DNA from: Candidatus Eiseniibacteriota bacterium
GTDB taxonomy: Bacteria > Arandabacterota > Arandabacteria > JAGLYR01
NCBI GenBank assembly: GCA_023132135.1
Contig: JAGLYR010000046.1
Span: 1-55,158, forward strand
DNA: 55,158 bases
Direction: 5' to 3'
Shown here: positions 1 through 55,158 of the stretch, one piece after another
Layout: each line of letters starts with the position of its first letter
How positions within the stretch are numbered: the stretch's first letter is position 1
Made by a program: the position numbers and the translations under genes
The notes under the pieces: generated by a model
Told to the model about the DNA's origin: nothing
Seen by the model: only the letters and a program-made list of their open reading frames with translations
The model's database searches: none

Positions 1-51
1 CTCGCAGCCCATGGACCGGTACCGCAGCAGAAACCTGGTGAGAAATGCAGG

Positions 52-735
52 CTACTTGTCGACGCAGCATGCGGCAACGATGAAATCGCCCCAGGGGAGT
101 CGCGCTCCTTGCCCGAGCCATTCCAGCGGACGGGCCGCAAACCGCGGCCATGTGAACGCGACGGCTCGCACTCTGGGCTTCCCGTAGGGAGCCAACCATT
201 CACGAATGGACCCGACCGTCGGCATTTCCGCGTTTGCGAAGATGGGCGTTCGCCGGAGTCGCCGGCGAAGCCCGAGGAGGGAGTTCCGGTTCAGGGCCCC
301 AAGGACAAGAACGCCTCCGGGGCGTGTGCAGCGCGCCATCTCCTCCAGAACCGGATGGAGGTCCGCCACGAATTCGAGGACCGTGATCCCCGCCACCACA
401 TCGAATGACGCGGATGGAAAAGGGATCTCGGCAGCATCCGCCACCAGAAACCCCGCCCCTTCGATTCCCTTGCCGCGGGCAACGCTCACCATGGCGGGCG
501 AGCAATCGAGGCCGGTCACGAGGAATCCCTCCCCGGCGAAGAACCGGCTCCAGTGCCCGGTGCCTGAGCCGACCTCGAGAAGATGGATCCCGCCCGAAGG
601 AGAAGGCAGGAATTCGCTTACTGCCCGTTTCTCGATACGGTCATACAAGGCGCCTATGGTGGTGTCGTACCAGCGGTCGTAGGAGCCCGCAATGGAATCG
701 AAATCGAAGCGACTGACGCGCAAGGAAAAGGACAT
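52..735 (-). CDS. class I SAM-dependent methyltransferase (Methyltransf_11-like)
   Basis: 227-aa ORF. SAM motif I LLEVGSGTGHWSRFF is followed by the acidic loop VTGLDCSPAMV and later Rossmann-fold MTase blocks (FDVVAGITVLEF, RPGGVLVL). Substrate cannot be inferred. Confidence 0.8.
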   Translation of the reverse strand: MSFSLRVSRFDFDSIAGSYDRWYDTTIGALYDRIEKRAVSEFLPSPSGGIHLLEVGSGTGHWSRFFAGEGFLVTGLDCSPAMVSVARGKGIEGAGFLVADAAEIPFPSASFDVVAGITVLEFVADLHPVLEEMARCTRPGGVLVLGALNRNSLLGLRRRLRRTPIFANAEMPTVGSIREWLAPYGKPRVRAVAFTWPRFAARPLEWLGQGARLPWGDFIVAACCVDK

Positions 736-862
736 GAGAACCAGTCCCTAGTCCGGAGTCCCTAGTTCCAAGTCCAAGGAAAAGAGCATTGGAAGCGGTG
801 CTTCGTACCACGTGGTTTTCTGGAGGAACGCATGGTCCGGCGTTCCTCCAGAACGGTTCTCC

Positions 863-1096
863 TTATTGACGCGTCATCCGGGCGCCGCACTTCGGACACT
901 CGACTTGAGTACAAGGAACACCGAGCTGATGGGACCCAGTCGCCCCGCAGGCTGGGCACACACAATTCCCTCCAGCACCGCCACCAGAGCCTCCCATTCG
1001 TCCTCCACCACCACCTCTTCCCTGTCCCCCTCCTCCGCCACGCCCTGTTCCGGGGCCTCCGCCCCCCATCGGCCCGGTTCCATCCCCCCTTGGCAT
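863..1096 (-). CDS. small Gly/Arg-rich protein with MPRGDGTGP N-terminus and C-terminal CxxC..CxxC zinc ribbon
   Basis: Internal ATG (1094-1096) of ORF 863..1393, preceded by AAGGAG 8 nt upstream. 77 aa: MPRGDGTGPMGGGGPGTGRGGGGGQGRGGGGG, then CVCPACG..(16)..CPKCG. Confidence 0.6.
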   Translation of the reverse strand: MPRGDGTGPMGGGGPGTGRGGGGGQGRGGGGGRMGGSGGGAGGNCVCPACGATGSHQLGVPCTQVECPKCGARMTRQ

Positions 1097-1109
1097 AGTA
1101 AAATCTCCT

Positions 1110-1511
1110 TTACTTGTCGGATTTGCCGCTCGCGGCTTCCAGCTCTTCCATCCGCTTCCGAAGTCCCTGGAGCTCGCTCTCCAGAAACTCCGCCTGCGCC
1201 CGGAGGGCTTCCTTTTCCTGATCCGGGGACGGTTGAACCTGTGGCCCCGGCCCGTAGGCCGGGCTTCCGTAGCTCCACCCTTCCGGTGCCCAACCTGGAG
1301 CGCCCATGGCAGCGTACCCGCGGCCCCAACCTCGGCCCCAGCCGCCACCTCGGCCAAAACCGCCACCTCTACCAAAACCGCCGCCTCTGCCAAAACCGCC
1401 GGCCGGCCCTGGGTTCATGAATCCGGGAACCCCGTATCCCGCACAGTAGCCTGCACCCCGGCCTGTCATCGGTCCCATTCCCATCGGTCCTGTTCTATCG
1501 CCTCTTGGCAT
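1110..1511 (-). CDS. DUF5320-like Gly/Arg-rich protein with C-terminal coiled coil
   Basis: Internal ATG (1509-1511) of ORF 1110..1556, preceded by GGAGG. The N-terminus MPRGDRTGPMGMGPMTGRGAGYC is as I recall for DUF5320. Contains GRGGGF x3 plus GRGWGRG repeats and a C-terminal helix EKEALRAQAEFLESELQGLRKRMEELE. Confidence 0.65.
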   Translation of the reverse strand: MPRGDRTGPMGMGPMTGRGAGYCAGYGVPGFMNPGPAGGFGRGGGFGRGGGFGRGGGWGRGWGRGYAAMGAPGWAPEGWSYGSPAYGPGPQVQPSPDQEKEALRAQAEFLESELQGLRKRMEELEAASGKSDK

Positions 1512-1538
1512 TGTAATCACCTCCTGTCCTGTATCACA

Positions 1539-1555
1539 AAGCACAGCCCGTGCCA
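1539..1555 (-). promoter_or_regulatory. sigma54-type -24/-12 promoter element upstream of the DUF5320-like gene
   Basis: The minus strand reads TGGCACGGGCTGTGCTT against consensus TGGCACG-N4-TTGCW. GG and GC are exactly 12 nt apart. It lies about 28 nt upstream of the ATG at 1511, leaving room for the GGAGG RBS. Inverted repeats GTTGCAG/CTGCAAC (1654-1660/1676-1682) and TTGCA/TGCAA (1688-1692/1697-1701) sit 100-160 nt further upstream, like enhancer sites. Confidence 0.45.
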
Positions 1556-1815
1556 ACGGGTGGCCCCCACACCAAGGATGAAGTCTACCAATTGATACAT
1601 AATGCTTTACAGCACTCCGAGGAGCAACACTTCAAGGAGAAGCGGTGGCCATGGTTGCAGAAGATGGTTGCGCTACTGCAACTGCTGTTGCACAACTGCA
1701 ATCCCATGTCGTCGCCCCACCTGCTGAGAAACGCAGGCCAAACGGGATCATGCTCTGACCAGCTCCGGGCCGAGCCCAAGGGGAGGGTCGAAGGGTAGGA
1801 TTCTGAGAAGATCTG

Positions 1816-1844
1816 TTGACGCACTGCAGGAGATGTGATAGAAT
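1816..1844 (+). promoter_or_regulatory. near-consensus sigma70 promoter (TTGACG-N17-TAGAAT with TGn extended -10)
   Basis: TTGACG at 1816-1821, 17-nt spacer, TGaTAGAAT at 1836-1844. Located in a lower-GC patch. Confidence 0.45.
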
Positions 1845-2040
1845 CCCTTTGTCACCACGGGTGACGACAAATGTTCAGACAATTGCCAATGTGGCGAGAC
1901 GGCAACGGCAACCAGCCGGCAGCTGGTATGTTGACAACATCACGATTCAGGTCAACGAAGCTACCGCTGCAGACGAAACCTCCTGGGGTGGCGTCAAGGC
2001 GATGTACCGCTAGATTGTTTCCTGTAATACGCTCAGCAGC

Positions 2041-2070
2041 AGAGGCAGCCCTTCGGGGCTGCCTCTTTCT
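2041..2070 (+). terminator. rho-independent terminator-like hairpin
   Basis: AGAGGCAGCCC-TTCG-GGGCTGCCTCT is a perfect 11-bp stem with a tetraloop, followed by TTCTC. The T-tract is short. Confidence 0.5.
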
Positions 2071-2163
2071 CATCCGCCCCTCCGGATTCACGGATATCCC
2101 CTGTCACCGGGAGGACTTGTGCTCTTCGCTCACTCGCGCTGGTGAGAAAGCAGGGCAGGAGTG

Positions 2164-3345
2164 TCAGCGCCCTTTCAACCTGTCGAGCAGATTCCCCGGC
2201 ACCTGATCGAGCTTCTTGATTCCTCGCCACGCATGGCGGATCTGGCTCAACAGTTGTCCGGTCACGCCGCTCGGATCATAGGCCTTCAGAAGAGCGTACA
2301 GCATAACAGGATTGAACCGCCGTGGCCAGAACGCCAGATAGCGGCCTTCCCACGAGGTAGGACCGAATTGTACCTTGAACTGGTAGAGAGGCTTGTATCG
2401 ATGAAAGTACCCCAGACGGTCGAACGCGAGATTCAGTGCCATCTCTATGATGCGGCTTTGGCTCGGATCATCCACGTGCTCGCTGGCGAGAGGGGCCGTA
2501 CCGAGAGTAGCCATCGTGTACCCCTGTTCCTTCAGGAGCCGGAAGGATTCGGCAATCAACAACTGGTTCGTGCCACGCAGCGTCTTCTCCTTGCGGCGCA
2601 TCAGATCGAAATAGATGCCGTTTCTCGCATAGACGGGGGTGCATACTACGAAGGCTTCAACCTGGTCAGCTAGTAGAACCAGGAAATACTTCCGCTCTCC
2701 CGGATCCGCAAGACCCGGCTCACCTATCATGAACGCGAACTCACCCGAGCCCTTGAATTTCATCCAGGCCGCTGAGAGATCCTCCATTTGCTTCTCCCAA
2801 TCCGGCCTCCGCCCCGCAAGCGGACAATACTCGACTACGGTCAAGCCGTGCTTCCTCGCACTCCTGCTGTCGTTACGCAGATCCTTGAACTTGCCACCCG
2901 CCCACGACAGCTTGCCCAGCTCGAAGATCGGCTCCTCGCCGATCTTGATCATGCCGAAGCCCAGCTCTTCAAGGATCCCCATGCAGCGATCCGTGACAGC
3001 CTGGAAGCAGCACCGCCATTTCTGCGCAGTGCAGAACTGCCTGAATTCAGCAATGAACTCGCGGAGGTTGCAAGGGTCACACACTGCGTCACCCGCGGCC
3101 AACACAACGTTGGCACGGACCACATATGCGATCACTCCATCAATTCCGGAGGGCGAGAAGAAGTATGACTTGTCACTGCGGAGGATGCTGTACGACTGGG
3201 ATTGATAGGCGTAGCGCTTCAGGTATTCGAGGACTCGCTGCTCTTCGTCTTCAGGCCTCATGACCCCCACTCCCTTTCTCCGGATCAGCTGCCCGAGAGA
3301 AACGAACAAGATCTCTTCCGTACCTTCTCTCTTTACACCTCTCAC
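2164..3345 (-). CDS. DUF2156 / aminoacyl-phosphatidylglycerol synthase C-terminal-domain protein (MprF synthase domain only)
   Basis: 393-aa ORF. The pattern YSILRSDKSYFFSPSGIDGVIAYVVRANVVLAAGDAVCDP..FCTAQKWRCCFQAV..IGEEPIFEL..GGKFKDLRNDSRSARKHGL matches my memory of LPG_synthase_C/DUF2156. No N-terminal flippase membrane domain is present. The GTG start overlaps the upstream stop (GTGA at 3342-3345). An internal ATG (MRPEDEEQ) is an alternative start. Confidence 0.6.
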   Translation of the reverse strand: MRGVKREGTEEILFVSLGQLIRRKGVGVMRPEDEEQRVLEYLKRYAYQSQSYSILRSDKSYFFSPSGIDGVIAYVVRANVVLAAGDAVCDPCNLREFIAEFRQFCTAQKWRCCFQAVTDRCMGILEELGFGMIKIGEEPIFELGKLSWAGGKFKDLRNDSRSARKHGLTVVEYCPLAGRRPDWEKQMEDLSAAWMKFKGSGEFAFMIGEPGLADPGERKYFLVLLADQVEAFVVCTPVYARNGIYFDLMRRKEKTLRGTNQLLIAESFRLLKEQGYTMATLGTAPLASEHVDDPSQSRIIEMALNLAFDRLGYFHRYKPLYQFKVQFGPTSWEGRYLAFWPRRFNPVMLYALLKAYDPSGVTGQLLSQIRHAWRGIKKLDQVPGNLLDRLKGR

Positions 3346-3638
3346 CCTTCGCAGGCATCATCAAGCGTCCAACACATTGCCGTGATCCCCTCATACTTGA
3401 CCTTCTGATTGTGCTTCCGCGCCCCATCCATGACCGCCGTCGCGATCTCATCCTGCGCTGCAAAGAACAGCGCGCTGTTGTGTCCCGGCCACACATGCGT
3501 CCCCAGCCTCGGGTGGCCCTTGGCGGGTTTCCCTCGGACCTCACGCCAGTGCGTGTAGGCCGAGATCTGCAGATCTTCCAGCAATTCCATCACTTTGTCC
3601 TCGACACCTATGTAGTAGGTCACAAAGAGCATCTTCAT
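3342..3638 (-). CDS. small RND transporter-associated protein (PG0541-like)
   Basis: Internal ATG (3636-3638) of ORF 3342..3764 forms an ATGA overlap with the RND stop. 98 aa, starting MKMLFVTYYIGVEDKVMELLEDLQISAYTHWREVRGKPAKGHPRLGTHVWPGHNS. Size, position after an RND pump and sequence pattern resemble the PG0541-type family (from memory). Confidence 0.5.
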   Translation of the reverse strand: MKMLFVTYYIGVEDKVMELLEDLQISAYTHWREVRGKPAKGHPRLGTHVWPGHNSALFFAAQDEIATAVMDGARKHNQKVKYEGITAMCWTLDDACEG

Positions 3639-6600
3639 CTTCTGTCTCCCGCAAATCGCTTCAGGCGAGCCTCGAAGATCGCATAGATCGTCGGGACCAG
3701 AATCAGTGTGACCAGGCTGGAGACCAACAACCCTCCGATGATCGTGATTCCCAGTGGCCGCCACACTTCGGAACCTTCATGACGCGACAGGGCCAGCGGG
3801 AGGACGCCAAACATCGTGGTAAACGCTGTCATGAGCACCGGCCGGAGACGGTGCCTCCCGGCGACGCGTACCGCTTCGCCGAGCTCCAGACCGCGCGAGC
3901 GGAGGATATTGGTGTAATCCACCAGGACGATGGCGTTTTTCACCACGATTCCCATCAGCATGATGATACCAACGAAGGAAACGAGACTCAAGGTCGTTCC
4001 GGTCACGAAGAAGGCCCACAGGACCCCCACCAGCGCAAACGGGATGGCGAACATCACCACGAAAGGATCCAGGAACGACTCGAACTGCGATGCCATCACC
4101 ATGTAGACCAGAGCAATGCCCAGAATGAGCAGGAACAGCAGATTACTGAAGGCCTTCCGCTGCTCTTCCACCTCGCCGCCGAATTCCACTGCAACATCCG
4201 GAGGGATTTCAATGCCGGCCAACTCGCTGCGGATGTCTGCCACCACCTCTCCAAGCGCTCGACCGTATAGACCTGCGTCCACCCTGACCACCCGTTCCCT
4301 GTTCTCACGAAAGATCACGGTTGGGCTGGCACCCTCTTCGATAGAGGCGACGTTTTTCAGTCGCACGTTCAGGCCGGTGAGAGAGGGGACGACGAGATTC
4401 TCAATATCCTCGATAGTCTGTCGCTTCTCGGCCGCTGCGCGTAGAAGGATCCCGTACTCCTCCCCGCCCTCACGGAATGTCGTCGCCTCCACACCGTAGA
4501 TCTCCGAACGGAGCGCCTGTCCGATGATGGCCGCATTGAGCCCGAGCCTTGCGGCCTTTTCTCGATCAATGACAACGTGGAACTCGGCCCGCTTCTCGCC
4601 GCGACGGATGCGCGCGCCCGTCGCTCCCGGAGTGCGCTTGACGATCCCCTTGATCTCCTCCGCAAGCTGATTGGCCACCGCCATGTCATGGCCCCTCACC
4701 TCAATTGAGATGGGTTTGGCCCCGGCAAAGAGAGCGGACTGCAGAATGCTACCGGTGCCAATGTCCATTTTTGCGATGCCGGGGATCTTCTCCAACTCCC
4801 GACCCAGCTGGTGAGCGATTTCCTCCGAGGATCGCCTCCGGCATTTGCGGTCGACCAGCTTGACAGCACCGCTAACGACGTGGGGGCCATCCTCCCTCCC
4901 CATCAGGGACAGGATCCCCATTTCCTCCTGGCCCACCATGGTGTAATAGTTCACCATCTCGGGAATGTCCTCCTGCAAGAGGGCTTCGATCCGTTCTGCC
5001 ATCTCCTCGGAGTGTTCAATTCGAGTTCCCGGTGTCAGCTCCACTGTGAACTGGATATCACCCGTGTCACTGGTAGGCAGGAACTCTGTTTTCATGAGAG
5101 TCACCAGTGACAGCGAAGCGCCAAGAACGATGACCGCTGCCGAAACTGTGAGCCTCTTGTGAGCAAGAACCCACCCCAGCGCCCGGCCGTAGGCTTCCTC
5201 AAGGGCAACAAAGCCTCGTTCGCTCGTCCGGAAGAACCTGTTCCAGAGTCCCTCACGGGTGTCCGCGCGCCGGAGAAGAAATGAGGAAAGCATCGGGGTC
5301 AGTGTTTGGGATGCAAAGAAGGATGTCAGCACTGTCACGATGACGATGAAAGCCAGCTGCTTGAACATGGTGCCAATGAGACCCGTAGCGAACATCATCG
5401 GGGCGAAGACGGCTACTACGGTCAGCGCCGAAGCCATGACCGCTAGCCCCACCTCGGAGGCGCCAAAGGCAGCCGCCTCCCGAGGGCGCTCACCCTCCTC
5501 CGTGTGGCGGGTGATATTCTCCAGCACCACGATGGCATCATCTACCACCATCCCGATCACCACAGCGAGACTCATCAACGACACCATGTTGAGCGTGTAG
5601 TTGTAGAGGTGCAGAACCAGGAAAGCCATGATTACCGAGAAGGGAATTGCCAGGGCGATAATCACGCTCGCTCGGAATCTCCTCAAGAACGCGAAGACGA
5701 CCAAGACCACAAAGATCCCGCCGTAGACCACTGCCTCGCTCAGGTTGCGGATGGATCGCGTGATGAACTCCGCCCCGTCGATGATCTCGACGATCTCGAT
5801 GTCGGAGGGGAGCGTTTGCCGGAGCTCCGCCATCCGGGCTCGGCACGAGCGGGCCACCTCAACGGTGTTCGCGCCGGATTGCTTCAGGATGATCATGACT
5901 ACACCCGGGCGACCGTTGGCCCTGGCTGTCATGGTCGGTTCCTTGAAACCGTCCGACACCTCCGCAACATCCGCCAAGTGGATCACCCTGCCTCCACTCT
6001 GCCCCACAATGAGCCGACGGATCTCGGAGACGTCCGCGAATTCCCCGGGAAGGCGGACCATGTATTCGGTGCGCCCGATCTTGATACTACCGGCGGGGAT
6101 ATTGACATTCTCCGCTGCCAGGACCCCGGCGATCTGTGTGTACGGAATTCCGTAGGCTGCCATCCGATTCGGCTGGAGAGTCACCTGGATCTCACGTTCC
6201 ACCCCTCCCAGGACAATCAAAGAACCGACGCCGGGAATCTGCTTCAAGGCTTCGCCGACGTTGTCCTTCATGATCCTCCGGAGACCTCCGTAGCTCTCGT
6301 CCGCCGCGGCTCCGTAGACCAACACCGGCATCATCGCTGTGTTCATTTTCAGGATCGTGGACCGCTGGATGTCACTCGGGAGATCATTCGTGACTAACTC
6401 AAGGCGGTCGCGGATCTCGTTGCTGACCTCGTCCAGATCCGTCTGCCAATCGAATCGGGCCGTGACAGCAGAGACGTTGTCACGAGAGGCGGAGCTAATG
6501 TCCCTCAGATTGCTCACGGTCGAGACCGCGTCCTCGATCACTTCCGTGACCCTGCTTTCCACATCGTTGGGTCCAGCACCCGGGTAGAGTGTTATGATTG

Positions 6601-6736
6601 TGATTGCCGGCAACTCGATTTCCGGGTAGAGGTCGACCGGAAGACGCAGAAGGGACACCATGCCAAAGAGCATCAGAGCAAGGAAGAGCATGAGAACAGT
6701 GACCCTGCGGTGGACCGCGAACTCGGGAAGATTCAT
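3635..6736 (-). CDS. efflux RND transporter permease (HAE1/AcrB-like)
   Basis: 1033 aa with a 12-TM AcrB architecture. N-terminus MNLPEFAVHRRVTVLMLFLALMLFG..YPGAGP. Conserved TM4 region VVIGMVVDDAIVVLENI and duplicated-half equivalent IMLMGIVVKNAIVLVDY. Confidence 0.95.
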   Translation of the reverse strand: MNLPEFAVHRRVTVLMLFLALMLFGMVSLLRLPVDLYPEIELPAITIITLYPGAGPNDVESRVTEVIEDAVSTVSNLRDISSASRDNVSAVTARFDWQTDLDEVSNEIRDRLELVTNDLPSDIQRSTILKMNTAMMPVLVYGAAADESYGGLRRIMKDNVGEALKQIPGVGSLIVLGGVEREIQVTLQPNRMAAYGIPYTQIAGVLAAENVNIPAGSIKIGRTEYMVRLPGEFADVSEIRRLIVGQSGGRVIHLADVAEVSDGFKEPTMTARANGRPGVVMIILKQSGANTVEVARSCRARMAELRQTLPSDIEIVEIIDGAEFITRSIRNLSEAVVYGGIFVVLVVFAFLRRFRASVIIALAIPFSVIMAFLVLHLYNYTLNMVSLMSLAVVIGMVVDDAIVVLENITRHTEEGERPREAAAFGASEVGLAVMASALTVVAVFAPMMFATGLIGTMFKQLAFIVIVTVLTSFFASQTLTPMLSSFLLRRADTREGLWNRFFRTSERGFVALEEAYGRALGWVLAHKRLTVSAAVIVLGASLSLVTLMKTEFLPTSDTGDIQFTVELTPGTRIEHSEEMAERIEALLQEDIPEMVNYYTMVGQEEMGILSLMGREDGPHVVSGAVKLVDRKCRRRSSEEIAHQLGRELEKIPGIAKMDIGTGSILQSALFAGAKPISIEVRGHDMAVANQLAEEIKGIVKRTPGATGARIRRGEKRAEFHVVIDREKAARLGLNAAIIGQALRSEIYGVEATTFREGGEEYGILLRAAAEKRQTIEDIENLVVPSLTGLNVRLKNVASIEEGASPTVIFRENRERVVRVDAGLYGRALGEVVADIRSELAGIEIPPDVAVEFGGEVEEQRKAFSNLLFLLILGIALVYMVMASQFESFLDPFVVMFAIPFALVGVLWAFFVTGTTLSLVSFVGIIMLMGIVVKNAIVLVDYTNILRSRGLELGEAVRVAGRHRLRPVLMTAFTTMFGVLPLALSRHEGSEVWRPLGITIIGGLLVSSLVTLILVPTIYAIFEARLKRFAGDRR

Positions 6737-7782
6737 CGCTCGCTCCTTCCCGAGGAAACCACTTGCACTTCACAACCATCTTGCACGAGGGTTTTTCCAA
6801 CCACGATAACCGTGTCTCCCTCGGCCAGGCCCGTCAGGATCGCTACGTTCTCCGCGTAGGAACGCCCGACCTCCACATCGGATCGTTGAGCCTCGCCTTC
6901 CACAACCTTGAAAACGTAGTAGATACCTGTCCCTACTTGCCGGATCAGGCCGTCCCTGGGAAGCAATAAGGCGGGCTCTTCGCCGACCGAGATCGACACA
7001 TCCGCAAACATGCCGACCCTCAGCGATCTCTCCGGGTTTGCAACCCTGATCTCGACCTCCGCAGTTCGTGTTCTCTCGTCGACCGAGGGCTCGATACGAA
7101 AGACCTCGCCCGTGAAGGAACGTCCGGGATAGGCGTCCACCCTAAGCGTAGCCGCCTGCCCTGCCTGAAACTCCGGGATGTCCACCTCCGGAACGGAAAC
7201 GACCACGTTCACGGTGTCTACCTGCTCCAGTCGAAGAAGAGCCGGACTTCCCGCGGGCCCTGGAAACAGGGTGAAAACCTCGCCCTCCTCCAGATATTTC
7301 TCCGTCACCACGCCGGCGAACGGAGCCCGAACCCGAGTGCTCGCCAGCACAAGCTCGTATCCAGCCTTCGCCCCTTGGTGGGCAGCATCAACTTGATCGA
7401 AGGCCTGCTGGGTCACCACCCCCTTGTCAAAGAGGGACCTCATGCGCTTCCAGTCCTTCTCCAAGGCTGTCAATTGCGCTGCAGCCTGGGTGAGCTGCTC
7501 TCCTCCCATCTCAACCAGCAGTTCCCCGCCATCGACCACGTCGCCAACCTCCACCATCATCCTTTCCACCTTCCCCGGCATCGCTGCCCCGAGGGAAGCC
7601 TGACGCCAAGGCCGGATGCTTCCGGAGACGGAGATTGAGCGCTCGATCTCTTCCGCTACCACACTGACGACCTCGACCGCAATCGCTTCCGGGCGAGCAA
7701 GGTCATCCGACTTCTCGCCGCGCCCACACCCTCCCACGGTCAGGAGAATGAGCCAAGAGATGATCTGCCTGTTCCTGTTCAT
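6733..7782 (-). CDS. efflux RND periplasmic adaptor (MFP) lipoprotein
   Basis: Internal ATG (7780-7782) of ORF 6733..8034 gives MNRNRQIISWLILLTVGGC, a lipobox. HlyD/AcrA-like hairpin and beta-barrel blocks are present (VRAPFAGVVTEK, FVFKVVEGEAQRSDVEVG). ATGA overlaps on both sides. Confidence 0.9.
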   Translation of the reverse strand: MNRNRQIISWLILLTVGGCGRGEKSDDLARPEAIAVEVVSVVAEEIERSISVSGSIRPWRQASLGAAMPGKVERMMVEVGDVVDGGELLVEMGGEQLTQAAAQLTALEKDWKRMRSLFDKGVVTQQAFDQVDAAHQGAKAGYELVLASTRVRAPFAGVVTEKYLEEGEVFTLFPGPAGSPALLRLEQVDTVNVVVSVPEVDIPEFQAGQAATLRVDAYPGRSFTGEVFRIEPSVDERTRTAEVEIRVANPERSLRVGMFADVSISVGEEPALLLPRDGLIRQVGTGIYYVFKVVEGEAQRSDVEVGRSYAENVAILTGLAEGDTVIVVGKTLVQDGCEVQVVSSGRSER

Positions 7783-9287
7783 CGACCGCTCCCCGTTGGT
7801 GATGCGCCAGAGGACCAACCCGTCGCAATGTCTATCTTTTCCTTCGCAAGCCGAAGGCCAGCCACAGCATTGACTCTCCCCGCCTTTGCACGAGTGAGCA
7901 AAGCCTCGGCGTCGAGGAGATCCGTGCTCGTGGCTACACCCTCCCGGAAACTCTCCAGGGCTAATCTGTGATTCTCTTCGGCCTGTGCCTTTGCCTGGCC
8001 TGCCAGATCCACTGCCCGGCGGGCCTCCTCCCATGCCAAGTAGCTCTGCTTGACTTGAAGCAGGATGCCGTCGGTGAGAATCTCGGCATTCTCTTCAAGC
8101 TGCCTTTGCTCCATCTCCGCATGCGCAACCTGGTGATGGATAGCGCCCCAATCGAACACATTTGCCTTGAGAGCAAGCGTGACGTTCCAGCTACGGTAGA
8201 ACTCGGGCTCATATTCCCGGTCCGGACGCTTCCACTCATGGTTCCCGATCAGGAAAACGCTGGGCAGGTACTGGCCCCGCCTGAGGGCAATCGTGCGTTG
8301 TCCAATCTCAAGATAGTGTTCCATTGCCCGGAGTTCGGGTCGCTCCCGCAGCGCCAGCTCGTTGCAATCACTCAGCGTGCGGGTCTCCGCCTCCGCTTTC
8401 AGGGGATCCGTGGGAGTGATCCCTGTGTTCAGGGGAACCCCAAGCTGGTGGCAGAGGTTGGCCGTGGCCAGATCAACCGTGTTCGCGGCGCGGTTCACCA
8501 GCAGAGCGGCATTGGCAAGCTCAACCTCTGCCCTCAACAAGTCGTTTTGGATCACCATGCCCTCCCCGAGGAAACTCTCGAGGTCCACGATGTGCGCCTC
8601 GAGCTGGTGCACCGATTCCTTGGCAACTTCCAGGAATGCCTTGGCTCTCACAAGACCGACATACGCCTCCGCCACAGCAAAGCGAACCTCATTCTCGTCC
8701 CGCTGCCTGTTCCACTTCTCGGCTTCCAAGGCGTGCTTCGCAATGCGGTAGGTGTTCCTGATGCTGAACCCAGTGAAAATCGGTTGCTCGACCGTAACTC
8801 CAAGAGCATAGTTGTCCTTATCCCCGATGTAGATTCTGCTTGGTCCGCCGGCCTCGAGCCCGGCGAGTGCTCCAGGATCAAGGTAGCCGTTGCTGACAAG
8901 ATCCTCGAATGGGACATGCAGAGGGTCAAACATGCTTGAGAAGCTCGCGCCGGAGATGTAGGGTGTCTGGTCCAGGCGCGTGTAACTCCCCTTTCCAGAG
9001 ATCTTCGGAAGGAAGGCTGTGCGGGCCTCCCGAACCCTTTCCGCGCTTGCACCCATCCTGGCATCCGCGATCTTGAGAGTCCGGCTGTGTTCAAGAGCCA
9101 GCTCGACTGCCTCGGTGAGAGTCAGGTTGAGTTCGCCATCCGCGGAGACGGCAAACGCAGACGAGGTCGCCGTGATCGGGCACACGACAACCAAAGATGC
9201 CACAATCGCTCGTAGAAGACGCTTGACGGACGGACGGCTAGACCGTATTGGTTTTCTGGTCACACGCGACAAGAAAAAAAACGTCAT
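7779..9287 (-). CDS. TolC-family outer membrane efflux protein
   Basis: Internal ATG (9285-9287) of ORF 7779..9383. Signal peptide ends ...SSAFA. Two TolC/OEP repeats are visible (LTLTEAVELALEHSRTLK; LSDCNELALRERPELRA). ATGA overlap with the TetR stop. Confidence 0.85.
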   Translation of the reverse strand: MTFFFLSRVTRKPIRSSRPSVKRLLRAIVASLVVVCPITATSSAFAVSADGELNLTLTEAVELALEHSRTLKIADARMGASAERVREARTAFLPKISGKGSYTRLDQTPYISGASFSSMFDPLHVPFEDLVSNGYLDPGALAGLEAGGPSRIYIGDKDNYALGVTVEQPIFTGFSIRNTYRIAKHALEAEKWNRQRDENEVRFAVAEAYVGLVRAKAFLEVAKESVHQLEAHIVDLESFLGEGMVIQNDLLRAEVELANAALLVNRAANTVDLATANLCHQLGVPLNTGITPTDPLKAEAETRTLSDCNELALRERPELRAMEHYLEIGQRTIALRRGQYLPSVFLIGNHEWKRPDREYEPEFYRSWNVTLALKANVFDWGAIHHQVAHAEMEQRQLEENAEILTDGILLQVKQSYLAWEEARRAVDLAGQAKAQAEENHRLALESFREGVATSTDLLDAEALLTRAKAGRVNAVAGLRLAKEKIDIATGWSSGASPTGSGR

Positions 9288-9877
9288 GCATGCACTCCTC
9301 TCGGAACGATCCCCCGGAACAGAATGTCGAGCAACGTGTCGATCGTCTGCTCCAGATCTTTCGATCCGCGTTCGAGTATCCACTTCAACTCAAAGCCCTT
9401 GAGGGCTGTGACGATCGCGTGAGAAACCAACTCAACGTCAGTGACGGCGATCTCGCCCGCCGCGACTCCATCGGACAGAATCGCTGCAATGATCTTCTCC
9501 TCTTCCGTGAAATAGCGTTCTCGCTCCCCATCGACGTGTGGCCAGAGCTCGCTCACCGTTTCCCTTGTGACGCGGTAGAAGTTGACGACGGCCCGGATGC
9601 TCGTATTCTTCGTTAGAAGAAACGCTCGCATTCTTGACCGCGCAGTCCCAGTGCTACTCACAGCCTCTCGGATCTGACGCACGAGACTTGCGGATTCCTC
9701 TCGCACGACCTCCTTGAAGATCTCATCTTTGCTGGGGAAGAACTTGTAGATCGTGCCCTTGGCGACACGGGATTCCCGAGCAATCTCCTCGACCGAGGTT
9801 TTCCGCAGCCCGAACTGCGCGAAGAGCTTCCCCGACACTCGCAGGATTTCCATCCTCTTGTCATCGTCGCCGTGCAT
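9284..9877 (-). CDS. TetR/AcrR-family transcriptional regulator
   Basis: Internal ATG (9875-9877) of ORF 9284..10243. 197 aa. TetR HTH: RMEILRVSGKLFAQFGLRKTSVEEIARESRVAKGTIYKFFPSKDEIF. Confidence 0.9.
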   Translation of the reverse strand: MHGDDDKRMEILRVSGKLFAQFGLRKTSVEEIARESRVAKGTIYKFFPSKDEIFKEVVREESASLVRQIREAVSSTGTARSRMRAFLLTKNTSIRAVVNFYRVTRETVSELWPHVDGERERYFTEEEKIIAAILSDGVAAGEIAVTDVELVSHAIVTALKGFELKWILERGSKDLEQTIDTLLDILFRGIVPRGVHA

Positions 9878-9923
9878 CGCTAACCCTTTGCGACAGCATG
9901 CAGTAGCACCACAGGAACTGTGA

Positions 9924-9952
9924 ATAGTAAACCATTCCGGTTTTCGAGTCAG
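9924..9952 (-). promoter_or_regulatory. candidate promoter with embedded palindromic operator for the TetR-RND operon
   Basis: The minus strand reads CTGACT-N17-TACTAT. The spacer contains the palindrome AAACC-ATTCC-GGTTT (9929-9943), consistent with TetR autoregulation. Confidence 0.3.
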
Positions 9953-10395
9953 GTTTATGGTATGACCAGCGCGGCGTTCTGTCAAGTGGAAAACGCTCTT
10001 TGTGACACGGGGGGGCTTCTGCGCGAGATTGACAGACCACGACCTCCCGAGCGGCAACGCCAGTCGCCAACCGATCAGTTCCAGAAACCAGTGTCGTGTC
10101 CCCAGATTCCGCGATCTTGTCTCTCCGACCCCCGTCCCCCCAGCTTGAGCGAGAACAGCGGATGTGCTATCATCCGGGCCCAGTGCGTACAGCAACCAAG
10201 AGGGCAAAGCCGGAATGCCTCGAAGACTCCTGATCCTGAGCATCGTCCTGGCACTTGTCCCACTGCCGGCTATTGCTCAGTTCGCTGATTTCCAGAACTT
10301 CCTCGACCAGGTGAACGCGTTGCCGAGCGCTGCCGAGCGCGACAGCGTCATCGGCGTCTTCATGGACTTCGCTCAGAACAACGGAGGAGAAGATT

Positions 10396-10854
10396 ATGAG
10401 CACATTTGGTTCAGCAGACGAAGTCCTCGACTTTGCCATCAAGAGCGAACAGGAAGCGGTGGATTTCTATACCGACCTGGCCGGGAAGATGGAAAACCCG
10501 GCGATGAAGAAGGTCTTCGAGGAGTTCGCCAAAGAGGAGATGGATCATAAGGCGAAGCTGACTTCCGTAAAGTCGGGCAAGCGCCTCATGAAGAGCGGCG
10601 CGCGAAAAGTGACAGACCTCAAGATCGCCGACTACACGGTAGAGGCAGAGCCCACCAAGGACATGGACTACCGGGAAGCCCTGATCCTCGCCATGCAGAA
10701 TGAGAAGGCGGCGTTCAAGCTCTACAGTGATCTGGCGGCAACCGCTCAGGATGACGATCTCAAGGATCTCTTTCTCGCTCTGGCCCAGGAAGAGGCGAGG
10801 CACAAGCTGCGCTTCGAGCTGGAATACGATGACGATGTTCTCAAGTGCAACTAG
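10396..10854 (+). CDS. ferritin-like / rubrerythrin-family protein
   Basis: 152 aa, preceded by GGAGGAG. Two ExxH-type di-iron helix pairs: SEQEAVDFY..AKEEMDHKAKL and NEKAAFKLY..AQEEARHKLRFE. Confidence 0.8.
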   Translation: MSTFGSADEVLDFAIKSEQEAVDFYTDLAGKMENPAMKKVFEEFAKEEMDHKAKLTSVKSGKRLMKSGARKVTDLKIADYTVEAEPTKDMDYREALILAMQNEKAAFKLYSDLAATAQDDDLKDLFLALAQEEARHKLRFELEYDDDVLKCN

Positions 10855-10892
10855 CCTGCATTTCTGGCGAGCTCGTGGCTCGCCGGAAGCTG

Positions 10893-10930
10893 TTCCTCTT
10901 CGTGGGCTTCGTGGTTGAAGCTTTCCAGAG
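10893..10930 (+). repeat. CTTCGTG-triplet intergenic repeat, copy A
   Basis: TTCCTCTTCGTGGGCTTCGTGGTTGAAGCTTTCCAGAG, 39 nt after the ferritin-like stop. Confidence 0.8.
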
Positions 10931-10969
10931 GCGCCGCCGTGCCTGTCGCCCGTTTCTATGCGGTTGAGT

Positions 10970-10998
10970 TTGAAAACCCTCGGCGAATGTGGTAGAAT
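10970..10998 (+). promoter_or_regulatory. near-consensus sigma70 promoter (TTGAAA-N17-TAGAAT, TGn extended -10)
   Basis: TTGAAA at 10970-10975, 17-nt spacer, TGgTAGAAT ending at 10998. About 40 nt upstream of the GH57 gene ATG. Confidence 0.45.
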
Positions 10999-11037
10999 GC
11001 ATGTGCATTCCTTCGATCGGGGGCCCCCTTGCGTTTC

Positions 11038-14000
11038 ATGGCACGATGGTATGTCGCCCTACTCCTTAGCTCGACAATTCTGCTTCCGGCAACACGGTCT
11101 TTCTCCGCCCCGGTCCGGGTCGAATTCCGTTTCCAGCACGAGTCTGCCTCCACGGTCAACCTTGCGGGTAGCTTCAACAGCTGGTGCAATCCGGGACCCG
11201 GCGGCATCGATACCGGAATCGATCCCATGGGTGGACCCGATTCAGACAGCTGGTGGACCCTGGAGAAGCTCCTGGATCCTGGTGATTACGAGTACAAATT
11301 CGTCGTGGACGGAAACCAATGGTTCACCGATCCTCTGAATCCCCGGATCAACCACTCCAACTACGACAACTCCATGCTCGAGGTGACCAACCCGCTGGTC
11401 TACTATCTCCAGCCCATGGATGGATCGCTGGAAAGCAATCCGCTTCCCGAGATCAGCGCCTATCTGGCCAGGTCCGACGGCTCGAGTTTCGATCTGGATG
11501 AACTCAGGATCCTACTGGACGGCGATCTCGTTGCTGAGGGAGCTCCGCACTATGATCCCTCGACCCACCGGGTGAGCTTCACGCCCGCCGATACCCTTGA
11601 GAGTGGCATGCACGGCGCCAAGGTGAGGGTCGCTCTCGTAGGTGGAGCTTTAGATGCCGATACGACGGCTTTCGAAATCGACGCGGATCTCAGCCCTCCG
11701 GCCATTGCCCATGTTCCTCCGGCAGGAGCTTCCGCCAACGCGGCCGTTCACCTGGAGTGCACCATAACCGACGATCAGGGGGTCGAGTCGGCGCGTCTTT
11801 TCTACCGCAACGCCGGCGGCCCCGGCTTTGTCGAAGCAGCGCTCCATGAAGGATTGGAGGAAGTCTGGACAGGTACGGTTGTTTCCGGATTCACCGTAGC
11901 CGGGACTGACCTCGAGTACTACTTCGAGGCCGATGACCGCACAAATACAACGCGTGATCCGTCGGGGGGGACCCACTCGATCGTGGTCACACCCGATACG
12001 ACTCCCCCCGTGATCTCCGAGGCGTTCACCTCTCCGACGCCCTTTTCTCCCGCCTGGGTCAACAACGAGACCCGGCTGTCCTTCTACTTGTCCGAGCCCA
12101 CGGTGACAACCGTGGAGGTCACAACAGTCGGCGGCAGCCCGGTCAGGACCCTCATCAGCTCGGGGAACCTCGGGCCCGGGTATCACCAGACGGTATGGGA
12201 TGGGAGGGATGGGGGAGGAGCGCCGCTACCCGAAGATGCATACGTTTTCCACATCAATGGAATGGATGCCGCTGGTTTGCCCACCGAGGCAGTCACGGTC
12301 CCGGTGGTCGTGGACAACAGTTCGGAATCGGGACCGATCCGTGTGGTTGTCCTGTTTCATGCGAATCAGACTCTTAACCACTACGGCGACATCGCCAATG
12401 ATGTTTGCTTCAACGGGCTCCTCGATGTTCTCCGCCGTCACCCGCAGCTGAAGTTTGCGATCCACTTTTCGGGTACCCTTCTTCATGACCTGAGCTGGTT
12501 CAATTTCCGGCACAGCCCGTCCACCATCGACATGCTCCGGGCAGGCCACACCGATGGTCAGTTTGAGATCATCGGTAGCACGTATGCGCAGAATGTCCCC
12601 TACGCAACACACATGTGGGACAACGAGCGGCAACTGGAGGTGCACAGGGAAGTCATCCAGAAAATATTGGGTGCGGAACCCAAGATCTTCTGGAACGCGG
12701 AACGCTGCTGGAAGCAGGGGTTGGTGCCGCTGCTGGCGGACCATGGCTACCAGAGCACGTGGGTGGAGAGTCACATCCTGTGGGACAGCGGCAGTTCGGC
12801 CCCCGAGCACGCGGTTCGGAAAACCCGCTTGGGGGACGACGAGGTGATTGTCTTCAACGATGACGGGGATTTCATCGGTCTTCTGGACAGCGCCATCAAC
12901 AGCGGCTACTCGGGTGACCTCATCGGCTATCTGGATTGGCTGAGATCACAGGACACGTACCGGGACTGGGTTGTTTGCTATGCTCAGGACGCCGAAACAT
13001 CGGGTCTCTGGGATTACGAAGGCGGCGGAGATCCGCAGGACAACTGGGACAATCTCGACCAGGTGCTGACGGATCTCGAGAACACGGGATGGATCCAATT
13101 CACCACCTTCAGCGAGTACCTGGAGGATCGTTTTCCCACGGAGGAGTTAACACCCATCGTCGACGGTCAGGCCAACTGGATGGTCTGGCCATCCCAACAG
13201 GCGGGCTACGCAGACTGGTTCGACTTCAACGAGCGGTCTCCGCTCCTGGCGGCATACAGGGATTTCTACACGGGTCTCCGGGCACGAATCCAGGAAGTGG
13301 AAGCCCTAGTGAGTCCGGGAACGCCGGCGGCGAATCTGGTCAAGCATGCCATTTGGAACCTGGCCGCGCACCAGTTCGAGTTCGGATGCATCGGGTGTGG
13401 GAACCTGGGTTGCCAGGACTACCAGAAGGCAGAGACACTGGAAGGGGCTCTGCTGGCAGCCGAGGCGTGCCTGGGGAAGCGGAAGGGCACGGGGATCGAG
13501 CAGGTCGATGCCAACGGCGACAGCATCCCGGATTGGGTGATCACCACGCCCACCGACCTCTATATCCTCTCTGATACCGGGGGGCGATTGTTGCGCTGGT
13601 TCGACCTGAACCGGGGAGAGGAAGTTCTCGGAAACGAGCTCTTTATGTGGGGGCTCTACTACCTTGGCTGGCGGCACTGGTTCTCGGGGTCCGGCTACAA
13701 CGATGATCAACACTACATGGATGATGCCGAGTGGACAGCGCCCAACTGGGTTCCCGCTGCCCAGCCCTTCCACCGGAGTTACGGCACCAGGAAGCATGCG
13801 TTCAACGATTTCCTCTCCATCGATGGAGGTGCCGGCACGGTCATCCTGGATGCGGGCTATGCCGCGACCGTGAACGGCGATACGCTCAAGTTCACCTATG
13901 CAGGGTCGGGGCTCAGCATCACAAAGAACTGGATTGCCCAGGATGCCGTTCTCGAAGTCGTGTACGAACTTTCCAACACGAGCGGCGCCTCCCATCTCTA

Positions 14001-14610
14001 CGAGCTCCGGATCGAGAGCGAGCTCAACCCGTCCCTTCTGGAAGTGATGAACGGGGGCAGGGGAACCCTCATGTACTGGGATGGGACAGACACCAGCACG
14101 TCACCGACTCCATTGTCTGTCGGGGTAGTCAACGTACTAACGGAACAGGCGGTGGAGTTCAGCTTCTCCGAACCGCCGGCGACTATTACCGGCGGGGAAA
14201 CCGTGCATGGCCTGCTCTATGGTCCGACCTTTGAATTCTCCATGGATCCGGGACAAACGAAGACCCTGCACTTGTTTGTGGGGGCACGAATGACATCAGT
14301 CGATGCCCGCGATGAGGATGCGCTGCAGTCGCGACCCCTCCGACTTCATCAGAACTACCCGAACCCTTTCAATCCGGTAACGAACATACTGTTCGAACTG
14401 CCCTCTGCGGGAGAAGTATCTCTTCGTGTGTACGACGTCCTGGGCAGGAGGGTGAGAACCCTCGTTGATGCTCTGATGCCTGCCGGGCATCATCCGGTTG
14501 TCTGGGATGGCACCGATGATGACGGACATCGGGTGTCTACGGGCCTTTACCTGTACCGGCTGGAACATGAAGGACACATCCGGTCCATGAAGATGGTCTT
14601 GCTGAAGTAG
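11038..14610 (+). CDS. secreted multidomain glycoside hydrolase family 57 protein (CBM48-like, FlgD-Ig-like, GH57 domains, T9SS C-terminal sorting domain)
   Basis: First ATG of ORF 11029..14610, giving signal peptide MARWYVALLLSSTILLPATRSFSA. CBM48/E-set-like block VRVEFRF..VNLAGSFNSW..YEYKFVVDGNQWFTDPLNP. FlgD-Ig-like block SFYLSEPTVTTVEV..YHQTVWDGRDGGG. GH57-like conserved regions LFHANQ, GQFEIIGSTYAQN, FWNAERCW, YAQDAETSG. C-terminus LHQNYPNPFNP..LRVYDVLGRRVRTL..VVWDGTDDDGHRVSTGLYLYRL is a T9SS/FlgD-type tail. Confidence 0.8.
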   Translation: MARWYVALLLSSTILLPATRSFSAPVRVEFRFQHESASTVNLAGSFNSWCNPGPGGIDTGIDPMGGPDSDSWWTLEKLLDPGDYEYKFVVDGNQWFTDPLNPRINHSNYDNSMLEVTNPLVYYLQPMDGSLESNPLPEISAYLARSDGSSFDLDELRILLDGDLVAEGAPHYDPSTHRVSFTPADTLESGMHGAKVRVALVGGALDADTTAFEIDADLSPPAIAHVPPAGASANAAVHLECTITDDQGVESARLFYRNAGGPGFVEAALHEGLEEVWTGTVVSGFTVAGTDLEYYFEADDRTNTTRDPSGGTHSIVVTPDTTPPVISEAFTSPTPFSPAWVNNETRLSFYLSEPTVTTVEVTTVGGSPVRTLISSGNLGPGYHQTVWDGRDGGGAPLPEDAYVFHINGMDAAGLPTEAVTVPVVVDNSSESGPIRVVVLFHANQTLNHYGDIANDVCFNGLLDVLRRHPQLKFAIHFSGTLLHDLSWFNFRHSPSTIDMLRAGHTDGQFEIIGSTYAQNVPYATHMWDNERQLEVHREVIQKILGAEPKIFWNAERCWKQGLVPLLADHGYQSTWVESHILWDSGSSAPEHAVRKTRLGDDEVIVFNDDGDFIGLLDSAINSGYSGDLIGYLDWLRSQDTYRDWVVCYAQDAETSGLWDYEGGGDPQDNWDNLDQVLTDLENTGWIQFTTFSEYLEDRFPTEELTPIVDGQANWMVWPSQQAGYADWFDFNERSPLLAAYRDFYTGLRARIQEVEALVSPGTPAANLVKHAIWNLAAHQFEFGCIGCGNLGCQDYQKAETLEGALLAAEACLGKRKGTGIEQVDANGDSIPDWVITTPTDLYILSDTGGRLLRWFDLNRGEEVLGNELFMWGLYYLGWRHWFSGSGYNDDQHYMDDAEWTAPNWVPAAQPFHRSYGTRKHAFNDFLSIDGGAGTVILDAGYAATVNGDTLKFTYAGSGLSITKNWIAQDAVLEVVYELSNTSGASHLYELRIESELNPSLLEVMNGGRGTLMYWDGTDTSTSPTPLSVGVVNVLTEQAVEFSFSEPPATITGGETVHGLLYGPTFEFSMDPGQTKTLHLFVGARMTSVDARDEDALQSRPLRLHQNYPNPFNPVTNILFELPSAGEVSLRVYDVLGRRVRTLVDALMPAGHHPVVWDGTDDDGHRVSTGLYLYRLEHEGHIRSMKMVLLK

Positions 14611-14623
14611 CACTGCCAAATAA

Positions 14624-14647
14624 GGAACTCCTTCGTGCTCTTCGTGG
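14624..14647 (+). repeat. CTTCGTG-triplet intergenic repeat, partial copy B
   Basis: GGAACTCCTTCGTGCTCTTCGTGG, 14 nt after the GH57 stop. The distal GTTGAAGCTTT part is missing. Confidence 0.6.
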
Positions 14648-14660
14648 ACCCCGACCGCGC

Positions 14661-15125
14661 CTACTTGAATCTGACCGCTGTCTCGCCCACCAGATCCTTC
14701 TCGCAATACCGTGGCCGGAATTTGATCGTCACCGTGCCGGATGCCCGGGTCGGCTTCTCGTAGAACTCCGAGTACGCTATGCGGCCGACCGGAAAGGCGA
14801 TCCAGCTCTGTGCTCCCTCTTTCCCGGACTTCATCTTCCGGAAACGCGACTTCAGGACAGGAAACTGCCCGCGGAACAACTCCGTCTCCGCTGTCCCGGA
14901 TTCCGCGTACGGATCGCTCCTACTCTCCGTGATCCGTACCGTGGCTGCCCCATCCGCCGTGGTCATCGTCCCCGCCACATCGCTCAACACCAGGTAAACC
15001 CCAATGGCGCCCGCGTTGTCGTCCGGTATAGCGATCACACTCGCCGAGGTTGGCGGATTGTCGTTCGGTCCGCAGGTGGGAATCAGTACCGCGGCCAGGG
15101 CCAGAAAAAGAGCCGTCCTTTTCAT
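14661..15125 (-). CDS. hypothetical lipoprotein
   Basis: 154 aa. MKRTALFLALAAVLIPTCG contains the lipobox LIPTC. No recognisable domain. Confidence 0.55.
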   Translation of the reverse strand: MKRTALFLALAAVLIPTCGPNDNPPTSASVIAIPDDNAGAIGVYLVLSDVAGTMTTADGAATVRITESRSDPYAESGTAETELFRGQFPVLKSRFRKMKSGKEGAQSWIAFPVGRIAYSEFYEKPTRASGTVTIKFRPRYCEKDLVGETAVRFK

Positions 15126-15319
15126 CGCACCACTCCCAAATGCCGGTCGTCAGAGGTGGCGTCTTCGTCGATCCAGTCCTCCTCGGTGTAGGACATGCCT
15201 TTTCGCCCCGGATTCGCGGCTGAACGCTGACAACACGGCCCGACCCCGCGACTTTCTCCATGCCGGCTTTCACCCTCGCCATCAGTCTTTGCTCCGTGTG
15301 TCGGTATTCGATTCTTCTG

Positions 15320-17164
15320 TCACGTGGATACCTCCGTTGTCGGCGTCTCGCCCTGCGCATTAGCCACGTTCTCTATGGAGGGCCTCGGCCAAATCTTCAG
15401 CGCAAGGTCGAACATCTTCTCGCCACGATCAGCGATTGTGGTTTCGTTCCATCTGGTCGCATCCTGGAACTTTCGGTTCATGGCGAGAGCGCTGTGCTCC
15501 ATGATCGCCGCCTTCTTCTCTGCCCATGCCGCGTTCGACAGCGACGGATTGAGTTTCCCGGTAACAAGTGTCAGGTTGCCGAAGCGGTGGAGCGTCTCAT
15601 TGCGTTTCGCCTCGTCTTCGGGGGTCGCATCATCCGGCATCGGCCAGTTCAGTCGCCATTCCTGTGGCATGATATGTTCGATGGTCAGTTTCTCGCGAAT
15701 GGCGATTTTCTCGGACTTGCCGTCACGCATTGCCCTTTCAATTGCCTCAAGCACCATTCGCGTCCGAGCCTGTTTCATCCATTTGTAGATCTCGTACTCG
15801 CAGAAGGCCTTTCGGAACTGGTCATCCGTCGGCCACTCCGCGCTGTCACCCTTACGAGCAAGGAGGAATGTGAGTAGCTCCGATGACGATAATCTTGTGG
15901 ACGCAAGGTGCTTGATCATGTCCACGAAGATGCGGTTGTAATTCTTATAGGTGAGGCAGCACACGGCCCGACGCACCAAGTACGATTCGAGGTAATCTAG
16001 GAACAGGTTCTTGTCTTCTTCGGAATCCGGTTTTCGGAGCACCTCAAGCAGAACGGGAATGGCCATGTTTGTGTCGAGTGCTTCCAACCGCTGGAAGAAG
16101 AGAGCCTCGCGCGACCCCTCGGGATATTGATCGAAACCGTGATAGACATCAGCATAACTCCGCAGCTGCCGAATGTGTTCCTCCGCAGCTGTTTCGTTAC
16201 CATCTGTGAAATACTCGCGGAACTCGCCAAACAGATGGGTCATGCTTACCACGTCTTTGCGTAATAGCGTCAGGTAGTGCGCAAGAAACAGATCTATGCG
16301 ATGCCATTTGAGGCGGCCTTGCCGTATCTCCTCTCGCCAGTAGGAGACATTGTCGTCGAATGGCCGCCACATCTGCTCGTAAAGAACTGGTGTATCGGCC
16401 CCCTGGCGCTGCGCCCAGTGAAACAGGAAGTTCTTCACGAGGTCTGCAGGTTGGAGAGGTGTGCCAAGAGCGTTCAGGGTTTCAAAGATGAGTTGCGGAT
16501 CATCATCGCTCCCAAGGTCCACAACAACAAGAACAAGGTCTTGCCGTATTGCGTTGAACAAGAGATCAAGCCTATCATTCAGGGCATCGCCTTCTACTCC
16601 GTCAAGCCATTCCAGAACCTGATCGTGGAAGTACTTATAACAGTTGGGAATAAGGTGGCCGTAGTCTCTGGCATTAGCCTTTACCCCATACTGCCCGGCA
16701 AGCGCGTCGAGCGACCTAGCCGTCATTGCCTGGCCGAAGTGCTCCCGGTCGACGTTGGTGGGCCAGACCTTGAAGGTGCTCTCCAGATTCTTCTTGGATG
16801 GCACGTAATTCTCCGACAGGCGTTTGAAGGCTTCCTGGTAATCCGCCGATCCTTTGACCGCACAGATGTCCCGGATCGCCGCGATCATGAGTTGAAGGGT
16901 CGTCAGGCGTTGTTGTCCATCGATCACTTGCCGCGCATCCACTTCGCCAGTCTCGGTCTTCAGTTGCTCTAGGACAATCGCGCCTAAAAAGTGGGGCCGG
17001 ACTGTGCTTCCCGTCAATCGCCGGTCGGCAGCGGTTCTAATAGACTCCCACAATGGTTCCCAGTTATCATTCTGCTTCCACACATAGGGTCGCTGGAACA
17101 AGGGAACGAGAAATCGCACTGTGGTTTCGAATACCACGCCAAGTGTTCTATCTTCCGCGTGCAT
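15320..17164 (-). CDS. GmrSD-type (DUF262 + DUF1524) type IV modification-dependent restriction endonuclease
   Basis: 614 aa. N-terminal DUF262 motifs FLVPLFQRPYVW and VIDGQQRLTTL. C-terminal DUF1524 His-Me finger-like block LTIEHIMPQEW..HRFGNLTLVTGKLNPSLSN. Confidence 0.85.
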   Translation of the reverse strand: MHAEDRTLGVVFETTVRFLVPLFQRPYVWKQNDNWEPLWESIRTAADRRLTGSTVRPHFLGAIVLEQLKTETGEVDARQVIDGQQRLTTLQLMIAAIRDICAVKGSADYQEAFKRLSENYVPSKKNLESTFKVWPTNVDREHFGQAMTARSLDALAGQYGVKANARDYGHLIPNCYKYFHDQVLEWLDGVEGDALNDRLDLLFNAIRQDLVLVVVDLGSDDDPQLIFETLNALGTPLQPADLVKNFLFHWAQRQGADTPVLYEQMWRPFDDNVSYWREEIRQGRLKWHRIDLFLAHYLTLLRKDVVSMTHLFGEFREYFTDGNETAAEEHIRQLRSYADVYHGFDQYPEGSREALFFQRLEALDTNMAIPVLLEVLRKPDSEEDKNLFLDYLESYLVRRAVCCLTYKNYNRIFVDMIKHLASTRLSSSELLTFLLARKGDSAEWPTDDQFRKAFCEYEIYKWMKQARTRMVLEAIERAMRDGKSEKIAIREKLTIEHIMPQEWRLNWPMPDDATPEDEAKRNETLHRFGNLTLVTGKLNPSLSNAAWAEKKAAIMEHSALAMNRKFQDATRWNETTIADRGEKMFDLALKIWPRPSIENVANAQGETPTTEVST

Positions 17165-17185
17165 GTTCTGCTCCTTCAGTCACGG

Positions 17186-17449
17186 CTATTGTTTCCTTCT
17201 TCCGGTTCCCCCGAGACTGTCAGCCGCTGGGCACCACCCCGACCCCACCAGTTTCGCCAGAACAGGATAGGCGACGTAGCCAGCTCCGTACTTCTGGATT
17301 GTGGCGAAGTGGTATTCATCCACCAGCCGGTCATGAATCCCACGCAGGTTTTCGGGCAATGAATTGCGCGCCTCGACGAACTTTGCGCGCTTCCGTTCGC
17401 AAGGCAGGGCAGCTTGTTGCTTCTTGTCATTATCAAGATGTCTTGTCAT
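17186..17449 (-). CDS. hypothetical 87-aa protein between res and GmrSD
   Basis: Internal ATG of ORF 17186..17575. It overlaps the res 3' end by 17 nt and stops 21 nt before the GmrSD start. Sequence MTRHLDNDKKQQAALPCERKRAKFVEARNSLPENLRGIHDRLVDEYHFATIQKYGAGYVAYPVLAKLV. No family recognised. Confidence 0.4.
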   Translation of the reverse strand: MTRHLDNDKKQQAALPCERKRAKFVEARNSLPENLRGIHDRLVDEYHFATIQKYGAGYVAYPVLAKLVGSGWCPAADSLGGTGRRKQ

Positions 17450-20400
17450 CGGTTGATATCTTTTCCGCGAACTTCTCGAAATTGTTGGCCACAGTGAATC
17501 CCACTTCTGTTCCGAGCGCCTTGAAGTGCTCACGACCGCAATCGATCTTTGCCTGCTCCGTCGGCCGGAGGGCATCGGAGAACAGACCGCCCTTAGTCTC
17601 CACCACGAAGTACAGCCGCTCCCGGCCTTCCATCTCGACCAAAACCGCCCAGTCAGGGTTGTAGCTGCCCAGCGGCGTATCGATCTTGAACCATCCCGGC
17701 AGCTTGGCGTAGACCTTCATGTCGTCGCTTAGCTCGAACGACCGGGCAAACTCCTCCTCCACGCCCGAGTCGTAAACGACATGGTCGAAGACCGACTTCT
17801 TGCTTTCCAGCATGTTCTTGCTGAGGTAACCGTACAGTTCGTTTTCCGCGAAGAGTTCCTGCGCGTAGTAGTACTCGTCGCCGAGCCTCTGGTACTTGAT
17901 GCCGTCGACGATGAACAGCTGCATCTGGTGGTTGATGATTGCTGACACCTGCTCGATGTACTTCTGCGGGTTGTTCTTAAAATCCTGGAGCCGGTCGCTC
18001 CGCTTCATGATCTCCACCAATGTTCGCCGGGTTAGGTTCGTCTCGTTTTGAAGGTAGCTGACTACATCTGGAAGCTGATAGTCGCGAGCCCCGTAGACGG
18101 CTGCGCTCTCATAAACGACTTCAGCCTGGACTCCGCCTCGATCTACGTCAAGGCGTGCCTTGCGAGTGATGAATCGGGCCCGGCCGACCACCAACGATTT
18201 CTGGATTTCTGCAGCGCATTTCTCGATCAACTTGGCCGAATCGAATTCCACGCGGAAGGTTGTCCGATACTTGATCCTATCCCACAACTGCTTGAATTCT
18301 TCGCCAAGGTACACCGCCTTGTTAAGCTTGACCAGTTTGCGGTCGTCGGCGTTCTTGATGTTCAGCTTACCGGCAACCTTTCGCAACACTGCGGTGATCT
18401 GCGCGACGTGGTCCTTCACCTCCTCCGGCAGGTTGACTTTGTCGGCCTTTAGGTCTGTTCGGAGCGAGTCCTGGACCTTCCCGTTCGCGTCGATGTAGCC
18501 CTTGGCCTTCAGGTGATCCCACACCTTCTGCGAGGTCTCCACCCCCAGGTACTCGGTCCGGTGATCGTCAGTCAGAACCGGGATGTTGGCGAACAGGTGC
18601 CTCTCGACGACGCCGAACCTGATGCCTTCTTCCTCTTCAATCTCCTTCTGCAACTGCCGGGCGAAATCCTCATAGGATTCATTAGCCATCACGGTCAGCC
18701 TGTTCACGTCGAAGCCGTGAACTCTTTTGCCCTGCTGGTTGACGGCGATTCGCAGCCCCCGTCCGATCTCTTGTCGTTTCTTCATAACCGAACTCGTCTC
18801 GTTGAGCGTGCATATCTGGAAGACGTTCGGGTTATCCCAGCCTTCCCTCAAGGCCGAGTGCGAGAAGATGAACTTCAGCTTCGAGTCAAAACTGAGCAGC
18901 CGCTCCTTGTTCCGCATGATGAGTTGGTAGGCGCTCGCGTCAGCCTGCGTCGTCCCCGCCCCGCGAGACTCCTTGAGCATGCCGTCCCCGGTCGCATCCT
19001 TCTTCTTGTCCACTGCAAAGTAGCCGTCATGGACGCCCTCGGCCGCTGTCTCCAGGTCCGCTCCCTCGAACAGGATGTGATACTTCGGCTTGCGGATCGC
19101 CCGGGCGTATTCCTCCTCGAACATCCAGGCGTACTTGCCTGGTTGCGAGTTGCCATCATCGTCGTACCAGCGATAATTCGCCACTCGGTCGATAAAGAAC
19201 AGGCTCAGCACCTTGAGACCCTGCGGCCGGAGCTGCATCTCCTTGTCCAGGTGTTCCTCAATGGTCTTGCGAATCTGGAGCCGCTTGTACTCGTCGTCGT
19301 TGACCTCGCCGATGGCTTGGTTCAGCCGCACGATTTCCGGCTTGCTGGTGAAGCTGATGTACTCGTTGCCCTTCTCGCAGTAGATATCCTCGATGATGTA
19401 GCCGTCGTACACGTTTCTGCCGCCGGAGAGGTCCAGTAGGTCATCGCCGCTGCGGACCCACTTCTTCTTTCGGGCCACTTCGCCGTTCCGCTGGACAATA
19501 TCCAGATCGATGTGAGCGCGGATCGGGCTTCTTCTGTTGTCCACCTTCAGGAGCTTGATGTACGCCTTGTTGTGGCTGTCCCGCACCTCAATACTCGCCA
19601 CCTCAATCTGCTTGACCAACTTCCGCTCGTAGGCGTCCACCGAATCGAGCCTGTACATCATGTGGTGCTTGTCGATGTGGGTCGCCGAATAACGAAGCGT
19701 GCAGAGAGGATTGAGCGACGCGATGGCCTCTTTGCTTTTTTCGGTCGTGGCCACGCTCTGCGGCTCGTCGATGATGACGATGGCACTTGTCGCCTGGATA
19801 AACTCGATTGGGCGGCTGCCGGTCATCCGGTCGTGGGGCCGGTGAATGATATTGGCCTTGTCTTCCTTCTCGGGGTCGGTGAAGCTCTTGCGGAAGGCGT
19901 CGATATTGATAACCATGATCTGAATGTAGTCGCTGGTGGCGAAGTTGCGCACCTGGCCGAGCTTCTGCGAGTCGTACACGAAGTAGTCGAACTGGACGTT
20001 ATCGTAGAGCCCCTTGAAGTGCTCCTCTGTCATCTGAAGTGACTTGTAAACGCCCTCCTTGATGGCCACGGAGGGCACCACGATGATGAACTTCGTGAAG
20101 CCATACAGCCGGTTCATCTCGAAGATCGTGCGCAGGTAAACGTAGGTCTTGCCCGTGCCAGTCTCCATCTCCACCGTGAAGTCCATCGAGCCGAGCACCT
20201 CCGAGGGGGCCAGCCCGTTGCGGAGCTGGACCGCCTTGACGTTCTCATGGATGTCCTCGTCCAGGAGGCGCAGGCGGTTGCCGATGCCAAGGTCATTCTG
20301 ATCCATTCCAGCAAACAAGCCGTCCATCTGCTTCAGCGGGGCAACTGTGAAGTTTGTCCGGCAGATCTCCTGGCCGTCGAAGAGGTCCACGACGGCACTG

Positions 20401-20450
20401 ATTGCTTCGCGCTGAAAGTCCAGATTGGGATCGAATTGAATCTTCATCAT
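17433..20450 (-). CDS. res: type III restriction enzyme Res subunit (SF2 helicase plus PD-(D/E)xK nuclease)
   Basis: Start MMKIQFDPNLDFQREAISAVVDLFDGQ (ATG at 20448-20450) within ORF 17433..20669. Walker A METGTGKTYVY, DExx box VIIDEPQS, helicase C block SHSALREGWDNPNVF. C-terminal nuclease motif YNPDWAVLVE..LYFVVETKG. Confidence 0.9.
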   Translation of the reverse strand: MMKIQFDPNLDFQREAISAVVDLFDGQEICRTNFTVAPLKQMDGLFAGMDQNDLGIGNRLRLLDEDIHENVKAVQLRNGLAPSEVLGSMDFTVEMETGTGKTYVYLRTIFEMNRLYGFTKFIIVVPSVAIKEGVYKSLQMTEEHFKGLYDNVQFDYFVYDSQKLGQVRNFATSDYIQIMVINIDAFRKSFTDPEKEDKANIIHRPHDRMTGSRPIEFIQATSAIVIIDEPQSVATTEKSKEAIASLNPLCTLRYSATHIDKHHMMYRLDSVDAYERKLVKQIEVASIEVRDSHNKAYIKLLKVDNRRSPIRAHIDLDIVQRNGEVARKKKWVRSGDDLLDLSGGRNVYDGYIIEDIYCEKGNEYISFTSKPEIVRLNQAIGEVNDDEYKRLQIRKTIEEHLDKEMQLRPQGLKVLSLFFIDRVANYRWYDDDGNSQPGKYAWMFEEEYARAIRKPKYHILFEGADLETAAEGVHDGYFAVDKKKDATGDGMLKESRGAGTTQADASAYQLIMRNKERLLSFDSKLKFIFSHSALREGWDNPNVFQICTLNETSSVMKKRQEIGRGLRIAVNQQGKRVHGFDVNRLTVMANESYEDFARQLQKEIEEEEGIRFGVVERHLFANIPVLTDDHRTEYLGVETSQKVWDHLKAKGYIDANGKVQDSLRTDLKADKVNLPEEVKDHVAQITAVLRKVAGKLNIKNADDRKLVKLNKAVYLGEEFKQLWDRIKYRTTFRVEFDSAKLIEKCAAEIQKSLVVGRARFITRKARLDVDRGGVQAEVVYESAAVYGARDYQLPDVVSYLQNETNLTRRTLVEIMKRSDRLQDFKNNPQKYIEQVSAIINHQMQLFIVDGIKYQRLGDEYYYAQELFAENELYGYLSKNMLESKKSVFDHVVYDSGVEEEFARSFELSDDMKVYAKLPGWFKIDTPLGSYNPDWAVLVEMEGRERLYFVVETKGGLFSDALRPTEQAKIDCGREHFKALGTEVGFTVANNFEKFAEKISTDDKTS

Positions 20451-20479
20451 ATTCTCTACCTTCGTCGTTTCCAAGTTGG

Positions 20480-21562
20480 TCAGTACCAGCCGTAAAGTCT
20501 GATTCCGTGCTTGCGTGTCATCGTTCGACACCAGGAATCTAGGGCGTAGGACTTGGCAACGACGTCGTCCAATTCCATTCCCGGCCTCAAGATCCGAAGA
20601 CGGATCGGAGCGCCGCCTTGCAATCCGCGCTCCACGAGGGCAATGCCGTTGTGATGTGCTCTTGCCCATTGAACGTTCTTTGTATCGTTCGGCACGTTCA
20701 AGCGAAACATGTTGTTATCCTTGTAGTAATTGTATTTCATTTGGCACGTCCGATTATCATCGGGACATGACACCTGCAGGTAGCCATCCCGACTCGTTCG
20801 CCTGCCGACAAGCCTCCGTATGACCTCGCCTGCGGCGCGAGGAAACTCAACCTGAAACATGTAGTCCCCAGTGAAAGATTGAAGGCCGGCCCACGCGGCA
20901 ACGGCGAAGACATTGCCAACCACACCCTTGCGCGGGGAACGCTGGCGACGGACTTCCGCAACAGAGCGGTGTTTCCGCCCATCGCTTACACCGAGGGCGT
21001 CAAGCTCTCCCGCGCTCCGTTTCCGATTTTTTTCGGCAAATGAGGCCGCATAGTCATTGAGGGCCACCTTGTCGGCAGCAGCAGCCCGTGACCACAATTC
21101 CTGGAAGGCGGACGATGCATCATCCACACAATCGTCGCCCGTCGATATCAGGCTGCACTCCGTGTTCTTCGACAGTCCACAGAGAGTGAGGTTCGCCGAC
21201 CCAATGCACACAAAACAGGGTTTCACAACGCCACCAGCCCTGTTGAAGCGGTCCCCGCCCACCATCAGCTTGGGGTGAAAAATGGCCGGCGGTGCCGGCA
21301 ACTTCCCCAGCTTCACTTTCCACCCTTGAGATTTCGCAATATTCAAAGCCTCGGGGTGTGTGATAAAGTGACTCGTGCCAGCAACCAAGCGACATTGCCC
21401 TACGCCAAGGCGTGCCATCGCCTTTGTCAACTTATCGAGGCCATCGGTGGTTACAAACGCCGATACAATACCAAGCACGCGAGGACGTGCTTCGCGGAGA
21501 CACGTACGGATCTTCTCATCAAGCAACTGCCCGTACCCGCTGTTTACGATGGCTTGCGACAC
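20480..21562 (-). CDS. phospholipase D (HKD) superfamily nuclease with uncharacterised C-terminal domain
   Basis: 360 aa. A single HKD-like motif FHPKLMVGGD, then CIGSANLT, within roughly the first 165 aa. Residues about 200-360 (FQVEFPRAAGEVIRRL..YLQVSCPDDNRTCQMKYNYYKDNNMFRLNVP..IRLRILRPG..YGWY) match no family I recognise. Lies between mod (49-nt gap) and res (29-nt gap). Confidence 0.8.
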   Translation of the reverse strand: MSQAIVNSGYGQLLDEKIRTCLREARPRVLGIVSAFVTTDGLDKLTKAMARLGVGQCRLVAGTSHFITHPEALNIAKSQGWKVKLGKLPAPPAIFHPKLMVGGDRFNRAGGVVKPCFVCIGSANLTLCGLSKNTECSLISTGDDCVDDASSAFQELWSRAAAADKVALNDYAASFAEKNRKRSAGELDALGVSDGRKHRSVAEVRRQRSPRKGVVGNVFAVAAWAGLQSFTGDYMFQVEFPRAAGEVIRRLVGRRTSRDGYLQVSCPDDNRTCQMKYNYYKDNNMFRLNVPNDTKNVQWARAHHNGIALVERGLQGGAPIRLRILRPGMELDDVVAKSYALDSWCRTMTRKHGIRLYGWY

Positions 21563-21611
21563 GATCCTGTATCTCCTTTCCCGACGCTGCGCGTCCGTTC
21601 TTCAATATCGC

Positions 21612-23528
21612 TTACAAGCTCTTCATAGCCTCAATTCCCGCCTGCCGTAGGATCTGAACGGCGTTCGTTTTCACAACGTCCTCCTTGAAGCCGGCATCCT
21701 TGAAAATAACACGCATGATCTCCGGTGCTAGCTCCGCCTTCAGTGCCGCGATGCCCTCAACCAAATCCAGGGTCACGCCGTCGGCTAGGCATACCACCAA
21801 GGCACCCGCACCAATGATGCAAACCATCTTGCCGTCGATCTTTCGCTCTTCTATTGGCACGGCCAGATCCAGGCCGTACTTCACCAACAGCTCGTAGAGA
21901 ACATCTCCTTCGCTACGATCGCTCTTAATGTTATCGACGGCGTTGAGGAGCGTTTCCTGCAAGTTTTCGAAGTCAGGGTCCCATGGTCTGATGTTGCTGG
22001 AATCCAACTTGAACACCTTGACCCCAAGGTCCAGGTCATGGTCATGAGCTTCATCATCCATTCCTGGCAGCGCCAATTCCGCCTCTGCGACCTTCATGTC
22101 CCGATCGGCTTCGATCTTCTGAATCACTCGGCGAATGCGCTCCTTGCCAACGTCGGCGATCGTCTTGAATCCGGCTTTGTAGGCCGCTGACTTCTTGTCA
22201 CATGGCTCCTGGATCTGCACCATCAAGAAACGTCGCGTTCCGCCATCTTCCACGTTCATCTCGAGTACCGCTTGTGCAGCCGTGCACGACCCGGCAAAGA
22301 AGTCGAGGATGATGGAGTCGGCCGCACATGAGTGTTCGATGGCACGACGGATCATGAGCACCGGCTTTGGGTTGTCGAATACCTTTTCGGCAATCAACGC
22401 GCGGAGATCGCGTGTCCCGTCGTCTGTGTTCCCAGCGTAGTCATGTGGCCAGAAGTTGACCGGCGTTAGGCCGCGCGCGTCGGAAAGGAACATCTTGATC
22501 GACGGCACCGCCTGCGTGCCGTCACTTCCCCAATACAACCGATTGTCCGCCAAAAGGCGCTCGTATTCCTCGCGGCTACGCCGCCATGCATGCGTCGTGG
22601 TTTCCGTCACATGTTTCGTGTTCGGGTTCTCGATTGGGTAGCACAAGTTCGGCCGCTGATCCGGTGTCGCCGGATTCAGAAACGATGCGCCCTTCCAAGG
22701 GCCCCGCAGATCATTGTCCGGATTGCCGTACCGCGCGTCGGCCTCCTCCGTCCGAGGCAGCAGGTTCACCATAAACGCCTCCGATTTTGCGTAGACGATC
22801 AGGTGCTCTACCACCGTCGTGAAATCCACTGTGTTGTTGCTCCGCGTGTATCGCTTCTGCCAAGCGATATCAGCCTTGAAGTTCTCCTCCCCGAAGATCT
22901 CGTTGCAGACATGCCGCAGATTATGCGCCTCATGGTCATCAATGGAGATGAAGATCGCGCCGTCATCGCGCAACAAATTGCGGGCAAGCTTCAGCCGCGG
23001 GTACATCATGTTCAGCCAGTTGGTGTGGTAGCGTCCAGATGTCTCAGCGTTTACAGTTAGTTTCCGACCTTCTTCATCCGTCTGTCCTGTCAGCTCCATG
23101 TAGTTCTTGATATTGTCACGGAAGTCGTCGGGATAGATGAAATCCCCACCGGTGTTGTACGGCGGGTCGATGTAGATCATCTTGACCTTCTTATGGTAAG
23201 ATTTCTGGAACAGCTTGAGGACTTCCATGTTGTCGCCTTCGACAAAGAGATTTTTTGTCGTGTCCCAGTTGACGGACTCTTCCGGGCATGGCCGGAGCGT
23301 GCCGGTGGACGGCGTCTGGGCGATGCGGCGTGCCCGAGCCTTCCCGTTCCAGGTGAAACTGTAGCGTTCCTGGCGGTCGTCAGCATATTCGCCGAGCGTC
23401 TCGCGCAGGGCGTCGAGGTCGACCCTTCCCTCCGTGAAGACGTCGGGGAAGAGCGCCTTCAGCTTCTCGATATTTTGCCCGACGATGTCGGTCGTTGCGC
23501 CGTCGGCTTTCGGGTCCAGCTTTTCCAT
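21612..23528 (-). CDS. mod: type III R-M Mod subunit (beta-class N6-adenine/N4-cytosine DNA methyltransferase)
   Basis: Internal ATG (23526-23528) of ORF 21612..23861, preceded by GGAGG. Begins MEKLDPKADG..ERYSFTWNGK. Motif IV IYIDPPYNTG precedes motif I ILDFFAGSCTAAQAV. C-terminal KVFKLDSSNIRPW..YELLVKYGLDL is typical of type III Mod proteins. Confidence 0.9.
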   Translation of the reverse strand: MEKLDPKADGATTDIVGQNIEKLKALFPDVFTEGRVDLDALRETLGEYADDRQERYSFTWNGKARARRIAQTPSTGTLRPCPEESVNWDTTKNLFVEGDNMEVLKLFQKSYHKKVKMIYIDPPYNTGGDFIYPDDFRDNIKNYMELTGQTDEEGRKLTVNAETSGRYHTNWLNMMYPRLKLARNLLRDDGAIFISIDDHEAHNLRHVCNEIFGEENFKADIAWQKRYTRSNNTVDFTTVVEHLIVYAKSEAFMVNLLPRTEEADARYGNPDNDLRGPWKGASFLNPATPDQRPNLCYPIENPNTKHVTETTTHAWRRSREEYERLLADNRLYWGSDGTQAVPSIKMFLSDARGLTPVNFWPHDYAGNTDDGTRDLRALIAEKVFDNPKPVLMIRRAIEHSCAADSIILDFFAGSCTAAQAVLEMNVEDGGTRRFLMVQIQEPCDKKSAAYKAGFKTIADVGKERIRRVIQKIEADRDMKVAEAELALPGMDDEAHDHDLDLGVKVFKLDSSNIRPWDPDFENLQETLLNAVDNIKSDRSEGDVLYELLVKYGLDLAVPIEERKIDGKMVCIIGAGALVVCLADGVTLDLVEGIAALKAELAPEIMRVIFKDAGFKEDVVKTNAVQILRQAGIEAMKSL

Positions 23529-23545
23529 GTGTGTTATCCTCCTGC

Positions 23546-23848
23546 CTAAAATCCGGCAGCTTTCTTCTGCAGTTGCTTCTGCATTTCCTTCATCTTCGCA
23601 TTCAGCTCCGCTTGGCGGTTGAACTGCGTTTCCTTGAACGGCTGTCCCTCTCCGGGTACTGCAGCGCTGTCGTTCGAGGGAATGAGGAGACGCAGTGCGC
23701 CTGCCCGCACCAGTTGCTTCTTCAGGGCAGAATAGCCGTAGACGGAGAAGAGGCCGGACAGGATGGCAAGGCGAGCATTCGCCTCTATGCTCTTTGCAAG
23801 AGCATCGCCAACCTTCCCTTGGCCCTTGTTGTCCAGAAGTACGGTCAT
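23546..23848 (-). CDS. hypothetical 100-aa protein (possible N-terminal fragment of a PLD-like/helicase N-domain)
   Basis: MTVLLDNKGQGKVGDALAKSIEANARLAILSGLFSVYGYSALKKQLVRAGALRLLIP. It stops 17 nt before the mod ATG and has a coiled C-terminal tail. Confidence 0.4.
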   Translation of the reverse strand: MTVLLDNKGQGKVGDALAKSIEANARLAILSGLFSVYGYSALKKQLVRAGALRLLIPSNDSAAVPGEGQPFKETQFNRQAELNAKMKEMQKQLQKKAAGF

Positions 23849-23888
23849 CTCTTTCGGTCATCCTCCATCTTCATGGTTATTTCAGCCA

Positions 23889-24101
23889 TCACTCCGGGTC
23901 CCCGGAAGGGCCATCGGCGGAATCCTCACCGTCACCTTGTCGCACCCACTCGTCTACTTCGGACAATTTGAAACGAAACAGTCGGCCGACCCTGTGCGCG
24001 GGGAAACCCTTCTTGCTTGACCAGCGATACACAGAGTCTTTGTTGACGCCGAGATGTGAAGCCACATCCTCGACCCCGACCCAGCGTTCTTCAGCAGTCA
24101 T
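23889..24101 (-). CDS. excisionase-family helix-turn-helix (HTH_17/MerR-like) DNA-binding protein
   Basis: Internal ATG (24099-24101) of ORF 23889..24314. 70 aa with WVGVEDVASHLGVNKDSVYRWSSKKGFPAHRVGRLFRFKLSEVDEWV, the classic HTH_17 pattern. Confidence 0.75.
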   Translation of the reverse strand: MTAEERWVGVEDVASHLGVNKDSVYRWSSKKGFPAHRVGRLFRFKLSEVDEWVRQGDGEDSADGPSGDPE

Positions 24102-24162
24102 TACTATTCCTCTTCGCCAGTTCTCAGCCAGACACCCACGAACACCAACGAAACCAAGCGAA

Positions 24163-24191
24163 AATATATCAAACCAAGCCGTTCCTATCAA
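24163..24191 (-). promoter_or_regulatory. near-consensus sigma70 promoter for the HTH-mod-PLD-res block
   Basis: The minus strand reads TTGATA (24186-24191), 17-nt spacer, TATATT (24163-24168). About 60 nt upstream of the HTH ATG. Confidence 0.45.
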
Positions 24192-24475
24192 GGGCAAAAA
24201 CTGCGCGTGTCGGTGCCGCATCTTGCCATGCCAAAAAATCGGGCCCAAAGTATTGGCGTACAATCGGTTGATATTGCGGGCATGGCCGGGTTTGCCAGGG
24301 ATCAGAAGAAACACATCTGCAAAGGATTAGGTCTAGAAATGTGGCATGGCAAGATCCGACCTCAAGGCCTAAGCGGACCACGGGAGCGGGAAACGCTTTG
24401 ATGCCATTTCCAGAATAGATTCCGCAGACAGCATCTGCGGTTTTCCGGATGGTGTCCGGATTTTCGTCGGCGCCG

Positions 24476-24536
24476 ATTCTATCGACACTGTCGAGAGAAT
24501 TGGATTGTCCAATTCTATCGGCGGTGTCGAGAGAAT
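24476..24536. promoter_or_regulatory. pair of 25-bp operator-like palindromes
   Basis: ATTCTATCGAC-ACT-GTCGAGAGAAT (24476-24500) and ATTCTATCGGC-GGT-GTCGAGAGAAT (24512-24536), joined by the palindromic linker TGGA-TTG-TCCA. Confidence 0.4.
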
Positions 24537-24650
24537 TCGCTAAGGGTACACACCCAGCCAAGGTTACCAGTTCGGATTCGGCAGACGGCGTCTGCCAAAT
24601 CTGGCAGTCACCGCCACAGACTGCTGTGCATTTGTTGCGGGCGCTCGACT

Positions 24651-24803
24651 TCACCTTATGCCCCTTGGCCCCTTTGTGGCCCCTTTCCCCATCTTGTAGA
24701 AAGTTCCCTTGCCGGTTCTGCCTACCTTGTCGAAGATACCCTTCTCTACGAGAAGCCCGCATTTCTCACCAAGCTTCGTCGCGAGGCTGGTGAGAAATGT
24801 GGG
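24651..24803 (-). pseudogene. C-terminal remnant of a winged-helix (RecG-like/AlbA_2-type regulator) gene
   Basis: 50-codon open frame bounded upstream by TAG (24804-24806): PTFLTSLATKLGEKCGLLVEKGIFDKVGRTGKGTFYKMGKGATKGPRGIR. It resembles the ..L.ekGll.rvGkgrgt.Y.. C-terminal wHTH of such proteins (from memory). No upstream coding continuation. Confidence 0.3.
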
Positions 24804-24864
24804 CTAAGGTCGCAACTTGCGACCTTAGCGAACTCTGTGATTCGCAATCGGTTAACGCCGTTCT

Positions 24865-24940
24865 TCGGGATTGCGGGACGTGAGTCCCGAAATCCCGAGA
24901 AGAACTCCTTCGTGGGCTTCGTGGTCGGAGCTTTTCAGAG
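24865..24940 (+). repeat. composite repeat, copy C: inner palindrome plus CTTCGTG repeat
   Basis: TCGGGATTGCGGGAC-GTGA-GTCCCGAAATCCCGA (24865-24898), then AGAACTCCTTCGTGGGCTTCGTGGTCGGAGCTTTTCAGAG. Same layout as the right half of the 48823-48959 element. Confidence 0.8.
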
Positions 24941-24971
24941 CCCTTCCCCGAGGGGGACGAGAAGATTGATG

Positions 24972-24999
24972 TTGCCTCATCCCCGGCAAGAGATAGAAT
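24972..24999 (+). promoter_or_regulatory. candidate sigma70 promoter for the kinase array (TTGCCT-N16-TAGAAT)
   Basis: TTGCCT at 24972-24977, 16-nt spacer, TAGAAT at 24994-24999. About 60 nt upstream of the first kinase ATG. Confidence 0.35.
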
Positions 25000-25058
25000 G
25001 ATGGGGTGGTCGAAGATTGTTGTCGCCGTCGCCTCCCTTCTGTCCTCGGTGGTAGCCC

Positions 25059-27971
25059 ATGATCGGAAAGACCATCTCGTACTACCGGATCACGGAGAAA
25101 CTGGGCGAAGGCGGGATGGGGATTGTCTATAAGGCCGAGGACACGCGTCTCAACCGCAGTGCGGCCCTGAAGTTCCTCTCACCCCATGCTCTTGGAACGG
25201 ACGAAGAGAAAGCCCGGTTCGTGCGGGAAGCCCAGGCGGCAGCCGCTCTCACTCACCCCAACATCTGCACGATCTACGGAATCAGTGAGGCCGAAGGGCA
25301 AACCTTCATCGAGATGGCGTACGTCGAAGGTCGGAGTCTCAAGGAGGCGATCGCCCGTGGTCCGCTCGATTCCGACGAAGCCATCCGAATCGCCTTCCAG
25401 ATCACGGAAGGACTCCGGGAAGCTCACGAGAAGGGCGTCATCCACCGCGATATCAAGCCCGCCAACATCATGATCACCCGCGACGGTCGCCCCATCATCA
25501 TGGACTTCGGATTGGCGAAGCTGGTCGAGTCGACGACCGTCACCAGGACGGGAGCCGTCGGAGGCACGGCCGCCTACATGTCCCCCGAGCAGGCAAGGGG
25601 CGAGACCATCGACCACAGGACGGACCTCTGGTCCCTGGGCGTCGTCCTCTACGAAATGGTCACCGGCCAGCGACCCTTCAAGAGCGATTATGAACAGGCC
25701 GCAGTCTACGCCATCCTGAACGAGGATCCCCCCTCCCCCAGCGAACTGCGCCCGGACGCGCCGGAGGAACTCGTTCACACCATCCGAAAATTGCTGGAGA
25801 AGGATCCCGGGAATCGATACCAGACCGCGGATGGAGTTCTGGGCGACCTGCGGAAACTCGCGTCCGGATTTCCCATCTCGGATACTCCCACTGCGGCGAG
25901 ACCCTCTGCGAGCCGCATCTCCCCCGTTCTGATTTCCCTGGCCGCCGTTGCCGTTCTGGTGGCGGCTTTCCTTCTTCTGAGGCCCTTCCTGTTTCGCGAG
26001 GTCCTGGTCTCGGAGCCCAAGCCCATCGCCATCGTGGCCTTTGCCAACCAGACGGGCAACGAGGCCTTCGACTATCTCGAGGAGGCGATCCCCAATCTCT
26101 TGATCACCAGCCTCGAGCAGTCCGGCTACCTGAGGGTGACCACTCGAGAACGCCTGAGGGATCTCAAGAAGCAAGCCGGAAGAGACACGAGGGAACCCAT
26201 CGACAAGGACCTGGCCTTCGAGCTGTGCCGAATGGACGGCATCGAGGCGCTCGTCGTCGGCAGCTTTACAAAGGCCGGAGATGTTTTTGCCACGGACGTG
26301 AAGGTTCTGGATGTCGAGAGCAAGCAGATCCTCGAAAGCGCCAGCTCACGAGGGCGGGGTCCCGCGAGTATACTGGAGAAACAGATCGACGAACTCAGCA
26401 GGAAGATTTCCAGGGGCATTGGCCTTTCACAGCGCTCGATGACCGCATCCCAACCCATTCGTGATGTCACCACATCATCTCTGGAAGCGTACGATCTCTA
26501 TCTCCAGGGACGGGAAGCGGCCGACAGGTACTACCAACGAGAGGCAGCCGACTACCTGAAGAAGGCCGTCGAAATCGACCCCGAGTTTGCCGCTGCCTAC
26601 CTTCACCTGGCATGGGTCTATGATCCCATCGGGGATGCGAAAGCCCGCAATGAGGCCATTTCAAAGGCGTGGTCTCTCTCGGACAAGGCCTCTCCCAAGG
26701 AGAGACTTTACATCGAGGCCGGCCACGCGCAATACATCGACCAGGATCTGGGACGCGTCGCCGAGATCATGGCGGGGATCGTCCGGAGATACCCTCAGGA
26801 GAAACTCGCCCATCTTCTTCTGGCCCGACTCCATCGGAACTTCCACCGACACGACGAGGCCATCGCACAGTTCAACATCGTGCTTGACCTGGATCCCAGC
26901 TACACTCCTGCGATGAACTCCCTGGCGTATACGTACGCCGACATAGGTCAGTACGAGAGGGCCTTTGAGCTCTTCGGCCGTTACGCGGCCGCCGCTCCCG
27001 GGGACGCCAATCCCTACGACTCCATTGCCGACATCTACTTCCGTATCGGGAAGCTGGACCAGACCATCGCGAATTTCGAGAAGGCCCTCGAGATCCGCCC
27101 GGACTTTGCATCGTCCATCGGCAAACTGTGGCACGTCCATGCCATCCTGGGGGAATACGATCGGGCCGTGGAGTGGATCCGGCATTGGATCGAGACGGCT
27201 CCTCTCGACGAGTCCAAGGCTAGCGGGCAGCGTTGGTGGGGGTACTTCGACTACTGGTTGGGCAGGGAAAAGGTCGCGCTTCGGCGCATCGAGTCGTCCA
27301 GGGAGCTGTCCGGGGACAACACCGCGGGGACAACGCTTAGCCTCATGACGCTGGCGTGGATTCACTACGACCTAGGAGAGACGCTGGCGGGCAGGCAATT
27401 CGTGGAGCGTTCCGCTGAGCTGATGGGAGACTACGCCGCACCTCGTTTCATAGTTGTTGATGAGGCTACGCGGGTTTTCTACCACGGTCTGTCGGATGTG
27501 AAAGAAGGTGGTCTGGCGGCGGCCAGGACCCGGCTTGCGGAGCTCGGGACTCTGGTTCCCGAAGGCAGCTCGGCATACAAGCCCACCATAGAGTTCTACC
27601 ATCGGCTGCTCCTGGCCGAGATCCTGTTTGCCGAGGGAAAACCCGCCGACGCTATCGAGGTGTTCAAACAGGCCCAGCCGTACGCAGTCGACCATCTCCA
27701 CGATGGTCTCCTGCTGGCCGTGTACACCCCCCGCAAAGACGTCGTTGCGCGCGCGTATCTGGATATGGGGCAGGTCGCAGAAGCTATCGCCGAATACGAG
27801 CGCCTGACCAGCACCGATCCCAACGTGCGGGGGCGCATGTTGCTCCGCCCCCGGAACCTCTACCGGCTTGGGAAGCTGTACGAGAAAACCGGGCAGGTGG
27901 AGAAAGCGAAGGTCGCCTACGAGCGCTTCCGCGATCTGTGGGAGGATGCGGATGAGGCACCTGGCGGGTAG
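25059..27971 (+). CDS. transmembrane Ser/Thr protein kinase with TolB-N-like and TPR C-terminal region (K1)
   Basis: 970 aa. Hanks motifs [40 protein letters not shown]. TM segment [21 protein letters not shown]. Then [30 protein letters not shown] and multiple TPRs. Confidence 0.9.
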   Translation: [970 protein letters not shown]

Positions 27972-28083
27972 CATTCCTCCGCCGCGGGAATTTCAAAGAG
28001 CTTTTCGTGCTAGCCGCCGTGTACCGAACAGGTTACAATTCCTGAGTACCCCTCTGCAACTCCGTCCCACCGATCAGGAGTGC

Positions 28084-29400
28084 ATGATGGCCGACAAGAA
28101 CACTGGCGACAGCCGACTGGAATCCCTGGATCAGGAAAACCGCAGGCTGAAGCGGGCCGTCGAAGAGCTGACCATCCTCAACGACCTCGCCAGGGAGATC
28201 GGCGCGTCCACGAATTCCCAGAAGATCATGAATACCATCATCCGCCGAGCACTTCGGGCCGTCCGTGCCGAGCAGGGCGTGATCACACTGGTGGACCGGA
28301 AATCCAGCACGCCGATGAGAACTCTCGTCCGAACGATGATCAGCTCCGCCGACAGCAGGCCATTCCACCTGGACCAGAGCATTCTGGGCTGGATGATCCT
28401 CAACAAGAAGCCTCTGATGGTGAATGATCCCCCGGTGGATGACCGTTTCCGCGGGGTCCGTTGGGATGAGTCGATCCAGACCCTTCTGGCCGCACCCCTT
28501 CTGGTCAAGTCCGAGCTGATCGGAGTCCTGACCCTGTACAACAAGAAGGAGGAGGACGGCGGCTTCGCAGAAGAAGACCAGCGCCTTCTTGCCATCATTG
28601 CCACCCAGTCCGGACAGGTTGTGGAGAACGCCCGCCTCTACGAGGAGGAACAGGCTCTGTTCAGAATGAAGGAAGAGCTGCGCCTCGCTTCCGGGATCCA
28701 GCACCGGCTGTTGCCGAAGACGTCACCACAGGTTTCGGGGTACGACATTGCGGGGGTCAGCATCCCGACCGAAGCTGTCGGCGGAGACTATTTCGACTTC
28801 ATGTTGCTCGATGGCGGGCGCCTGGCCTTCTGCCTCGGGGACGTTTCCGGCAAGGGGCTTCCGGCCGCCCTTCTCATGTCTAACCTACAGGCCACAGTTC
28901 GCGGGCAGGCCCCCCTGGCGCACTGTCCCAAGGAGTGTATCGAGCGCGCCAACCGGTTGCTCTTCGGCAGCACCGAGCCGGACCGCTTCGCAAGCCTGTT
29001 CTACGGTATTCTTAATCCCCACAATCACGATCTGTGCTACTGCAGCGCCGGCCACGAGCAGCCCTTCCTCATTCGCAAGGGTGCGGAACCGTCCCGCCTG
29101 GAAGCAGGCGGGATGCTCCTGAGTTTCCTGGAAGAGGTCTCCTACGAAGAGGCCTGCGTTTCCCTCGATCCGGGAGATGTGCTGGTAATCTACTCAGACG
29201 GAATTACCGACGCCCTCAATGGCCTCGATGAGGCCTATGGGGAGCCTCGTCTCCTGGATCTGATCCAGAACAGCATGGAGGAATCGGCCGCCGATCTCAT
29301 GGGCCGGATCATTCGCGAAGTCCGGGAGCACGCCGGGGACCGCCCCCAGTTTGATGACATGACGCTGGTGGTCATCAGGCGAGAGGTGAGCGAGACATGA
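28084..29400 (+). CDS. GAF domain-containing PP2C (SpoIIE/RsbU-type) Ser/Thr phosphatase
   Basis: ATG at 28084, preceded by AGGAG, within ORF 27868..29400. N-terminal coiled coil, GAF block (VITLVDRK..LIGVLTLYNK), then PP2C_2 motifs GGDYFDF, GDVSGKGLPAALLM, YSDGITDA, DDMTLVV. The stop overlaps the K2 start (ATGA at 29397-29400). Confidence 0.9.
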   Translation: MMADKNTGDSRLESLDQENRRLKRAVEELTILNDLAREIGASTNSQKIMNTIIRRALRAVRAEQGVITLVDRKSSTPMRTLVRTMISSADSRPFHLDQSILGWMILNKKPLMVNDPPVDDRFRGVRWDESIQTLLAAPLLVKSELIGVLTLYNKKEEDGGFAEEDQRLLAIIATQSGQVVENARLYEEEQALFRMKEELRLASGIQHRLLPKTSPQVSGYDIAGVSIPTEAVGGDYFDFMLLDGGRLAFCLGDVSGKGLPAALLMSNLQATVRGQAPLAHCPKECIERANRLLFGSTEPDRFASLFYGILNPHNHDLCYCSAGHEQPFLIRKGAEPSRLEAGGMLLSFLEEVSYEEACVSLDPGDVLVIYSDGITDALNGLDEAYGEPRLLDLIQNSMEESAADLMGRIIREVREHAGDRPQFDDMTLVVIRREVSET

Positions 29401-31742
29401 TCGGCAAAACCATCTCCCACTACAAGATTCTCGAAAAGATCGGCGAGGGCGGCATGGGTGTCGTCTACAAGGCCGAGGATACAAAGCTCAAGCGCACCGT
29501 TGTGCTCAAGTTCCTTCCCTCCGATCTGACATGCGACGCCGACTGCAAGGAGCGATTCGTCAACGAAGCCCAGGCCGCGGCAGCTCTCAATCATCCCAAC
29601 ATCGTGACCATTCATGAAATCGACGAGACCGAGGGCCAGGTCTTCATTGCGATGGAACTTGTCGAAGGGCGATCTTTGCAGGACATGATCGCAGAGGCCG
29701 GGACCGCGGGCCGGTCACTCCCCGACATCAACCAGGCCATAGACATTGCAGGGCAGATCTGCAAGGGACTCGACAAAGCACATGGGGCGGGCATCGTCCA
29801 TCGCGATATCAAACCCGCCAACATCCTGGTCGATCCGGACGGGCAGGTGAGAATCCTGGACTTCGGGATTGCAAAGCTCAGGGGTGTGAGCGCTCTCACG
29901 AAGGAGACCTCCACCCTGGGGACGGTCCACTACATGTCTCCGGAACAAACCCGGGGAGAGAGCGTGGACCATCGCACGGACATCTGGGCGGTCGGCGCTG
30001 TTCTCTACGAGCTGCTGGCCGGCCTCCCTCCCTTCAAAGGAGATTATGAACAGGCTGTCATCTATTCGATTCTGAACGAGGATCCCGAGCCCGTCACGTC
30101 GATGAGGAGCGATGCCCCTGAGGGGCTGGCCAAGATCCTCGCAAGAGCCCTTGCCAAGAATCCGGAAGAGCGCTACCAGAACCTCGGTCACATGCTCGCC
30201 GACCTGCGGGCTCTCGAAGAGGGCGCGGAGCTTGCGGAGACCAGGGAAATTCTTCGAGACGCGTCCCCCAGAAGAAGGAAGAGGGTCTATCTCTACCCCG
30301 GGATCTCGGTTCTGCTCCTTCTTCTCCTCCTGAGCCAGGCCCATCGTCTGACGTGGCGCGCCCCGGCGGTCGATTCTCTCGCCGTTCTTCCGCTCGGGAA
30401 CCTGTCGGGCGATCCCAACCAAGAATACATCGCCGACGGGATGACCCAGGCGCTCATCATGGAACTATCCAGGATCAAGGCCTTGCGCGTCATATCGAGA
30501 ACCTCCGTCATGCGCTACAAGGAAACGGACAAGTCCCTGCCGGAAATCGCCAAGGAGCTCGACGTCGACGTGGTAGTGGAAGGTTCGGCCATGCTTGCGG
30601 GAAACCAGATCCGAATCACGGCGCAGCTCATCGATGCGACCACAGACCAGCATCTGTGGGCGGAGAGCTACGAACGGGAGTTCCGCGATGTTCTCGCTCT
30701 TCAGAAAGAGGTCGCCAGGGCCATCGCAGGAGAAATCCGGATTGCCCTGACCCCTGAGGAGCAGGAACGACTCGCCTCCGCGCCGCCCGTGAATCCCGAA
30801 GCCCACGAGGCTTATCTCAAGGGCATCTTTCACCGGAACAAGCTCACGTTCGAGGGAATCGACAAAGCGATCGGGTACTTCGAAGAGGCCCTGGATCTGG
30901 ACCCCGACTACGCGCCTGCGCACGTGGGGCTCGCCTTGTGCTACGACGATCTTACCAGCTTGGGCCGCATGCCGGGCGAGGAGGCCTGGCCCAAAGTGAA
31001 GGCCCAGGCGATGAGAGCCCTCGAGATCGATCCAACGGAAGTTGAGGCCCACGCTCTGATTGCAGATGTGAAATTCCTCCACGACTGGGACTGGGAGGGC
31101 GCGGAAGCGGAATTCAAACGAGCGATCGAGCTCAACCCCGGACATCTTACGGCCCATGGCTGGTACGCGATGTACCTGATTGCCATGGGACGGTTCGACG
31201 AGGCGGTGATGGAAAGCCGAAAGGCGGTCGAGATCGATCCTCTGTCCATCGGCATGCAACAGAACCTGGCCGTGTCGCTTCGCTACGCTTCCAGGTACGA
31301 TGAAGCGGAGGAGCAGATGAGGGAGATCCTGGACATGGACCCGGATCTCGCCATCGCCCACCTCGGCCTCGGAATCATCTACACAGACCAGGGAAAACAC
31401 GCGCAGGCCATCCAGGAGATCGAGAAAGTGATGGAGTTGGTGGGATACGGCTTGACCGCCCCTTTGCTTGCCAGGGCCCATGCACTGTCGGGCAACCGGA
31501 GCAAGGCGGAGGAGATCCTCGAGAATGTCGCCCGCCTTTCCTCCGAGGAGCGGTTCCTGCCCCTTCACATGGCCGGGGCCTGTGCTGCTCTGGGCAGGGA
31601 CGATCAGGCGATGGAATGGCTGGAAAGAGCATACGATCAGCGCCAGACGCACATGGTATTCTTAAGGGTAAATCCGGCGTTCAGGGATCTGCACTCCGAT
31701 CCACGGTTCATCGCATTACTGGAAAAGATGCGGCTGGAGTGA
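29397..31742 (+). CDS. transmembrane Ser/Thr protein kinase with TolB-N-like and TPR region (K2)
   Basis: 781 aa. [49 protein letters not shown]. A TM segment, then [44 protein letters not shown] and TPRs. Confidence 0.9.
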   Translation: [781 protein letters not shown]

Positions 31743-31762
31743 AAGCAGGCAGGTGACGCGAT

Positions 31763-34135
31763 ATGATCGGTAAGACCATCTCTCACTACCGCATCCTCGA
31801 AAAGCTCGGCGAAGGCGGCATGGGCGTGGTCTACAAGGCCCAGGACACCAAGCTGGATCGCACCGTCGCGCTCAAGTTCCTCCCTCCCGACCTGACGAAT
31901 GACGACGACGTGCTCGATCGTTTCCGCCGCGAGGCCAAGGCAGCTGCTGCCCTCAACCACCCCAATATCATCACTATCTACGAAATCGCCGAATCCGAGG
32001 GCCACACATACATAGCCATGGAGTATGTGAAGGGCCGATCTCTGGAAGAGGTGATGAGAGACCGCAGAGCCATTGGGCAGCAGGGCCTTCCGATCCTTGA
32101 GGCCGTGGGCATCGCAGCCCAGATCTCGGAGGGACTTGAAAAAGCCCATCGGGCAGGCATCGTTCACCGGGACATCAAACCGGGCAACATCCTCGTCGAT
32201 CAGGACGGCCGGGTGAAGATCCTCGATTTCGGTCTTGCCAAGCTGCGGGGTGTCAGCAAGCTAACTAAAGAGGCTTCGACGCTTGGAACCGTCCAGTACA
32301 TGTCGCCGGAACAGACCCGCGGCGAAGAGGTCGATCACCGAACCGACATGTGGTCGTTTGGCTGTGTTATGTATGAGATGGTTACAGGAAAGCTGCCCTT
32401 CACGGGAGATTATGAGCAGGCCGTGGTTTACTCCATCCTCAACGAAGATCCGAAACCTGTCACCTCTCTTCGCTCGGATGCTCCATCAGGGTTTGACCAG
32501 GTGACCGCCCGAGCACTCGCAAAGAGTCCTGACGATCGGTACGACAGCTTCAATGGTGTGTTGGAAGACCTGAGTAGCCTCACGGGTATTTCCGGATTGG
32601 ATCAGGTCGCACCGGCGTCGAAATCCCGGAAAGGCTCGCGACGCAGAAGGTTCTTCCTGTATCCCGGGATCCCGGTCCTGCTGCTGGTTCTCATCGCCCT
32701 AACCGATCGATTCGGTCTGTTCAGCGGACTCTCGCCTCCCGCCAAGACGATCGATTCGATCGCCGTTTTGCCGCTGGAGAATCTTTCTGGTGATTCAGAG
32801 CAGGAGTACTTCGTCGACGGGATGACCGAAGCCCTGATCACGGAGCTCTCCAGGATCAAGGCCCTACGGGTGATCTCCCGGACGTCCGTGATGCGTTACA
32901 AGGGCACGGACAAGTCCGTACCGGAGATCGGGAGGGATCTGCGCGTCGACGCCGTGGTCGAAGGATCGGTGGTGCACGCCGATGGGCGGATTCGGATCAC
33001 CGCCCAACTGATCGAGGCAGAATCGGATTATCACCTGTGGGCCGAGAGCTACGACCGTGATCTTCGCAATATCCTGTCCCTTCAGAAGGAGGTCGCCCGT
33101 ACCATCGCGCGAGAAATCCGGATCGCCCTGACACCCGAGGAGGAGAGGAGACTCGCGTCCGCCGAAACAGTAGACTCGGAGGCATACAAGCTCTACCTCA
33201 AGGGTCGACACCACTGGAACAAGAGAGCCGAAGAAGAGATCCGGCAGAGTATTGAGTACTTCCGACAGGCGATTGACAGAGATCCGACCTATGCCCTGGC
33301 GTACGCCGGCCTGGCGGATAGCTACGGCATCCTCGCGTTCAATGGGCATGTCCCTCCTGCGGAGGCGATCCCCCAGTCCCGAGCCGCAGTCCTGAAGGCC
33401 CTGGAGATCGACAGCATGCTTGCCGAGGCCCATGCCTCTCACGCCGGAATCCTGTTTCAGTTTGACTGGGATTTCCCCGCGGCTGAGGCCGAGTTCCGGC
33501 GCGGGTTGGAGCTGAATCCCAGCTATGCAACCGGACACCAGTGGTACGGCCTCTTCCTTGCGAGCATGGGCAGGTACGCTGAGGGAATTGCTGAACTGGA
33601 GCTGGCCCAGGAACTGGATCCCCTCTCTCTCGTGATTCCCGTCGCCCTGTCCATGGTACTCTACTACGGTGGTGAGTACGACCGTTCCCTTGAGGCGTGC
33701 TACAAGAGCCTCGAGCTGGACCCGGACTTCTTCTACGCCCGTGGCCAGATGTCTTTGCTCTGCGAGGCTCAGGGCAACTTCGATCTGGCAGTATCCGAAT
33801 TCAAGCAGTATTTGAGGGCCAGCTACGGGGCGTCGGCCGAAGAACTGGACGCCCTCGAGCGGGGCTTCACGGAGGGTGGCATGGAGGCTGTCAATCGATG
33901 GTACGTCAGCTACCTCCTTGACCTGTCGAGAAGACGATACGTGAATCCGCTCGAGATTGCCTCCGAATTCGCCCGGATTGGAGAAGTGGACGAAGCGTTC
34001 ATGTGGTTGGAGAAGGCATACCAGGAGCGGGATGTCTTCATCGTGGATCTGAACATGGATCCGGTGTGGGCTGATTTCCATTCGGATCCTCGTTTTCAGA
34101 GGATTGTAGAGGGGATTGGCCTTCCGCAGCGATAG
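31763..34135 (+). CDS. transmembrane Ser/Thr protein kinase with TolB-N-like and TPR region (K3)
   Basis: 790 aa with the same architecture as K2. The 5' leader GCAGGCAGGTGACGCGAYATGATCGGTAAG is shared with K4. Confidence 0.9.
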   Translation: [790 protein letters not shown]

Positions 34136-34154
34136 ACCAAGACGGGGACCGGAG

Positions 34155-34210
34155 AGGCGAAAGCCGAGAGGCGAAAGGCGAGAGGCGAAAGGCGAGAGGC
34201 GAAAGGCGAG
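34155..34210. repeat. 4 x 14-bp tandem repeat (AGGCGAAAGSCGAG; GGCGARA heptad-based)
   Basis: AGGCGAAAGCCGAG, then three copies of AGGCGAAAGGCGAG, head to tail, 20 nt after the K3 stop. Confidence 0.9.
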
Positions 34211-34251
34211 ATTCAGAGCTGGCCACAGATTACGCAGATTGCGCAGATGGG

Positions 34252-34270
34252 ATTCGTGGTTGAAGCTTTT
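34252..34270 (+). repeat. CTTCGTG-triplet intergenic repeat, partial copy D
   Basis: ATTCGTGGTTGAAGCTTTT. Only the distal part of the repeat is present, just upstream of K4. Confidence 0.55.
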
Positions 34271-34292
34271 GCCTGCAGGCAGGTGACGCGAC

Positions 34293-36913
<2,621 letters not shown>

Positions 36914-36917
<4 letters not shown>

Positions 36918-38176
36918 TCGGCAAAACCATCTCCCACTACAAGATCCTTGAGAAGCTCGGCGAAGGCGGTATGGGGGTCGTCTACAAAGCCGAGGACACC
37001 AAGCTTCAGCGCACGGTTGCCCTCAAGTTCCTTCCTCCCGCATTGACGATCGACCCCGACGCCAAGGAACGTTTCATCTACGAGGCGCGGGCTGCATCCG
37101 CCCTGGATCACCAGAACATCTGCACGATCTACGAAATCAATGAAGCCGATGAACAAACCTTCATCGCCATGGCTCATATCCAGGGCCAGACCCTGAAGGA
37201 GAAGATCCGGTCCGGTCCGCTGAAGCTCGATGAGGCTCTCGATATCGGCATCCAGATCGCCGAAGGTCTGCGTGAAGCCCACAGGAAGGGCATCGTTCAT
37301 CGAGACATCAAGAGCGCCAACATCATGGTCACGGATGACGGTCAGGCGAAAATCATGGATTTCGGACTGGCCAAGCTGACCGGGCGGACGAATCTCACCA
37401 AGGAAGGCACTACGCTCGGGACCGTTGGCTACATGTCTCCCGAACAGGCTCGGGGAGAAGCCGTGGATCACCGGACCGACATCTGGTCTCTTGGCATTTT
37501 AGTGTACGAGATGGTAACCGGACGGCTGCCCTTCAGGGGCGACTACGAGCAGGCCGTCGTCTACTCAATCCTGAACGAAGAACCCGAGCCGATGACGGCC
37601 CTGCGCACCGGTGTTCCGATGGAACTGGAACGAATTGTGGCCAAGGCGATGGCGAAAACACCGGGTGAACGCTACCAGCACGTGGACGAAATCCCCGTGG
37701 ACCTGAGAGCGATCAAGATGATGCCGAGTGGCGTCTCGAGCAGCTACTCTTCAATGATCAACGTGTCTCGCGCCTCTGCATCGCGCCCTACGCGATGGAA
37801 ACGAGCAATTCCCTGGGCTCTGGTTGTCCTCCTGGGGATCACTGCGGGTGTTGCCTGCCGGAGATTGTGGGGCAGAGCTCCAGAAGGATCGTCTGCAGTC
37901 AGGCGTCTCACTCTACGTCTCCCTGATACAGAGCCTCTCTGGTTAAGCCTCGGGTTCCAGGAACCCAGCATGGCGTTGTCGCCGGATGGGACAGAGCTCG
38001 TTTACGTTGCATACCGTGACGGCGCTCGACAGCTGTACTTGCGAGAGATGGATCAGTTTGATGCCAGACCGATCCCCGGCACGGAAGACGGGCGGAATCC
38101 AATATTTTCTCCGGATGGAGAATGGATTGCCTTCTTCACCGGCGGCAAGCTGAAGAAAATCTCCCTGAGTGGCTGA
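36914..38176 (+). CDS. Ser/Thr protein kinase with TM segment and first blades of a TolB-like beta-propeller (K5, N-terminal part, ends at in-frame TGA)
   Basis: ATG at 36914 inside ORF 36809..38176. [50 protein letters not shown]. TM segment AIPWALVVLLGITAGVA. PD40-like SPDGTELVYV and FSPDGEWIAFF. Terminates at TGA 38174-38176 in the middle of a propeller blade. Confidence 0.8.
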
Positions 38177-38182
38177 GCATCC

Positions 38183-39589
38183 GTGATTCTCTGTGACGTT
38201 CTCCCGGATGTTTGCAGTGGAGGCCATTGGGGGAACGATGACTGTATTCTCTTTGCGCCTGGGCCCGGCCACGGGCTGGTCCGGGTCTCTGCCAACGGCG
38301 GTGAACCTGAGATTGTGACCATCCCCGACCTAACCAGAAACGAGCACGGACACCGCTACCCCGAGATCCTGCCTGGCGGTGAAGCGGCTCTCTTCACCAT
38401 CGCCGAAGTGGGCGGCTTCAGTACCGCGAGTATCGGGATCCTGTCCCTCAGGACCGGGGAGTGGAGAACTCTGATCAGTGGAGGCACGAGCCCTCACTAT
38501 CTGCCCACAGGCCATCTGGTCTATGCGCAGACCGGGGCATTGCTGGCCGCTCCATTCGACCTGGACAGGCTCGACGTGACTGGCCCACCCGTGCGAGTTC
38601 TCGAGGGTGTGATCACGATGGGCGGTGCCGAATACAGTGTGTCATCGGATGGCTCGTTGGCCTACGTGCCTGGAAGTGGCGGGTGGCCAGCGCGTGCCCT
38701 GGCTTGGGTGGATCGTCAGGGGCACTTTGAGCCACTGCCCCTCCCACCCCGGCATTACACTCTACCCCGCCTTTCGCCCGACGGCCGGCACATCGCCGTG
38801 GCGATCATCGACCGGCAGACCGGCAACCCGGACATCTGGGTGTGCGAGCTGGCTAGGAACACGCTGAGCCGGTTGACAACCAGTCCGGACGTCGATTTCA
38901 CACCTGTGTGGACCCCGGATGGCAAGAGGGTGACGTTTGCCTCCGCGGTGAGAGGACCCGAGCCCCGGCTGGATCTGGTGTGGATGCCTGTCGAAGGGAC
39001 GGAGCAGGAAGACATACTCCGGGATATGAAGGGCGCGCAATTCGCCAATTCCTGGTCCCCCGATGGCAGGACTCTCCTCTTCACGGATGAACACCCCGAA
39101 ACCAAGTTCGACATGTGGGCCGTGTCTCTGGAAGAAGGGAGCGAGCCGCGACCCCTGATCCGGACCCGCTTCAATGAAACGGCCGCTGTCTTCTCTCCGG
39201 ATGGCCGCTGGATTGCCTATCAGTCAGACAGGTCCGGACGTCACGAAGTGTACGTGAGACCCTGGGGAGAACCCGGACCCGACTACCCGATCTCTACGGA
39301 AGGCGGCACCGAGCCTGTGTGGTCTCGCGCCGGAAGTGAGCTTTTCTACAGGAACGCGAGCAGGATGATGGTGGTCGCGGTGAAAACGCGTCCTGAGTTT
39401 TCCGTATCAACGCCCGAGCTGCTCTTCGAGGGTGGCTACGAAACGTACAGGCTTGCTGCTAACTACGACGTTTCAGTAGACGGCCAACGTTTCCTGATGG
39501 TCTGGGAACAGGAAGCCGCTCCGACCGAGATCAATATTGTTCTTAACTGGGCTGAGGAAGTAAAGGAGCTATGCCCCACGGGGAGATGA
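38183..39589 (+). CDS. TolB-like WD40/PD40 beta-propeller, same frame as K5 (probable C-terminal continuation)
   Basis: 468-aa ORF in the same reading frame as K5, separated only by TGA-GCA-TCC. No RBS before the GTG. PD40 repeats LSPDGRHIAV, WTPDGKRVTF, WSPDGRTLLF, FSPDGRWIAYQSDRSGRHEVYV. Confidence 0.7.
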   Translation: MILCDVLPDVCSGGHWGNDDCILFAPGPGHGLVRVSANGGEPEIVTIPDLTRNEHGHRYPEILPGGEAALFTIAEVGGFSTASIGILSLRTGEWRTLISGGTSPHYLPTGHLVYAQTGALLAAPFDLDRLDVTGPPVRVLEGVITMGGAEYSVSSDGSLAYVPGSGGWPARALAWVDRQGHFEPLPLPPRHYTLPRLSPDGRHIAVAIIDRQTGNPDIWVCELARNTLSRLTTSPDVDFTPVWTPDGKRVTFASAVRGPEPRLDLVWMPVEGTEQEDILRDMKGAQFANSWSPDGRTLLFTDEHPETKFDMWAVSLEEGSEPRPLIRTRFNETAAVFSPDGRWIAYQSDRSGRHEVYVRPWGEPGPDYPISTEGGTEPVWSRAGSELFYRNASRMMVVAVKTRPEFSVSTPELLFEGGYETYRLAANYDVSVDGQRFLMVWEQEAAPTEINIVLNWAEEVKELCPTGR

Positions 39590-39617
39590 AAACCGACGAG
39601 GGTACGGGGGGACAGGA

Positions 39618-39673
39618 CCGAAAGGCGAAAGCCGAGAGCCGAAAGCCGAGAGCCGAAAGCCGAAAGCCGAAAG
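39618..39673. repeat. GSCGARA heptad tandem repeat
   Basis: CCGAAAGGCGAAAGCCGAGAGCCGAAAGCCGAGAGCCGAAAGCCGAAAGCCGAAAG, 29 nt after the propeller ORF stop. Related to the repeat at 34155-34210. Confidence 0.85.
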
Positions 39674-39788
39674 TGAGAAGGCGGGAGATCTGGGGACATA
39701 ACCCGATCTCCTCATAACGAGGCATTCTCCCGGAACAGGAGATCGGGATTGTGTCCCCGATCTCCCGGTGGGACCAAGTGAGAATCCA

Positions 39789-39854
39789 ATGATCGGAAAA
39801 ACCGTAAGCCACTACAAGATTCTGGAAGAGATCGGCCGCGGGCCTGGGGCGTAA
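39789..39854 (+). pseudogene. 21-codon stub of a sixth paralogous Ser/Thr kinase
   Basis: ATGATCGGAAAAACCGTAAGCCACTACAAGATTCTGGAAGAGATCGGCCGCGGG.. encodes MIGKTVSHYKILEEIGRGPGA, then a stop. It aligns with the first 17 codons of K1-K5 and then breaks off before the Gly-loop is complete. Confidence 0.75.
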
Positions 39855-39883
39855 GGAGGGCGGAAAGGCGAAAGGGTAAGCCT

Positions 39884-42800
39884 TCATGGTTTCTCCCCGG
39901 CTCTCTCTTCGACAACGGAGTACAGCGCAGGAAGAACCAGAAGAGTCAGGACCAGCGCGGACGCAAGCCCACCGAGAACGACCGCCGCCAGGGGGCGCTG
40001 GATTTCCGACCCGCTGCCGGTGGCAAAGAACATGGGCGTTAGGCCGAGAAGCGTGGTCAGGCTCGTCATGAGGACGGACGTGAAGCGCAGATGGCACCCC
40101 TTTTCCACTGCCGCCATCGGGCTGAGCCCTTCCTGGCGAAACCGGTTGAAGAAGGACACCATCACCGTGCCGTCCTCCACAGCGATCCCGAAAACCGCTA
40201 TGAACCCGATAGCGGCCGAAACGCTGAGGTTGATGCCGAGGAGGAAGATGGTGAGCACGCCGCCCACCAGGGCGAAGGGGAGATTACTCAGTACCAGGAG
40301 TGCGCTCCGGAGAGATCCGAAGGCCGAGAACAGCATGAGAAAGATGAGAGCGATGGAGATGGGCACCACGATGCTCAACCGGCGCATCGAGCGTTGCTGG
40401 TTTTCGAACTGCCCCCCGAATTCAAGGAAATACCCGTCGGGCAGGCCTTCCACAACGGGCTGGAGCTTTTCCCGGGTTTCCTCGACGAACCTGCCCATGT
40501 CCCGGCCTCGAATGTTACACTCCACGGCAATCCGCCGGTGGTTGTTCTCTCGCGTAATCTGCGCGGGCGCCTCCACCTCTTCGATCCGGGCCAGCTGCCC
40601 CAGGGGAACGCTCGTTCCTTCCGGGGATCGGACCAGAATCCGCCTGAGCGTTTCGAGGTCCCGGCGGGCCGACTCCGGATAGCGAACCAGAACTGCGAAG
40701 CGCTTCTGCCCCTCCACGACCGTCGTGGCCACCCTGCCACCCACGGCCGTCTCAATGATCTCGTTGATGTCGGCCACGTTGATCCTGTAGCGGGCGATCG
40801 CCTTCCGGTCCACCACAACCTCGATCTGGTGGAACCCGCTGATCTGCTCTACGACCACGTCCCTGGCGCCCTCCACCTCGCTTACGACACCGGCCACCTT
40901 CCCGGCGCTCTCCATGAGAAGGTCCAGGTCCGGCCCGAAGATCTTGATTGCCAGATCGCTCTTGATGCCGGAGATGAGCTCGTTCACCCGAAGAGCTATG
41001 GGCTGGGAAAAGGCGAAGCGAAGTCCCGGAATCTGACTCAGGTCCGCTTCGATGTCATCCACGAGTTGCGCCTTGCTGCGGCCAGTGTTCCACCGGCTCT
41101 TCGGATGGAGCATGATGATGATGTCGCTCTGCTCCGGTCCCATGGGATCTTCGGAAATCTCCGCCCGGCCTGTTTTGGTGACGACCGTTCGAACTTCGGG
41201 GAACCTGGCCAGCCGCTTCTCGATGAAGGTTCCGACGGCGACGGATCCGTCCAGAGACGCCGACGGAAGCCGGACGACGTTGATGGCAATGGCTCCCTCG
41301 TCCAGCGGCGGCAGGAACTCCGTCCCCAGAACCGGAACCAGCGCCAGCGAGATAACAAAGAGGCCCAGCGCGATCCCGATGGTCAATCCCCTTCTTCGCA
41401 ATGCAACTCTGAGAAGGGACGTGTATCCCCGTTTCAATGTTCGCACCATCCAGTTTTCCCTGGAAACGGGCCGCCCCCCGAGAATCAGCGAGGACAGGAC
41501 CGGCACGATGGTCAGAGCCACCACCAGCGAACCGAGGGTCGCAAAACACATGGTGAGGGCCAGGGGCTTGAACATCTTGCCCTCCATCTGTTCCAGGGTA
41601 AAGAGGGGGATGAAGACGATCACGATGATCAGGATCGCAAAGAGGATAGGCCGGGCCACCTCACGGGTCGCCTCGAAGGCAATGTCCCTGTACGCACGTC
41701 CCGAGCTGCGTTGCTCCGACAAATGCCGGGCGATGTTCTCCGAGACAATGATGGATGCATCCACAATCATGCCGATGGCAATGGCCAATCCTCCGAAACT
41801 CATAAGGTTCGCCGTAACCCCCGAAGCCCCCATCAGGATGAACGCGAAGAACGCTGTGAGCGGCAGGGATACGGCCACCACCAAGGCGGCTCTCAGGTTT
41901 CCGAGGAACAGGAACAGCACGAGAATGACAAGGATTCCACCCTGGACCAGGGCGCTGCTCACAGTTCGGATACAGGCTTGAATGAGGGCCGTCCGGTCGT
42001 AGAAGGGCGAGATTCTCACATCCTCGGGAAGCCTCGCCTGGATTCGAGAGACTGCCTCCTTGACGCGATCCACGACCTCCTTGGAGTTGGCTCCCTTCAG
42101 CATGATGGTCATTCCGGCAACGGTCTCACCCCTTCCGTCCCGGGTCACTGCACCCTGCCGGGTCTCGCCGCCGAGGGTCACGCGGGCGACATCCTTGATG
42201 AACACGGGCGTGCCGTCCTTTGCCTCGAGCACGATATCCTCGATGTCCTCTACGGACTGGATGAGTCCCAGGGACCGCACGTACGCCTGCTCCCAGCCTT
42301 TGACGATGTAGTTGCCGCCCGCGTTGGCGTTGTTGGCTTCCACCGCCTCGACCACATCACGCAGGGTGACGCCGTACTGCAGGAGCCAATCGGGTTCGAC
42401 CAGGACCTGATACTGTTTCACGTAGCCGCCGAAGCTGTTCACCTCGGTGATGCCCGGCAGGGGCCTGAGCTGGGGAGCCACCAGCCAGTCCTGAATCGTT
42501 CGTAGCTCCATCAGGGAGCGCGTGTCGCTCTCCAGGGTATACTGGTAGATTTCTCCCAGACCGGTGCTGATGGGCCCCATTTCCGGCTGGGCCCACTCGG
42601 GAAGATCGCCCTTTGCAGATGCCAGCCGCTCGAACACCAGCTGGCGGGCGAAGTAGATGTCCACCCGGTCCTCGAGGATCACGACGACCTGCGAGAGGGC
42701 CGACTTGGACAGTGAGCGGACCTGCCGCACGCCCGGCAACCCCTGCATCGCCAGCTCGATGGGGAAGGTGATCCGTTGCTCCACGTCCACGGGTGAGAGG

Positions 42801-42964
42801 CCCGGGGCCTCGGTCAGGATCATGACCTGCACGTTGGTCACATCCGGAAACGCGTCGATGGGCAACTGCCGCCAGGCTACCATGCCCCCGGCAATCAAAA
42901 TCGCCGTCAGGATCAGAACCAGCACTCGCTGGGACAACATGAATCTAATCAGACCGTCCAACAT
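39884..42964 (-). CDS. heavy-metal efflux RND transporter, CusA/CzcA family
   Basis: ATG at 42962-42964, preceded by GGAGGGAG (the ORF track begins at GTG 42979). MLDGLIRFMLSQRVLVLILT..LPIDAFPDVTNVQVMILTEAPGLSP is an HME-RND signature N-terminus. 12-TM architecture. Confidence 0.92.
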   Translation of the reverse strand: MLDGLIRFMLSQRVLVLILTAILIAGGMVAWRQLPIDAFPDVTNVQVMILTEAPGLSPVDVEQRITFPIELAMQGLPGVRQVRSLSKSALSQVVVILEDRVDIYFARQLVFERLASAKGDLPEWAQPEMGPISTGLGEIYQYTLESDTRSLMELRTIQDWLVAPQLRPLPGITEVNSFGGYVKQYQVLVEPDWLLQYGVTLRDVVEAVEANNANAGGNYIVKGWEQAYVRSLGLIQSVEDIEDIVLEAKDGTPVFIKDVARVTLGGETRQGAVTRDGRGETVAGMTIMLKGANSKEVVDRVKEAVSRIQARLPEDVRISPFYDRTALIQACIRTVSSALVQGGILVILVLFLFLGNLRAALVVAVSLPLTAFFAFILMGASGVTANLMSFGGLAIAIGMIVDASIIVSENIARHLSEQRSSGRAYRDIAFEATREVARPILFAILIIVIVFIPLFTLEQMEGKMFKPLALTMCFATLGSLVVALTIVPVLSSLILGGRPVSRENWMVRTLKRGYTSLLRVALRRRGLTIGIALGLFVISLALVPVLGTEFLPPLDEGAIAINVVRLPSASLDGSVAVGTFIEKRLARFPEVRTVVTKTGRAEISEDPMGPEQSDIIIMLHPKSRWNTGRSKAQLVDDIEADLSQIPGLRFAFSQPIALRVNELISGIKSDLAIKIFGPDLDLLMESAGKVAGVVSEVEGARDVVVEQISGFHQIEVVVDRKAIARYRINVADINEIIETAVGGRVATTVVEGQKRFAVLVRYPESARRDLETLRRILVRSPEGTSVPLGQLARIEEVEAPAQITRENNHRRIAVECNIRGRDMGRFVEETREKLQPVVEGLPDGYFLEFGGQFENQQRSMRRLSIVVPISIALIFLMLFSAFGSLRSALLVLSNLPFALVGGVLTIFLLGINLSVSAAIGFIAVFGIAVEDGTVMVSFFNRFRQEGLSPMAAVEKGCHLRFTSVLMTSLTTLLGLTPMFFATGSGSEIQRPLAAVVLGGLASALVLTLLVLPALYSVVEERAGEKP

Positions 42965-43003
42965 AGCTCCCTCCGGCACGGGCCACGCCCATGGCTAGTC
43001 CGC

Positions 43004-44389
43004 TCAGGTGGCTCCCATCTTGGACCGCAGCACGTCGGATTTCAGAAGAAACGCGCCGTGGGTGACCACCTGCTCCCCGGCCTCCAGACCGGCCAGGATC
43101 TCGACCCGATCGTCCAGCGGGCGCCCCGCCGTCACGAGCCGCCGCATGAACAGGTCAGCCTCGAGATGCTTGAAGATGAAGTCCCTTCCCCCATCGGCGA
43201 GGACGGCTTCGCGCGGAACAGCCAGGGCCGCCCGGGGGATTCCCAGCATCGCCCGGACGTCACAGAACATCCCCGGCCGCAGGAGGCCCTCGTCATTGGC
43301 GATGGTCGCCCGGACCCGGACCGTCCGGGTCCGTTCATCCATCGTGGCCCCGATGTAGTCGATGTGCCCGGGAAACAGGTGCCCGGGGAACGCGCGCACG
43401 GAGACCTCCACCGGGATTTCGCCCCGCCGGCGCGCCTCGATCAGGGCCGCCAGGTCCGGCTCGTAGATGTTCGCCCAAACCCAGACGGTCCCGAGGTCTG
43501 CCAGCAGCATCACCTCATCCTCCGGATCCACACGCTCTCCGGCCGCGGCATGCTTCTCGATGATCGTACCGTCGATAGGGGCCCGAAGGGGCAGGCGACC
43601 GAAGCGGAGTCCACCGGCGTTCGGATCGAGCCCCTCGATCTCCCCGGCCGTCAGGCCCAGTACACGAAGCTCCGATTCCCCCGCCCGAAGAGCAATCTGG
43701 TACTCTTCATACTCCATCTGGGCCCGGATCATGTCCCACTCAGACGAGATCTTCCTCTCGAACAGGGTCCGCTCGCGTTCGTAGTTCCGGCGGGTCAGGC
43801 CGGCCATGGCCCGGTTCTTCTCATAGTCGCCGAGCGCCCGCCCCAGTTCCGTACTCTCCATCTCAAAGAGCACGTCACCCCGGCTCACCCGGTCACCGAT
43901 ATCGACCGTCATGGTGTGGATGATCCCCGGGATTCGCGGCCGGATGTGAACGGCCCGGTTCTCGTCGAGCCCCACTTCCCCCGTGGCCTGCAGCATGGAG
44001 GGCTGCCGGATCTCCTGTGCCCGCTCCACCCGGACCAGTTTTCCCTCGGCCCGTTCAGGGGCGGTGAGGGACTCATCGACTCTAACGACTCCGACCTCGT
44101 AGCGGCAGTCGTCGCAGAGGTGCGCCGACAGTCCGTGCTCGCACACGGCCGAGAGAATCTCTTCAATCGTCATATCGAGATCCGCGGAGCCCTCCCCCGC
44201 GCCGTGCTCGAGGCCCGCCTCATGGTCGTGGGCGCAGGCTTCGTCATGTCCGTCGTGATCATGGGCGGAGTGGTCCTCGAGGGCAACGGGTGGCGATTCC
44301 GCCGGACCCGTCCGGACAAGCCGGACCACGCCGACGACCCCCAGCACGACGGCCACGATCATCACTGCGATCAGGGTTCGATCCTTCAT
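43004..44389 (-). CDS. efflux RND periplasmic adaptor (CzcB/CusB-like) with His-rich N-terminal segment
   Basis: 461 aa, GGAGGGAG RBS. A TM anchor, then HSAHDHDGHDEACAHDHEAGLEHG and a CEHG..HLCDDC segment. MFP core follows (LRAPIDGTIIEKH, AFLLKSD). Confidence 0.88.
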   Translation of the reverse strand: MKDRTLIAVMIVAVVLGVVGVVRLVRTGPAESPPVALEDHSAHDHDGHDEACAHDHEAGLEHGAGEGSADLDMTIEEILSAVCEHGLSAHLCDDCRYEVGVVRVDESLTAPERAEGKLVRVERAQEIRQPSMLQATGEVGLDENRAVHIRPRIPGIIHTMTVDIGDRVSRGDVLFEMESTELGRALGDYEKNRAMAGLTRRNYERERTLFERKISSEWDMIRAQMEYEEYQIALRAGESELRVLGLTAGEIEGLDPNAGGLRFGRLPLRAPIDGTIIEKHAAAGERVDPEDEVMLLADLGTVWVWANIYEPDLAALIEARRRGEIPVEVSVRAFPGHLFPGHIDYIGATMDERTRTVRVRATIANDEGLLRPGMFCDVRAMLGIPRAALAVPREAVLADGGRDFIFKHLEADLFMRRLVTAGRPLDDRVEILAGLEAGEQVVTHGAFLLKSDVLRSKMGAT

Positions 44390-44407
44390 CGTCCACTCCC
44401 TCCAGCA

Positions 44408-45775
44408 CTACTGACCTTGTCCGGCAGGGAAAAGAACATCCCCGACGAGTTGCTCCACATCCGCGACGGCTTCGTGATAGTCCGTCAACGCACCGATCCA
44501 GTGTTCCCTGACTTCGAAGTAGATCCTCTGGGCATCCAGCATATCCAGGTATCCGAGCCGGCCCTCCCGGTATGCTTCCTCGGTCGCACTGAGCGCCTCT
44601 CTCGCCGCGGGCAGAACCACATCTTTCAAGCTGGAGGCTTCCGCGTAAGCGGCCGCAAGATTCCCGTACGCTTCGCCCAGGGCGAGGCGGGCCTTGACAT
44701 CGGCCGCTCTCTGTTGTTCCCCGGCTTGCGCCAAACGGTACTCGGTTTCCCGCACGCTCCCCTGGTTACGGTCGAAGAGAGGAAACGGGATGGACAGCTC
44801 GACCACGTACGCGTGATCGCCGGTTTCGTTGAATCGCTGGATTCCACCGCTGAGCGTGAGGTCCGGAATGCGCCCCGCCTTTTCCATTTCCACGCTCGCG
44901 TGGCGGCGCTCCGTCTCGGTATTCCATCGTGCGACCTCCGGGTTCCGGGCAGTCTGAACGAGCAGCGCCTCCAGGGGTGGAATCTCTGTCACACCCTCCA
45001 GGCGGCCCTCCACCCCGTCGAAGGTTACCGAGTTCGCCCCCCATGCCGCGGCCAGTCGTTTCCGGGCCACATTCAGATCACGGCGGGCGTGTTCATGCTG
45101 GATTCGAGCGGTGGCCAGAGTGACTCCGGCCCTGGTTTCCTCCAGGGAGGAAACCCTTCCGGCTTCTACGCGAATGGATACCGCCTCGTGGATCTCCACA
45201 GAGAGGCGCACCATGTCCGCAGTCAGTGCGAGTCGCTCCTGGGCTCCCAGCACTGCGACAAAGGCCTTGCGCGTCTCTGTGAGAACATCCAGCCGCTTGG
45301 ATTCATAGTTCCACCCGGCGAGATCCTTCTCGAGGGCTGCGACTCTGGCCCGCTTCGAACGCTTTCCTCCCAGCTCGAGCCGTTGGCTGAGCATGGGTTT
45401 GATCACGGCCGCGTCCAGCTCGCGCTGCCCGCCGGTCCCGCCGAATCCCTCCACCTCCACACCGATCTCCGGGTTGGGTCGAAGCCCGGCCTGAACCGCT
45501 CGCGCCTCGGCGGCCCGGACTTCCCATGAGAAGGCGGCCAGATCCGGGTTCAGCCGGAGGGCATAGGCTAATGCGTTCTCAAGGGTCACCGTCCCGGTGG
45601 GCCCGCCCCGATCGGACTGGGGAAGCTCCGCTCGCGTCGGTTCTTTGGGCGCTTGAAAGGTCTCGTACTGCCCGCCCAGCGGTCGGGGGTTCGGACCGCC
45701 TCCGGAATGCACCGCGCACCCGCTGAGCACGACAGTGACGATGACCGCCTGTATTGTGAAACGGATTTCTTTCAT
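44408..45775 (-). CDS. TolC-family outer membrane efflux lipoprotein (CzcC/CusC-like)
   Basis: Internal ATG (45773-45775) of ORF 44408..45844, preceded by GAGGGA. MKEIRFTIQAVIVTVVLSGC contains a lipobox. TolC repeats LENALAYALRLNPDL and LEALLVQTARNPEV. Confidence 0.85.
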   Translation of the reverse strand: MKEIRFTIQAVIVTVVLSGCAVHSGGGPNPRPLGGQYETFQAPKEPTRAELPQSDRGGPTGTVTLENALAYALRLNPDLAAFSWEVRAAEARAVQAGLRPNPEIGVEVEGFGGTGGQRELDAAVIKPMLSQRLELGGKRSKRARVAALEKDLAGWNYESKRLDVLTETRKAFVAVLGAQERLALTADMVRLSVEIHEAVSIRVEAGRVSSLEETRAGVTLATARIQHEHARRDLNVARKRLAAAWGANSVTFDGVEGRLEGVTEIPPLEALLVQTARNPEVARWNTETERRHASVEMEKAGRIPDLTLSGGIQRFNETGDHAYVVELSIPFPLFDRNQGSVRETEYRLAQAGEQQRAADVKARLALGEAYGNLAAAYAEASSLKDVVLPAAREALSATEEAYREGRLGYLDMLDAQRIYFEVREHWIGALTDYHEAVADVEQLVGDVLFPAGQGQ

Positions 45776-45882
45776 AAGAATCCCTCGGAACAGACTCGAC
45801 TCATGAATCCCATGGGGACCGGGACAGGGCGCGAATCGGCGCATATCCCGGAGGTGCGATCTGGCGAATCAGCTCCGAGGGA

Positions 45883-46323
45883 TCAGATAAGAAGAACAAC
45901 GCTGCGGATGGAAGTGAGACGTGGGGGGTTCCAGGGCGGCGGGCGAACCGGCATCTTCCTGCACTGCACGTCCGACGAAAACGGCTCGCGGGAAACGTCC
46001 GCCAGGAAGTGGACCTCGAGCCCGGAGGATGCCTCCGGAGCCCGGGAGTTGTTCTGATACACGGGGACCTGAATGTCTATGCAGGGGCCGCAATGACACC
46101 CGGGCTCAAGGCTCCCGCTCGCGTCCGCTGCGTGCGAACAACACCCGGGGGAGACCTGGCCGGGAGGGAAGGGGCAATGACCCTCCCGGGAATCCTCGAC
46201 GACGACGCGCCCACTCCCACTGATGCAGAACATTGGCGACTCGAGGGCTCCCGGCACTACGACCGGGAGGTACGTCGCGAGGCACACGCATATCCAGAGA
46301 ATCGACGCCCGGAATGTTCTCAA
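45883..46323 (-). CDS. hypothetical Cys/His-rich membrane-anchored or secreted protein heading the heavy-metal efflux operon
   Basis: 146 aa from a TTG start. Hydrophobic N-terminus ILWICVCLATYLPVVVPGAL, then GHCPFPPGQVSPGCCSHAAD..PGCHCGPCIDIQVP. Same strand as the TolC-like gene and 107 nt upstream of it. The call is moderate because this is high-GC DNA and the start is non-ATG. Confidence 0.45.
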   Translation of the reverse strand: MRTFRASILWICVCLATYLPVVVPGALESPMFCISGSGRVVVEDSREGHCPFPPGQVSPGCCSHAADASGSLEPGCHCGPCIDIQVPVYQNNSRAPEASSGLEVHFLADVSREPFSSDVQCRKMPVRPPPWNPPRLTSIRSVVLLI

Positions 46324-46377
46324 GAACCCACATCCTGATGGAGGCCCATTATTATCTGCTGTGTCTGATATAGATAT

Positions 46378-46406
46378 AGTATATAGCTTCCTCCGGCCCC
46401 TGTCAA
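46378..46406 (-). promoter_or_regulatory. near-consensus sigma70 promoter for the Cys-rich/czcCBA-like operon
   Basis: The minus strand reads TTGACA (46401-46406), 17-nt spacer, TATACT (46378-46383). It is followed by an unusually AT-rich stretch, GATATAGATATAGTATATAGC (46367-46387 on the plus strand). Confidence 0.5.
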
Positions 46407-46438
46407 CCCCGTTCCTGTTCTTTACGTTGCGGACTCTG

Positions 46439-47338
46439 CTATTTCTTCTTCAAATAGATATCTCCGCTGAATGAGTTCACCTCCACGCGGGCGGCGCCGG
46501 ATCCGAGGGTGAAGAAGAGTTCCTTGCCCGGCGAGTACTTCCCTGAACGTTCGCCGTCGGACCCGAAGTCATTGTCGATGTCCCCGCTGAAGGTTGTGAT
46601 CTCGAACTCGGCATCAGACTTCCTGGCCAGTGTGAGGACCACATCGCCACTGTGGGAATCGAATGAGAACGAACCGTCTCCCACGATCCGCCCGGCGAAT
46701 TCGACCTCTCCGGAAACGCTTTCCATTCGAATGGATGCGAACTCCCCACCGGAAATCCGGCAGTCCCCGCTCACGGTTGCGATGTTCAGCTTCCCAGAGG
46801 CGCCCTCCACGTGCAGATCGCCGCTGACACTGGCGGCCACGACATCGTCACAGTCCACCTCGAGGTCGACGTCGCCACTGACCGATTCGGCCTCCAACCT
46901 CTCCATCCGGCCGATCACGCCGACATCACCGCTCACACTCTGAATACTGATCTTGCCCTCACACTTGCTCACATCCACGTCCGCGCTCACGGCGGAAACA
47001 TCCAGTCTGCATCCCTTGGGCACCTTGATGTCCAGAATGGTTTTCTCCACGTTTCTCGAGTGCTTGGGGAGCTCCACACGGATTTCCAGGCGCTTCTTGT
47101 CGCCCTCCACCGCGAGCCGCTCAGCTCCCTTCCCCAGTGTACCCTTGATCTCGACCTTGTCCCGGCCCCAGCCCGTAACCGTAATCGACCCGCTGATGTT
47201 GCTGATGATCACGGTGCCGTCACTCTTGAGGCTCGCCGATTCGTCGATTTTCTCCTGCGCAACCACCGGGCAAGCGATGACCGCCACAGCGAGTGCGAGG
47301 GCCACGACCATTGTGAGATTCCGGGAGTTGGTTCTCAT
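46439..47338 (-). CDS. DUF4097-family beta-strand repeat protein
   Basis: 299 aa with a signal peptide. Repeated (V/I)SGD(V/I/L) beta-helix-like units: SVSGDVGV, SVSGDVDL, SVSGDLHV, TVSGDCRI, SVSGEVEF, HSGDVVL, FSGDIDN, FSGDIYL. Confidence 0.8.
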   Translation of the reverse strand: MRTNSRNLTMVVALALAVAVIACPVVAQEKIDESASLKSDGTVIISNISGSITVTGWGRDKVEIKGTLGKGAERLAVEGDKKRLEIRVELPKHSRNVEKTILDIKVPKGCRLDVSAVSADVDVSKCEGKISIQSVSGDVGVIGRMERLEAESVSGDVDLEVDCDDVVAASVSGDLHVEGASGKLNIATVSGDCRISGGEFASIRMESVSGEVEFAGRIVGDGSFSFDSHSGDVVLTLARKSDAEFEITTFSGDIDNDFGSDGERSGKYSPGKELFFTLGSGAARVEVNSFSGDIYLKKK

Positions 47339-47398
47339 TTTGCTCTCTCCTTCGCGTTCGGCCCGGGATGCAACGCTTCCCCCGCGCCCATCTTTGGA

Positions 47399-48085
47399 TT
47401 ATGTGTCCGCTGCCAATCGGCTTGCCCGTCCCTGAAGAGCGATTTTCGTGCGGTAGGCCGCCGCCAGCATCCTGGCAATCCTGGGACTGTCGGAGTTGGC
47501 GCTCCATGCCTCCCGCAATTCCGCAATGCTTCTGTTCACGATTCGCACATTCTCCATGATCAGCCCGACCACAGGCAGTTCTCTTTTGATATCCCGTTCG
47601 GCGGTGTACGCGGCGAGCTCGAGATATCCCTGCTCGCACTCCGCCTCCAGAGACTCGATGAGAGCTCCGGCCATCGGATCGGGGCCCGGCCACTCCGCCG
47701 GACCCGGTTCGCTCGGCATACGGGCCGGTCCCTGAGTGCCCAGAGCAATGAACAGCGCCAGAACAGCCACGGTTGTCGCCGGTACCGCCACGGGCCAGAA
47801 CCCGCGCCACGCCGTCAGCAATCCGAGAAATCGTCGGAACCCGCCCGCCCTCGCGAATGGTTCCACTTCGCTGGTTCTTTCCGCAACCGCCGCCCAGAGA
47901 TCGTGCTCGGGCTCGATGCTGCGGGGAAGAGATCCTGCCTCCTCGATGATGGCGCGCAGCTGTTCCACCTCGTTGCGGCAAGTCCGGCATTCCTCAAGAT
48001 GGGCCTGCAGATCCTCCGCCTGCTCCGACGGGAGAAGCCCGTCAACGTAGCCGCCCAGGAGCTCCCGCGCTTCTTCGTGCTTCAC
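47399..48085 (-). CDS. zf-HC2 anti-sigma factor
   Basis: GTG start overlapping the sigma factor stop (GTGA at 48082-48085). LLGGYVDGLLPSEQAEDLQAHLEECRTCRNEVEQL is the HxxxCxxC motif. A central TM segment is present. Confidence 0.8.
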   Translation of the reverse strand: MKHEEARELLGGYVDGLLPSEQAEDLQAHLEECRTCRNEVEQLRAIIEEAGSLPRSIEPEHDLWAAVAERTSEVEPFARAGGFRRFLGLLTAWRGFWPVAVPATTVAVLALFIALGTQGPARMPSEPGPAEWPGPDPMAGALIESLEAECEQGYLELAAYTAERDIKRELPVVGLIMENVRIVNRSIAELREAWSANSDSPRIARMLAAAYRTKIALQGRASRLAADT

Positions 48086-48696
48086 TGGCCCATCACCTCC
48101 CTCGATTTGCTCCGGCTCTCGCCGAGCGCGCCCCTGAGCAGTTTTCTGGCCCGGTGCAGTTGGGCCCGCGCCGTCCCTGACGAGAGCCCCATCATTTCAG
48201 CAATCTCCCTGTGACGATAACCGTACACGTCGTGAAGGACGAAAACAGACCGTGCTCCATCCGGCAGACAGCGAATGGCTCTTTCCAGGTCGATGGCGTC
48301 CCCGGGGTGACTGACACCGTGAGAACCGCCTGCGTGCATTCCGGCTGCCTCTCCATCGAGGTCCCTCCACTTCGACCACCGGGCTTCCGCACGCCAGCTC
48401 TCGATGACCACGTTGATTGCCAGGCGCCGGAGCCAACCGCCAAAAGATCCGCGTCTCCCATATGAGCCCAGTTTCTCCCAGACCCGGACGAAAACGTCCT
48501 GGGTCAGAGTTTCCGCCTGTTCCTTATCGGCGATCATTCGCAGGCAGATCGCGTACACCCAACCCACATGAAGCCGGTACAGCCGCTCGAAGGAAGCATG
48601 ATCACCCCGCTGCGCTCTGGCAACCAGCTCCGGCACAGCCGGATCCACTTCCGCGCCCTTGCGGTCTTTCTCGTTCAGTACTCTCGAGTCCTCCAA
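48082..48696 (-). CDS. ECF-subfamily RNA polymerase sigma-70 factor
   Basis: 204 aa. Region 2: FERLYRLHVGWVYAICLRM..DVFVRVWEKL. Region 4: SVFVLHDVYGYRHREIAEMMGLSSGTARAQLHRARKLLR. Confidence 0.88.
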   Translation of the reverse strand: MEDSRVLNEKDRKGAEVDPAVPELVARAQRGDHASFERLYRLHVGWVYAICLRMIADKEQAETLTQDVFVRVWEKLGSYGRRGSFGGWLRRLAINVVIESWRAEARWSKWRDLDGEAAGMHAGGSHGVSHPGDAIDLERAIRCLPDGARSVFVLHDVYGYRHREIAEMMGLSSGTARAQLHRARKLLRGALGESRSKSREVMGQ

Positions 48697-48822
48697 AAGC
48701 GTCCTCCTGGAGGTGGTGTCTTGCTACCGGCTTCCGTATGATTGACGGCGGCAGCAGGAGAAACGTTTAACCCGATTCTGCATCAGCCGCCGATATGGCA
48801 AGTGGGCAAAGAGCAAGACTCC

Positions 48823-48959
48823 AAAGCTTGAACCACGAAGCCCACGAAGAGCACGAAGGGGAACGGCTGGGACCTGTGTTTTCGGGATTCCGGGACATAT
48901 GTCCCGAAATCCCGAAAGGAATTCCTTCGTGCTCTTCGTGGGCTTCGTGGTTCGAGCTT
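48823..48959. repeat. 137-bp nested-palindrome element: inverted pair of CTTCGTG-triplet repeats flanking an inner 34-bp palindrome
   Basis: The left arm (48823-48859) is the reverse complement of the right arm (48918-48959), with 30 bp perfect (CCTTCGTGCTCTTCGTGGGCTTCGTGGTTC). Inner palindrome TCGGGATTCCGGGAC-ATAT-GTCCCGAAATCCCGA at 48882-48915. Confidence 0.9.
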
Positions 48960-48970
48960 CTGGTCCTTCC

Positions 48971-49681
48971 CTACTCTCCGATCGAAAGCAATTCCACTTC
49001 GAAGATAAGCGTGGCGTTGGGTCCGATGATCTGGCCCCCGCCCCGCTCTCCGTACGCGAGTTCTGAGGGAATGAAGAACCGGTACTTGCTTCCGACAGAC
49101 ATCAGCTGCACACCCTCGGTCCATCCCGGAATCACCTTGTCCAGCTGGAAGCCGGCCGGCTCGCCGCGCTTGTACGAACTGTCAAATTCCGTCCCGTCCA
49201 GAAGGGTGCCCAGGTAGTGAACGGAGACGACATCGGTTGCCTTGGGCTTGGGGCCGTCTCCCTCGGTTATCACGGTATACTGCAGCCCGCTCTCGGTCGT
49301 CACGACCCCGTCCGCCGTCTTGTTAGCCTCGAGGAACTTCCGGCCCTCCTCGATATTGGTTTTGCTCAGACCATCGCGCTTCTTGGCGCCCTCTTCCTGC
49401 ACCTTCTGCTGGAATTCCATCATCACGGTGCTCATCTCCTCTTGGGTCAGGAGGCACTCCCGCTCCTCGACTGTGTCCTTGAGCCCCTGGAGGAGGGAGG
49501 CCAGATCAATGTCCACCGGCATACCCTTCACGTAGGATCCGAAATCCATCCCCAGCGCGTAGCTGGATTTCTCCGTGAAATCCTTCAGGCTCGTCTTGCC
49601 GGCCGTGTCTCCCGTCTTTGCGCAAGAGAGGAGAGAGAAAATCGCAGCGACGACTACAGTCACTGCCATGCCCCGCTTCAT
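48971..49681 (-). CDS. FKBP-type peptidyl-prolyl cis-trans isomerase (FkpA/Mip-like lipoprotein)
   Basis: 236 aa. Lipobox LLSC, N-terminal helical dimerisation domain, C-terminal FKBP core GLQYTVITEGDG..VSVHYLGTLLDGTEFDSSY..VIPGWTEGVQLM..LIFEVELLSI. Confidence 0.9.
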   Translation of the reverse strand: MKRGMAVTVVVAAIFSLLSCAKTGDTAGKTSLKDFTEKSSYALGMDFGSYVKGMPVDIDLASLLQGLKDTVEERECLLTQEEMSTVMMEFQQKVQEEGAKKRDGLSKTNIEEGRKFLEANKTADGVVTTESGLQYTVITEGDGPKPKATDVVSVHYLGTLLDGTEFDSSYKRGEPAGFQLDKVIPGWTEGVQLMSVGSKYRFFIPSELAYGERGGGQIIGPNATLIFEVELLSIGE

Positions 49682-49840
49682 GTGCGTATCCTTTCAACTC
49701 GGGTTCAGAAGGCCTCGAGGGCGGGATGGTTCCGGGACCCTCGAGGGTTGGCTTGTGTGGATGAATGGTCGTGTGTTCCCAAACTACGGGGAATCGTACA
49801 TCGCGTCAACGGATAATGGAAGGGGAAGAGACAGGCTCTC

Positions 49841-49880
49841 CCCCTTCGTGTATTTCGTGGACTTCGTGGTTGAAGCTTTT
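49841..49880 (+). repeat. CTTCGTG-triplet intergenic repeat, copy F
   Basis: CCCCTTCGTGTATTTCGTGGACTTCGTGGTTGAAGCTTTT, located just beyond the tricorn-like gene stop. Confidence 0.8.
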
Positions 49881-49898
49881 TTCCTATTGCCCTCTGGC

Positions 49899-52800
49899 CT
49901 AGTGGTCCTCGGGGCGGATACCCATGCCGCTTCGATCCGGATAGTCCGGGCGGTCGGGCGCGCGATACGGACTGCGCCGGATTTCGTCCAGCATGTGCTC
50001 GATGGCCGCGTCCAGCTGGGGATCGCCCCCGTCCGCCATCAACGCCGGATCGTCGACCACCTCGATATCCGGATCCACACCATGGCCCTCGATGCCCCAT
50101 GTCCCGTCCTTCTCGTAGAAGGCGAAGGTGGGAACGCTCGTGTATCCGCCGTCGATGAGCCGCGGGTTTCCGCTCATCCCCACCAGGCCACCCCAGGTCC
50201 GGGTCCCGACCAGTTTGCCCAGCCCTGAAGCGCGAAACCAGAACGGGAAGTAGTCTCCTCCGGAGCCGGCCAGCCCGTTGATGAGCATGCATTTGGGTCC
50301 GTGGTGAGCATCCCCGGGCGTCACGTACTCGTCCGCCTGGTTGTAACGCGTCGCCCAGTAGTTGGCGACAGGGCGGTTCAACAGCTCGATCATGCGGGTC
50401 GGGACAAAGCCGCCGCCGTTCCACCGTTCATCAACAATCAGCGCCTCTTTCTCGAGCTGGCCCACATACTGGCGATGGAGCTCGTTCACGCCCTGGTGCG
50501 CCGTGTTGGGCACGTAGATGTAACCGACCCTGCCGTTCGATTTCTCATCCACGTAGGCTCGGCTCTTCTCCACCCAAGCCCGGAAGCGAAGATCGGAGTC
50601 GCTGTCCATGAGATCCACCACGACCTGGCGGGTGTCGTCATCGATCGTCGACTTGTCGCTCACCGTGAGGGTGACGGTTTTCCCCGCCAATCCCTGGAAT
50701 GCGGCCCACGGATCCTTGGCCGCGTCCAGGTGAATCCCGTTGACGGCCAGGAGGTAGTCGCCCACCTTCACGTCCACTCCCGGCTGGCTGAGGGGACCCC
50801 GGTCGTCGATGTCCCAGGTTCCGCCCTCATAGATCTTCGAGATTCTGTACGCGTCCCTGGACAGCTCGAAGTCGCACCCCAGCATCCCCACGGACATCCG
50901 CGGGGGCGTCTCGTAGTCACCGCCGAAATAGTATGCGTGGCCGACGTTGAGCTCGGAAATCATCTCCCCGATAATGAAGCCGACGTCCTCACGCGACGCG
51001 CAATCATCCAGCATCGCGGCATAGTGTTCACGCATCCCTTCCCAGCCTACCCGGTGCATGTTCGGGTCATAGAAGAAATCCCGGTGAATCCGCCAGGCCT
51101 CGTGGAAGATCTGCCGCCACTCTTCCCGGGGGTCGATCGTGACCGTCATTCCGTCGGTGGAGATCATGTTCTCCATGGTCTGCTCGGGCTTGGCCTCGAC
51201 AATGGCCATCCCGCCCTCCTCCTGGACGACGAGCAGCATCTTCCCGTCTCCCGAGATGGCCATCCCCCCGGGGCCGGCCAGGACCGTCTTCTCGCGTTCT
51301 TCCTCCTTCTCCTCGTCAAGATCAAAGAGTTGGATGACCGGATCGTCGTCCGTTCCGCGAAGTGGGTGCCGAATGTACAGGAGTTTTCCCTCGTCGTTGA
51401 AGCAGAGGTTCGAGAAATTCCCCCGGGAGACGGGGACAGACACGGCCCGGCGCTCAAAGCCCTCAAGATCGATCTCCACGGGTTCGGGCTCTTTCTTCTT
51501 GTCCTTGTCGTCTTCGCCATCTTCGCCATCTTCGTCCTCGTCCCCGGATTCCTCCTCGTCCTCGCCCCAGGTTTCGCCGTCGCTCTCGGGCGCAAACGGA
51601 GAAGGCGTATCGTTCTTCAGGGGGACAAGGTACAGCCGGTCCGTATGGGCGTGAATGAAGCTGTTTCCGTAGTCGTCGTACATCGCGGAGGAAAAGTCCC
51701 GTTCGGAGGCGAAGAACAGGTACTTGCCTTCCCGGTCGAAGGTCGGCCAGGTATCGTTGAACATGCCTTCGGTGACGCGATGCTTCTTGTCCTTGTCCAC
51801 GTTGTAGAGCCAGATGCTGAAGGGCTTTCGACTGGTCTCGGAAAAGGCGAACGCCAGCCAGTTGGAATCGCTGGACCAGCTCACCGGAGCCCGGTATCCG
51901 CCCGGCGTACGGTGGATGGTCCGGATCCTCCCCTTGTCCACGTTGTGGATGTAGAGCGAGCCTTCCAGGTCCCAGAAGGCCACCCATTTCGAATCGGGGG
52001 ACCACAGGGGGTCGTACAGGTAACCCTTGCCCTCGTCCGTCAGCTTGCGCGTCTCCCCCAGGCCGTCGGACTGGGCCAGGTACAACTCGTAGTCTCCCGT
52101 CTCGTCCGAGAAGTAGGCAATCCACTGTCCGTCCGGACTCCAGGCCGGATCGCGCTCGGCAATCCCGTTGGTCCGGGTCAGGTTGACGGGTGAGCCCTTC
52201 TTGGCGGGCAGTGTCCAGATGTCGCCCCGGGCCTCCACAACGGCCCGCTTTCCTGTCGACGAGATGTTGCGGTCGAAGACGAGACTGCTGACGTCTTCCG
52301 CCTGAACCCGGACCTCGGGGCGGTCCCCGGGAATCGTCACTTGGACAGTCCGGGCTTTTCCCGTATCGAGGTCGAGAAGGTAGAGATCCGGGCCCATCTG
52401 GAACACGATGTCGCTCGGGCCCACCGACGGCCATTTGACATCGTAGTCGGCGAAGCGGGTGACCTGTTTCCGCTCACTGGTCCTGGTGTTGTACACCCAG
52501 ATGTTCAACCGGTGGTTGGGACCTGCATCGGAAAGATAGTAGATGTCGTCGCCGTGCCACATCGGGAAGGAATCGGTGCCGCCCCATTCCGTGATCTTCC
52601 TGGAGGTGTGCTTGGTCAGGTGGAAGAGCCAGATGTCTGTGGCCATCCCGCCCATGTACCGTTTCCATGTGCGGTGGTCGCGAGTGTACGGGAGATAGGC
52701 CAGCCACTTGCCGTCGGGGCCGATGCTGGCCATCGCGCCGTACGGCACGGGAAGTTGCTCAGGAAGACCGCCCCCGGATGAGACCGTGAACAACTCGCTG

Positions 52801-53216
52801 GACCTTGGATACGTGGCCATGCCCCAGGCGAAGAATATGATCCGTCCGTCGCCCGTCCACTCCGTGAGGATCTCGGCGTGCGGGTGGTGCGTCACCCGGA
52901 ATGGCATCCCGCCCGATACGGGGATCGTGTAGATGTCGGAGTTCCCGTCGTAGTTGCCCAGGAACGCAATCGTCTCTCCATCGGGACTGAACTTGGGGAA
53001 GCGCTCGGCGCCCGGCGGGCTGGCCAGAGGCACGGCAGTGCCGCCATCCCTGGACACCAGCCACAGATCATTGGAGTACACAAAGGCAATGTGGGTGGCG
53101 CTCACGTCCGGGTAGCGCAACATTCCGGCGTGTGGTTCGACGGCGAGGGCCGGGCTCGCTGTAAATCCCAGGAGAGCGAGGATCGCGATGGACAGGTATC
53201 GGTGCTTTGACGACAT
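49899..53216 (-). CDS. tricorn-like protease (TolB-type beta-propellers, PDZ, S41 peptidase)
   Basis: 1105 aa, GGAGG RBS, signal peptide. LRYPDVSATHIAFVYSNDLWLV..FSPDGETIAF..SDIYTIP is a tricorn-type N-terminus. PD40 repeats, a PDZ-like GDYLLAVNG, and an S41 core VVDERWNGGG..LINGLAGSGGDYF. Confidence 0.85.
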   Translation of the reverse strand: MSSKHRYLSIAILALLGFTASPALAVEPHAGMLRYPDVSATHIAFVYSNDLWLVSRDGGTAVPLASPPGAERFPKFSPDGETIAFLGNYDGNSDIYTIPVSGGMPFRVTHHPHAEILTEWTGDGRIIFFAWGMATYPRSSELFTVSSGGGLPEQLPVPYGAMASIGPDGKWLAYLPYTRDHRTWKRYMGGMATDIWLFHLTKHTSRKITEWGGTDSFPMWHGDDIYYLSDAGPNHRLNIWVYNTRTSERKQVTRFADYDVKWPSVGPSDIVFQMGPDLYLLDLDTGKARTVQVTIPGDRPEVRVQAEDVSSLVFDRNISSTGKRAVVEARGDIWTLPAKKGSPVNLTRTNGIAERDPAWSPDGQWIAYFSDETGDYELYLAQSDGLGETRKLTDEGKGYLYDPLWSPDSKWVAFWDLEGSLYIHNVDKGRIRTIHRTPGGYRAPVSWSSDSNWLAFAFSETSRKPFSIWLYNVDKDKKHRVTEGMFNDTWPTFDREGKYLFFASERDFSSAMYDDYGNSFIHAHTDRLYLVPLKNDTPSPFAPESDGETWGEDEEESGDEDEDGEDGEDDKDKKKEPEPVEIDLEGFERRAVSVPVSRGNFSNLCFNDEGKLLYIRHPLRGTDDDPVIQLFDLDEEKEEEREKTVLAGPGGMAISGDGKMLLVVQEEGGMAIVEAKPEQTMENMISTDGMTVTIDPREEWRQIFHEAWRIHRDFFYDPNMHRVGWEGMREHYAAMLDDCASREDVGFIIGEMISELNVGHAYYFGGDYETPPRMSVGMLGCDFELSRDAYRISKIYEGGTWDIDDRGPLSQPGVDVKVGDYLLAVNGIHLDAAKDPWAAFQGLAGKTVTLTVSDKSTIDDDTRQVVVDLMDSDSDLRFRAWVEKSRAYVDEKSNGRVGYIYVPNTAHQGVNELHRQYVGQLEKEALIVDERWNGGGFVPTRMIELLNRPVANYWATRYNQADEYVTPGDAHHGPKCMLINGLAGSGGDYFPFWFRASGLGKLVGTRTWGGLVGMSGNPRLIDGGYTSVPTFAFYEKDGTWGIEGHGVDPDIEVVDDPALMADGGDPQLDAAIEHMLDEIRRSPYRAPDRPDYPDRSGMGIRPEDH

Positions 53217-53296
53217 GCTTCTACCTCCGATTAGGTGTGAGCTCGGCTAGCGCCTTCACCAGATTAGAACGTGTCCAATGCGCATTTTGTTACAAA

Positions 53297-53344
53297 AGAA
53301 TTCCTTCCTGCCCTTCGTGGGCTTCGTGGTTCGAGCTTTTCAGA
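53297..53344 (+). repeat. CTTCGTG-triplet intergenic repeat, copy G
   Basis: GAATTCCTTCCTGCCCTTCGTGGGCTTCGTGGTTCGAGCTTTTCAGAT, just beyond the antiporter stop. Confidence 0.8.
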
Positions 53345-53360
53345 TAGGCTTTGCATATGT

Positions 53361-55058
53361 CTATTCATCTTCCGTATGACTGCGAACGAGAGTACACTGC
53401 CGGGAGATCTGCTCCGAATCGATCTGGTGTCTCTTCAGAACGCGAGAAGCAACCTCCACCGCCGACTCCCGTTCCGCCGTTATCACCTCGTTAGCCCCTG
53501 CGGCCAGAAGCGGCTCAATATCCAGCAGGTAATATGTTCGCACTATGATATGTAAATCCGGAGCCAGGCTTCGGGCGATTCTCACAGCTCGTTCCGCCGC
53601 GGAAGGATCATTGATTACGAGTATCAGCTCCTTTGCTCGTGCTGCCCCCATCTGCATAAGTACTTCATAACTGGTGACATCACCGAAGAATGCTCGAGCG
53701 CCTTTCTGGGTTGCCATGCGCACATTCGCAATATTGATATCCACAACAACGTTCGGGATGTCGCACTCATCAAGAGATCTTGCCAGTTCCAGACCGGCAA
53801 ATCCATATCCACCGATAATCACATGGTCCTTTATCCTGGCCATGCGATCCGGGGCATTCTCAGCAGGGCCTACTTCCAGCATCCGGTTCAGGACGCGCAG
53901 CCTGCCTGCACCGGCAGCCAGCCGAGGACCAAAGGCCAGGGCAAAAGGCGCCAGAAACATGGACAGAACTGCTGCCGTCAGCAGATTACTTTCGAGTGGT
54001 TCACCGACTAAACCACTTCCCTTGGCGGCAAATGACAGAACAAGAGAGAACTCACCAACCTGTGCCAACGCAACTGCCGACAACAAGCACACCCTGAGTG
54101 GCATTCGGACTATGAGGGCAGTGACAAAGACTATGAGGGATTTGCCAAGCAGGATGGCGACCAGAAGAACCAGTATCGGCACCAGGTTCTCAACTAACAT
54201 AACCGGCGCAAGCAGCATTCCTACCGAAACGAAGAACAAACTGGCAAATACTTCTCGAAATGATATCAGGTCCGCAAGCGCCTGATGACGGTACTCGGTA
54301 CCGGCGACAACCAATCCGGCCAGAAACGCACCAATCGCAAGCGTAGCCCCGGAGGTAGTAATGAGCCATGCTGTTCCACTGCAGATAACGAAAATGGTAA
54401 GAATGAACAGATGTCGCTGTCGTGTCTTGGCTATGCATTTCAACAGGCGGGGAACAATGAGATAGGCGGCGAGTAACACTCCAACAACAACCGCCAGGGA
54501 AGACAGCATCGCGCCGAAAACATTCTGTGTGAAGCCACCCTGGCCACTCAGGAAGGGAATCAGCAACATCATTGGCACCACTGCGAAATCCTGAAATACC
54601 AGGATGCCCAGTATCAGACGTCCATGTGGCGCATCTACTTCGCTTCTCTGTTGCAAGCCTCTGAGCACTATGGCAGTGCTTGACAAAGCAACAAGAAAAC
54701 CCACAAAGAGCGCCGTGTTGGGTGGCAAACCCCAGAGTCTTGAAATGGCAAAAGCAGCTACGGTACTGAGACCGACCTGGATCGATCCACCCATCAGGAT
54801 CATTTTCCAGAGACGGCGCAGTTTCTTCAGCGAAAGCTCCAGTCCAATACCAAACAACAGGAGCGCCGCCCCGATTTCCGCCAGAACTTCAACCTGCTGT
54901 ACGTCGTCTATTATTCCCAGACTGTGGGGACCAACAACGGTGCCGACAACGATGAGACCTGCGATAGATGGCAACTTAAGCTTGTGGAATATCGCAACTA
55001 CTACAATACCAAAACCCAGGATCACTACCAAATCTTGTAGATATGTTAGCTCTTGCAT
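53361..55058 (-). CDS. CPA2-family monovalent cation:proton antiporter with C-terminal RCK/TrkA-N domain (KefB/KefC-like)
   Basis: 565 aa. About 12 TM Na_H_Exchanger-type helices (EIGAALLLFGIGLELS), then Rossmann VIIGGYGFAGLELARSL. Confidence 0.88.
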   Translation of the reverse strand: MQELTYLQDLVVILGFGIVVVAIFHKLKLPSIAGLIVVGTVVGPHSLGIIDDVQQVEVLAEIGAALLLFGIGLELSLKKLRRLWKMILMGGSIQVGLSTVAAFAISRLWGLPPNTALFVGFLVALSSTAIVLRGLQQRSEVDAPHGRLILGILVFQDFAVVPMMLLIPFLSGQGGFTQNVFGAMLSSLAVVVGVLLAAYLIVPRLLKCIAKTRQRHLFILTIFVICSGTAWLITTSGATLAIGAFLAGLVVAGTEYRHQALADLISFREVFASLFFVSVGMLLAPVMLVENLVPILVLLVAILLGKSLIVFVTALIVRMPLRVCLLSAVALAQVGEFSLVLSFAAKGSGLVGEPLESNLLTAAVLSMFLAPFALAFGPRLAAGAGRLRVLNRMLEVGPAENAPDRMARIKDHVIIGGYGFAGLELARSLDECDIPNVVVDINIANVRMATQKGARAFFGDVTSYEVLMQMGAARAKELILVINDPSAAERAVRIARSLAPDLHIIVRTYYLLDIEPLLAAGANEVITAERESAVEVASRVLKRHQIDSEQISRQCTLVRSHTEDE

Positions 55059-55158
55059 GGGCGATACCTACAGTTCCGCTACTCCGGGACAAGCCCGCAT
55101 TTCTCAAAGGAAGCAGGGAGTTCTTCCAATGCGGTTCTCCGAGCGCCATTTACCATTT

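What the first reader, a model, noticed from the sequence alone, without database searches (positions are those of the whole stretch)
20480..21562. HKD/PLD-family nuclease inserted between mod and res of a complete type III R-M system
Seen in sequence. A 360-aa ORF with a single HKD-like motif (FHPKLMVGGD..GSANLT) in its N-terminal half sits 49 nt after mod and 29 nt before res. It is on the same strand with no terminator-like hairpin on either side. Res still carries its own PD-(D/E)xK nuclease (YNPDW..VVETKG), so the operon encodes two unrelated nuclease folds. Established knowledge. Canonical type III systems are two-gene mod-res. Single-HKD nucleases fused to a C-terminal B3-like DNA-binding domain are the R-proteins of BfiI and of the ATP-dependent CglI/NgoAVII systems, where they need a separate SF2 helicase-like N-protein. 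DISARM also uses a PLD protein (DrmC). Inference. The roughly 160-aa C-terminal domain here (..YLQVSCPDDNRTCQMKYNYYKDNNMFRLNVP..IRLRILRPG..) could be a DNA-binding module. The locus could then be a hybrid in which a CglI/NgoAVII-like R-protein is driven by, or backs up, the type III Res translocase. I am not aware of a described mod-PLD-res arrangement.
Basis: partly seen in the sequence, partly recalled or inferred. Interest (0 to 1): 0.78.

Follow-up and report, generated by a model that had tools for sequence, protein, structure and literature searches.

The report
BfiI-like nuclease inside type III operon
A gene between the methylase and the motor-nuclease of a type III restriction system encodes a second, unrelated DNA-cutting enzyme with its own DNA-reading domain, and this uncharacterised protein family almost always sits beside a DNA methylase whose target-reading region is unusually conserved.

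Summary
ORF 20480-21562 (-) is a real 360-aa gene between a complete type III mod and res, on the same strand.

- **N-terminal half:** a PLD/HKD nuclease domain with H96, K98, N124 and E135 invariant in the 28 aligned homologues.
- **C-terminal half:** no sequence match, but it is predicted with high confidence to be a B3-like DNA-binding barrel. The best full-length fold matches include BfiI and R.NgoAVII.
- **Family:** small (279 proteins) and with a fixed architecture.
- **Context:** of 44 genomic loci, 30 carry type III mod+res beside it, in three gene orders. Seven carry a methylase, fused to an Mrr-like domain wherever checked, and two lie in haloarchaeal methylase loci (one DISARM/Druantia-like).
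- **Control:** about half of related mod-res loci hold other unrelated genes in the same gap, so position alone proves nothing.
- **Key result:** Mods linked to this protein share one target-recognition-domain type. Median pairwise identity is 0.73, against 0.30 in sister Mods with equally similar catalytic cores.

My reading is a methylation-guarded, BfiI-like second restriction nuclease that reads the Mod site independently. Whether it also needs the Res motor is unresolved. I found no published description. I rate it a new variant of a known kind.

The parts
21612..23531 (-). Type III mod. This is a beta-class N6-adenine methyltransferase with a DPPY motif. The TRD is roughly residues 215-390. 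The real start is MEKLDP at 23531, not the longer ORF that runs to 23861.
   Evidence: PADLOC MTase_III scores 718 bits over the full length, and Pfam N6_N4_Mtase matches. PDB sequence hits are the H. pylori Mod 6k0w and the EcoP15I Mod 4zcf.
21563..21611 (-). The 49-nt mod-PLD spacer, with AAGGAG at 21573-21578. It holds no terminator-like hairpin.
20480..21562 (-). The PLD-B3 gene itself: 360 aa, GTG start, TGA stop.
21092..21508 (-). PLD/HKD nuclease domain, residues 19-157. The catalytic stretch H96-x-K98 ... G121-S-x-N124 ... E135 maps to 21158-21277.
   Evidence: Pfam PLDc_2 matches at E 2.7e-8. H96, K98, N124 and E135 are invariant in 28 homologues. The family profile hits the SauUSI PLD domain at E 3.6e-7. 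Foldseek hits include BfiI, SauUSI, NgoAVII, Nuc and Zucchini.
20483..20920 (-). Predicted B3-like (pseudobarrel) DNA-binding domain, residues ~215-360.
   Evidence: AF2 of residues 195-360 gives pLDDT 91.6. The 14 best Foldseek PDB hits are all B3 domains: VAL1, UbaLAI-B3, NGA1, TEM1, FUS3, RAV1, LEC2, VRN1 and LlaJI.R1-N. There is no Pfam or PDB sequence hit. The domain is found almost only at the C-terminus of ~335-365 aa proteins.
20454..20479 (-). The 26-nt PLD-res spacer. It holds no terminator-like hairpin.
17433..20453 (-). Type III res: an SF2 helicase-like motor plus a C-terminal PD-(D/E)xK endonuclease (residues 885-991, coordinates 17481-17801).
   Evidence: PADLOC REase_III scores 1142 bits, and Pfam ResIII and RE_endonuc match. 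The motifs are intact.
15320..17164 (-). Neighbouring GmrSD-type (type IV) restriction enzyme. It is part of the same defence island but not of the three-gene unit.
   Evidence: Pfam GmrSD_N and GmrSD_C match, and PADLOC mREase_IV scores 310 bits.
23889..24314 (-). HTH_17 (AlpA/excisionase-like) gene upstream of mod. It is a possible regulator or a mobile-element remnant.
   Evidence: Pfam HTH_17 matches at E 1.6e-12.

Best explanation
**What it is.** The gene encodes a metal-independent HKD (PLD-superfamily) endonuclease fused to a B3-like DNA-reading domain. This is the same two-domain design as BfiI and the R-proteins of NgoAVII/CglI.

**How it most likely works.**
- By analogy with BfiI, two copies dimerise through the PLD domains to build one active site. 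This step is inferred.
- The B3-like domains bind a specific DNA sequence. This step is inferred.
- The protein is a restriction effector whose only safeguard is the methyltransferase encoded beside it, here the type III Mod. It reads the same site as the Mod TRD but independently of it, and Mod methylation blocks it.
- In this operon it therefore acts as a second nuclease, mechanistically unrelated to Res, that shares Mod's self-marking. Res keeps its own working motor and PD-(D/E)xK nuclease.

**Shown here:** the gene, the domains, the intact catalytic residues, the conserved methylase linkage and the frozen Mod TRD.

**Inferred:** dimerisation, sequence-specific binding, blockage by methylation and any contact with Res.
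For: 1. PLDc_2 domain with H96, K98, N124 and E135 invariant across 28 homologues.
2. The AF2 model has pLDDT 90.5. BfiI is the top full-length Foldseek hit (E 2.4e-11) and R.NgoAVII is fourth (1.9e-7).
3. The CTD alone retrieves only B3 DNA-binding domains in its first 14 hits, including the restriction-enzyme B3 domains of UbaLAI and LlaJI.R1.
4. The CTD occurs almost only in this fixed architecture: 121 representatives among 1.84 billion proteins.
5. Every informative locus has a DNA methyltransferase within a few kb, directly adjacent in most (an IS element intervenes in L020).
   - 30 of 44 loci have type III mod+res, in the orders mod-PLD-res, PLD-mod-res or mod-mod-res-PLD.
   - 7 of 44 have an N6_N4 methylase; an Mrr_cat fusion was confirmed in the two checked by Pfam (L006, L013).
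   - 2 of 44 are haloarchaeal methylase systems.
   - Sources.
6. Eight independent metagenomic look-ups gave 5 type III loci and 3 two-gene methylase modules flanked by housekeeping genes. One of those sits between fabD and fabG. This is the layout of a self-sufficient R-M pair.
7. Specificity lock-in.
   - Among 27 PLD-linked Mods, median pairwise identity is 0.63 in the catalytic core but 0.73 in the TRD. The TRD is the more conserved region in 73% of pairs.
   - Among 79 sister Mods without the PLD gene, the values are 0.59 and 0.30, and the TRD is more conserved in 1% of pairs.
   - A frozen TRD is what one expects if a second protein must recognise the same sequence, as in type II systems.
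   - The two-gene modules show the same pattern: TRD 0.74 against N-terminal catalytic region 0.54.
8. The B3 domain is more conserved than the PLD domain.
Against: - There is no biochemical data for any family member.
- B3 identity does not track the two Mod TRD subtypes beyond shared phylogeny.
- B3 domains of type III-linked and two-gene members are about as similar to each other as members within a group, although their methylase TRDs are only ~25% identical.
- Type III Mod methylates one strand only. Each replication therefore yields fully unmethylated sites, which an autonomous BfiI-like enzyme should cut. Some extra control is needed and is not identified: Res, site orientation or expression level.
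- Three Mods of the same TRD type were seen without a PLD gene, although two of those contigs are truncated on the res side (L046, L047) and L048 has only short flanks.
- Fold scores for the B3 assignment are moderate (E ~1e-3, TM 0.4-0.58).
Confidence: 0.55

Rival explanations
1. Motor-coupled hybrid. The PLD-B3 protein would be an integral third subunit that is recruited or activated by the type III Res/Mod complex. After ATP-triggered sliding or translocation, the HKD site and the Res PD-(D/E)xK site would each cut one strand. This resembles R.CglI with H.CglI, or a split version of SauUSI.
For: - The genes are tightly co-oriented, with 10-90 nt spacers, across three gene orders.
- 30 of 44 loci include Res.
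- The closest solved protein by sequence profile is the PLD domain of the motor-nuclease SauUSI, and the match includes the linker helix (E 3.6e-7).
- In haloarchaeon L028 the protein sits among a DrmD SNF2 helicase and a YprA/DruE-like helicase.
- The model would solve the hemimethylation problem, because type III site-orientation control would then govern the PLD nuclease too.
- In CglI one R2H2 complex has a single active site and needs 1D communication along the DNA (PMC5737866).
Against: - Close relatives (48-52% identity) function beside a methylase with no helicase at all.
- Res keeps its own nuclease in 21 of 22 linked loci, so no nuclease is missing.
- There is no DEAD-Z1 partner.
Confidence: 0.22
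2. DrmC-like accessory. The protein would be a non-essential auxiliary nuclease that degrades or processes DNA already nicked or cut by the main system. The B3-like domain would be a general DNA clamp rather than a sequence reader.
For: - Weak PLD-motif matches to DrmC, DpdK and ZacB.
- In L028 the family member occupies the DrmC slot of a DrmD/DrmMI/helicase locus.
- PLD3/4 and Zucchini-type PLD nucleases, which act on single-stranded nucleic acids, are among the fold hits.
- Lack of B3-TRD co-variation.
Against: - DrmC and DpdK model scores are far below cutoff (14 bits against 133 and 100).
- DrmC proteins lack a B3 domain, and most carry a 4-helix bundle instead (PMC12458937).
- A pure clean-up nuclease would not explain the two-gene methylase+PLD-B3 modules or the frozen TRD.
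Confidence: 0.13
3. Unrelated hitch-hiker. The gene would be an independent defence or selfish gene that landed in a permissive slot of the operon and has no functional tie to mod or res.
For: In sister type III loci, 29 of 57 mod-res pairs are separated by more than 500 nt carrying other same-strand genes. These include AlbA_2/HATPase_c_4, RhuM, YhcG/DUF1016, OLD-family, SIR2+HerA, GmrSD_N and ORF6N. The slot is clearly an insertion hotspot.
Against: - Unlike that cargo, this family is found next to a methylase in every informative locus and next to type III mod+res in 30 of 44. It takes three different positions relative to them.
- It is tied to one Mod TRD type.
- It was not found on plasmids or phages.
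Confidence: 0.05

Closest known systems
BfiI (type IIS, metal-independent restriction endonuclease; PDB 2c1l)
   Same: - It has an N-terminal single-HKD PLD nuclease plus a C-terminal B3-like DNA-binding domain in a ~355-aa protein.
- It is the best full-length fold match (E 2.4e-11).
- The catalytic H, K, N and E residues are kept, and N124-E135 are spaced 11 residues apart. My recollection, not tested here, is that BfiI and Nuc have the same N-to-E spacing.
- The two-gene methylase+nuclease modules of the family resemble a type II pair.
   Different: - There is no detectable sequence similarity (not found at E<=10 with single-sequence or profile searches).
- The HxK-to-GSxN spacing is longer.
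- The partner is one beta-class N6/N4 methylase (type III Mod, or a methylase-Mrr fusion). BfiI, from my own knowledge rather than a test here, has two cytosine methylases.
- Here it is embedded in a type III operon.
R.NgoAVII / R.CglI with their DEAD-Z1 ATPase (N/H) proteins
   Same: - Three-gene layout of methylase, PLD+B3 nuclease and SF2 helicase-like ATPase.
- R.NgoAVII is a top full-length fold hit (E 1.9e-7).
- Cleavage logic that needs communication along DNA (PMC4267653, PMC5737866).
   Different: - The ATPase here is a complete type III Res with its own PD-(D/E)xK nuclease, not a nuclease-less DEAD-Z1 protein.
- The methylase is a type III Mod (N6-adenine type, DPPY motif), not a stand-alone C5 methylase.
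- The family also exists without any ATPase.
- No sequence-level relationship was detected.
Canonical type III R-M (EcoP15I, EcoPI) and the three-gene variants of Murray et al. 2021 (PMC8259958)
   Same: - Mod and Res are full-length and intact.
- Type III systems with a conserved extra gene have precedent: a helicase-like ATPase 5' of mod in hundreds of systems.
- Many relatives of this locus carry an SNF2 helicase (usually with DUF4391) upstream of mod, which resembles that extra gene.
   Different: - The extra gene here is a nuclease with its own DNA reader, not an ATPase.
- Its presence goes with a frozen Mod TRD, whereas type III TRDs are normally hypervariable.
- The window itself lacks SNF2 and DUF4391.
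SauUSI / MANTIS MtsD (PLD nuclease fused to an SF2 motor)
   Same: - SauUSI is the closest solved sequence match for the PLD domain and the following linker (E 3.6e-7).
- Both use a dimeric single PLD active site coupled to helicase-like ATPases.
   Different: - Those proteins are single polypeptides, whereas here the nuclease and the motor are separate genes.
- SauUSI targets methylated DNA through its own target recognition domain, whereas this protein carries a B3-like domain instead.
- There is no evidence here for contact with the motor.
DISARM DrmC / Dpd DpdK
   Same: - Each is a small PLD-family nuclease encoded as an add-on to a methylase-plus-helicase defence system.
- One haloarchaeal family member sits in the DrmC position.
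   Different: - Model scores are far below cutoffs.
- DrmC and DpdK have no B3 domain.
- The window has no DrmA or DrmB.

Membership tests
PLD/HKD superfamily nuclease | Match to a PLD domain model above the curated cutoff | tested here: met
   Pfam PLDc_2 scores 34.1 bits against a cutoff of 27, E 2.7e-8, over residues 19-157.
PLD/HKD superfamily nuclease | Catalytic HxK ... GSxN ... E residues present and conserved | tested here: met
   H96, K98, G121, S122, N124 and E135 are invariant in 28 homologues. GSxNLT and N..E align with SauUSI.
PLD/HKD superfamily nuclease | Metal-independent phosphodiesterase activity through a covalent His intermediate | not testable with these tools
   This needs biochemistry.
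BfiI / R.NgoAVII-type PLD+B3 restriction endonuclease | Two-domain architecture: N-terminal single HKD domain plus C-terminal B3-like DNA-binding barrel | tested here: met
   This rests on predicted structure only. Full-length Foldseek hits are BfiI at 2.4e-11 and NgoAVII at 1.9e-7. The CTD alone gives 14 of 14 top hits as B3 domains.
BfiI / R.NgoAVII-type PLD+B3 restriction endonuclease | Sequence-level family membership | tested here: not met
   There is no Pfam family other than PLDc_2 at E<=0.1. BfiI and NgoAVII are absent from PDB sequence and profile searches at E<=10.
BfiI / R.NgoAVII-type PLD+B3 restriction endonuclease | Sequence-specific DNA binding by the B3 domain, blocked by cognate methylation | not testable with these tools
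   Indirect support only: obligatory methylase adjacency and the frozen TRD.
CglI/NgoAVII three-component ATP-dependent system | Partner DEAD-Z1 helicase-like N/H protein without a nuclease | tested here: not met
   The adjacent ATPase is a type III Res with an RE_endonuc domain. No Z1 protein was seen in any locus examined.
CglI/NgoAVII three-component ATP-dependent system | Stand-alone C5-cytosine methyltransferase partner | tested here: not met
   The partner is an N6_N4_Mtase, a type III Mod with a DPPY motif.
Type III restriction-modification system (the operon) | Mod methyltransferase with a central TRD, plus Res with SF2 motifs and a C-terminal PD-(D/E)xK nuclease, co-oriented | tested here: met
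   MTase_III scores 718 bits and REase_III 1142 bits. Motifs are listed. PDB hits are 6k0w and the EcoP15I Mod.
Type III restriction-modification system (the operon) | Two-gene composition | tested here: not met
   A third conserved gene is present here and in 30 related genomic loci.
DISARM (DrmC) | DrmC model above cutoff, with DrmA and DrmB (helicase plus DUF1998) in the locus | tested here: not met
   NCBIfam DrmC_I scores 14.2 bits against a cutoff of 133. PADLOC DrmC is E 2.6e-3 over the motif only. The window has no DrmA or DrmB.
Dpd (DpdK) | DpdK model above cutoff, with dpd genes nearby | tested here: not met
   The score is 14.1 bits against a cutoff of 100.

The most novel reading that the evidence does not exclude
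The three genes could encode one machine. This would be a type III-derived restriction complex in which the target site is read twice, by the Mod TRD and by the B3 domain of a PLD dimer. The Res ATP switch or motor would bring the HKD active site and the PD-(D/E)xK site together, and each would cut one strand. That would be a natural hybrid of type III and CglI/SauUSI logic. Its cost would be a specificity that can no longer drift, which would explain the frozen TRD. The same plug-in nuclease would then serve methylase-Mrr modules and DISARM/Druantia-like helicase systems in archaea.
Probability: 0.2. Interest if true: 0.8.

Novelty: new variant of a known kind. Interest (0 to 1): 0.62.

Why it matters
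Type III systems are taught as two-gene units in which one TRD serves both methylation and restriction. That arrangement lets specificity change freely. Here a conserved lineage, spread across many phyla, adds a nuclease of a different fold with its own DNA reader, and the Mod TRD in that lineage stops varying.

- **A testable evolutionary rule.** A second independent reader locks specificity.
- **A possible new enzyme source.** The family may supply metal-independent restriction enzymes.
- **A tractable model for PLD add-ons.** The roles of such nucleases in methylation-based defence (for example DrmC and DpdK) are not settled.
- **An annotation point.** These proteins are currently labelled only 'PLD-like domain protein' or 'hypothetical'. 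PADLOC and NCBIfam give the protein only weak, sub-threshold matches, and the public records carry only generic names.

Tried and rejected
- **CTD by sequence.** Searches with Pfam, NCBIfam, PADLOC, and PDB phmmer and profile gave nothing. Only structure prediction identified the fold.
- **DrmC and DpdK membership.** Rejected on scores far below the cutoffs.
- **B3 against Mod-TRD co-variation.** Spearman correlation of pairwise identities is 0.53, no higher than B3 against the Mod catalytic core (0.52). The L023/L034 TRD subtype has no matching B3 subtype. This gave no usable signal.
- **TRD profile scoring of the two-gene methylases.** They score 25-36 bits on the TRD profile and 15-28 bits on the N-terminal catalytic-region profile. 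This is only suggestive of a shared TRD lineage.
- **Distant PLD homologues in the mod-res gaps of 80 metagenomic Mod loci.** None were found. The gaps hold unrelated genes.
- **Plasmid and phage collections.** No homologue was found.
- **Replacement of a dead Res nuclease.** Rejected, because PD..ExK is intact in 21 of 22 linked Res proteins.
- **Mrr_cat catalytic status in the fused methylases.** Ambiguous: the motif is SVK or QIK in place of (E/Q)xK. I did not pursue it.
- **Literature.** Six full-text searches found no description of this arrangement.
Full report
**1. The observation**

- The window comes from a Candidatus Eisenbacteria metagenome-assembled genome. An identical protein, P0001, is on record.
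- On the minus strand the gene order is HTH_17 gene (23889-24314), mod (21612-23531), the 360-aa ORF (20480-21562), res (17433-20453) and a GmrSD type IV enzyme (15320-17164).
- The spacers are 49 nt (mod to ORF) and 26 nt (ORF to res). The ORF has a GTG start with AAGGAG 10 nt upstream.
- No terminator-like hairpin lies in either spacer.
- Pfam PLDc_2 covers residues 19-157 (E 2.7e-8, above the curated cutoff). Residues ~190-360 match nothing in Pfam, NCBIfam or PADLOC.
- Mod and Res are unambiguous, complete type III subunits (PADLOC 718 and 1142 bits). Res has an RE_endonuc PD-(D/E)xK domain, and Mod matches the solved H. pylori and EcoP15I Mods.

**2. The protein**

- A search of 5.8 billion proteins found 279 homologues. 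Nearly all are 350-360 aa and align end to end.
- In 28 diverse members, H96, P97, K98, G121, S122, N124, N133 and E135 are invariant. This is the full HKD catalytic set. My recollection, not tested here, is that BfiI and Nuc have the same N-to-E spacing.
- The C-terminal half is at least as conserved. It carries motifs AAWAGLQSFTGEY, FQVEFPRAAG and MFRLNVPN.
- AlphaFold2 gave a confident model (pLDDT 90.5, pTM 0.86). The best PDB fold matches were BfiI (E 2.4e-11, aligned over both domains), SauUSI and R.NgoAVII (E 1.9e-7). After these came the single-domain PLD nucleases Nuc, NucT, Zucchini and PLD3.
- I modelled residues 195-360 alone (pLDDT 91.6) and searched again. The first 14 hits were all B3/pseudobarrel DNA-binding domains. 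They include plant VAL1, NGA1, RAV1, FUS3, LEC2, TEM1 and VRN1, and the restriction-enzyme B3 domains of UbaLAI and LlaJI.R1. E-values ran from 9e-4 to 1.5e-2, with TM 0.40-0.58 on the target.
- Sequence and profile searches did not find BfiI or NgoAVII. The closest solved sequence is the PLD domain of the motor-nuclease SauUSI (E 3.6e-7).
- A profile of the C-terminal domain, run against 1.84 billion representative proteins, found only 121 hits. Almost all have the domain at the C-terminus of a ~335-365 aa protein.
- This is therefore a small, dedicated PLD+B3 family. Public records call it only 'PLD-like domain-containing', 'phospholipase D family' or 'hypothetical'.

**3. Genomic context of the family**

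A scan of one genome per prokaryotic species returned 44 loci. They span Proteobacteria, Verrucomicrobiota, Acidobacteriota, Planctomycetota, Spirochaetes, Desulfobulbaceae, Binatia and Halobacteria. I located Mod and Res relatives in them by tblastn.

| Context | Loci |
|---|---|
| mod-PLD-res (as in the window) | 9 |
| PLD-mod-res | 20 |
| mod-mod-res-PLD | 1 |
| PLD-B3 with an N6_N4 methylase nearby and no helicase (Mrr_cat fusion confirmed in L006 and L013; L020's methylase is cut short by an IS1595 insertion) | 7 |
| Haloarchaeal methylase loci | 2 |
| Fragments or uninformative | 5 |

- The type III loci are all co-oriented and closely spaced.
- The methylase-Mrr_cat pairs are sometimes flanked directly by housekeeping genes.
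- One haloarchaeal locus (L028) reads DrmD-like SNF2, DrmMI-like methylase, PLD-B3 and a YprA/DruE-like helicase, which puts the family member in the DrmC slot. The other (L033) pairs it with an Eco57I-type methylase.
- Eight further look-ups of metagenomic homologues gave five type III loci and three two-gene methylase-Mrr_cat modules.
  - Four of the five type III loci are preceded by an SNF2 helicase and DUF4391.
  - One two-gene module is inserted between fabD and fabG.
- No homologue occurs in the plasmid or phage collections.
The constant partner, however, is the methyltransferase rather than the helicase.

**4. A necessary control**

- I fetched 80 metagenomic loci through the Mod protein instead.
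- None contains the PLD gene.
- In 29 of the 57 loci where both mod and res are visible, the two genes are separated by more than 500 nt of same-strand ORFs.
  - These ORFs include AlbA_2/HATPase_c_4, RhuM, YhcG/DUF1016, GmrSD_N-AlbA_2, an OLD-family nuclease, SIR2+HerA and ORF6N.
- The mod-res gap of this type III subfamily is therefore a general landing site for defence cargo. Position alone does not show functional integration.
- An SNF2 helicase, often followed by DUF4391, upstream of mod is also common across the subfamily, with or without the PLD gene. This resembles the extra helicase-like ATPase reported 5' of mod in hundreds of type III systems (PMC8259958). The window lacks both genes.

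**5. What sets the PLD-B3 gene apart from that cargo**

- It keeps its association with mod/res through three different gene orders and deep divergence. PLD-domain identity between the two main clades is only ~30-35%.
- It is tied to one Mod specificity class. Relative to the window Mod:

| Mod set | Identity in N-terminal catalytic region (residues 90-210) | TRD identity (residues 215-390) |
|---|---|---|
| PLD-linked Mods | 59-74% across the set | 71-81% in 22 loci, 52-55% in 4 |
| Unlinked Mods | 55-76% | 18-49%, with three exceptions |

- The three exceptions are L046-L048; L046 and L047 are cut short on the res side, and L048 is a 2.8-kb contig with little flank on either side.
- All-against-all comparison gives the same result:

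| Set | Median catalytic-core identity (90-210 + 391-450) | Median TRD identity | Pairs with TRD more conserved than core |
|---|---|---|---|
| 27 PLD-linked Mods | 0.63 | 0.73 | 73% |
| 79 unlinked Mods | 0.59 | 0.30 | 1% |

- The sampling bias runs against this result. The unlinked set was chosen as the best matches to a profile that includes the TRD.
- The two-gene modules show the same pattern: methylase TRD 0.74 against N-terminal catalytic region 0.54.
- Res is not degenerate in the linked systems. Walker A, DEPQ and PD..ExK are intact in 21 of 22 (L022 has NSN for NPD). The PLD nuclease is therefore an addition, not a replacement.

**6. Mechanism**

- The best-supported reading is that the protein is a BfiI-type restriction endonuclease.
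  - It would form an HKD dimer with one metal-independent active site.
  - Its B3-like domains would read a defined sequence.
  - Only the neighbouring methyltransferase would keep it harmless.
- In type I and III systems one TRD serves both methylation and restriction, so specificity can drift. Once a separate reader must recognise the same site, a change needs two simultaneous mutations, as in type II systems. That predicts the frozen TRD that is observed.
- The two-gene modules argue that the nuclease can work without a motor.
- In the window it would then be a second effector that shares Mod's self-marking with Res. One speculative benefit is robustness against phage factors that block Mod/Res.
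- Shown here: the gene, the domains, the catalytic residues, the linkage and the TRD conservation.
- Inferred: dimerisation, sequence-specific binding, methylation sensitivity and any benefit.

**7. Open problem and rivals**

- Type III Mod methylates one strand only, so replication produces fully unmethylated sites. Type III enzymes tolerate this because they need inversely oriented site pairs. An autonomous BfiI-like enzyme would not obviously tolerate it.
Other points in its favour are the SauUSI-like PLD domain, the helicase-rich haloarchaeal context and the CglI precedent. I give it about 0.2. The helicase-free modules count against it as a general rule.
- A DrmC-like clean-up role (about 0.13) does not explain those modules or the frozen TRD.
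- A pure hitch-hiker (about 0.05) is contradicted by the linkage statistics.
- Two points count against strict 'same-site' reading.
  - B3 identity does not track the TRD subtypes.
  - B3 domains are equally similar across contexts whose methylase TRDs share only ~25% identity.

**8. Comparison with known systems and novelty**

- The design is that of BfiI and R.NgoAVII/R.CglI. However, sequence-level membership, the DEAD-Z1 partner and the C5 methylase partner all fail when tested.
- The operon is type III in every respect except its gene count.
- DrmC and DpdK membership fails on score.
- Six full-text searches and several targeted readings found no description of a PLD/B3 gene within type III operons. 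REBASE could not be consulted.
- I classify the finding as a new variant of a known kind. It is of solid interest to restriction-modification and defence-system specialists, and it is directly testable.

Noticed in passing
window 14625-14647 and 24902-24924: A 23-nt direct repeat (21 of 23 identical, 10,277 bp apart) brackets the lower-GC stretch (0.54-0.57 against ~0.60). That stretch holds a small lipoprotein-like ORF, GmrSD, res, PLD-B3, mod and the HTH_17 gene. The repeats could be att-like borders of an inserted defence island. No integrase was looked for or noticed in the island, and no tRNA gene is present. The match could also be chance.
   Followed up: partly
window 24473-24537: Two copies of a 29-nt near-palindromic repeat, 36 nt apart, lie in the ~0.6-kb non-coding region upstream of the HTH_17 gene. 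They look operator-like.
   Followed up: no
window 15320-17164 (-): A full-length GmrSD-type type IV (modification-dependent) restriction enzyme lies 268 nt downstream of res on the same strand. The island therefore combines nucleases aimed at unmodified DNA with one aimed at modified DNA.
   Followed up: partly
L045-L124 (metagenomic type III loci): In 29 of 57 loci the gap between mod and res carries other same-strand genes: AlbA_2/HATPase_c_4 (6 loci), RhuM (4), YhcG/DUF1016 (2), GmrSD_N-AlbA_2, an OLD-family nuclease, SIR2+HerA and ORF6N. The mod-res junction of this type III subfamily is a hotspot for embedded defence genes.
   Followed up: partly
L001-L004, L007, L009, L125, L127, L133, L134 and many PLD-free loci: An SNF2 helicase, often followed by a DUF4391 protein, lies directly upstream of mod in much of this type III subfamily. 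The closest relatives of the window operon therefore have five genes (SNF2-DUF4391-mod-PLD-res), and the window has lost or never had the first two. This resembles the extra ATPase described in PMC8259958.
   Followed up: partly
L028 9944-11002 (Halobacteriales MAG): A family member sits between a DrmMI-like methylase (preceded by a DrmD-like SNF2 helicase) and a 1765-aa YprA/DruE-like helicase with an MZB/DUF1998 domain. This is the DrmC position of a DISARM/Druantia-like archaeal system.
   Followed up: partly
L129 2969-5678; L135 6001-8672; L136 6001-8862; L013 8393-11062: Compact two-gene modules pair PLD-B3 with an N6_N4 methylase fused to an Mrr_cat/NA-iREase1 domain. They are convergent or co-directional and inserted among housekeeping genes; in L129 the insertion is between fabD and fabG. 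In every main context a PD-(D/E)xK-fold domain accompanies the PLD nuclease.
   Followed up: partly
L009 2878-6958; L031 7709-13005: Two loci carry two Mod genes with different TRDs beside one Res and one PLD-B3. One Mod has the PLD-associated TRD type or its divergent subtype (L031 76%, L009 52% TRD identity to the window) and the other is unrelated (19-26%).
   Followed up: no
L022 Res (13020-15995): This is the only PLD-linked Res with the PD motif changed (NPDW to NSNW). The Res nuclease may be inactive there, which would leave PLD-B3 as the sole nuclease.
   Followed up: no
window 21612-23861 and 17433-20669: The mechanical ORFs for mod and res extend ~110 and ~72 codons upstream of the real starts (23531 and 20453) and overlap the preceding genes. 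These extensions are ORF-calling artefacts, as alignment with homologues shows.
   Followed up: yes
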